From assembly GCF_964194025.1 (NCBI RefSeq), contig NC_134479.1, positions 33,604,001 to 33,668,000 of the forward strand: a DNA stretch of 64,000 nt, in the 5' to 3' direction. This stretch comes from Convolutriloba macropyga. Lineage: Eukaryota. How positions within the stretch are numbered: position 1 is the first letter of the stretch; each line of letters begins with the position of its first letter. This document shows positions 1-64,000 of this stretch, in pieces. Both the position numbers and the translations under genes were made by a program. The notes under the pieces were generated by a model. The model worked only from the letters and a program-made list of their open reading frames with translations. It was not told the DNA's origin and ran no database searches.

Positions 1-32
<32 letters not shown>

Positions 33-46
33 TATGCATATATATC
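1..46. repeat. (TA)n microsatellite
   Basis: Nearly pure TA run at the window start. Confidence 0.9.
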
Positions 47-305
47 ATTATCAGTTCTTGAATTTAGCCTCCTGACTGTCTGTCTCGTGGATCAAATTTG
101 GTACATTGGTACATGTGAAAGTCAAACACTTGTTTAAATTACTTCACATAAGGCAGGAAACAAAAATTTTTGGATTATGGATCGTTCTTCTGAAACATAA
201 TGTTAAACAAATAAGACTGGAAATTCATCTCCATATGATCACTTTTATTCTGGCTCGAGATTCTCACCTTTTTCAGATTAACTCAAATTGAACCTGATAT
301 TCGAC

Positions 306-959
306 TTATATTTGCAAACTATAGGTGGAAAATTCTTCACGAATACCAAAATCTCTATCAAGTTTTAAAAAAAACGAAACCGAATCAATTTCTACCTTTC
401 CAGTTCCTCTAGCACTTGCAAGTGATTCTGCCAAAGATGTGGCCCCAAATTTTTTGAAATTGGCAATTAATCCCACCATTGCATCAAAGTTTTGCTGTGG
501 CATCATCTGAATAACTGACAAAACACTGCTGTAGTGTGCAGCAGTTTGTCCTGATTTTCTGATGGATCTCTCGGTCTTCGACTCTCTCAAATGCAGATCG
601 GAGGTGTCCTTCGAGTTTACAAATTTGCTCCAGATGTCTTGCATAAATTGCTCATATTGAGGATCGCCTTCCAGTTTGTTAATATCTCTGACCATTTCAT
701 CTGCAACCCCTCTGAAGTCATCTGGCGACGAAGCTACCTTTGTCAGGTGGTCTATGAACGGCTTTGCTTTATTTTCACTAATAGCCCTCAGTAGAAAGAA
801 GACAATTTTGTGATTATCTTCGGATTTCACATACTCTTCGATACTCTCAATTACGATGTCTGGTATTTTCTCATAGCTTTCACGTTGAAATGCAGGAGGG
901 AAACAAATTACAGAGCAGATAAAAATAAATATCACCGACATCTTGTCGGCTATTTTCAC
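306..959 (-). CDS. Host coding exon of an uncharacterised helical protein; paralog of the exon at 34213. The true exon probably ends at the AAG|GTAGA donor near 395 and the gene continues off-window
   Basis: Aligns by eye with ORF 34213-34860 (IPD..., FL.RA..E..A.PFI..L.K..S.P..F..VA.E...D....E.D..Y..FMQ.IWS; Q.MP...D); similarity ends at the same K|GT position in both. Confidence 0.65.
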   Translation of the reverse strand: MKIADKMSVIFIFICSVICFPPAFQRESYEKIPDIVIESIEEYVKSEDNHKIVFFLLRAISENKAKPFIDHLTKVASSPDDFRGVADEMVRDINKLEGDPQYEQFMQDIWSKFVNSKDTSDLHLRESKTERSIRKSGQTAAHYSSVLSVIQMMPQQNFDAMVGLIANFKKFGATSLAESLASARGTGKVEIDSVSFFLKLDRDFGIREEFSTYSLQI

Positions 960-3900
960 TTCTGTTAATCTGAGTTTTGTTCGGAAAATTTAATAATGTT
1001 TCAAACAAATGGAAAATAACAAAGCAAAAAATGTGCACTACAGTGTGAATAGATAAACTAGAGCAAACTAGAGACTTCAAAGACTTGTCTCGTTTCTACG
1101 AGCAGATATTAAAATGCGGCAGCATTTTTCAATTAAACGGTTTGTCGAATCTCCAGAAAATTTACTTCTTTAGAATTTTTAAATATCTAAATAATTAAAT
1201 AATTATAACCTCATAGAAATTTAGTTCGACTATTTATCCATAAGGGTTATTGCAACTTGCCATACCAAAAGACGTTCAAACGCAACTTTCTAAATGTTAA
1301 AACTCTATGTTATATACTTGTTTTAGGGAACTTATGCTCTCCGATAAATATGAAAATTACACTGACTACTCTTTTAGTCAGTCTGATACTTCGAATTAAT
1401 CGTATATAAATTAAAATATTTGTAATTGGTAACATTTGTTATTGCTCATAATGTTCACACACAAAGTTGACAAATTTAAGCGAGCAGAAATTTTGTCGGA
1501 AACACATAATGTCGCAAAAAATTCGCTGTTTGACATATAATGTACAATTTTGTCCAAGTTTGCTCAATCAGTGTCATACAATTGAATTCAAGCTTTGTTC
1601 TCTCGTTTAAAAGAAAAACTTTTATTAAACAGAAAATTGAACTTCCAAAAAATTATTATTTTGCGCAAGTGACAAAAACAAATAAACGACCAGACGCCAT
1701 CGTTGATAACTTCATTTCTGATCTTCTCCAGTTTGCTTGATACCAATTGAAATCTTTTATTTCTCAAAACATGAGACTAATTTTTTGATAAATTCGGAAA
1801 AATTCAAATATACAAACAATCATTTGAAAACTCATTCGATTTGAATTTCCAAAAATTGAATTGCTATGTTTTAATAGACAGAGCATGTAGGCGTGTGCTA
1901 TATTTGCAAAAAATCCAAATAACTAAAGATCATGTTTTTTCAATGCCTCAACTTCCTCTCAAACTCTATATAAGATTCTTTTAACAAATTCTTTGGAAAA
2001 AATTTTTTTTCAAGAAAATTTTCAAATGCAATAAATTTAGCGCTCATTAATGTCAGTGGTCTAGCAACTAGCAAATGAGCAAAAACAATTAGGGGATTAC
2101 TTGCTGTTTAATAAGCAACAAAAAGTTTATACTCTATATAAGTTACAAAGCAGAACATTTTTAAACACAATTTGAAGATTTACAACATTGTATAGCAGGC
2201 TATAGGATAAACTGCAGTAGAAAAAAATCATTGCTTCATCAATTTTACACTTTTTGTACCAAGGATGAGGTGAAAACGGTAAACTTTCCCTAGAAAAAAA
2301 ACTCTCTGAGTTATCCACTAATTATTTGAACAGTTCAACATTATCGTTAAATTTATTGACAAAACTGGTTTCCCATGCCAAGCATCTACTCCAAGTGATG
2401 TTCTGCCCAATATATTTTCTGCATAATTTTAACTTTTACGGGCATCATGCATATGCATCTGTAAACAAAACCAAGTTCGAAATATCATTTTGCTCGATCT
2501 CAGAAAAATTCGATATAAAATATTACGCGGTATTGAAAAAAGCAATATAGGTACACTTTGCTTAAAATTTGGTTAGAGGCTAATAAATTGGTCTGGTTGG
2601 TTTAGAAAAACCTATTTAAAACGAGCTCACAGAAACAATGAACAACTTGTGACAAAAATATTAGCATCGTTGATTTGAAATGATGAAATAAACTCTCCTG
2701 TGAGTTCGGAATCCTCGTTTGTAACTTATGAGATATTTGACTGGTTTAAAATTAACAAAACTGCTCGCAAGTTTGACTTTCAGAAAACATGGGATTATGA
2801 AGGCTTTCCGTTTGTAATCTCCAAAAAAAGAGAATAGACAAAAACAAGGATGCTCGTTAATGTGCGTTCGCTCATGATGTTCCGACCCGAACTCATCTAC
2901 ATTTTTAACTAAATTGTCAGGCAAATGAAGAAAAAAGACAAACAACAAAATCAGCAGAAACGAAAGTTTCAATTTTTCGGCTAAAACTCAATATCTAAAT
3001 TTAAAAGCACCTAGTAACAACGTCAAAATTCAATTGGATGAAACCTTTACTACACAAATTTTTTTCTTCCTGATTACACAGCAGATGGGAGTTTCCCTTA
3101 AGGAGACTACGCTACGAGTCGACAAAGAGAAGAAATGATTAGGCGAAAATCAGAAAACAATAAACCGTTTTTCAAAAAACAATCAATCAAATAATTTAAA
3201 AAATCCTAAAAATCATAAGCTTCTAACCTGAAAACTCTTAACAATTTTACTAAAATGTCATTGCAAAACCAATGGAACCTGTCCTTGGTTAGACAAAGCC
3301 ATAGAACGGATCGAAGATGCAGAAAAACACAAAAAATTACAAAACAAATTTGCGCAAGCGCAAATTATTGAAGCCATTAAAATCATTAGCCATTATCTGA
3401 ATACTATGTATTTTTTTTCAATTGTTATTTGAAAAAAATCACTTAAAATTATGCCGAAAAAATTATTAACTACCCTTGGGCCGCTTTTGAAAGTCCTTGG
3501 GATCTGTTATTACGCGAATATGCTAAACGAAGAGAAAACGAAACACAAATATTGACTACTCAGAAATTTTTTATGAAAACACATATTGTCCAACAAAAAG
3601 CATCAATAACGACATAATATCAACAAACAGCCTAATTTTTGATTTTAAGGTATTGGATGGGAGCTCTCAATGTTGAGAATAATTTACAATTTGAAGAAAA
3701 GAACAAAAACTGAAATGTTTAAAAAGTCTTTGAAAACGAGTATTTTCATTTACTTTAAGACTATTCGCTGTAAACTGACTGCTTTGAGTAAATTCATTCA
3801 TTCAATACACAAATAGAAGCTTATGAGACCAGTCAGTATTTTATGGCTACATGAATATAAAAAAAAGACTGGCAAGAGCACCAAAATGAGGGAGAAAAGT

Positions 3901-5089
3901 GTTAAAGCAATTAAAAAAAAACTTTTCAATTCTTTTTTTAACAATTTGACTTCAAAAAATCAGCAATTATGAACAAACACTTTAAAGCCACGAATGCCCC
4001 GTGGTATTAAAACCATAAAAAGCAATAGCTTTCTACGGAAGCAATAAAATACGCAAAGTTATGCCTCAATGGGACAACAGGGATGTTGGTCTTTCAAAAG
4101 TCATCGAACGGACAATACAATAAGTCATTGATTATAAAAACAACAACAAATACAGGCGAAAATCCATAAATTGAGTAGAAAAACAAGAAAAAAAGGTGTC
4201 GAAGTCATTTAAACCCTAAGCTTTTCTCTGAAAAATTTATTTATGATCTCTTGAACGTTTTCGCTAAGCCAAAAGGCACTATCAATATTGGGATAATTTA
4301 ATAAGATTTCAAACGAAAACAAAATTACAAAGATTGTCCAAAAATTAATAAAAATTATGAAAACTCGTGGCATTCAAGTCATAAAACCAATAGTAAGAAG
4401 ATAAAACCGCTAACCAGATTAATCATGATTGCTGTCGAAAAGAAGTGGATCCTGTTATTACGGAGATTGACTTAGATTTCGCGAAAAAAATTTAAGATTG
4501 GTTGGTTTTCAAAAGAATATTTTTTTTAATTTTCAAGTCTTAACTGACATTAAATTCAATAGCTTTCAGCGGAAGTCAATAAATACACTAAATTATGCGT
4601 CGATAAGGAGACAACATGTTTGTTATTCTTAGGTTGTCAATAGGACATCACAATAAGTGTTCTGACTACTCATAGAGTGAACAAAATCATCCCAGATATC
4701 CCGTGTTCGCACAAAAACCTCGATAACTCCTCGAAAAATAAGAAATTCAACAAAATCTTTATATTTTCGAATTCTACAGTGGTTCGGCTTTTTAACGATA
4801 CCACTCACATTCCTCTACGAAGAATATATCGATCGGCCAAAATTGTCGGAACAACAAAAAACCCATTAGAGTATAAAGTTCCTCCTCTCACAAGTGGGGT
4901 CGGAACAAATAGTTGATTTTGAACTAATCGTTGTTTTTAGGTAAAAGTTGTCGTTTCCTGTGGCCTCATTGAGGTGCCATTGAGGCCTCGTTGTATGAAA
5001 ATACTATCCTGGACCGGTATACGGCATGAAATGAACGTTGCGCAAATTTATCATTTTTTCTCTCGATGATAAAAGACTCGGCACGGTCT

Positions 5090-5497
5090 AAAATTTTGCT
5101 CTCAATGATGGCAGGATGTTTAATGTTGATTTAGAATTACACTCGAGGATAAGTAAGGGTAAATACAGGAATTGAGCACACGGCCATAAGGCTACACACG
5201 CCCTAAAGGGCTCATAAACATAGCTCAACAACGCTAGAAGGAACGAATCTTTGACTACAGTCGGCCAGCAATAGAAGCTAAGTTCGAAATCATAACAGTC
5301 TATCCTTCGTTTAATCATACCGAAAAGTATGAAACTCGCAGTTATTTGCAGCCGGCAGCCCTCATCCAGCTAATGGAGGGACCCCAACAACAATTAATTT
5401 ACCCAAACCGCACCTAAAGTTCGAACCCTGATGTTTTTGTAAACAACATCTGACAACCAGGCAGTGGATACTTGAGCAAATTAAGCTATTTCGCCCT
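5090..5497 (-). mobile_element. Possible tRNA-derived SINE
   Basis: Minus strand begins GGGCGAAATAGCTTAATTTG (A-box-like) ... GGGTTCGAACT (B-box-like), followed by a more GC-rich body; no clean cloverleaf; 3' boundary uncertain. Confidence 0.3.
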
Positions 5498-5895
5498 AAA
5501 AATATTGTACTAGGATATTCAAAATCGTTATGTATATGGATGTCAACATAATCTTCTTTACGCTGTTAATACTCGATGCTCCAATTTTTCTTCTTTTGAG
5601 TTCGTAAAAGTCGATATTATAATGCGGAATAGTAACACACTGTAGCATTTATAGATGAGTCCCAAAATTAAGAGACCGAACAAAAAAGAATTTGTAAGAA
5701 ATCTTCGATATGTGCGGTTTCAATTGTAAGATAGCTTCGGTACGTTAGGTTTTTTCGTTTGTGTCGGTACCGAACGCTAGAAAAGTTCGTTATAGTTTTG
5801 GAAACAAGAAAGATTGAGTATATTTGGCTTTAGAAGATTCAGCATGTTCAGTAACCAAACGTAAGGCATCGGTGGTAACTTTGGTTATTGACGGC

Positions 5896-5985
5896 AGTAG
5901 TATCCATATCTGCCATGTTACTGGAGGAGGGGGGTCCGGACCCCCCCCCCTACAAGAACTTTCACTCTGTAAAAGTTGATTTCTT
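5896..5985 (+). repeat. Polinton left terminal sequence with GC hairpin (GGGGGGTCCGGACCCCCC)
   Basis: AGTAGT start, palindrome at ~5929-5946; diverged direct copy at ~23967-24051. Confidence 0.75.
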
Positions 5986-6587
5986 GTACTTTTGAAGAAA
6001 CTTTGAGAGTCTTATTGTTTTACCTACTTCGATCTTTTGGATTGTAAGTTCATGTTATGTGAACTCTTGGGAAATAAATTTGGAGAGTTTGGAATATTTC
6101 CTTCCGCGCGCATGAGTGGGCTGTTATGCCTAATTTGAACTTTTATTGAGCTTTCGAAAGTGGGGATTGTTTAAACTTGTCAAGTTTTGTTTACGGTGGG
6201 GGATTTTATGTGGAATTAAATCAAAGCGGAGCGGGCTCTTGGAAACTGAATTTCAAAACAAAATTAAATTAGTGCGGTGTGTTTTATTGATTTTGAAATT
6301 AAATTGCTTTGGTGTATGAAAAGTGTTCCAATTAAGATAAAAGTAAATGTATGGCTGTGAAAGCAGTTTGGAAGTATAAATTTGGTGAGGGGAATAAAGC
6401 AGGGCGCTCGGTGTTAGAACTGAACCGTTTCTTGGCAAATGTTTGGAATAAATTCTTTTCTGCCTGTTAGGTTGAGATAAATGTTAAATCACCAAAATGA
6501 GCCTTCTGAAGAGACTATTTCCTATTTCTTCTCAATTGTATTGCGTCTACAGAGCGAACTAAGTGAAACTTGAAGCTATTAAAAAGA

Positions 6588-6938
6588 ATGCCAGGACACA
6601 AATGTGAGACTTGTGAGCTCACTTTCAACAATTTTCAAGAAAAATTAAAACATTTCACAGAAAATCACAAAAACCGATATATAAAATATTGTTCAAGATG
6701 TCAGGAAGCCATTTATTTTCTTCCTCAGTTTACCAAGCATAAAAAGCACAACAAATATCTTGAAACCAACCCATTATACTGTTCTCGATCTCTTGTTTCG
6801 GGGAAAATATTGGACCAAATTTGCCCTTTCTGCAGGCAAATTTTTTTTTATAAACAGGAGCTCGAGAAGCATTTGAAAAGCTTTTGTCGGTGCAAAGTGC
6901 AAAGAATATCCGACAGGAGGACTGGGAAATTTCCTTAA
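6588..6938 (+). CDS. Polinton C2H2-type zinc-finger protein
   Basis: CETC-X12-H-X4-H, CSRC...HKKH and CPFC-X12-H-X4-C; ATG at 6588; convergent with pPolB. Confidence 0.7.
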   Translation: MPGHKCETCELTFNNFQEKLKHFTENHKNRYIKYCSRCQEAIYFLPQFTKHKKHNKYLETNPLYCSRSLVSGKILDQICPFCRQIFFYKQELEKHLKSFCRCKVQRISDRRTGKFP

Positions 6939-7056
6939 AGTAAGTTTTCTTCTCACCAATTGTATAAAAATATCATTATTAATATTTATCTTTGTATTTT
7001 TAAATTTTCCGTTCTATAAAAGAAGTACTTATTACAATACAAAGAAAAATAACAGA

Positions 7057-10000
7057 TTACTCAGTGTCAGAATCTACAATATAAGCACGGGCACGTTTAA
7101 TCGAGATTACTGGCGATTCCTCATTTTCAGAGAGTGTTACCTCTGAAGAGTTAGTAGATTCAACACTATCTATTTGTCTGAATAAGTTATTGCTTAATGT
7201 TGCTTGCTTCTTTTTGTTGCTGATGCTGGCTAATGTTTCATTCTCACTGCTTGAAGAGCAGCAATCTGGGTTTTCATCAGCTTCATTGAGAATGAACGGG
7301 TTATTGATTTCCTGGTCAGACTCATCACTTTGTTCCGATAAATTTGAAAGGTCAATAACATCATTCAACTCTTCATTAGAGTACGAGGGCTGATGAAAAC
7401 CTGGATCGGGTGTTTCCCAGCCTGAGGCCTCCCCTCCTTCAGGAAGTTCAAACACGTTATAGGGTTCGTTCAATTCGTCTTCCCAGTCGGTTTCGGCACA
7501 CAGTTTTTTTGAAACGTATTCATCACGCAAAGAAAAATGTCCGAAGGGAGTGTTGTTTTTTTGTCTGTATTTATATATCTTTTGTCGTCGTATGCGCAGA
7601 GGGCAATTTTGTTCAAGCACACAGTTTGTAGTTGATGTTTAAGTGTTGATATTTTGATGTTTTCAAGTCTCACTACGTTGCTCGTCTCCAATGTCTCTTT
7701 GAACATTTCATGATTTAATTTGGCTTGCGCGAATTTTTTAGTTCCTTTCGCCGACATTTTGTTTTCGCCATTACTAGCAACAATCGAGTAAAGTTTAGGC
7801 TTAAGGGCACAGAATTCTTCTATTGGCGTTCCTGCAAGTTCGTCTTTGAACTTAAGCACCACCTTTGCATTCGTTTTGTCATAGAGTTTGTGGTCGCTGG
7901 GGAAGTTTGAGAGATCAAAGTGTTTTTTCAGGGTAGAGTTTTTCGTCAAATCATCATAGAAACTATTCGTTTTAACTTTGTATACGAATGAGTCTGTATC
8001 TGAATACAGCAAACTGCACTCTGTTTGTTTTTTCATTACGTTGTAATGAAAATCCAACATAAACAGCTTTGAAAGCTCAAGAATGCTGGCTCCAATAATT
8101 GTTGGTTTGTTCCATACTATCGATTGGACTTTCTTTGTGATAATTGTTAGGTTCTCATCTATGATTTTTATCGATGAAATATTTCCTTTTGATGTTGTTT
8201 TAAGTAGCTCCTCTTCTGTGCGAACAAATTTAACGGACACTCTATTTCTCAAACTTTCACATAGCTTGCCAAAAGTAGAGTTTGACATAAGTTTGTAGAA
8301 ATCCTGATCGAGCTTAGAGCTAGCTTCTTGACGTTTCTGTGTGTTAAGTGCAATATAACTTGCTAACCACTTAGATTGATGAAACTTTACTGCTCGATGA
8401 ACTCGGGTGACCTTAATTCCGCTATCAACATAGAATTTGAGGTTCCGGTAGTGAACAACATAGTTCTTCTTTGGGTGAAACGTCTGTCTCAACTTACTTG
8501 ATTTCGACGAAGTTAGACTTAGAGCGCTTCTAAGAGTTGTCTGATAGTCACTAAGTTCTAGGGTATCGATTGGTTCTTTGTCGGGTATCAATGGGTAGTC
8601 TGCATGTTCATCATGTAGAGCATCAGGGTACTCTAGATCCACCTCAACAATGAAACCAACATCCCCTTCGTCGTCGGTCTGCAAAATTGTTTCTAGTGCA
8701 ACATCTTCAATCAATTCAAACTGATTCAGGGGAAGAGGGAAATGTAACATGATTCCCCCGTAAAGGTTATTAGCATCAATATAAATGATTGATGAGACTT
8801 CCTTTGAGCTATCAAAGTTAGGCAGTAGGGTGTTGTTTGCAATCTCTAGTCTTGAACTGTAGACAGAGGACAGGCCTCCACGTATCATTTTCTCTGCCAT
8901 TTCAAGGATCAGTCGGTCTGTCAACAGCTCAATTTCGGGCTTGCAGGTTTTCAGAAACGCGTTTCCAGAAAGATTTGAAGCTGTGTAGAACTGTGCACAG
9001 TCCAGGCCGTATGTGTCATAGCACACAGAACGCAGCTCCTCGAACCAGCATGACAACTGTAGCACATCGCCAGTGAGATATAGCTCCAGGAATTCCTTCA
9101 GACTTTGGCAATTGAACTCGTTGAAGACAAAATTCAACTGATTGAGTTCCTCACTGGTAACATCAATTTTATTGTCTTTCAAACTGTTTTTCCAGTTTTC
9201 GAGACTGGGAAGAGAAAGTTCTCTTAGTTTACTGAAGTCATTGAAATACGAGTAGGGAAAACTTCCCTTTTTCTTCAACAAGTTGCGTTGCTCAGTGGTA
9301 TAGCCTCGGTAAAAGTTGTCAAGAATACTGAATTTATTGTGAGGCAGAGTTTGTACAATTTTATCGAGGCTGCACGGCATAAACTTGAAACTGTCAATAA
9401 AGCGCATGTACTCGTAAACAGTGACTTCATCTCGCTTCCTTTTTCGTGTTTCAATGAATACACCAAAATTTAGTGCAATGAATTTTTCGTCGTTTGTCGG
9501 TATCACTTCAATTTTTGTTGACTCTGAGGCTGTATGCAAGGACTTAACTATGTGATGTAAGTCATAGTTCATCATGTTGTGGGCAATTACGGGAGTGAAA
9601 TTGAGTGTTCGGCGCTTGAGGTTGCATTCGTCGTGCGCGTAACCGATGAATTGACCACTGTAGTGACAGTGGTCCAACACTTTTTCGTTGTCATTGTTGA
9701 AAGCAACATCACAAATCCAACATCTCGAGAATGTACTTCGCAAAGGGGCGGCTCCAATAAATTTAGGAAATTTCCTTTTCTGATGGTAAAATCACCTTGC
9801 AAGTTTTTCGATTTTTGTAATGAAGCGTTTCATACAATCGGGGCCTGTGTAAATGTCAAAATGTATTGGTTCAGGGTTGTTATGTTCGACCACAATTAAG
9901 CAGTAACTACACGGTAAATGGTGTTCCAAGGCACACGTGCTTGAAGTCATTGGGTTACTTTTCGCTGTTGCTACAGGCACAAGTAGAGATTCTAAGTCCA

Positions 10001-11526
10001 AGTATACTACAAAAGGTGAAAACCACCTCGCGGCGTAGTTTTCGAACTTCAACTTGTTGTTAGCAGGATCGGGCATCGTGATTTGCAGAGAATCATTTTC
10101 CAAACACGATTTCTGATGTGCTAATAGCACATCCGCTGACGAACAAATGTGATAACAGTTCCTGCACAGCTCATTTCTATCACGATACTCTTTACCGTTG
10201 ATTTTAGCGACAAGTTTCATCAAATTGATAATGAGTACGTAGTGGTATGTCTGTTCGTTTTGTAGGAGCAACAAATCGAGTACGAATGGGAAATTTTTGC
10301 CTCGTGACAGCCTCAATGGTAGTAATTGCTTCGTCTGATACCTTAAATATGAAAAATCTCAGACTTTTTCTGGATAGTGAGGTTTTTTAAACAGCAAAAT
10401 GTTAAGAACTGTTATGATGAACGAAAAATTTTTGTTCCCCTTTTTTTAACAACTTTTCCTTTTTTTGCTTTTTTTTACAAAAAAATCACATTTAAATACA
10501 TAGTGATACAATTTGTTCTTACCTGAACACATTAACTTGTACTTCATTGAGTTCCTCAAACTTTGATATGTCCTGTAGACTCATTGGCATTTCAAAGTCC
10601 CCTTTCGGTTGCTTTGCTGATGGATTTTGTTTGCTGTACGTCAGAACGTTGGTGCGTGATCTGAAGCATGGTGTTGGCGGTTCTAATTTTTCTTTTTTGT
10701 AAACCAGATGGTATCCAGCTGTGTAGCAGTAAAGGAAACAGTTATCATCGTTTGCATTGTGTATGTTTAACAAGTTCGAATCTCTTCTTAGCGGATATTC
10801 CTCATGAAACGGTATGAAACTGCTTCCCCGGACAGGCACATATTTGGCCAGCTTCAGGGTAACTTTGTCTATTGAAAGTAGCTGCCAACCACTTCCGTAG
10901 CTTGAAAACGAAACAAGTTTTGAAACAATGTTGTCGACAAAGTCTTCAAAAATTTCATCCGAAATCCCTGAATGATATACGATTCGTGTATTTGTATTGA
11001 AAAACACGCTTAATTTTTCTTGATCGTCATCCAAAGGTTTCTGAAGCGTCATTTCCACTACAAGTTGAACCTTTTGTGGAAACCTGTGCGTGTGTTTTTG
11101 GACTTTTTTCGAAATTTCGCCCCGGTTCCTGAACAGATATTCCATAATGTCTAAATCTCCCTGGGCCGGCTCAAATTCGTAGTAGTTTACACCATTGCTA
11201 ATTGAACTGACTGTTGGTCTAGACGTATCAACTTCGTGGGTTTCCAAGTCCAAAATGGGCAGACCATGCTCATTGTTTATGTGCTCAGCATATTCGAGTT
11301 TTGTTTGAAAACCTACGCGACAAGTATAGCAGACTTTTAAAATGGGCTGTTGATGAGAAATATGAGAATGCTTACGCAGTGTAGGAAGACTTCTAACGTT
11401 CTCGAAACACTGAAAACAGCTGAAAGTCGGTATATCTGGAAAAATTTTATGTATATTCTTCATATGCTTGTTAAGGGACCTTCTGTTGGAGAGCTGAGCA
11501 GAACAGTTTGGACACTGAACTGGCAT
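7057..11526 (-). pseudogene. polB: Protein-primed family B DNA polymerase (pPolB) with N-terminal C2H2 fingers, EndoVII-like insert and acidic tail. Two exons (11526-10523, 10341-7057); in-frame TGA at 9792-9794; 1-nt frameshift near 7545
   Basis: Exo motifs YLDLES, HNMMNYD, YLTGDV; pol motifs RGGLS, YIDANNLYG, KLMSNSTFGK, YSDTDS, LKPKLYS; CWIC...DHCH..G...G.AH..CNL; ORFs 9792-10316 and 7470-9743 share a frame; the TLPFGH end is restored by shifting into ORF 7057-7620. Confidence 0.92.
10342..10522 (-). other. Spliceosomal GT-AG intron (181 bp, phase 2) in pPolB
   Basis: AG|GTAAGA donor, CTTAAC/CTCAC branch-like motifs, TTTAAG|G acceptor; splicing gives continuous VNVFR-YQTKQLLPLRLS...DLLLL...HYVLI. 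Confidence 0.85.
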
Positions 11527-12229
11527 ACTGTACAGAAGTACGGAACACAGTTTTCAAGCTTTGAATGGTGTTGAGACTTTTGAATAATAGGGTAAGAAAT
11601 ATAGAAAATAATGATTGATAACGTTGAGAATGATTTTGAGATATTTCTAAGTTGTGAGAGTTTTTAAAAAGCTTAGGAAATATTAATTTATAGTAAAAGT
11701 CTGAAAATCTTTTAAATTTTTTTGCAACTAAATAGAGGTACGTATTCTTTGCTTTATGTTTTCCAATTTATTAAAACTTTTTTACCCAAAAGTTGACGAA
11801 CAGATAAAGCTGAATTTTCTGCAATCAAGTCAAGAAATGAAGTTTTGATTGCGTGGCGCTACACAGGTTTCGTTTAATTCTTGAGCACACCTCCAGTTTA
11901 CAGCTTTAGGTAGTACAATGTTTTCTAACGCTGAGGGGGGCGTAATTAAATATAATTCTTATCATGACAATTGATAATATACAAAATTCAACTATGTGTG
12001 AGTCCTTTGAGTAAAACATAGGCAAAATATAGCAAGAACAATAAACAGGCTTATCAGTTCTTCTTAATTATTGCATGTACTCCCATAATAAGTTTTCTTT
12101 GTATTGTGGAATTTGAGTTGTAGTTTGAGTTTATTGCAGAAATATATATAAGAATAGTAAGAAAATTCTATCGGCCAGTATATGCTTAGTTATTGTTAAT
12201 CGTGTTGTAATGAATAATAAAGCAAAGTG

Positions 12230-12775
12230 AGAAAGTTTTCATTCAAATTGAGTGCAAACCTAACACCAAGTTCCCACTTCACAGATAACGAAAATTCTTT
12301 CCCTTCAATGTTTGCTTGGTGATAACACTAGTCTTTTCATTAACCAGTAAACTTGATCGAAATTCGAATTTTACCCATTGGTTGTTGTAGAGCAGGGAGT
12401 GTCATATCAAAAGAAAACGGTTCATAAAATTGAACTCTAACCTAACCCCTGAACGTTTCAGATAACAAAAACTGTTTTATTTCCCTAATTTTGGACTGTG
12501 TAATAAGCACAATTTTTTCGTTAAACTGTAAAGTTTACTAAATTTAGAAACGTACTGAACGGTTACTGTAGAGCAGGGAGTGTCATATCAAAGGAAAACG
12601 TTTCATGAAACTGAACTCCACCTAAATCCTGAACGCTTCAGATAACAAAAACTTAAGTTTTCTAACTTTTGGGCTGTGTACTAAACACAATCTTTTCATT
12701 AAACAGTAAAGTTGATTATATTTAGAAACGTACTGAAGGGTTACTGTAGATCAGGGGAGGATCAAATCAAAGGAA
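12230..12775. repeat. Three tandem ~177-180 bp units in the Polinton non-coding region
   Basis: CAGATAAC anchors at 12282, 12459, 12639; GTAGA(G/T)CAGGG at ~12387, ~12568, ~12746. Confidence 0.85.
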
Positions 12776-13549
12776 TGCCTTCTGCTCAGCGAATATATGT
12801 ATAGTAAACGCAGTATTTTGAACAAATATGAGATTTTCATTGTTTTTGTTGATCCCCGCAAGATCAGAGAGAAATTCATGAAAAAGTTTGAATCAAAAGT
12901 TCATTATGAAAAAATTTTTTCAATGGAGCCTAAAAAGTATTAAATTGTAATTCCAGATAACTTACCTATGGATTCAGGTAGAAAAATCAAAAATCGTATG
13001 TCAAGTTAATGAGTTAAGGCTCAAAATAACATTAAAAATTGCATTTTTTGTGAATTTCTGTTGAAAAATAGAAAATATCTCTATTAATTTTTAACAGTAC
13101 CTTCATTCTATTAATCGATTCCTAACAGTTAGTTCAATCACTTTCACAGTACCTCGTGAAAAGTGGACGCAAGTTCATTAAAACTCTAAAATTTTGTTTC
13201 CAGAGTTCTTTTCTGAATATCATTTTTCATATAGGAACCTTTAAAAATTATGTTTCTCAGACATTTGAATTGTTTCTTCAAACAGATTTTGTGTTCACTG
13301 TAAGCAGAGATATCTCAATTTGACTCTCAGCCCTCAGAAGAAAATAATTGTTCTGCAAAAATGTCAAGATAGTTTATTTCTTATTTGATTTTTTGGTTCC
13401 TTACTTAGAGATAATGAAAAATTATATATTCTGAAGAAAATACAATTATGGAAATCCAATTGTGATCAATATGCGGCGAATGAATAAGAATACAGTTAGG
13501 ACACCATACTGTTTTCAAGTTTTATAAAATCAGCGCATCAAAAATGAAT

Positions 13550-14305
13550 TTATATTGAGTTGTCAAAGAGTTCTCGCATAGCTGAAATTTTTCTTTTTTT
13601 TGGAGCATTGTCAACTGAGGGGTTTTCAGTGTTTTCGGGAGTTAAAGAAAAGTTTTTGGTAGGTGTATCTTCTTGTTCTTCAATTCCATTGTAAGTTGTG
13701 GGAGTCTCAAAGTTGTCTCCAGAAAGGTTTTTCAACAGATCGTTTGTGTCTGTAGGACTGTCAAAGTTTATCCATAAGTTGTTGCTTTTCAGATTCGAAA
13801 AAAGTGAAGGACTCTGCTCTGAGCTATCTGGGCTGAGTGTTGGACTGGGGTCCGCAGTAGGCGTGCAAAATGGTGACGGATTTGTAGGAGACTCAGGAGA
13901 TTTTGGAAGCCCCCAAAGATCCGCTAGGTTGTCGCATGCTTGCAAAACACCGAGCTGGTTCTCATAGAATGGTACACAGTCGCAATCGTATTTGTATATT
14001 AATTTTTTGGTTCCAATTGGTAAGTTCGATATATCATATTGTTCCAGAGGGTGCAAAAGTGTTGTTGGTGGTACAATTCCCCCTGATGTAATGAATCCAC
14101 TACCAGTAGTTTCGGGTTTGTCGGGTAACTGAGCCATAAAATTGATGAATATTTTTGGAAGCATGCAATGGTCGTGAGTTATCCACTCTTCTTTTTCATG
14201 AGAACGTTTTTGTTGTACAATTACTATGAAGTTTTCATGTACAGTTTGATAGATAATTGTGCGTTCACATGACAAATCGCTTTCTGACAAAATATGGTAA
14301 GACAT
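13550..14305 (-). CDS. Polinton accessory protein with Ser/Pro-rich disordered C-half and NLS
   Basis: 251-aa ATG ORF inside the element; PKKRK near the C-terminus; no family recognised. Confidence 0.6.
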   Translation of the reverse strand: MSYHILSESDLSCERTIIYQTVHENFIVIVQQKRSHEKEEWITHDHCMLPKIFINFMAQLPDKPETTGSGFITSGGIVPPTTLLHPLEQYDISNLPIGTKKLIYKYDCDCVPFYENQLGVLQACDNLADLWGLPKSPESPTNPSPFCTPTADPSPTLSPDSSEQSPSLFSNLKSNNLWINFDSPTDTNDLLKNLSGDNFETPTTYNGIEEQEDTPTKNFSLTPENTENPSVDNAPKKRKISAMRELFDNSI

Positions 14306-14951
14306 TGCAATTGCTCTGGAAAATTCAGATGAACTGTTAAGTTATAATTGAAGTTAAACAACAATAACGAAAATTTTGAAAGATAATGTTTCCTTGAAGC
14401 AAATACTAGTAATGTTGAAACGAAAAATTGAATCAAAAATGAATTGAGGTACAGTTATTTTAAACAGACACTTGTTTGCAGTATTACAAGCATGAACTTG
14501 AATATAGAATTGAATGAAAATTTCAACAAGTATGTAGGTTGTTCAATGTCGTTAAAGCGTCAAGTTTTGGCACACGTGTTGGGTTCACTTTATTGATCAA
14601 GTTAGTCTCTTGACACACCTAAGGTCATACATGTACTCTTCATTTTGGTTTTATCTGTTAAACCAAACATTAAAGTTGTATTGTTTCCAGACAAGACCAC
14701 CCTGAAGTTAAGGCAGGCTCTAGTACCATGGGAATTTGTATGCATACATAGGATAAAGACATTTATGCGTTTGCCTACAGGACTAACGTACAAATACTGT
14801 TAACTCAATAGATCATATTTCTTATCAGTTAACCAATTCTATTTTTAGCGTCTGCGTGTAATATCTATAAAATTTTGGTGCACGAAATCATTGACACGGT
14901 TTTTCTTAAAGCAAAACAGTTAGTTGAATATATTGAATAAGAAACACAAAA

Positions 14952-15284
14952 ATGCCTTTTACAGCGGAGACAGACGCTGAGTTTGGAGACGCTCATTTTG
15001 ACGTTTCCAAAAGTGAAAAACGTTTGATCAGAGCAACAGTGAAAACTTATGACAAAACAGGAACTTATATCTTCCTAAAGTTGTTCAAAAAAGTTGGTCA
15101 AGAGTTTGAACTTCAACAGAGAATAACACTGACTTTAGAAGAGTTTGAAAAGTTATCGAAAAAGAACGGAAAAATTCGTTCTGCTGCTAACGACAACACT
15201 GAAAACGATTCTACTCTGAAAGCTCCCTCTGCAAAGAAACCTAAATTAAAACAAAAAGACGACGAACACGAATTCTCTGAATAA
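14952..15284 (+). CDS. PC4/Sub1-like ssDNA-binding protein (putative)
   Basis: R.TVKTY...TYIFLKLFKK.....QRITLTLEEFEKL resembles the PC4 pattern (VTV..F.G..YVDIRE......KGISL..EQW..L); basic NLS-like tail. Confidence 0.55.
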   Translation: MPFTAETDAEFGDAHFDVSKSEKRLIRATVKTYDKTGTYIFLKLFKKVGQEFELQQRITLTLEEFEKLSKKNGKIRSAANDNTENDSTLKAPSAKKPKLKQKDDEHEFSE

Positions 15285-15304
15285 TTTAAAGAGCTCAATT
15301 GAAA

Positions 15305-15973
15305 ATGGTAGAAGCTATGTATGAACGTTCGCCTGGTTACTTCAAGCAATTTCAAAAAAATTTCAGGTTTTTTATCACTGAAGAGAAACCAAAATCAACG
15401 TTTGCTAAAGTTTCAGCCATATGCATGCACACTGATAGCCTTTTTTGTGGAGTTTTACCTGCTAATCATTATCATGTTTTGTTCGATGTGTCAGATGTTG
15501 CTACAGATTTCTTTAAAAAAAACAAACTTTATTCTGTTCCATGCTTATATACAACTTTCAATTGTTTATTCTCGAATGGCAAGGACTTGGAGACAATTGG
15601 TACGGTTTTCGAAAAATTGAAGCTAGCTGTGGAATACAATGGTCTAACGTTACAGACGAAGGGAGACACTACAAACATTCAAAAACGTTTACCCAATTTG
15701 GTCAATGGCGTTGGCTGCAAAACTCATTGGGCAGTTGGAAGTACTGCTTTCAAAACTCTAGAAAATAGTGTTGAGAAAAAATCAAACCAACAATTGCAAA
15801 CTGACCGATTGTCTACTGAAACTCTTAAGAGATTTGAGAAAATTTTGCATGGTCCTCATTCTGGTGCTTTCTGTCAAATAATGGATATCTTTTTGAGTGG
15901 TTATGGAAAATTGGATATTGACAATGATGTTTTGTGTGTTCGCTTAGTTTATGAAGAAAAAATAAAGTTTTGA
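15305..15973 (+). CDS. Polinton accessory protein with HUH-like motif (HYHVLF)
   Basis: ~222-aa ORF from ATG 15305; FFIT ... HYHVLF ... Tyr; function inferred only. Confidence 0.55.
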   Translation: MVEAMYERSPGYFKQFQKNFRFFITEEKPKSTFAKVSAICMHTDSLFCGVLPANHYHVLFDVSDVATDFFKKNKLYSVPCLYTTFNCLFSNGKDLETIGTVFEKLKLAVEYNGLTLQTKGDTTNIQKRLPNLVNGVGCKTHWAVGSTAFKTLENSVEKKSNQQLQTDRLSTETLKRFEKILHGPHSGAFCQIMDIFLSGYGKLDIDNDVLCVRLVYEEKIKF

Positions 15974-16007
15974 AAAAAAAATTATTTCAATACAAAAGTT
16001 AGTAATG

Positions 16008-16442
16008 TTAGAGCATCATATGAAGCGCAAAACGTATCAAATCAACATCACTCATCTTTACAAATTCTTTTTCATCAAAAAGGTAGTGAGCAATATAAAT
16101 GCAAAATAAGCCACACAATATTGAGTTTGGTTTTTGAATTGGTTGGTTTCTAAGCAATTCAAACACAGTTTGAATATTACCAGCTGAGGAAGCAAGTCTA
16201 TTGTGTAAATGTTTATATATAGTTAGATTTTGTCCCAGTGGATCTGCAAAAATATATTTTCCATTTTTCCGACAAATAAGTGTCCAATGTGTTCCAATTG
16301 TTTGAGAAGTTGATACATTCACTATAATGAAGCTGTTCTGAGATAGGCTAAGCGGAAAATTATCAGCAGCAAATACACCATGAAATTTGTACTTCAAACG
16401 TTTACATCGTTGAACGAGGTTGTTTATTTCATCTTCATCCAT
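16008..16442 (-). CDS. Adenain-like cysteine (maturation) protease
   Basis: GTHW, FADPLG and Q...SILCGLFC catalytic H/D/Q/C motifs. Confidence 0.9.
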   Translation of the reverse strand: MDEDEINNLVQRCKRLKYKFHGVFAADNFPLSLSQNSFIIVNVSTSQTIGTHWTLICRKNGKYIFADPLGQNLTIYKHLHNRLASSAGNIQTVFELLRNQPIQKPNSILCGLFCIYIAHYLFDEKEFVKMSDVDLIRFALHMML

Positions 16443-17767
16443 CAGTTTGTGAGAATATGATTTTTTGAAACTCTCCGAGCAGAGTCAATGAAAATTGTGC
16501 TAGCTTTTTCACCAATTATAAAAATTTCAATGTTGCCTGGTAAGGCCGCTGAAAACTTAAGTTCAATTGAAATTGAACAATTGGTGAGTTCGGGGTGAAT
16601 AAAATCATGTGACGCCTGCTGAGTGCTGGTGAGATCAAACACCATAATAAAATGGTCAGGGTATTCAGACAAAGTTATTCCATGTCCATTGTCAATATAG
16701 GCTAAATCTGACATTGTGTTGAAGTACATGCGTTTTACGTCAGCTGTGTTTATGGGACTGTCTGCAACGGGGAGTCCATTTCGATAAATACATATCTGCT
16801 CCAGATTAAATTTACGAAAGTGAAAAGGATTGAGTTGTTTGCTTCCTAAGAAAGCTTCATTTGTGTTAAGACAAATGGCAAGACGTCGAATAGGCTCCCT
16901 GCTAAAAACATCTTCTTGTTTCCAACTTTGCGAACCAGTAGAAGCCAGAAATGTTTTTGTTATGGTTTCCAAGTAAGGATAGGACGCTGGGCTTGTTAGT
17001 AAAGTTTTTTCAATGGCAGAAACGACGTCGTCGTTCAATGTCATTTTTCTCACATACAAATTAGCTTCTTTAATTTTTACTTTGTATGATTTTCCAGCAT
17101 CGTCAGATATTACAACAAAATCATCTATTGATCTTCGAAAGGAAATTTGCAATGTGACTCCACTCAAAAGATGTCGATCACATGTAAAAAAATCTACTGC
17201 CACTTTTCCATAAAAGGTACATTCAGCAGATTGTCTAACCAAAGTTTTTCGTCTGTTAACTTCAGCTGTTGCTATCGCTCCAGGATTATCCTCGTACGAA
17301 TAACCTTGGCAAGCCAACCAAGTAGCCTTTGCGTCTTTGTTGTGAGAAAATTCCGTTTCAATGAAACTTTTGTGAGCATAATTTCCATTTGCATTTGAAA
17401 TTTTCAGTCCGTTGGCAGATACTGTACAGTCTGAAAAGAGTGAATGTAAAACATTATTACAAAAGTAAGGAGCGTCTGTTTTGGTTATATCTGCTGCAGC
17501 TCCAGCATCATATTTTAAGTCAGCTTCAGAAGCCTGAACTATCTTGCATTTGATTTCCAGGAAGATTTTTTGCAGATCAATAAAATTATTTCTGTCTCCA
17601 GCAACCTCAAACTCAAGCATGGGTCCGTTAGGACTGTAAACTGGCCCTACTTTTTGACAAAAGCTCCCATCAAAAGTTACAAGAAGCGCTGGTTTTTCGA
17701 ATAAATCCAAGGAACTATGTGTTGCCTCTGTTGGTAACATATTACCGATCATCTTTAACTTTGGCAA
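16442..17767 (-). CDS. Double jelly-roll major capsid protein (Polinton PY/hexon-like); likely ATG at 17740
   Basis: SSLDLF..P, LEFEV.G...FIDL, NNVLHSLFS, NYAHKSFIET, NPFHF, FDLT motifs typical of Polinton MCP; ~435 aa; located between the protease and penton genes. Confidence 0.88.
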   Translation of the reverse strand: MPKLKMIGNMLPTEATHSSLDLFEKPALLVTFDGSFCQKVGPVYSPNGPMLEFEVAGDRNNFIDLQKIFLEIKCKIVQASEADLKYDAGAAADITKTDAPYFCNNVLHSLFSDCTVSANGLKISNANGNYAHKSFIETEFSHNKDAKATWLACQGYSYEDNPGAIATAEVNRRKTLVRQSAECTFYGKVAVDFFTCDRHLLSGVTLQISFRRSIDDFVVISDDAGKSYKVKIKEANLYVRKMTLNDDVVSAIEKTLLTSPASYPYLETITKTFLASTGSQSWKQEDVFSREPIRRLAICLNTNEAFLGSKQLNPFHFRKFNLEQICIYRNGLPVADSPINTADVKRMYFNTMSDLAYIDNGHGITLSEYPDHFIMVFDLTSTQQASHDFIHPELTNCSISIELKFSAALPGNIEIFIIGEKASTIFIDSARRVSKNHILTN

Positions 17768-18185
17768 AGAAATCCGACCGACTTCTCTTTGGCTGTTTGT
17801 GTTTTGAAATGACTACCTTTCTTTTTTGGATTCGTTGCCTTGTTTTTGAACCTGAGCGTCTAGATCGTCTACGAGTTATTCGTCTTTGTCTCATTCGCAG
17901 TGCCAATGAGCCTCCTGTTTGCTTTTTGACTGTATTTGATATCGTGTTTTTCAGCGCTTGCTTTGGAGATTTTTTTTTACTGACAACGTCCATTAACTCT
18001 GGTACGCTCTGTAACAGAAGTTCTTTTCCAACTCGTTTTGCTGCTGGTAAAACAAATTTTCTTGCAATAGGTAGAGCGATTCTTCCGATACCACTTGCTA
18101 AAGCTCCAAAGCCGCTACCTCTTTGCCTATAGTGCCCAGAAAAATAAGGCAATGCAGATGCTTGATTGGTGTAGTATGAATCCAT
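17742..18185 (-). CDS. Basic core/membrane-active virion protein (adenovirus pVII/pVI-like by analogy)
   Basis: YY.NQ...LP.F.G...QRG.G.G motif conserved in Polintons; amphipathic segment; QTGG; Arg-rich tail. Confidence 0.7.
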   Translation of the reverse strand: MDSYYTNQASALPYFSGHYRQRGSGFGALASGIGRIALPIARKFVLPAAKRVGKELLLQSVPELMDVVSKKKSPKQALKNTISNTVKKQTGGSLALRMRQRRITRRRSRRSGSKTRQRIQKRKVVISKHKQPKRSRSDFFAKVKDDR

Positions 18186-18190
18186 TGCTT

Positions 18191-19075
18191 TTACTCACCA
18201 AATTTTTTAAACTGTAACGTCAAAATGACTTTTCCGGTCCCTGAAAAAGGGACTAATTGACCTGTTTCGGTGCGTAGTTCTATAGAAATCGACTGAATCG
18301 TATTTGAAAGAAGTTTTTTGTAGTCCAAATTCGAAAAAACTATTCTGTGTGTTGGTTCAAGCTCGCAGACACTACCGTTTTTCAATCGTTGTTTTGAATC
18401 AATGACTCGTAGTAAAGGTGCTTTCGCATCGCCCACGTATTGATATTCAATAATGTTTGTATAAATGAATATCAAATGTTTCCCGGCGCACAGATCAGCT
18501 GGAAAGTCACCCATAAAAGCTTTAGTATCATCTTTTTTCATCAGTTTATTTGCAGTTGTGTCCATTTTGTAGCCAATGTGTGTTCCTCGTCCATCAGGGA
18601 CACCCCTGAAACCAATAATGCTAGGAATTTCATCGCTTGGAAACGTAATTCCCTCGTATTTTCCAAAGACAATTTCAAATTTACCGGAACTTTTAATTTC
18701 TCTGAAAGAAAAATTGGGTAAACCAACAGTTCTTTTAATGGTAGCTAACAACTGTGGCACAGTATCAAAAGTTCCTGGCATGAAAGCTAATCGCTCACCG
18801 TTGTATGGACGTGATATGACATTGGCTCCAGAGCTATTCCGTTGGTGATCTTCTAAACCACTTAAACTATAAGAAATTAGGACTCCGTTTGTGATGTGTT
18901 CTATTTTTGTTGGAAAAATAATTTCACTCAAAGCTACTCTCCAGTCTCCCGACAGTTGTATTTCATCATTGAAAAAATTCCTGAATGAAGCCAATGTGTT
19001 TTGATCGAAGATCTCCATCGAAGCGGAGGAGATTACATGTACCGTAAATTCATCTTCAAAACGTTTACTTGCCAT
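18191..19075 (-). CDS. Minor capsid protein (Polinton PX/penton-like)
   Basis: S.ASM..F..NT..SFRN......L.G.W.VALSEI; IYTNIIE.QYVGD..APLLRVI; ISIELRT..G..VPF..GKV..TL.F. Confidence 0.85.
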   Translation of the reverse strand: MASKRFEDEFTVHVISSASMEIFDQNTLASFRNFFNDEIQLSGDWRVALSEIIFPTKIEHITNGVLISYSLSGLEDHQRNSSGANVISRPYNGERLAFMPGTFDTVPQLLATIKRTVGLPNFSFREIKSSGKFEIVFGKYEGITFPSDEIPSIIGFRGVPDGRGTHIGYKMDTTANKLMKKDDTKAFMGDFPADLCAGKHLIFIYTNIIEYQYVGDAKAPLLRVIDSKQRLKNGSVCELEPTHRIVFSNLDYKKLLSNTIQSISIELRTETGQLVPFSGTGKVILTLQFKKFGE

Positions 19076-20177
19076 TTTGCACAGGCGACTCTCGAACTAA
19101 TTGGAGTTCGGGTTGATAGAACTTACCCTGAATAAATTCCTTATCGGCATCGATAAGAGAATACGTTGGAGGGTTCAATGTTGGGATCGACGAAATTTCA
19201 AGAATCTCGTCTGTAGAAGACTGTTTGTAACCCTTTCCAAACGTCTCCTCTTTTTTCAGTATTCGTACAAGATCACCAACAAAAAATTTTGGTTTTTGAG
19301 AATATGTTGTATTCACAATCAACGATACCAGTCGCGGAACGTCTTTTTTCGTGACTTTGTTTGGAGCAAGATTGATTGTTCGATTAACTCTAGAATTGAT
19401 AGTTTTAACAAATGAATCCAGTTTATCTAGATATGAATAGGTCCACTTTTCTTCTAAGTATCTGTATATTATATTTTTGAGGGAACGTATATTTCTTTCA
19501 GCAAAAGCAGACTTTTTCTCACTGAACGTACTGTATAAATGAATTCCGCGTTTATTGCAGAGGGCTTTGAAAGCACCGAGGAACTCTGTGCCATCATCGA
19601 CCCAAACTTTTTTAGGTTGCTTATGTTTGATCATCTTTTTGAAAGCCTCTGCAGTTTCTGTAGCGTATTTTGTTTTTAGTGGTTCAACTCTGAGATATCT
19701 TGACAGACAGTCAACTGCAACAAGAAGGTATTTTACACCACTGTTGTACTTTGCAAGTTTATCAACAAATGCTAGATCTACGGACCAGATCTCATTTAGG
19801 TCGTTAACAATTACTTTAAGCCTTGGAAATCTGAGGCGACGTGAACGATATTTGGTGAAGGATGGTTTCGTTTCCAGATACATTTTTACTTTTTTCATTG
19901 ATAATTTACTCAAATTTTGAAGTCTTTTTGCGTTTCCAAATGACGCAGGTCCTTTTAAATAGAGGTTATCAAGTTTCTTCACATCATCTATAGAAAGCCC
20001 AGTGTTTTCTACTCGTGTCTTCGATTGTCTTCTTTTTGCTCTCATCGACTTTTGGCTTTGCACTTTTTTCTTTTGTCTCAGATCTTCCTCTTGGTTTTTG
20101 TTGCTGTTTCTTTTGTTTTCGAGTCGGTTGCTCTTCCTCTTCTTCGCTGTAGAACTCATCGAGAACTTTTTTTGCAT
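19065..20177 (-). CDS. Retroviral-like (RVE) DDE integrase of the Polinton; true start probably downstream (~20045)
   Basis: WSVDLAFV, VAVDCLSRY, VDDGTEF, KSAFAERNIRSLK, F.KGY, G.FY..EL; no C-terminal chromodomain. Confidence 0.92.
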   Translation of the reverse strand: MQKKFSMSSTAKKRKSNRLENKRNSNKNQEEDLRQKKKVQSQKSMRAKRRQSKTRVENTGLSIDDVKKLDNLYLKGPASFGNAKRLQNLSKLSMKKVKMYLETKPSFTKYRSRRLRFPRLKVIVNDLNEIWSVDLAFVDKLAKYNSGVKYLLVAVDCLSRYLRVEPLKTKYATETAEAFKKMIKHKQPKKVWVDDGTEFLGAFKALCNKRGIHLYSTFSEKKSAFAERNIRSLKNIIYRYLEEKWTYSYLDKLDSFVKTINSRVNRTINLAPNKVTKKDVPRLVSLIVNTTYSQKPKFFVGDLVRILKKEETFGKGYKQSSTDEILEISSIPTLNPPTYSLIDADKEFIQGKFYQPELQLVRESPVQNGK

Positions 20178-20751
20178 GAGTATTGTAAACCAAGTGAGCT
20201 GCTATATCAAGTTCACTCAATATTTTGGAATACTTTTGCACGTCAATTTTTTTGGTAGGTTGTTGTAAATTGTACAAGAAATTTGTCACCTTCACTCCTT
20301 GAGGTTCATCCTCAATATGGAGAACATTATTCTCTTCACTAATAGAAACAGTATCGGAATCAAAAATTTTTTTCAGGATTATTGCAGCTCTTTTTGTTTT
20401 ATTTTCATCCATTAGTTTTAGTTCCAGCATTATTGAGTCAAAGGCTGAATCTTTCCGTTTTTTCACTACAGGCTCGATTTCACTGTCATCACTCACAAAA
20501 GATTCTGATTTAACATCATCTGGATCACTTGTTCCATCATTGATACTCCTTTTTCTCGTGATCAGTCTATCAGTGCTGGTGTCAGCATCTTTTTTTCCAC
20601 TGCTCTGCTCAAAGTTTGGATTAGATCTTTGTAGGAGCGATAACTGAGTAGCTTTTTGTTGATATATTGGATTATCAAAAATTTCTTCCTTGGTTGGATT
20701 TTTTGATATGAACATCCTCTTGGGGATCAAAACAAATTCTTCTGCATGCAT
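19984..20751 (-). CDS. Conserved Polinton hypothetical protein (M.AEEFVLIP start)
   Basis: ATG overlaps the upstream TAA (TAATG at 20753-20749); ~255 aa; typical position upstream of the integrase. Confidence 0.6.
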   Translation of the reverse strand: MHAEEFVLIPKRMFISKNPTKEEIFDNPIYQQKATQLSLLQRSNPNFEQSSGKKDADTSTDRLITRKRSINDGTSDPDDVKSESFVSDDSEIEPVVKKRKDSAFDSIMLELKLMDENKTKRAAIILKKIFDSDTVSISEENNVLHIEDEPQGVKVTNFLYNLQQPTKKIDVQKYSKILSELDIAAHLVYNTHAKKVLDEFYSEEEEEQPTRKQKKQQQKPRGRSETKEKSAKPKVDESKKKTIEDTSRKHWAFYR

Positions 20752-21050
20752 TATTTGACTTTTAAGTAAAGGTAGCATGAGAATAATATTGCCTTGATAA
20801 GTTCTGATTTTCTCACCAAAATAAATCGCTTTTTCTTCAGACTTGTTTTCTTTAATAATAGCTGCTGAAATGAGTCCTCTTGATTTTTTAGTAGCTGTTT
20901 GTTGACTGGAACATTGCCATTGATTACATTGAGCAAACACTCACACAGAATATTTATAAAAGTCTTTGGTGCTTTTTTGAGGAACTTTCTGAAATTACTA
21001 TCAGACAGCTCGAGCATTTGCTTTAGCATACATAGCTCTTTCTCTCTCAT
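20751..21050 (-). CDS. Small conserved Polinton protein (LCEC..N...GNVP motif)
   Basis: FLKKA...FINILCECLLNVINGNVPV ... SLKKKR pattern, recognised from Polinton small ORFs. Confidence 0.65.
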   Translation of the reverse strand: MREKELCMLKQMLELSDSNFRKFLKKAPKTFINILCECLLNVINGNVPVNKQLLKNQEDSFQQLLLKKTSLKKKRFILVRKSELIKAILFSCYLYLKVK

Positions 21051-21693
21051 CTGTTAAATTAGTTATGACCGCTTTGGAGGAAGGTAGATAAAAAATTGTT
21101 GGACCTGGTTTTACAATATTTGAACAATAACGCAAGGAGTCTGAAGTTTTTGGATCCAAGTCGATGAGTAAGTGTCCAAAGGGTAATTTTGTTGCTAACT
21201 CGTAGCGTTCTTTTAAAAAACTTGTGTTGTTTAACTGTTTGCCAATATAGGTGATCTGCTGTATATCTCTAGGTGATTTGAACAAAATGATGTGGGTTGT
21301 GTTGAGATCAATTGTTCTTGACCATTTACTCTGTTGGAATAAGTTATGTTTAACGTAAATGACGCTAATATTTCTATGACGTCCAGCAGTTGCGAGTTTA
21401 GAAAACTCTTTGTCATTGAAAATTTCCTCGCAAGAATCGTCAAAAACAAGCAGACAGTTTTCCAGCTGTGAAATGAAATCAAATCAAGAAAACTTTGTGA
21501 AAAAAATGTTCAAGTTACGCTCTATAGAGCTGAACTTAGGTTGCTCATGTTGATAGAAGTAGTAAATAGATTTAAATTTTGGGTAAAAGGTGTTTCTCAG
21601 TAACATTTGGAATATGAGCTCAGTTTTACCACAGCATGATGGCCCACAAACAGCCATGAATAGTCTATCGCTTGTTGAAATTATCTTGTTCAT
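21001..21693 (-). pseudogene. A32/FtsK-like genome-packaging ATPase with one in-frame TGA (21484-21486)
   Basis: Walker A GPSCCGKT; reading through the stop gives LLVFDD (Walker B), GRHRNISV, HNLFQQ, FKSPRD, PFGHLLIDL in the same frame. Confidence 0.88.
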
Positions 21694-21992
21694 AGCTTCG
21701 GATTAGGAAGCGCATAGCCAACTGTGCATGAAAGCAATGAAAACCAAAATGTTGACTCTTCACAATCAAGATGGAAAAACACAAGTTTAATCAAGGACAC
21801 ACCAATAAGAAAGAGTATTATTACGATTTGAGTAAAATACACTACTTCTGATCGTGGTAGTCTATAGTTACAAAATTTCCATGAGCGTCTCTCTTGATTT
21901 TCTTCATTGAAAACTAAATCATTCAAACCTATTCCAGCAGGGCAATCTATCTGATCTTCTTTATCACTCATTTTAAAAGACGTTTTGATCAA
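21690..21992 (-). CDS. Small two-TM membrane protein of Polinton-like viruses
   Basis: W.FC...RSEVVYFTQ + hydrophobic helix + W.SLLS..VGY.LPNP. Confidence 0.65.
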   Translation of the reverse strand: MIKTSFKMSDKEDQIDCPAGIGLNDLVFNEENQERRSWKFCNYRLPRSEVVYFTQIVIILFLIGVSLIKLVFFHLDCEESTFWFSLLSCTVGYALPNPKL

Positions 21993-22020
21993 AAATGAAT
22001 TAAAACATCTGTTTTTTGTG

Positions 22021-22299
22021 TTAGCTCAATATTTTGTTAGTAACTCTCTCAATCATAAAAAATTCATATGTAGTATATCTAGAGTCTTTGTCTTCTTTCT
22101 TGTAAGTCACTTTGTAGTTCGATTGCATGCCAGAATCCTTTGCGAAGTAGACAATTGACTCCACCTTTCCTTTGCTGACTACCTGCTTTATTTCCTCAGG
22201 GAGACTTTCGTCGTCCAGGGTCACTTGAACCGGTGCTGGCGACTTGTGAATAGGTAAAGGGGTTAGTTTCATTCTTCTCATTTTCTCTTGTAAAGACAT
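22021..22299 (-). CDS. Hypothetical Polinton protein
   Basis: 92-aa ORF in the tightly packed minus-strand cluster. Confidence 0.45.
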   Translation of the reverse strand: MSLQEKMRRMKLTPLPIHKSPAPVQVTLDDESLPEEIKQVVSKGKVESIVYFAKDSGMQSNYKVTYKKEDKDSRYTTYEFFMIERVTNKILS

Positions 22300-22537
22300 G
22301 GTACATTTGAAAATATTCGAGCAGTGAAAGATATTTCTTCAGCGTCTCAACCTCAGCTATGTTGCAAAGAATTTGTTGTTTCCTCAGAATGGATTGCCCA
22401 CGTGATTCTATTTTTTCCTCTCTGACCAAAGATACAGTTATTTGATTATCATTCGTTATGCAACTGCATACTGTCAAACTTGGAGATAAATTCACTTGAA
22501 GAACTGAAGGAGCTACCTTCTCCACTCGACGGCTCAT
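22196..22537 (-). CDS. Hypothetical Polinton protein
   Basis: 113-aa ATG ORF overlapping its neighbours in the cluster. Confidence 0.4.
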   Translation of the reverse strand: MSRRVEKVAPSVLQVNLSPSLTVCSCITNDNQITVSLVREEKIESRGQSILRKQQILCNIAEVETLKKYLSLLEYFQMYHVFTRENEKNETNPFTYSQVASTGSSDPGRRKSP

Positions 22538-46700: not shown

Positions 46701-49112
46701 CTGTCTCGATGGATAGATAGATTGCTACCGTACAATTTCACGATTGAGCATATGCCAGGTGCAAAAATGGGACTCGTTGACTACATTTCCAGAAACCCTT
46801 TTGCAAGAGCTAAAAAGATATCTACATACGACGAGCACTTTGTTGTAGCAACAATTTCTAAAATCCGTGATTTAATGAAACATTTAATTACCAATAGACA
46901 AACTACAACTACAAAATTTAGAAACATATTAAAGTTGAATTTGCCTTCACCAAAAGTTACACAACCATTTGCATCGCGATTAACCATATCAAAAAGCAAT
47001 AATTCAACTAATTGTGATATAGCATCTGCATCGCAATTAACCAGTTCACCATTGAAACCTCCATTCGCACCGCAATTAACACATGCTAATTCAAAATTTA
47101 ATCCGTATTCTGTACATCCATTTGCGCCGCAAATGCCACCTAAATCTACAAAATTACAATTTGTACCAAATCACTGTAAAATAAATAATTCACATTCCAT
47201 TAACAAATTCACTGCAAAAGAGGTGCAAATCGTAGACAGCAAAGAATGTGAACAATCTGAACAATTATCCTTAATACAGCCTATTAATGGTAATAAGTCA
47301 ATTAATACACCTAACAACACTAAATTAAGCGCGAAAACACAAATCCCCAAGTATAAATACCACTCACCCAAAAACAACTCGCTTTTTGCCCAAATTCTGC
47401 CTAAGAAACACTACTTTGTGAATAAACTCAATAAACCTTTCATTTCAAATAATTCCGTAAATAGCCTCAGCACGATGTCAAAAGCTAAAGCAACCCGCTC
47501 GGAATCGACCCCTACTAAAGCAAGAGTAACGTTCTCCGACACAACACCTTCAACACCCGAATCAAATGCAACAACTCATACTGAAACCCCAACTGGTAGT
47601 ATGATAGACGAAGCTGAGGACATAATGTTCACCGAGACCCTAAATAAGGTGTTCAGTAGGAAATTTCTAGCAATACTGACTGGAAAAGACGCGATATTGA
47701 AAGAAGTAAGGGACTGTGTACTTCGAAATGATGCAGAACGACTACAAGAAATCAGTCCCTATCTCTTTTCATATTGGAGAGATCTTAGTGTGAAGCACGG
47801 GTGTGTCTGCCTAGACGAAAGGATTGCGATCCCAAAGTCCATTAAAGATGCGGTGTTGGAGGACATACACTCCACACACCCAGGCAGTTTCGCTATGCTT
47901 TCCTTGGCTCAAAATATCTGGTGGCCTTACATACACAGAGACATTCTGGCAAAGGCCAGTGAGTGCAAAGCTTGCACAGATATTGGTAAGAATCTAAAAT
48001 CAGTGATTTCGCACCGCAAATGGACACCTCTACCTAAATGTAGTGAACCAAATGACGAAATACAATTAGATTTCGGTGGCCCAATTTTAAATGAGAAAGG
48101 AACAGAACAATATTTCCTTACTAGTATAGATAGATACTCTAAATATCCCACAGCAGAAATAGTAAATAACGCATCAGGCTCAAATGTAATCAAATTCTTA
48201 AATAATTATATATATCATCATGGAGTGCCTAGAACTATTAGATTAGATCAAGCTAGATGTTTTACAGGAAAAAAGTTTGAAACATTTTGTACCGAAAACA
48301 ATATTACACCTATTTATGCACCTGCAAATGACCATAGAGCAATTGGATTAGTAGAACGTACCATTCAAACAATTAAACGACAATTAGCTTGCATGAAATC
48401 ACAATTAAATAAAAAATTTAATTTAGAAAATTCACTCAAAGCTATAATACAACGACTTCGTATATCAAAACAAAAAACAATCACAACCACACCCTTTGAG
48501 GCACATTTCGGTAGAAAATGTAACACACCTATATCAAATATTACAACTAAATCTGATAGTAAAAATCTCAACTATAATGCAATAATTAATTATTATTTAG
48601 ACGAGGATACCATCCGGGGCCGTTCCTACCTTACAAATGAACAGTGGGCGGATACAGCTCTTTGTTCCGATACGGAAATTGAGCGAGTCATTTGCGCCGC
48701 AAGTACCCGCGCAAGAACAGAACAAGACAAAAGGAAAGACGGGGAAGAGCGTTTTATAAAGCCAGATGTCATTCACCGTGCAATTCCCTGCTCTGAACGA
48801 AGCGTACAAGTGAAGTTGGCCCAAAAAATACATGAAGACCAGCGCCAAAAGAAAAACTTGGACGGTCTCTACGAAGTATTAGCACCTGGCAGTACAGTGT
48901 GCAAAATAAGCCCAACGACGAGTGTCATCAAAGAACCCTCCAAACCTGAAGTACGGGTCAGAAATTCTGACATCGCCAAATTTGGAACGCGGGCCGAACG
49001 GGAAACAACTTTAGCACAGTACATAGACAGACGCCCAAAGAAACTAAACGAAAAAACTCTCGAACAAAAAATTCAACAACATAAACGAGATCTTTTTCGA
49101 AAAAATACCTGA
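43788..49112 (+). CDS. Gypsy gag-pol polyprotein; the same frame continues past a TGA to 49658
   Basis: Two knuckles (CMDC...H...C, CHNCGIMGHFARKC), DSGS protease, FLDD RT, CDAS RNase H, HHCC + D-D-E integrase. Confidence 0.95.
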   Translation: MAQPASDSKKTPLHIEAFWEKPTATPSLTWIKWTQQWKLALLAKEGIQLDTLLSDPPTTVTYPPEPTYEAPVENHTQATERDRKVRNQQLKVNWQNRCAKIEEIGILCGDKPWGICEQKTISLLYLSIGTEGRRIFKSKYPHFQIEKQPFKDLWRAMEDSFTKVRNITYDRFVFYSCKQQKGESVESFYGLLIELAENCNLGSEETTLIRDAFILNMLDHETQKELLKETVDPPKALEIAIQMEMGAQNQQKINQNLMSGNTSVNYINNNSMRNRNANGPSTKRDFTRYASIPKNYQYTSICMDCGLRWSHNHKQICPANGKKCHNCGIMGHFARKCRKTKQPQLSIQKTQKSNVNQIDQTPEKSDDEESVNYITSYQQLYDQVYDSNYDSDSDDYVAAISSDSVHQLEPLNVEVQIGEIQTSAMIDSGSAVSIITQSLANKVLRSTNSAKWIKSTEKRNLKTFSNEPIKVIGHLETTVAYNQWQNKSAILTVVDDGHKNIIGRDLFTTLGLAVVQQQPETGKCVYNINNPTCKIKESIATQFPHLVSRIGLSKTHVAKSKFHQTFTAKHQKGRRVPINLQPRVSRELERLQSEGHIEKLSSCSNEHFISPIVITVKKDQSIKLALDSKVLNKAIHKNKYQMPNIEMLIDTISQHLTDTQNGQQAYFTTLDLKYAYSQLKLHHDTAKHCNFNIICGESTGTYRFKTGFYGLTDMPAEFQKAMDYTLIGLQNTYCFLDDIIIVSTGTEADHLAYVHKCLKKLDDDNLRINLQKCHFAKSEIEWLGYKFTQTGISPLESKTAAILTIPPPTTLKRLRSILGSVNYIGKFIPHLAQLCHPLRPLLKKSVKFIWTDEHPKHFNQIKEKIANSTENSHYNPKLDVRIKCDASRSGLGAALEQNTPDGWKPIAFTSRFLNSTEERYSVNELELLGIVWSIDYFKYYLYGKNFTVVTDHRALLSILKEHRSNKSYNSRLSRWIDRLLPYNFTIEHMPGAKMGLVDYISRNPFARAKKISTYDEHFVVATISKIRDLMKHLITNRQTTTTKFRNILKLNLPSPKVTQPFASRLTISKSNNSTNCDIASASQLTSSPLKPPFAPQLTHANSKFNPYSVHPFAPQMPPKSTKLQFVPNHCKINNSHSINKFTAKEVQIVDSKECEQSEQLSLIQPINGNKSINTPNNTKLSAKTQIPKYKYHSPKNNSLFAQILPKKHYFVNKLNKPFISNNSVNSLSTMSKAKATRSESTPTKARVTFSDTTPSTPESNATTHTETPTGSMIDEAEDIMFTETLNKVFSRKFLAILTGKDAILKEVRDCVLRNDAERLQEISPYLFSYWRDLSVKHGCVCLDERIAIPKSIKDAVLEDIHSTHPGSFAMLSLAQNIWWPYIHRDILAKASECKACTDIGKNLKSVISHRKWTPLPKCSEPNDEIQLDFGGPILNEKGTEQYFLTSIDRYSKYPTAEIVNNASGSNVIKFLNNYIYHHGVPRTIRLDQARCFTGKKFETFCTENNITPIYAPANDHRAIGLVERTIQTIKRQLACMKSQLNKKFNLENSLKAIIQRLRISKQKTITTTPFEAHFGRKCNTPISNITTKSDSKNLNYNAIINYYLDEDTIRGRSYLTNEQWADTALCSDTEIERVICAASTRARTEQDKRKDGEERFIKPDVIHRAIPCSERSVQVKLAQKIHEDQRQKKNLDGLYEVLAPGSTVCKISPTTSVIKEPSKPEVRVRNSDIAKFGTRAERETTLAQYIDRRPKKLNEKTLEQKIQQHKRDLFRKNT

Positions 49113-49790
49113 GAGAAAAAGATAAAGCGAAACAGAAAAAACACAGACGATGTAAGTGTCATTTCGTCGGCACGATCTTGTATATCTACAACTAGCAATG
49201 TCGCAAGATCATTGAAAATGAGAGTACCAAAAAGAAACCCGAAATACGATGAGGCATTCAAAAATCGACCCGACCTTACACAAATATTAAATTTCAGTCC
49301 AATCGCGCCGCAAGTGGTATCATCTGATATAGCAGGGCCATCTGGAACACAAACAACCTCCTCGACTCAAAAACAACCTACACCCATCTTGCGAAAGACT
49401 TCGAAACGCAAAATCACGGTCAGCGATACATCCGATTCGGATACGTCTTCTATTAGAAAAAGCAAAAGGACACTGAAGAAAAAATCCCAAAAATCGCAAA
49501 CAATTGTCGAAAAAGTTCGTAACACAGAAGGTTACACTGATTACCAAGACACTGGCATTGCGGGAGGATCAAATCAAGGAGATGAGTACTCGCAAAACCA
49601 ACCAAGGGAGATGACAGTTCTCCAGGCCGAAAATGCTGAAAATAGCGACAGCGAGTGATCTTCGATAAAGAAACTTTCATAAACTTCTATTCTATCTATT
49701 ATTTAATATTTTATTACTTACTAACCGGTGAATATTTATTAATTTTCTGATTTTAATCTAGTAAATTAATTTTTCCCCAAGAGGGGGAAA

Positions 49791-50283
49791 TGTCATACGG
49801 CAATGGATACCCTTCATGTATCCATATCCGTATTTTAAACTAATTTATTGTTGTATGTTCCTTTTGAAGGGCGAATGCCATTTTTAGTTCAGTGCTATAT
49901 ACTCCCTCCCATTTTTAGTAGTTAAGTCTGTTCACCCCGTCTGTACCGGATATATACTCATTCACGTTGTAAACAAATCAAACTTTGCTTCCTTTCTGTA
50001 TGATTAAAACCTGAACAAACTTTCTTTCATAATCTGTATTATCATTAATTTTCATTCCCCAATTTGTAGCGCTAACGTTCAGTTCAATTTAATCCTTGCA
50101 AAATACCTCTCGTTTTAACTGAGTAGTTCAGTTAGAGTCAATCGCACCGCGATTGCCAAATTTAGAAAGGCTTTAGTTGAAAGTAACAACTAAATCATCC
50201 ATTCGCGACGCGAGTGCCTATCTCAGTACTTGCAAGGCCATTTGCGATTCAATTGACTATACTCCTTGTGTAAGATTATAACA
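49791..50283 (+). repeat. Gypsy 3' LTR
   Basis: Near-identical to 43296-43788. Confidence 0.95.
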
Positions 50284-53200
50284 ACATTCAAGCATATTTT
50301 AAAGACCTTTATGTCTCTCCAATTAAATGAATAAATCTTTTCATCCAGAAGACAATAATTTATAAAAAAAAATGCGCAATGATAGCGCCCATAGGTTTCC
50401 AAAATTCAGCAAAATAACAGTACCAGCATGATTTGACAGTTTTTGATAAATTGTCTCCAGGTATTTAATGTAGGCGATAAATACTTCTTGGCTTAACTAA
50501 TTTATATTTTTAGCAACATGAGAAGACAGCTCTCTGAAAAGATTAGTTTTCTTCATCAGACTGGTCTTTTTCACAAATCGAACTAACACAGGCGAAAGTT
50601 AATTCTCAAAATTTTTCGCGAGGATTGGTTTTATCTTGCCACACAGGCGCAAAAGGTAGGGAAAAGCAATATACAATATGAGATTTCGTTTTTCGCAAAT
50701 ACCCTGGTATTCTCTATGGCTCGGTAAATACTAATTGGTATCCATGATTTTAGTTGAGTAAACCAACTGATTCTAACAAAGTATAGCAGGGCATTTACGT
50801 TTCGAGCACAGCGTGCTTTTACAAATAACAGTGGGGCGTATTTTTGTCATTTTGGATCAACTGAGATGATTCATACGACAAGGCTCTGATTAAAACCAAA
50901 TTCTTTCGTAACGGTTCAAAATATAAAGCAGTAGTTTTATTTGGATTAATAATAAATATCTAATAGGTTTTCAGAATCTAAGGACCTGGTATTAATTCAA
51001 AACAAACAGCTCACAGAGATCTAACAGGTTATCAGTTTTCTTTAAAGAAGCCTAGTCAGTTGATGTGTTGTAGCATTTACTTAGAGCTGTCAGGAATTTC
51101 GCCTCTCGGCAAGCAGTCAAACTTCTCAGGTGTTTGCCGCTCACCGAATTCGGCGCATTCCAAATTGGGGTTGCTGTCCGGTCAAAACAAAAAAGGCTGA
51201 TATGATTTTCGCTCAATGTAATGATGAATACGCAAAAAAGTCTGTTTTTTGCAAGATCATAAAAGCTTACCTGGCCGAGCCGTTCGAGCTGGGGTTGAAT
51301 ATTTTTGGTGGCTGCACTATCAAGTCTGTCTGTTTGAAGTGGGGACTGTCTTCAGGGAACAAGCCCCTCAGCTTGCCCCCTGAACAAAAAAAATGTTTTT
51401 ACTTCAATTTCTGCCCCAAAAATATCACTATGTTGTAAGTTTCACCCAAGAAGCACGTTTTTGGCATCAAAAATAGTTTTTTCGAATGGTCAAATTATCG
51501 AGAAATTAGGTCAAAAATTCAAAAATTTATTTTCAAATATATCAAAAATTTTACTTTTTGCATTTTTTATCACTCTCGTGAAATACTAGCTACTTGGATG
51601 ACTGATTCGATATTACAGAACATAAATGGCTCAATTAGAATGGAATCAAACTCTTTGACCTCAACTGCCAAAAAATGTTAATAAAAATGCCGTTTAGAGT
51701 GCTGCTACATCAAAATTGCACCTCTGTGATCCCCACTATTTTTCAACGGCAGACAACTTGCATCATAGAGGTCATAGGTCAAAAGTCAACCATTTCCGAG
51801 AAAAAGTCAAATATCACGAAAAAATGACAAAAATCACTTTTTGGAAAATTTTGACTTCTGTGACTTCTGACTTCTATGCGCGCTATAACACTCCTACCTG
51901 TGCCTGATCAAACTGCACTATGAAAAATTGAAAAATTTTCAAAAAAATTACGAGCGGGGATAACTTTTTTCCAAAAATCGGTTTTTCACCCCCCAACCGT
52001 CAATATCTCTCCTCACAAGCATATTTGGGAGATGTGAGCTAAAGGATTTATCATTTTCAGTCTCATGCACAGTCTCATCAAAATTTACCGAAGGGGTTCC
52101 AAGATTGTTAATGTGTTTGCACCCTGGATCCTCTGTTAAAGGAATACTATCTGGCAGAGTATACCGGTTCTAGAGTATACCGGATTTTCTTACATACAGT
52201 AGTAGATTTCAAATTTGCAAGTTCCAGTTTTAAGCAAAAAATTTTCTTGACTCCTGCTAAATTACACCAAAATTCAAGATTGACACTAAAAACAATATTT
52301 TTCTCGATCGATGCCAAATTTTTCAATAATTTCAGCCGCACTCTACACATTTAATTACACGCCTATATCATGAGCGCTGATGGTGAACAAAAGCGCTTTA
52401 ACTACAACCAATCAAAAAAAATATAAAAAGACAAGAACGTATAAAACAGGCCATAATGGCATTAGACTTTTTAATAATGACATCAGTAGTGCGGGAAAGC
52501 CAACAACCAGTATCTCGTTGACAGTTTCTGAAATAGGAGATTTTTGATGAAGTAACTGAGAAAGTCTGGCATTAATCGAGAACTGCGAAGCGGTTCGAGG
52601 TATTCGCCGGAGTTTTGAAATGACTTTAGCAGAGTCGCGCAACCATTTTGAAACACGCATTGTGCAAGTTCAGTCAAAAGTATTTTACTTGCCAAAATGG
52701 TTACAATTTTTGATAGCAAACGAGATCTTTTCATTTTTTGCCCCCCCCCCTCAAGTTAGTGGGCGCATATTGTTTGCACCCCCAGGCGCACGTGCCATAT
52801 TCTTACTTGATGATTTACTATTTAATGGCACTTGCTCTGTAGCTGGGGGGTGCATACGGAAAAGATCCACAAAAAGAATATAACTTTCAAGATCTATACC
52901 CCATCTAATTAGTGCTTAGAATTACACCAACATACAGTAATTGCACTCTCGTGCCAGCACACTGATCACCATTTCTGAGTTTAAGTCTTAGTTGCTTTGG
53001 GGAACCGAAAAATCCTATTTTTGCATAATTAATTTTGCAGAATATAAGCCCTTTTCTTTTCCTGGTGCAACTTTTATGATGAATCATTAGTGACTTTTGA
53101 ATTTTTTGGGATCTTTTCCGTTTGTGTCCTCCAAGCATAGTAGGTGTATATCATTTGTAAACCCCAGACGCATGGGCCATATTTTCAAATAAAGATTTGC

Positions 53201-55766
53201 CATATAATAGCACATGATCTGTAACTGGGCGAGCACAACGTACTTGAGGGGGGGCAGAAACGGAAGAGATCCCATTTCTGCTAGACGTATATAATTTGCA
53301 TTTGATCAATTTGTCTTTGTCTCTTTTTTGAAATTAATTAAAAAGTGTTAATTTTCCTCAAATAAAAATGGCAGACGAGCATACAACATTGGCAAAAACG
53401 ATTTGTAAAAATCTTCAACGGTTGGAAAAGCTCTGGAGAAGATTTATTGAAGCGAAAAAAGAATCAGATCCTAAATTCTATGGAACTTCGATCGACGGTT
53501 CTTTTCCGTTTGTCCCATCAATGCGTTATGCACCCCCAGTTACAGAGCGCGTACCATTACATAGTAAATCCTTATATTAATATATAGCATGCGCGTCTGG
53601 GGGTGCAAATATTATGCTTCCACTATGATCGGGCGCACAAACGGAAAAAATCCTGATCAACATGTGCTAATTTAGTGCTGCTCTTTGTAACAACTGTACA
53701 TTCAATTTCAAATGAAAGGCACGTTTTTACGTGTTTGAGTACTTCAAGATCTGGCACTGTATATCGGAAGATCTGGAATTCTAAAATCTGAATTTGTTAA
53801 GATCTGCCAGTCTCGAACTGGCACGTGTGTGATTCAAGTTATCATGAATTTTTTTCTAAATTGATTGCAATTGTATTCTTAGATTGTTTCTTAAAAAACC
53901 ATATGCAATTAGTTAATTTCATGGTATAGTACAGCTGATAGTTGAGGAATGGTTTTTCGCAATCTAAATTAAATCAAACCAAAGGCTATTGAAATCGGTT
54001 CTTAAATTGATTCGAATAATTTTCTGTTCATACTGTTGATCTTTGTGCAGTAAAAAACAATTCAGCTTAGCTTGTTCTTAGTTACATAATCAGAGTATAA
54101 CTATTATCCACAATTTTATATTTGACGATGATCAACATAGTTAAAAGTTAGAATGACTACAGCAGCATTCGTTTTATAATATTAGAATTTCAGCTTGCAG
54201 CTCATTTCGTTAAATCCTTACTTATGTTTCATGAACATAATTGAGATAATTATTGTAGTGTCATATTGCAATTTTTTTTATAATCTAGTAGGCAACGCCA
54301 TGGGTGAAGATAAGCGCGGGCACAACTGCCCACATCTAGATTCGATCCGATGTGTTTATAGATTGAGAGCTATAGGACGGGCAAATTGACATTTCTAATT
54401 GCCAGTAAAAATTAGAATACTTTGATTTGAAGTAGCTGAAATATTTATAAAAACTGAATTTAAATTAATTAAAAGTTTCTGATCATAATATAGAGACTGG
54501 AACTGTTTCAGTTCAATTTTTAGTTTTCAAGTAAAAAAAAAATTTTGAGACAATGCATCGTCATAGTTTCTCGAAAAGTACTTTTCAAATGTTGGGTGTG
54601 ATATTTCACTGATTTTGGAGTTATTATTTCTATAATGTTTGGCTGATATTTCTGCACATTTCGGAATGGAATTTTTAAATTGTGCGGCTGCTACAAATAT
54701 TTTTTAGCAAATTGAAACACTCAATCAATTCAGTGGCCGTATCTAAAGGATTTGTTTATTGTTTTGCTAGGCGTTCGTTCTATCGCATTTCACACTCAGA
54801 GACCAACAACATGCGGTCTTTTTGCTCTCTAATTTGTTGAACACACTTGTAAGGTTTTTTAAATTGAAATTTGTGCAGCGGTGGTGCGAAGTACAAATGC
54901 AATCCAGCCTTGTTTCGTTTTTGTGAGAGTAATAGAAAGAGTGTTAAGAAAGCTGAGTATCTGAAATGTTTTGCAAATTATTCATAACATCCTTAATGTA
55001 AGTACAGCAATTTTAGCATATGACAATTTTTTGAAACTCTAACCTAAATTTTGACCTATTAACTAAAATAAGTGGAATTCTTACAGCTATTAATCTGAAA
55101 AACAAGAAGTTTGCATGTGAATCCATCATCAACAAAACATTGGACCGAATCTAATAAAATTTGTATCAGAGAATCTTGCAGGCCGACGCAGGAAGTTCAA
55201 TCGTCCGGTAGAAAATTTGCATTGAAAGATCTTGCAGAACAATTTCGTCTAGCCTGGGGGTATAAAAATACAACACTTCCACATTTCAGTTTTCAATATG
55301 TTGATGAACGTTTACAATTCATAAATCTCAAAAGTATCAAATTATTGCAATGACAGATCATGTTAAACCAAGGATTTTCACATTGGGCGTAAAAAGTTTT
55401 CCAAGCCCCAATCATATGCCAATGAATTGAGGGTAAGGAACTTATCAAATTTTTCTGGGGAGGCCAGTTTCGGCCAATCAATATCTGTTGCGGAAAAATT
55501 GCAACACTTAACTTAAGATGTTGAAAAAAAAATCTTCATATTCGAATCCATTATTGAGGAGATAGCTATTTCCAAGCTATTTCCACAAAAAAAACGGAAC
55601 AAAAACTTTCGAAAACGTTTCGTCTTTAGAGAGTTTTGACGTTTGCAAACACGCTCTTGAGTATTGAGATCAGTTAAAAAAATTTTAACAAAGAACTTTC
55701 TCAAAGTTTCATATATATAAACGTTCAATTTTCACATTTAGATGTATTTATCTATTTAGAAATGTA

Positions 55767-55769
<3 letters not shown>

Positions 55770-55828
<59 letters not shown>
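55770..55828. repeat. (TA)n microsatellite
   Basis: Pure TA run. Confidence 0.95.
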
Positions 55829-55831
<3 letters not shown>

Positions 55832-56902
55832 ATATTTAAATAATTTATTTATAAGTGAGAAGTGAGTGAAAACGCATAAAAATTTTATCGAAAAGACAAG
55901 GATTCACTTCGAAGTGTAAAAAGAGAAGGGTTTGTTTTTTTTGAAAAATAGTTTCTGAAAGATGTTCATGTTGATTGATAATTTTTAAGGAAAATTGACG
56001 AAATTAATTCAACTATTCAACAATTTAACACTTTAAAAATGTCAATTTAACACTTTAACAATTTAAAAATGTTTCCATATTGAATTTGCCAAAAAGAACT
56101 TTTTTCTGAGTACGGCCCTTGAATATAACAGATTTTCGAGGCACGCATAATGTCGAGAGAACAATTTTTGTCTTTCTTATCAGCTAACACTTAATTGCTA
56201 CGCTTGCTCCATCACTGTCATTCTTTTGAAAACACTAATCTTTGAAAAACCAATACTGTCTATTTTTTACTGTCATTACTGTCATTCTTTGAAAAACAAT
56301 TACTTATTACTTTCATTCTTTGCAAACTAAATTAATTTTCCCCAATTTGCACCTCATTTGTTTGTTATGTATAGTTTTATGTCTCAGCAAAAACCTTGAA
56401 TTTTAGAATTTTACTCACAAAAGGAAATCAAAATTTAGTAAACTTTTTAAGTGATCATCATTAGTGCTGGTTGTTAGAAAATAATGGTTTGCGATTGGTT
56501 TCTTCACATTTTCATCTTATAACGGTCGCAAGTTCCATCAAAACAGTTTAGATTTTACTTCTCTAACTATAGTTATTAAGAAATTGCTTCGAATGTTTTA
56601 AAAAATTACTTTTTTACGATTTTGGCCGCTTCTTCATTTTCATTTTTTTTTTGCCATGGCAACAATATGGGCCTCAAGAAAATAATAGATGAAACTATTA
56701 CAATTATCATATGATAACAATTCTAAAACATGATATAGACTGTAAATAGTTTTGATTACTGATTAAACTGTTGTTTTTGGTAGTCTGTATTTTTACTTTA
56801 TCTCAAAAAAAATAGATTAAAACAAATTCTTTAATCCTATGTAATGAGTGTTGTCTAAAGGTCAATCAACCGGGAGATTGGTGACATAGCAAATCAGCGC
56901 TT

Positions 56903-57325
56903 AATCAGTCTAAAGACATTCTGTTTTATAAGACGGCCAGAACAGTTTATGTCGCCATTTACACTGGCCAGTCTAGATTTTTGTGTTAATATTACTTGAT
57001 GAAAATCATTGTGTCCAGCTTAACTCCCGCCAACAAAGTATGCCTTATATGTGACTCGTACTCCAGCGTTGGTAGTTGTAAGATTTAAATTGCGTATCAA
57101 GACGTAACCACTAAGCTAGATGGGCTTTGTGGTAATTGCCTACAAACTAGTTTATGTATAAATAGTGTGTATATTACTAAAATAATTACCAGTTATAAGC
57201 TGCAAATGTAATATTATTTGTATGATATTATTCTACTCACAATTAACTTTGGGGTATGAGTAATTGATTATACAGGATAAATTTTGAGAACTCCATGAAC
57301 TGAATACAACAAGAATGAAGAAAAC
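56903..57325 (+). repeat. Diverged ~400-bp direct repeat, copy 1 (copy 2 at ~58512-58935)
   Basis: Shared blocks TCAGTCTAAAG, TTTACACTGGCCAGT, GTCCAGCTTAACT, GGGCTTTGTGGTAATTGCCTACA, ACCAGTTATAAGCTGCAAATGTA. Confidence 0.8.
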
Positions 57326-58511
57326 GTCACAAAAGAAACATAGAATAATTGCAAGATGCAGGATTTAGACGTTTTTCTTGTAAAAGGCTTGCTTTATCTT
57401 GCAAGATAGCCGTTGGCAATAGACTAGGGCATTTAAAAAAGTTTGTCGAAACTGTTAAAAAATTGATGTGATATTTGGAAATTTGTGGTTCTATATCCCA
57501 ATACGATTTTACACCAACTTTTAATAATTGATATGAGTAAATCAGAACTTCGGTGCGTCATAGTTCAATTCTTACGTGAGTCTCTCAAAGTTCATCAACT
57601 AGGGATAGTAAAAACAAATTTCTAAACGTTAATTTTGTGAACAGAGAGTTGGTAGAATACCGTTTATGTTAAGTTGAAACGAAAATTGCGAAGAGAAGAC
57701 CAGCTGATGCGGTTTGGTTTTCCCCCGAAAAAAAGCTGAAGCTAGCTCATGTGCTATTCACACAAACAACGTTTTTATGAGAATGAACACATTTTCAATT
57801 TATTAATGCGCATTCAATATGTTTCGAGACTGAAAAATTGACCGAAAATCCTTAAATACTACTTTTTATAATGTTTTTACTGGAATGAGTTGTTCGTAGC
57901 TTTTTTTCTAAAACATTTTTCATAAATGTGCAATATTGAACTCAGAATTGACAACCTTTCTCACCGGAAAAAAATTGAGGCTTAAAAAAATTGCAAAGTC
58001 TAATGATACGCACGATCAACTATTTGTGTCGTTTTTAAAAGTATAATTCAGCGTGATAATTAATTGCCGTTGGAATCAGACTAAGAAATTATTTATCAGT
58101 TTTCGGTAATGACAATATTTGTCTACACTAACGAAATTCAAAAACGAATAAGCCCATTTTATCTTAATTCTGTTAAATCTGGACCTCGCAACTGAAATCG
58201 TTAACACTCTCAAATTCATGGTAATGATTTTATAACCATTCAATGAAAATTTTTAAAACTACGCCGGAACAACTCCAATAGTTTTGTTATAGTATCTTGC
58301 GAGCTTCTTGCAAATAAAATTTATATTTAAAAAATTTGCGATATTTTTGTGAATGACTTTTCTCTTGCAAGATGTAAGATCCAGACGTTCATCTGGCAGG
58401 AATCTTGCAAGATCTTGCAAGATTACCGCTTAAAAAACCATCTGAACACTCATTTTGAAAAGTGTTTTTTGAATGCGTTCCCGGAGTTCGTGACGGAGAA
58501 AATTAGGGCTG

Positions 58512-58935
58512 AATCAGTCTAAAGTTTTTCTGTTTTTAAGGATGGTCAGTACCCTGTTTGTGTCACAATTTACACTGGCCAGTATTGATTTTTGCGTAAA
58601 AACTTTTGCATGAAAATCATTATGTCCAGCTTAACTTCCGCCAACAAATTTTGCATTATATGTCACTTGAACTCCCGCATGAGTACTTGTAACATTCAAA
58701 ATGCGTATCAAGACGAAACCGCTAATCTAAATGGGCTTTGTGGTAATTGCCTACACACTAGTTTGTGTATAAATATTGTGTATACCACTATAGTAATTAC
58801 CAGTTATAAGCTGCAAATGTATGACATTATTCTGCTCAGACTTAACTTTGGTTTATGATTAATTTTCAGATTATACAGGATAATTTTAGCCTGGGGAACT
58901 CTTTGACCTCAATATAATCATAATGAAGGATAACT
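58512..58935 (+). repeat. Diverged ~400-bp direct repeat, copy 2
   Basis: See copy 1. Confidence 0.8.
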
Positions 58936-61900
58936 GCACATAAAAAAACTTAAATTATTCTGGATATGCTATGTTTCAGAACTGAATTAAGTTTTTACGC
59001 CTGAAATGTGCTGGTACAGCGCTGAAATGCTCTCGGACTCAAGTCTGGGAAGTAAAAACAAAAGCAATCACGTCAATCGTTTGATTGCAATTTGTCCGGC
59101 TTTAATCCTTTTCGCAGGTTCTCCTGTGTTTTTTTGTCTCTGAACTCCTCATTTGCCTCTATGGTTTACTAAAAAACAAAAATTTGATTTCATTAAAAAT
59201 TACGTTTTATTTTACTCAAAGATTGGGGGTCATGTGTTAAAGATGAAACTCAAACGAAAAACGTCAAAATTTGGAATGACTAAAAATTGAGTTCGAAATA
59301 ATTAAATATCTGTTGGTCATCGCTCTGTTGTAGTAGGAGCAAGATTATCTTTAAATAAAAAGCTGAAAAAAACTGTCGGTTTGCGTCCTGATTAAACCTC
59401 TATTTTCTTTTCAAAATTTTAGAACTTGTTTAGCATTTTCCGGTTTGCAACATCATGAACCAAAGCAAATTGACGACCCTCCTTGTTCCATTCAGAAAGA
59501 CTCCCAATTGACTCAAATCAATATGTTTTAGGCTGGCCATTCTAGGCGTCATTTATCAAGTTCATCCTAATTTGCAGAATAGAACTGATTCCTTGATCAA
59601 AACACTTTTTGCAGATACTTTTCACTCAAATTGAAACATTAAAATTACATAATTGATACGAAGCACTCTTTGAGATTGTTCTTTTCAGTCATTTGCCATC
59701 TCTTCATATAACAATTTAATGCATTTCAGAATAAAAATCCTCAAGAGTATTAATCTTTCAGCTCCAATATCTGTTGCATTTTCTGGTCTTTTTCATTTGT
59801 TACATTTGAGAACAGTTTCTGTGCATAAAATGTTCAAAAGTAAAAGTTTCTTTTTGGGGTAACTTGCGTACTATAGAACAGCATGAAAGAAAAATTCATG
59901 GTCTTTTTTATGACTACAACGTTTCTATGAAAAACGTTTCTTTCACTGATTATAAGTGAAAGAAACGTTTCACCCCCCCCCCTGCCCCATAACTAACTAT
60001 AATTGACACTACTCTTCTCGTGAGGGCTCATTGCTATTAGAATACTCAAATCACTATTCTCACAAAATGCACAAAATTTTGTTCACAAATGATAACGAAA
60101 AGAATTTTTTGTTCAGGGGAAAAATAAACGGTTCCCAGTCAAAATTGTTATTTCTGAATCCCAACTGAGAAGGTTAATCCTCCACGCAAACGCAGCCCAC
60201 TGATCTGGTTTCAATTTGTTTCACGTCGGGATTGTCGCACGACTTCATGGCTTCAAATTCCATAATTTTCTGCTTGCACGTTCCTTTGACAATCACATTG
60301 TTGGGTTTGTATATGTTGCATGAGTCACAAGAACAAACTAAAACAAGGTTCTAGGTTCATTGACCGATGAGGGCTTTAGCTGGCCAGGAAAGATCGAGAA
60401 AGTTGACCGGTTAATTCTGATTGGTCGACAAATCTGATTGGTCAAAATATCACCTAATGCTCGATCTATTACAATTTGCGTGGCCAGCTTTTCGGCTTAA
60501 ATTCTTATTTTTTGCCGGATAAACCCTGAAAAAATTACAATCCAGGCTGATGCTCCACGCCCAAGTGACTCCGAGCACGCCGTTTTCCGGACTCTGCCCT
60601 CTGATCAGAGCATTTCAGAACTAAGAGAGCTCTGATAAGGCCATTTTATGCTGCCCAGAATGAGGTTCCAGACCAAAATCAAACCTGATCAGGCCATCTC
60701 AGATCGATGTTATCACTTGCCAGACTTTAGTGCTCACTTTAGCGCAAACTTTGCATTCACTGGGATTGCACTTCAAGCTAAAACAGATTAAACGCGCACA
60801 GACAAGATCCAGACTACTGTCTAGAATTTTCTGCGCTCAGAGGTCATTTCTGTTTAGAAACAAAAATACCAGCCCATGAAACTTGGGCTGGACATTACGG
60901 TGTGCGTGTAGACCTCTATTATCGTCTGATCAGAGGTCCTTGGGCCTGGACTTCACCATAGTAAATATTTTCTTCAAATTTTATCCGATATTTCGGCTCC
61001 TGGCTCACATATTGTTGTGGGTGTATATGTTTATTTTCAGGCAAGCAAACAGATTTTTTTCAGCGAACCAGGCAGATGTAAGAATTTTACAAAATAAAGT
61101 TCTAAGTAGAAACATAACTTGTAATTGGCAACAAAGGGTCACAAATAATTCAGTCATTAGAAAAAAAAAACTGATATTAGCTTGCGAGAAACCGTTAAAG
61201 TTTAGTATTCGGGCATCATATGTTAGAAAAAAGATCGAAACAGGGCAGCACTTTAAAACTAAATATTCCATCCTCTCTGTTGAAATTTTTCTCGAATTCA
61301 AATGACCAGCCTTTTTTTGAAAAATGAAAAATGAATTCTTGACATCATTCAGACAGCCAAAACACAACACACTCCCTGCCTGGAGTATAAACGGGCACAA
61401 AAAACTGGTGAAACTCTCTTTTAAATCTTACTACTAGCCAAATAACTTACTAGCCAAACTTACTAGCCGAATACTTGTACACTCAATTGCCAAAAAATAC
61501 TCCTTGAGTACTGGAATAATCTACCCGTTCAGCTTAAAACCTAAAGCAGAAAAAAAATGTTAGAAACAATAAGTTGTGCCAACTACTCGGAAATAAAATG
61601 TTTTTATGGCTCTAGGAGACCTAAAAAGTATAGATCAAAGACCTCGTGAGATCCTTACTAATACTGAAACTATATTCTATTCTCTATCATTTCTCCAGCA
61701 TTGTTTTAAAATTTTGACCTGCATTATAAGAATACATGTATGACATAGGGGTTCATAAAGAGCACACTGGCTGACTATAACCTTCATGAGGGAATGCCTG
61801 AACGTCTTCGTCAATCTATTAAGATCTGATGTTTAGTCTGCTCCAACGTTTTCTTCAAAATATAGAGATATTTGGGAAAAAAAACGTGGGGAAAGAATTT

Positions 61901-64000
61901 GAAAAGACATAAAGATCTTTAGAAAGACAAATCAAAACACATCTACGATTTGCACACTAAAAATTGAATTTTGCTTTGCAGGTATAGAAGAAGAGTGCGT
62001 GAAATGTATGGGAGATCATAAAAACAGATCAATTTCAATAAGAAGTAAGAAAAATTTGAATGAATAGTTGCTGTTATAAAAACCAAATACTCTGTCGGAA
62101 GCTTTTTTCCGAAAAATGCTTACAGCTTTGCTTTTTGAGCCATTTTCACTATCTCTCTCGGTTGGCCAAAACATGACAACTTCACAAATTTGCTGAAGAA
62201 TTAAACATAATGTGATAACTGATTGATTTTTTGTCGACTCAAAATCAAAATTAAAACATTTACCATTAAATTTTGATATGATTTTTTTTTTGAAAATTTT
62301 TTTCATCTCAGATTTTAAATGCAACCCTTGTAGTACATTGAGTGGAATCTCACGTAGATTGTAAGTTCATATCAGATACGTAACTTTTTCTGTTATTTAT
62401 TTATGTTATTTTCAATTTAAACACCAGTTTTGAATCGACAACTGAAATTTAATGATTTAATTAAATATTTTCTTTAGAATATATTGCCTTCATTTGTATA
62501 TTCTTTTCATTCATAAATCTTAGAAAATCAGTTTTCTCCTTGTGTTGAAATATAGTGTAAATAAAAACTTATTTTTCTTCAGAAGTTTGCTTGAGTAAAT
62601 TTTACTCAATAATCTACTTAAACAATTTTCCTCAAATGAGAAATCTGATTAATTGTGTTTTTATGACTTACTACAGTGGTAAAACCCTACTGAGAAAAAT
62701 GATTACAAATACTTTGCGGTTCAGAAATTTGTTGTTGACCAACTGGGGCAGAACTTTATATTGAAGTGTGTACAGCAATGTGGTCAAGTTTTGTCTAGCA
62801 TCAATCATTTGTAGACAAATATAATTATTTTCTTCACTACAGCAGTTTTTCATTTTTCCATAGCGCTCCCTAACGAGTCATCTTAAGTTCTTCAGGTACT
62901 CTTTATGATTCGTTTTCAGCATCAACGAAACTTAGTTCAAATAAGATAGGCATTATCCTTCAGAATAAAAATAATGAAAAGACTTATAACGATTTTTTTA
63001 ACGTTGTTTTACAAGATCCTATGAGATACCTATGAAAAATTCAAAATTCTAAAAATGAGGGACAATTATGGTATGCATAATAAATGATCTAGTTATGTAT
63101 ATTTAATGATATTCTAAATAAAATAACTCTGTGATTTTTCTTATTTTTCTGTGTACGATCATAAAAAACCGAAAGCTGCATGTTTTTTGGATGTGTTTTA
63201 ATCAGTTTTTTGTTCTATTCAGGTTGACAAAAAGTAGGGTTTCACAGTTTATTTGACAATTTTATAGATACTCAAAAAATTTCTTTCTCCTTCTTCATTT
63301 AATGTTTTTAATTAATAGAATAATAATACCATCAAGTCCACTACGGTGAGCTTTACAACAAAAATTATTCTTCAAATTTGTCTTGCTCTGTTTTTAGAGA
63401 TCGCATTAAACGTAAAACAGAGCACAGCCACTTTGTGTTCATGTCAATTTACTCCGTTCGTTTTGCTCTGATTTACCATGAACCTCTAAATTCAGCTCAC
63501 GAAAAATGGAGTTTAAAAAATTATCCAACTAACAATCGTCCGTTTGAGATGCATGTCATCTATTCTGAGTTTGCAATGACCTATTTAGAGATGATTTTGC
63601 CAGTTTTTCGTTTTTAGAGTAGGTTTGATTCAGAAAATTTCTAACCAATATCCCAGATAGGACATTCGACACATGCATTGTGGTTAATTCTGCTCACAGC
63701 TTTCTCCTGGCATTCACCCTCGTATTTACCCGTCACAGGACATTTGAACGCCTAAAAGAGGAAATTTTTGTCATTTGAACATATCTGAGTCAGATTGGCC
63801 TTTAACAAAAAGTTGCATACTAATTGCTATCATCTTATATCACTCAGTTTTTATATATCGGAGGGATAACTCAACTCAATTTCTTTAAGGATCAACTCAA
63901 AAAGAAATAATGTGACAGAAGTAGAAAAAATTGATATCTCGTGTTCAATCACGTGAAAATATTACGTTCTAACACATAAATTCATACAGATTGATCAAAC

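Follow-up and report, generated by a model that had tools for sequence, protein, structure and literature searches.

A putative inherited U2-type intron in the polymerase gene of Polintons from the acoel Convolutriloba macropyga

The window analyzed here, a stretch of 64,000 nucleotides from the genome of the acoel Convolutriloba macropyga, contains a GT..AG segment at 10342-10522 that interrupts a Polinton polymerase gene (pPolB) in phase 2. Based on comparisons with sister copies and homologs, this segment, referred to as intron A, is very probably an ordinary, inherited U2-type intron that is constitutively spliced, the host spliceosome removing it before the polymerase is synthesized. The features of such introns that were identified included fixed, frame-restoring GT/GC-AG ends, conservation of those ends and an interior that lacked coding constraint. 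An earlier note on this DNA had proposed a spliceosomal intron in pPolB and a dependence on host splicing; the sister-copy and homolog comparisons support this, and the polymerase-bearing Polintons of this host likely depend on host splicing.

Analyses of the window copy indicated that removal of the segment restores the reading frame. The 5' piece of pPolB, counted from the ATG at 11526, is 1004 nt long (334 codons plus 2 nt), which puts the intron A site in phase 2. When the two pieces were translated separately, the 5' piece ended in ..VQVNVF and the 3' piece began with YQTK.., matching this phase. The GC content of the segment was 0.25 compared to 0.40 in the upstream exon. The description of an AT-rich GT-AG segment within the polymerase gene was thus borne out by composition, by the restored phase and by its presence at all the sister loci scored (below), as was the reported end of the unspliced frame, since retention brings in an immediate in-frame stop at 10519-10521, directly after the split codon. 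A branch-point-like TTAAC was found 64 nt before the 3' end. Most lineage representatives had a YTRAY motif 57-81 nt before the intron end, a tally made without a chance control; no YTRAY motif was present at that distance in two loci (L099 and L128). The 3' end was T-rich. Contigs from two of four public sequencing runs covered the whole stretch including the segment, so intron A is not an assembly artefact. No 10341-10523 joint was found in the contigs of the four runs, all from one sample, a result that speaks neither for nor against splicing. An Rfam scan of window positions 9800-13600 returned one chance-level match, outside intron A, and nothing on the segment itself. The 134-194 AT-rich bases of the intron A copies are also short for group I or group II self-splicing introns.

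Table 1. Positions in the window of intron A, pPolB and its predicted domains, and other mobile-element features.
Feature	Position	Strand	Remarks
Polinton/Maverick copy	5896..24051	.	18-kb element; AGTAGT left terminus at 5896
pPolB exon 2	7470..10341	-	remaining vOTU part, exonuclease and polymerase; disrupted in the window copy
Predicted vOTU catalytic His codon	10242..10244	-	exon 2; invariant in 83/83 rows of alignment A2
Intron A	10342..10522	-	181 bp, phase 2; donor CAG|GTAAGA, acceptor TTTAAG|G
pPolB exon 1	10523..11526	-	zinc fingers, terminal-protein-like domain, first part of vOTU-like protease
Predicted vOTU catalytic Cys codon	10738..10740	-	exon 1; nearly invariant in alignments A1 and A2
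Terminal-protein-like domain, residues 113-228	10843..11190	-	little-finger/PAD fold
Three C2H2-type zinc fingers, residues 1-88	11263..11526	-	from model; Pfam zf-C2H2 only below cut-off
Polinton protease	16008-16484	-	PF00770, E 3e-6; adenain-like
Polinton integrase	19065-20201	-	rve, PF00665, E 1e-8
Polinton packaging ATPase piece	21001-21483	-	PF04665, weak in window; passes the cut-off in a sister copy
BEL/Pao LTR retrotransposon coding region	25649-31597	+	DUF1759, Peptidase_A17, rve, DUF5641; broken by single stops
Gypsy-like retrotransposon	43779-49658	+	1777-codon gag-pol frame: zf-CCHC, RT, RNase H, integrase

The interrupted gene belongs to an element that extends from 5896 to at least 24051 and has genes characteristic of Polintons/Mavericks, namely an rve integrase, an adenain-like protease, a packaging ATPase and a pPolB with TP-vOTU-exonuclease-palm organization (Table 1). 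The right terminus was not visible in the window; a terminal-like motif was present near 23965-24020, and a candidate major capsid frame at 16445-17740 (432 residues) had no Pfam, PHROG or PDB sequence match. Upstream of pPolB, at 11600-13500, is about 2 kb of AT-rich sequence with no long frame and with internal repeats near 12280-12775. Exon 2 of the window copy has an in-frame stop at 9792-9794 and ends prematurely near 7470-7550, so this copy cannot give a full polymerase even if spliced. These breaks are peculiar to the window copy, since frames of 1,037-1,129 codons remain open behind the intron A segment in several of its sisters.

Sister loci were obtained from the 1.18-Gb host genome through a DNA search (46 matches) and a protein search, of which the best 150 of 1474 candidates were considered. 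From the 131 loci fetched, 27 duplicate places and two loci from one copy deleted across the donor were removed, leaving 102 that were scored. All 102 had the segment at the same codon, with lengths of 134-194 bp, and its presence in the window is thus not due to chance. GT was present in 100 of these copies, AG in 94 and both in 92; sister copies had been named as a check in the earlier note, and this comparison agreed with its reading. Lengths modulo three were distributed 34/28/40, all three classes being occupied. Across the five main lineages, identity was 0.51-0.61 in the interior of the intron (shuffles, 0.47-0.53) compared to 0.64-0.80 in the 120-nt flanks and 0.69-0.79 in the flank peptides. 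Among 23 close copies there were 67 indels in 4,139 intron bases and 26 in 45,867 exon bases (16.2 versus 0.57 per kb), and mismatches were 46.6 per kb in intron A versus 21.1 per kb in exons. Against this, many of the intron indels were in A/T runs, which are prone to slippage and mis-sequencing. The AAG acceptor, a less common form, in 37 of the 102 copies and the missing donor +5 G in most lineages also count against the assignment. The sister copies are related, those with intron A forming one clade, and all these counts therefore refer to non-independent events.

The segment could be viewed not as an intron, but as an old inactivating insertion or introner-like element that was amplified in non-autonomous copies borrowing their polymerase. 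AGGTA was present on both junctions in the window copy, resembling a target duplication, and introners are known to enter Polinton-like viruses of dinoflagellates (PMC12166617). However, both exons were conserved while the interior diverged, GT/AG ends persisted across lineages, and long frames followed the segment in several copies. Terminal inverted repeats did not exceed 8 nt in the seven representatives inspected, and the copies of the lineages interrupted at a second site (site B, below) that were checked, the likely helpers, were themselves interrupted. We consider an inactivating insertion very improbable. An introner identity for the segment was not supported: the longest end-to-end inverted match was 5-8 nt, and all the fetched DNA-search loci (41 of 46 match rows) were in pPolB.

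Proteins from the databases were consistent with a precise intron. Among the 120 homologs listed, 58 aligned on both sides of site A, the gap between the pieces never exceeding three residues. Of the 22 nearest uninterrupted homologs, 21 had exactly one residue at the site, Arg in 12 of them. Such a single residue is expected from the split codon. Named members of the same 90% protein cluster are from C. macropyga. Two RefSeq models (XP_075250842.1 and XP_075250923.1), both predicted, cross the exact intron A junction; a third predicted model, XP_075264263.1, counts against the assignment in using the same donor with a later acceptor. At the protein level, four relatives that are 32-36% identical in exon 1 (P0392, P0394, P0395 and P0397) end at, or a few codons past, site A, with P0392, P0394 and P0397 reading some codons beyond it, and P0181 and P0136 have in-frame, stop-free, F/L-rich inserts of about 18 and 24 residues at the site. 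No related locus was confirmed in metagenome and viral contigs. In the host genome, a protein query uninterrupted at site A was continuous across it in all 150 places scored (the best 150 of 1950). At site A in the loci without the intron (L148-L197, 50 loci with overlaps) the Arg codon was CGA or CGG, with one AGA, and never AGG; these copies therefore hold no cryptic AG|GT there.

Structure models were used to place intron A within the protein. The domain order of pPolB was TP-vOTU-EXO-PALM, as described in PMC11161782. The model of exon 1 had three finger units, a domain at residues 113-228 and a low-confidence tail. This domain matched the little finger/PAD of Y-family polymerases (Z 8.8, 8.4 and 8.1; rmsd 2.7-3.1; 98-107 residues aligned), and the same fold was assigned to the terminal protein in PMC11161782. 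The modeled zinc-finger units and LF/PAD-like domain agree with the earlier description of the exon-1 product as a zinc-finger/terminal-protein part. Downstream is a predicted OTU-like protease, in which Cys33 is nearly invariant and His138 invariant. When a RefSeq record crossing the junction was modeled, mean pLDDT was 90 and the junction was inside a strand (residues 99-107). The OTU region was modeled with high confidence when whole and with pLDDT below 50 when cut at the intron, a comparison in which alignment depths differed (19 versus 83 rows). Residues 14-144 of the model matched yeast Otu2 (Z 7.8, rmsd 3.5, 100 aligned), although this match was middling, ranking 48 of 50 in the whole-model search. 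The next domain matched the N-terminal part of the phi29 polymerase (Z 15.5). In these models, intron A splits the predicted OTU-like protease between its Cys and His.

The position of the intron raises the possibility that its retention is regulated, in that a kept intron A would give a separate zinc-finger/terminal protein carrying an inactive half-protease, and so an adenovirus-like excess of primer protein over polymerase. In 97 of the 102 copies, retention leads to a stop right after the split codon, the predicted product would hold the whole terminal-protein fold without the His, and donors are often weak at +5. Adenoviruses and a coral polinton have split TP and pPolB genes (PMC11161782). 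However, the stop is a by-product of the U1 match: a GTAA donor in phase 2 gives a stop anyway. The inserts of P0136 and P0181 are in-frame and stop-free, the frames of P0392, P0394 and P0397 continue for some codons, lineages without intron A are abundant in the host genome, and vOTU cleavage already provides a route to free terminal protein. Poly(A)-signal hexamers were not enriched, occurring in 41 of the 102 intron A copies, fewer than the shuffle mean of 70, with none in the window copy. Based on these observations, we regard regulated retention as unlikely, and the switch between terminal-protein and polymerase output suggested in the earlier note was not supported. Intronic polyadenylation of intron A was rejected on the hexamer counts.

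Where copies continuous at site A were extended, they had a different intron. All 20 of them carried, close to the C-terminus, a phase-1 segment of some 146-205 bp (site B, following KxYS) with GTATGT, GTTAGT or GCAAGT donors and a CAG acceptor. Another search found a segment at site B in 25 of 25 loci (about 89-159 bp; donors GTGAGT, GTAAGT and GTAAAA), and in 12 of 12 further stretches, five of them places already counted, the frame ran through A but was broken at B. There were thus six different donors, GCAAGT included, with YAG acceptors at one position, and the acceptor AG was 8 nt before the same Lys codon in 39 regex matches among 57 B loci. A GC-AG intron, GAAG|GCAAGT ... TTTCAG, was fixed at site B throughout one Polinton lineage (L185-L189, L191-L194, L196 and L197). 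GC-AG ends with an otherwise ideal donor are typical of U2 introns. The other pPolB lineages checked in the host genome, which lack intron A, therefore have a different intron, near the C-terminus. In the window copy, both site B (about 7770) and a third candidate site, C, are free of introns. Tandem repeats of pPolB-containing segments were also observed within single loci of the host genome, at C15 15.00-15.01 Mb, C4 3.74-3.76 Mb, C2 36.23 Mb and C8 65.13-65.16 Mb.

Site C was recognized in seven proteins of one branch (P0051, P0052 and P0054-P0058) that end just after FHY(K/S) with VS or VG; the site is immediately before the YSDTDS motif. Judged from these protein ends, site C is a probable third intron position in pPolB; it was absent from every host-genome locus scored. 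At site B, 26 of 64 near-clade database proteins end or have an insert and 13 run through, labels that are noisy and include two false calls (P0002 and P0003). Of 46 distant proteins (36-40% identical; those named are from molluscs and a spider), none ends at B and one has an insert. A FastTree tree of 102 of the 138 rows, with the 36 distant rows left out, showed A and B states scattered over the near clade and the host-genome intron A copies as one branch (support 100). From these comparisons, the pPolB clade appears to have at least two intron positions, and probably three, each retained in some lineages and lost from others. The scatter would be read most simply as patchy loss of old introns, but recombination between polymerase lineages could also have produced it.

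The Polinton of the window (5896-24051) and those of L132-L147 were observed to be mosaic. Among diverged subfamilies, identity was 66-79% in the polymerase half and 87-97% in the half with the integrase, protease and ATPase (about 15.5-24 kb); in one copy (L136-L137) the identity switched within 12-13 kb. This pattern suggests polymerase-module swapping among Polintons, as in nematode Polintons. Contig depth on the integrase/protease/ATPase half was about 20-40 times higher.

The distribution of the two introns within the host genome also bears on whether an intron as such is needed. A protein query uninterrupted at site B crossed that site at 87 host-genome places. Of the 84 examined, 77 have intron A, two have its donor but are broken beyond and five were unscorable. 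Among the 109 copies scorable at both sites, 77 had intron A only and 32 the site B intron only, with no copy having both or neither. The queries made from proteins uninterrupted at the site in question, A or B, which were meant to catch intron-free copies, gave copies with the other intron. A long (4-kb) intronless message might be poorly expressed or silenced, with any intron acting as a "self" mark; HUSH silences long intronless transgenes (PMC8770142), and an endogenous giant virus shows an enrichment of introns in its latency genes (bioRxiv 10.64898/2026.10.09.758095). In its widest form, the proposal is that the whole animal Polinton clade keeps at least one pPolB intron as a self mark or splicing gate, that one or the other of two ancestral introns was lost in turn but, in this genome, never both, and that intron A makes protease assembly and polymerase synthesis dependent on the spliceosome. 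However, the 109 copies come down to roughly a single A clade plus six B lineages and thus to few independent events, and the counts rest on the best 150 candidates in each search. Five near-clade proteins (P0014, P0015, P0019, P0021 and P0146) are continuous at all three sites, and there was no intron-like indel peak within the coding part of the capsid/integrase half. We therefore view the keeping of at least one intron, in its simple and its widest form, as a tentative addition to constitutive splicing, somewhat less likely than not. Constitutive splicing remains our first choice by far, with regulated retention ranked below both.

If intron A is constitutively spliced, host RNA polymerase II would transcribe the pPolB gene and splicing would link the exon for the zinc fingers and terminal protein with that for the protease, exonuclease and polymerase. 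The terminal protein could then be released by the protease thus rejoined, in line with the proposal of PMC11161782. A message left unspliced would meet the immediate stop and give a 335-residue product without the His, and it would probably be wasted. Host splicing would be obligatory for a working protease and polymerase, and intron A would be old and inherited with the polymerase module.

In adenoviruses, the pPolB and TP of the E2B region are related to those of Polintons and are expressed via host splicing, with leaders spliced onto the frames, and the vOTU is inactive. Intron A differs in lying inside a domain that is predicted to have both catalytic residues. Adenoviruses also have a separate TP gene (PMC11161782). 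The closest likeness is with the Polintons/Mavericks (eupolintoviruses, adintoviruses) of that report, which have the same TP-vOTU-EXO-PALM pPolB, an LF/PAD terminal protein and OTU-like Cys/His residues, the difference being that pPolB is here split by an intron of spliceosomal type. The statement in the earlier note that Polinton genes are usually annotated as intronless is in keeping with published surveys of core genes. Intact vertebrate Polintons, "intact" having meant intronless, were reported to be without introns (PMC8097293), according to that survey in agreement with Kapitonov and Jurka 2006, and nematode Maverick core genes are described as intronless, with introns in cargo genes (Widen et al., bioRxiv 10.1101/2022.07.12.499685). 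In the nematode elements, as here, introns travel inside the element, but in captured host genes and not in a core replication gene. A further survey filtered on long frames, with a 900-residue minimum (PMC10748475). The accessible portions of five other sources (PMC8502044, PMC11296320, PMC8547959, PMC12220804 and bioRxiv 10.64898/2026.07.28.741278) describe group I introns in protist elements and no spliceosomal polymerase intron. The literature within reach of our search, which lacked most subscription papers, supplements and Repbase, yielded no report of a Polinton pPolB whose spliceosomal intron was inherited; Repbase records may already note spliced genes in Polintons.

Spliceosomal-type introns do occur inside other elements of this kind. 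Those of dinoflagellate Polinton-like viruses are mobile, multi-copy and mostly young introners, about 25% of which are in coding regions (PMC12166617); the intron described here has instead a fixed position across deep lineages and no inverted repeats. The punuivirus, an integrated dsDNA virus, has short GT-AG introns (mean 176 bp) that were missed by earlier annotation (bioRxiv 10.64898/2026.10.09.758095). That virus, a giant nucleocytovirus, infects a green alga and has its introns in latency genes, with RNA support, whereas the present case is one gene of an animal Polinton and is known from DNA.

What appears from the sequence comparisons to be an old intron in the pPolB of a virus-like element is at odds with the intron-free description of the core genes. 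Surveys with long-frame filters would count spliced copies as decayed or annotate them without their terminal protein or C-terminus. The many A and B copies within one genome mean that intron gain, precise loss and any selection for at least one intron can be counted. An inherited polymerase intron would imply nuclear transcription by RNA polymerase II and splicing throughout the history of the clade, and the intron may be a control point for the host or for the element.

Follow-up and report, generated by a model that had tools for sequence, protein, structure and literature searches.

HUH genes have been reported in mriyaviruses, in some PLV groups and in one virophage group, as far as the accessible text of the sources goes (10.64898/2026.06.19.733378, 10.64898/2026.10.13.758929, PMC11253617). 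For the plasmid initiator RepB, His39, His55 and His57 are given as Mn ligands in the accessible sections (PMC5030251), and Reps which have lost catalysis have precedents in the parts available of two further papers (PMC6668415, PMC10193959). The terms Maverick, Polinton and PC4 co-occur in the accessible text of PMC11662393, where PC4 is a cluster label. No single-strand binding protein (SSB) or end-recognition factor was found in the accessible parts of the Polinton literature searched. To our knowledge, neither the exit of a Polinton from the chromosome nor the start of its replication has ever been shown at the bench.

A Polinton with an opposite-strand gene pair

The window, i.e., the whole stretch of 64,000 nucleotides of Convolutriloba macropyga DNA that was analysed, contains an element of approximately 18 kb which starts with AGTAGT at 5896. 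The left terminus was placed there because homology to sister copies begins at about this base. The right terminus is described from sister copies. The following features were assigned.

5896..5965, plus strand: Polinton left terminus with AGTAGT start, TIR of about 70 bp, G-tract and GC palindrome at 5929-5946
7470..11526, minus strand: region which we take to be protein-primed DNA polymerase B (pPolB) from polymerase motifs, in three reading-frame pieces in the window copy; no Pfam polymerase match
13550..14305, minus strand: orf13550, divergent from ORF1 and usually its neighbour
14952..15284, plus strand: ORF1, 110 aa, predicted PC4/Sub1-fold domain at aa ~11-79 with four strands and one helix, then a tail that is basic and modelled at low confidence
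15305..15973, plus strand: ORF2, 222 aa, predicted HUH-Rep-fold domain, variable linker and conserved C-terminal segment
15353..15643, plus strand: predicted HUH-Rep domain of ORF2, aa 17-113, modelled with a per-block pLDDT of about 60-77
15428..15475, plus strand: H42, C48 and H55-Y-H57 of ORF2, predicted metal site, its histidines aligning with RepB His39/55/57
15542..15571, plus strand: C80 and the helix equivalent to motif III, without a conserved Tyr
15797..15970, plus strand: conserved C-terminal segment of ORF2 (QT..R..D..SGYG), pLDDT mostly below 55
16008..16442, minus strand: adenain-type protease (Pfam Peptidase_C5, E 3.2e-6)
16442..19075, minus strand: putative major capsid, core and minor capsid genes, presumed from gene order; no Pfam match
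19065..20177, minus strand: rve integrase (Pfam rve, E 1.1e-8)
21001..21702, minus strand: putative packaging ATPase, in two frames in the window copy, with a Walker A-like motif; no Pfam match
23967..24051, plus strand: subterminal second TIR copy, corresponding to the inner arm of the fold-back of about 270 bp at the ends of sister copies

Of the characters by which Polintons are recognized, the rve integrase and the adenain protease are encoded in the element itself according to Pfam, AGTAGT ends were found in sister copies, and matching 6-bp flanks were present in three of the six elements viewed. ORF1 and ORF2 are adjacent, 20 nt apart and opposed to the flanking minus-strand genes, just as the first-pass annotation had described. 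One other plus-strand ORF exists near the left end, a C2H2-like zinc-finger ORF (6588-6938, weak Pfam match); zinc fingers were also matched weakly at the N-terminus of the polymerase region (10519-10800). Tandem repeats lie between polB and orf13550 (12299-12756, period of about 180 bp) and beside the right end (23570-23841, period of 151 bp). To the right of the element, BEL/Pao-type and Gypsy-like LTR retrotransposons occupy 24456-31935 and 43296-50090, with terminal repeats 99% identical. A CTTATCAG motif is located at 14820-14830, approximately 130 nt upstream of ORF1, and is kept in the window copy and at three further loci (L093, L099, L105); it is a possible promoter element in the divergent intergenic region.

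The host's own genome was searched with ORF2, and at least 151 matches were obtained (150 of 3213 candidates were scored), besides many more distant ones. From the match lists, 24 loci were picked, favouring open frames, with contexts drawn from this one genome. The protease gene lies downstream of ORF2 on the opposite strand in 24/24 loci, and ORF1 directly precedes ORF2 in 4/4, 10/10 and 7/10 loci of three sets. In subfamilies down to 32% identity, the cassette is flanked by polB/orf13550 on one side and by the protease gene on the other, in elements which also carry the putative pPolB, the integrase and AGTAGT ends, several of them with 6-bp target duplications. Measured against the window copy, dN/dS was 0.14-0.25 in ten ORF2 pairs and 0.05-0.16 in seven of eight ORF1 pairs, the eighth being saturated; both genes are under purifying selection. 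Divergence is faster in ORF2 than in the capsid gene (32-37% vs. 58-68% in the third set). The cassette of predicted PC4 and HUH-Rep genes is thus an established component of the Polinton clade and no recent insert.

Predicted folds and conserved residues

The first-pass annotation had called ORF1 PC4-like, and structure prediction agrees. A search returned 81 matches, from which a 48-sequence alignment was built, and the AlphaFold2 model contains one helix and four strands, pLDDT being 83-93 between aa 11 and 70. The first seven Foldseek rows were MoSub1 and the PC4 homolog of phage T5; MoSub1 reached E 1.3e-3 at a probability of 1.0, and no row was at or below 0.001. In VIA, MoSub1 scored Z 8.2 (rmsd 3.8, 74 aligned residues) and human PC4 Z 7.0, the top nine rows all being of PC4/Pur type. 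Pfam PC4 matched 3 of the 48 family members weakly (best E 0.011), none of them passing the cut-off. On the basis of the model, the assignment of a PC4/Sub1 fold is good, and ORF1 is a predicted binder of single-stranded DNA.

For ORF2, homologs were collected by word search (161) and by profile search (372, with 150 among the matches listed). Near-full-length sequences were chosen for two alignments, one of 50 close homologs and a wide one of 49 mixed sequences down to 23% identity. The structural model is weak overall (mean pLDDT 51.9) and better over aa 17-113, where pLDDT is about 60-77. Its top Foldseek rows were pMV158 RepB and viral Reps in PDB (E 0.055) and parvovirus NS1 and Reps among the viral structures of BFVD (E 0.012). 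In the wide VIA comparison, the first 14 rows were all Rep nuclease or origin-binding domains with Z 6.1-4.6, followed by the first unrelated row at 4.4, and in a second look the first 30 rows were all Rep or origin-binding domains. The best match, a nanovirus Rep (Z 6.1, rmsd 3.0, 79 aligned residues), falls short of what VIA itself regards as distinctive; SV40 T and E1 are also represented among the top rows, by their origin-binding domains. When the ORF2 domain was compared with seven Reps of the pMV158 family, the profile score was 26.1 against 11.1±2.3 for column shuffles, with 0/100 shuffles reaching it; comparison of the whole-length profile matched just 12 columns around HxH at a probability of 11%. 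Since the ranking is uniform and the motif is present, we assign a predicted HUH-Rep fold to ORF2, although no single score is strong. The predicted structure thus has the fold which the first-pass annotation had proposed from motifs alone.

Pfam gave no match for ORF2 or its homologs. Matches to DnaB, Mcr-1 and S20 in a PDB sequence search were dismissed as chance, and RAG1-like clusters, leads from the ESM Atlas with scores <0.9, were rejected for lack of fold support. As for a fusion to an SF3 helicase, the 222-aa ORF2 has no P-loop, homologs among the matches listed are at most 347 aa long, and a search for a longer helicase-fused form found none, which is weak evidence. Relatives were found neither in IMG/VR (322 pattern matches) nor in JGI metagenome contigs (602 pattern matches) nor in plasmids.

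The motif positions given in the first-pass annotation were reproduced: FFIT at aa 22-25, HYHVLF at aa 55-60 and Tyr at 76 and 82, without YxxK in the motif-III region and without a helicase motif. The strand at aa 20-25 aligns with RYFTF of RepB, but in this motif I region, FFIT included, hydrophobicity alone is conserved. The HxH motif is more than chance, because the pattern H-U-H-U-U-U arose in only 0.175% of 20,000 random 222-aa strings of the element's composition and because H55 and H57 are kept in 46/50 and 49/50 close homologs, so that the conservation anticipated for HxH was indeed found. In the wide alignment, H42 (48/49), C48 (46/49), H55 (46/49) and H57 (45/49) are nearly as constant as the invariant C80 (49/49). 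The profile alignment pairs H42, H55 and H57 with the RepB residues His39, His55 and His57, respectively.

The tyrosines, whose conservation had likewise been expected, behave differently. Y76 and Y82 are each replaced by Phe in 34/50 close homologs, even though Tyr is the commonest residue at position 82 in the wide set (30/49). Residue 87, which stands opposite the Tyr of YLTH in RepB in a low-probability alignment (31%) that is not a superposition, is Tyr in 4/49. All Tyr-rich columns of ORF2 swap with Phe, and Y76, Y111, Y200 and Y216 were rejected as catalytic residues since all of them swap with Phe or others. Among homologs with all five His/Cys residues intact, 18/37 close and 11/43 wide-set sequences have no Tyr at all in aa 80-92, and such sequences include clusters of 65, 66 and 91 members. 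In 18 subfamily representatives from the host's genome, the motif-III helix carries Tyr at 82 in five, at 87 in two, at 90 in one and nowhere in ten. Since Tyr is not conserved, ORF2 falls outside the Tyr-dependent HUH nickases, even though the predicted fold and metal site are kept. It would most likely be a de-catalysed Rep derivative. On the other hand, the strict retention of HUH suggests some chemistry, as known de-catalysed Reps lose HUH whereas ORF2 keeps it strictly.

Terminal structures and possible roles of the cassette

The first-pass annotation had proposed the hairpin GGGGGGTCCGGACCCCCC as the substrate of the pair. This GC palindrome, of which a variant lies near 23990, is restricted to the window's clade. 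It is absent from the termini of more distant subfamilies with the same cassette and was, therefore, rejected as a universal substrate. The direct repeat at 5906/23967 was likewise discarded as the mark of a direct-repeat element, as the sister copies show an inner arm of a terminal fold-back. Their ends consist of an arm of about 120 bp, a loop of 24-28 nt, the complementary arm and an unpaired terminus of 10 nt (-144 kcal/mol, z -31). Subfamilies at 70% identity share the hairpin, both arms having changed together. Sequence-unrelated fold-backs of 220-280 bp end the elements at L145/L165, L150 and L158, in separate parts of the ORF2 tree, for which a long-branch warning applies. Altogether, fold-backs of 220-290 bp with an unpaired AGTAGT end were observed in three Polinton clades with unrelated sequences (loci L022, L024, L025, L027-L030, L063-L067, L094-L096, L106, L145/L165, L150/L163, L158/L164). 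Ordinary TIRs at both ends were found at L099-L104 and L109-L112, only a partial fold at L154/L160 and short hairpins at L147 and L162, with ORF2 kept in all of them. As many cassette-bearing subfamilies lack long fold-backs, the cassette needs no long hairpin. A G-tract about 27-32 nt inside AGTAGT recurs across the termini viewed, one set of which had been filtered for it.

Loop orientation was determined by pairing 92 exact loop matches with 82 exact inner-marker matches, resulting in 41 pairable ends in the assembly. In the window's family, 38 of these are flip and 3 flop (approximately 7%), an assembly-based count which may contain artefacts; a fourth inverted end was seen with one mismatch. 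The terminal hairpin of AAV occurs in a flip:flop ratio of about 1:1. A ratio near 1:1, as expected of a rolling-hairpin replicon, was not found here (38:3), though integrated copies may be biased.

Several derivatives were observed besides. Elements of 13-18 kb at L027/L028 (C5:30496763-30515167) and L029/L030 (C1:50338116-50351462) have the window family's hairpin at both ends, contain kilobase inverted and tandem repeats and encode an orf13550 homolog (33-34%) alone; they are likely a non-autonomous family borrowing these ends, and numerous pairs of loop matches 13-19 kb apart suggest more such copies. In polB-less Polinton derivatives at L095/L096, L145/L146 and L147/L148, one arm has given way to a second, inverted copy of the opposite arm; the TIR at L095/L096 is 2.4 kb long. 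A single inner-hairpin-inner junction, tail-to-tail-like, was seen at L067:1400-1882.

We favour, with about even confidence, the reading that ORF2 is a non-nicking, metal-binding, Rep-derived binder of ends or single-stranded DNA which, together with ORF1 as SSB, is accessory to protein-primed replication. It joins the observed conservation, position, selection, residue pattern and terminal structures to the two predicted folds. ORF2 would descend from a helicase-less HUH Rep whose nucleophile was lost, with H42/H55/H57 and C80 and/or C48 holding a metal, probably Zn, for fold stability or a grip on DNA phosphates. It may recognize the element ends, or the displaced strand folded there, in the manner of polyoma- and papillomavirus origin-binding domains; the G-tract would be a candidate site. 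Dimers of ORF1 could coat, or melt, the strand which pPolB displaces. Long fold-backs and rare loop inversions might stem from template switching or end recombination instead of obligatory nick-and-transfer. Tyr-less homologs, purifying selection, the 3/41 inversions and the long hairpin at L150/L158, where ORF2 lacks the helix Tyr, support this reading. The weak ORF2 model, modest E and Z values, the 31% alignment at the Tyr, Tyr at position 82 in 30/49 and the strictly kept HUH count against it, as does the fact that the HUH relaxase MobM nicks through a histidine, according to the accessible text of PMC5863519. Of the nickase/origin-binding and SSB module originally proposed, the origin-binding and SSB half is the better one. 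The "nickase" part is unsupported, as neither the catalytic position nor any other site of ORF2 has a conserved Tyr.

Alternatively, ORF2 could have single-strand nuclease activity and nick or trim ends that have folded back. The nucleophile would be Tyr82 in some lineages, or else a His/Cys residue or water, and ORF1 would open the hairpin. We regard this as unlikely but keep it, because the RepB-like His triad is strictly retained (in >90% of homologs) and MobM provides a precedent for a His nucleophile. The unrelated fold-backs at three places on the ORF2 tree, the existence of both loop orientations along with the L067 junction, and Y82 in four of six hairpin-bearing representatives (three of them one clade) also fit. 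However, there is no conserved Tyr, flop ends are rare, elements with plain TIRs (L099-L104, L109-L112) retain ORF2, unpaired AGTAGT ends of 6-13 nt suit protein priming and the integrase with no nick needed, and the weak search for a helicase-fused form found none. Its stricter version, an active HUH nuclease without the canonical Tyr resolving folded-back Polinton ends with a PC4-type SSB, appears less probable still. If true, the clade would combine protein priming of replication with a hairpin resolution like that of parvoviruses, from which the flipped loops and two-hairpin derivatives would result.

It is similarly doubtful that the two proteins form a transcription pair, in which a PC4-like coactivator and a sequence-specific Rep-fold binder would activate the convergent capsid/integrase operon. 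Here, the best structural matches of ORF1 are eukaryotic Sub1/PC4, the cassette runs opposite to the structural genes, and the SV40 T and E1 origin-binding domains rank high for ORF2; PC4 is also a transcription cofactor, which counts against the replication reading. On the other hand, the PC4 homolog of phage T5, replication-linked by its entry title, is a top row as well, and the conserved His/Cys site corresponds to the ssDNA-handling face of Reps. That ORF2 is a captured Rep serving as decoy against co-infecting CRESS-DNA viruses, as proposed for poxvirus apvRep in the accessible text of PMC10193959, is very improbable: the host genome does contain CRESS Rep genes in tandem arrays (on C5 and C9), but these were rejected as donor since ORF2 has no profile similarity to them (probability 0.5%), and a core role is more in keeping with the fixed place beside a PC4 gene which deep subfamilies share. 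The arrays themselves (C5:7950797-7962448 and C9:39882913-39896672; L114-L123) have units of about 1.9 kb with motifs I-III, and 15/17 matches exceed the Pfam cut-off.

Relation to known systems

The pair of PC4 and Tyr-less Rep is apparently undescribed: no report of it was found in the accessible literature, including PMC11071296, PMC11296320, PMC8502044 and 10.1101/2023.08.22.554363, and none of flipped terminal fold-backs in animal Polintons, with the limit that supplementary tables of PMC8502044, PMC11071296 and 10.64898/2026.10.13.758929 could hold families under other names. Two small, conserved and expressible candidates together with defined terminal substrates make the question of Polinton replication testable in vitro.

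ORF1 shares four strands and a helix with the PC4/Sub1 family (MoSub1, human PC4, the phage T5 homolog, BPSL1147; Z 5.9-8.2), but has 16-21% identity, lies below the Pfam PC4 cut-off and is Polinton-encoded. Mriyaviruses, Zora/VC218 PLV and Gulliviroviridae resemble the present elements in that they are small, have dsDNA, encode capsids and carry HUH genes; in some of the groups, an rve integrase is present as well. In the accessible text, however, their HUH proteins are described as predicted active rolling-circle initiators, the SSB, where named, has a T7-like OB fold instead of PC4, and the carriers are not animal Polintons with pPolB plus integrase.

Nuclease domains of CRESS and parvovirus Rep/NS1 are the top VIA and BFVD rows of ORF2, and some host elements likewise have terminal fold-backs with two loop orientations. 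In contrast to these viruses, ORF2 has neither SF3 helicase nor YxxK, inversion is at about 7% rather than 1:1, and integrase and protein priming are served by AGTAGT at the ends. Through the recurrent terminal fold-backs, Polintons may be linked to ssDNA viruses with hairpin ends. With pE194/pMV158 RepB, ORF2 shares the predicted fold, as seen in the top Foldseek PDB rows, the three aligned histidines, and a layout in which a small C-terminal region, and no helicase, comes after a nuclease-type domain (accessible parts of PMC5030251, PMC6668415). Unlike RepB, it lacks an equivalent of YLxH/Tyr99, has conserved C48 and C80, and belongs to a linear dsDNA element that integrates and has a pPolB.

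Finally, the origin-binding domains of polyomavirus T-antigen and papillomavirus E1, HHV-6 U94 and avipoxvirus apvRep are, in the sources as accessible, Rep folds of dsDNA viruses with catalysis lost. These proteins lose HUH and mostly keep the helicase, whereas in ORF2, which lacks a helicase, HxH is retained along with three further potential ligands. Its metal site is kept and extended while the Tyr is lost, which is the reverse of other domesticated Reps.
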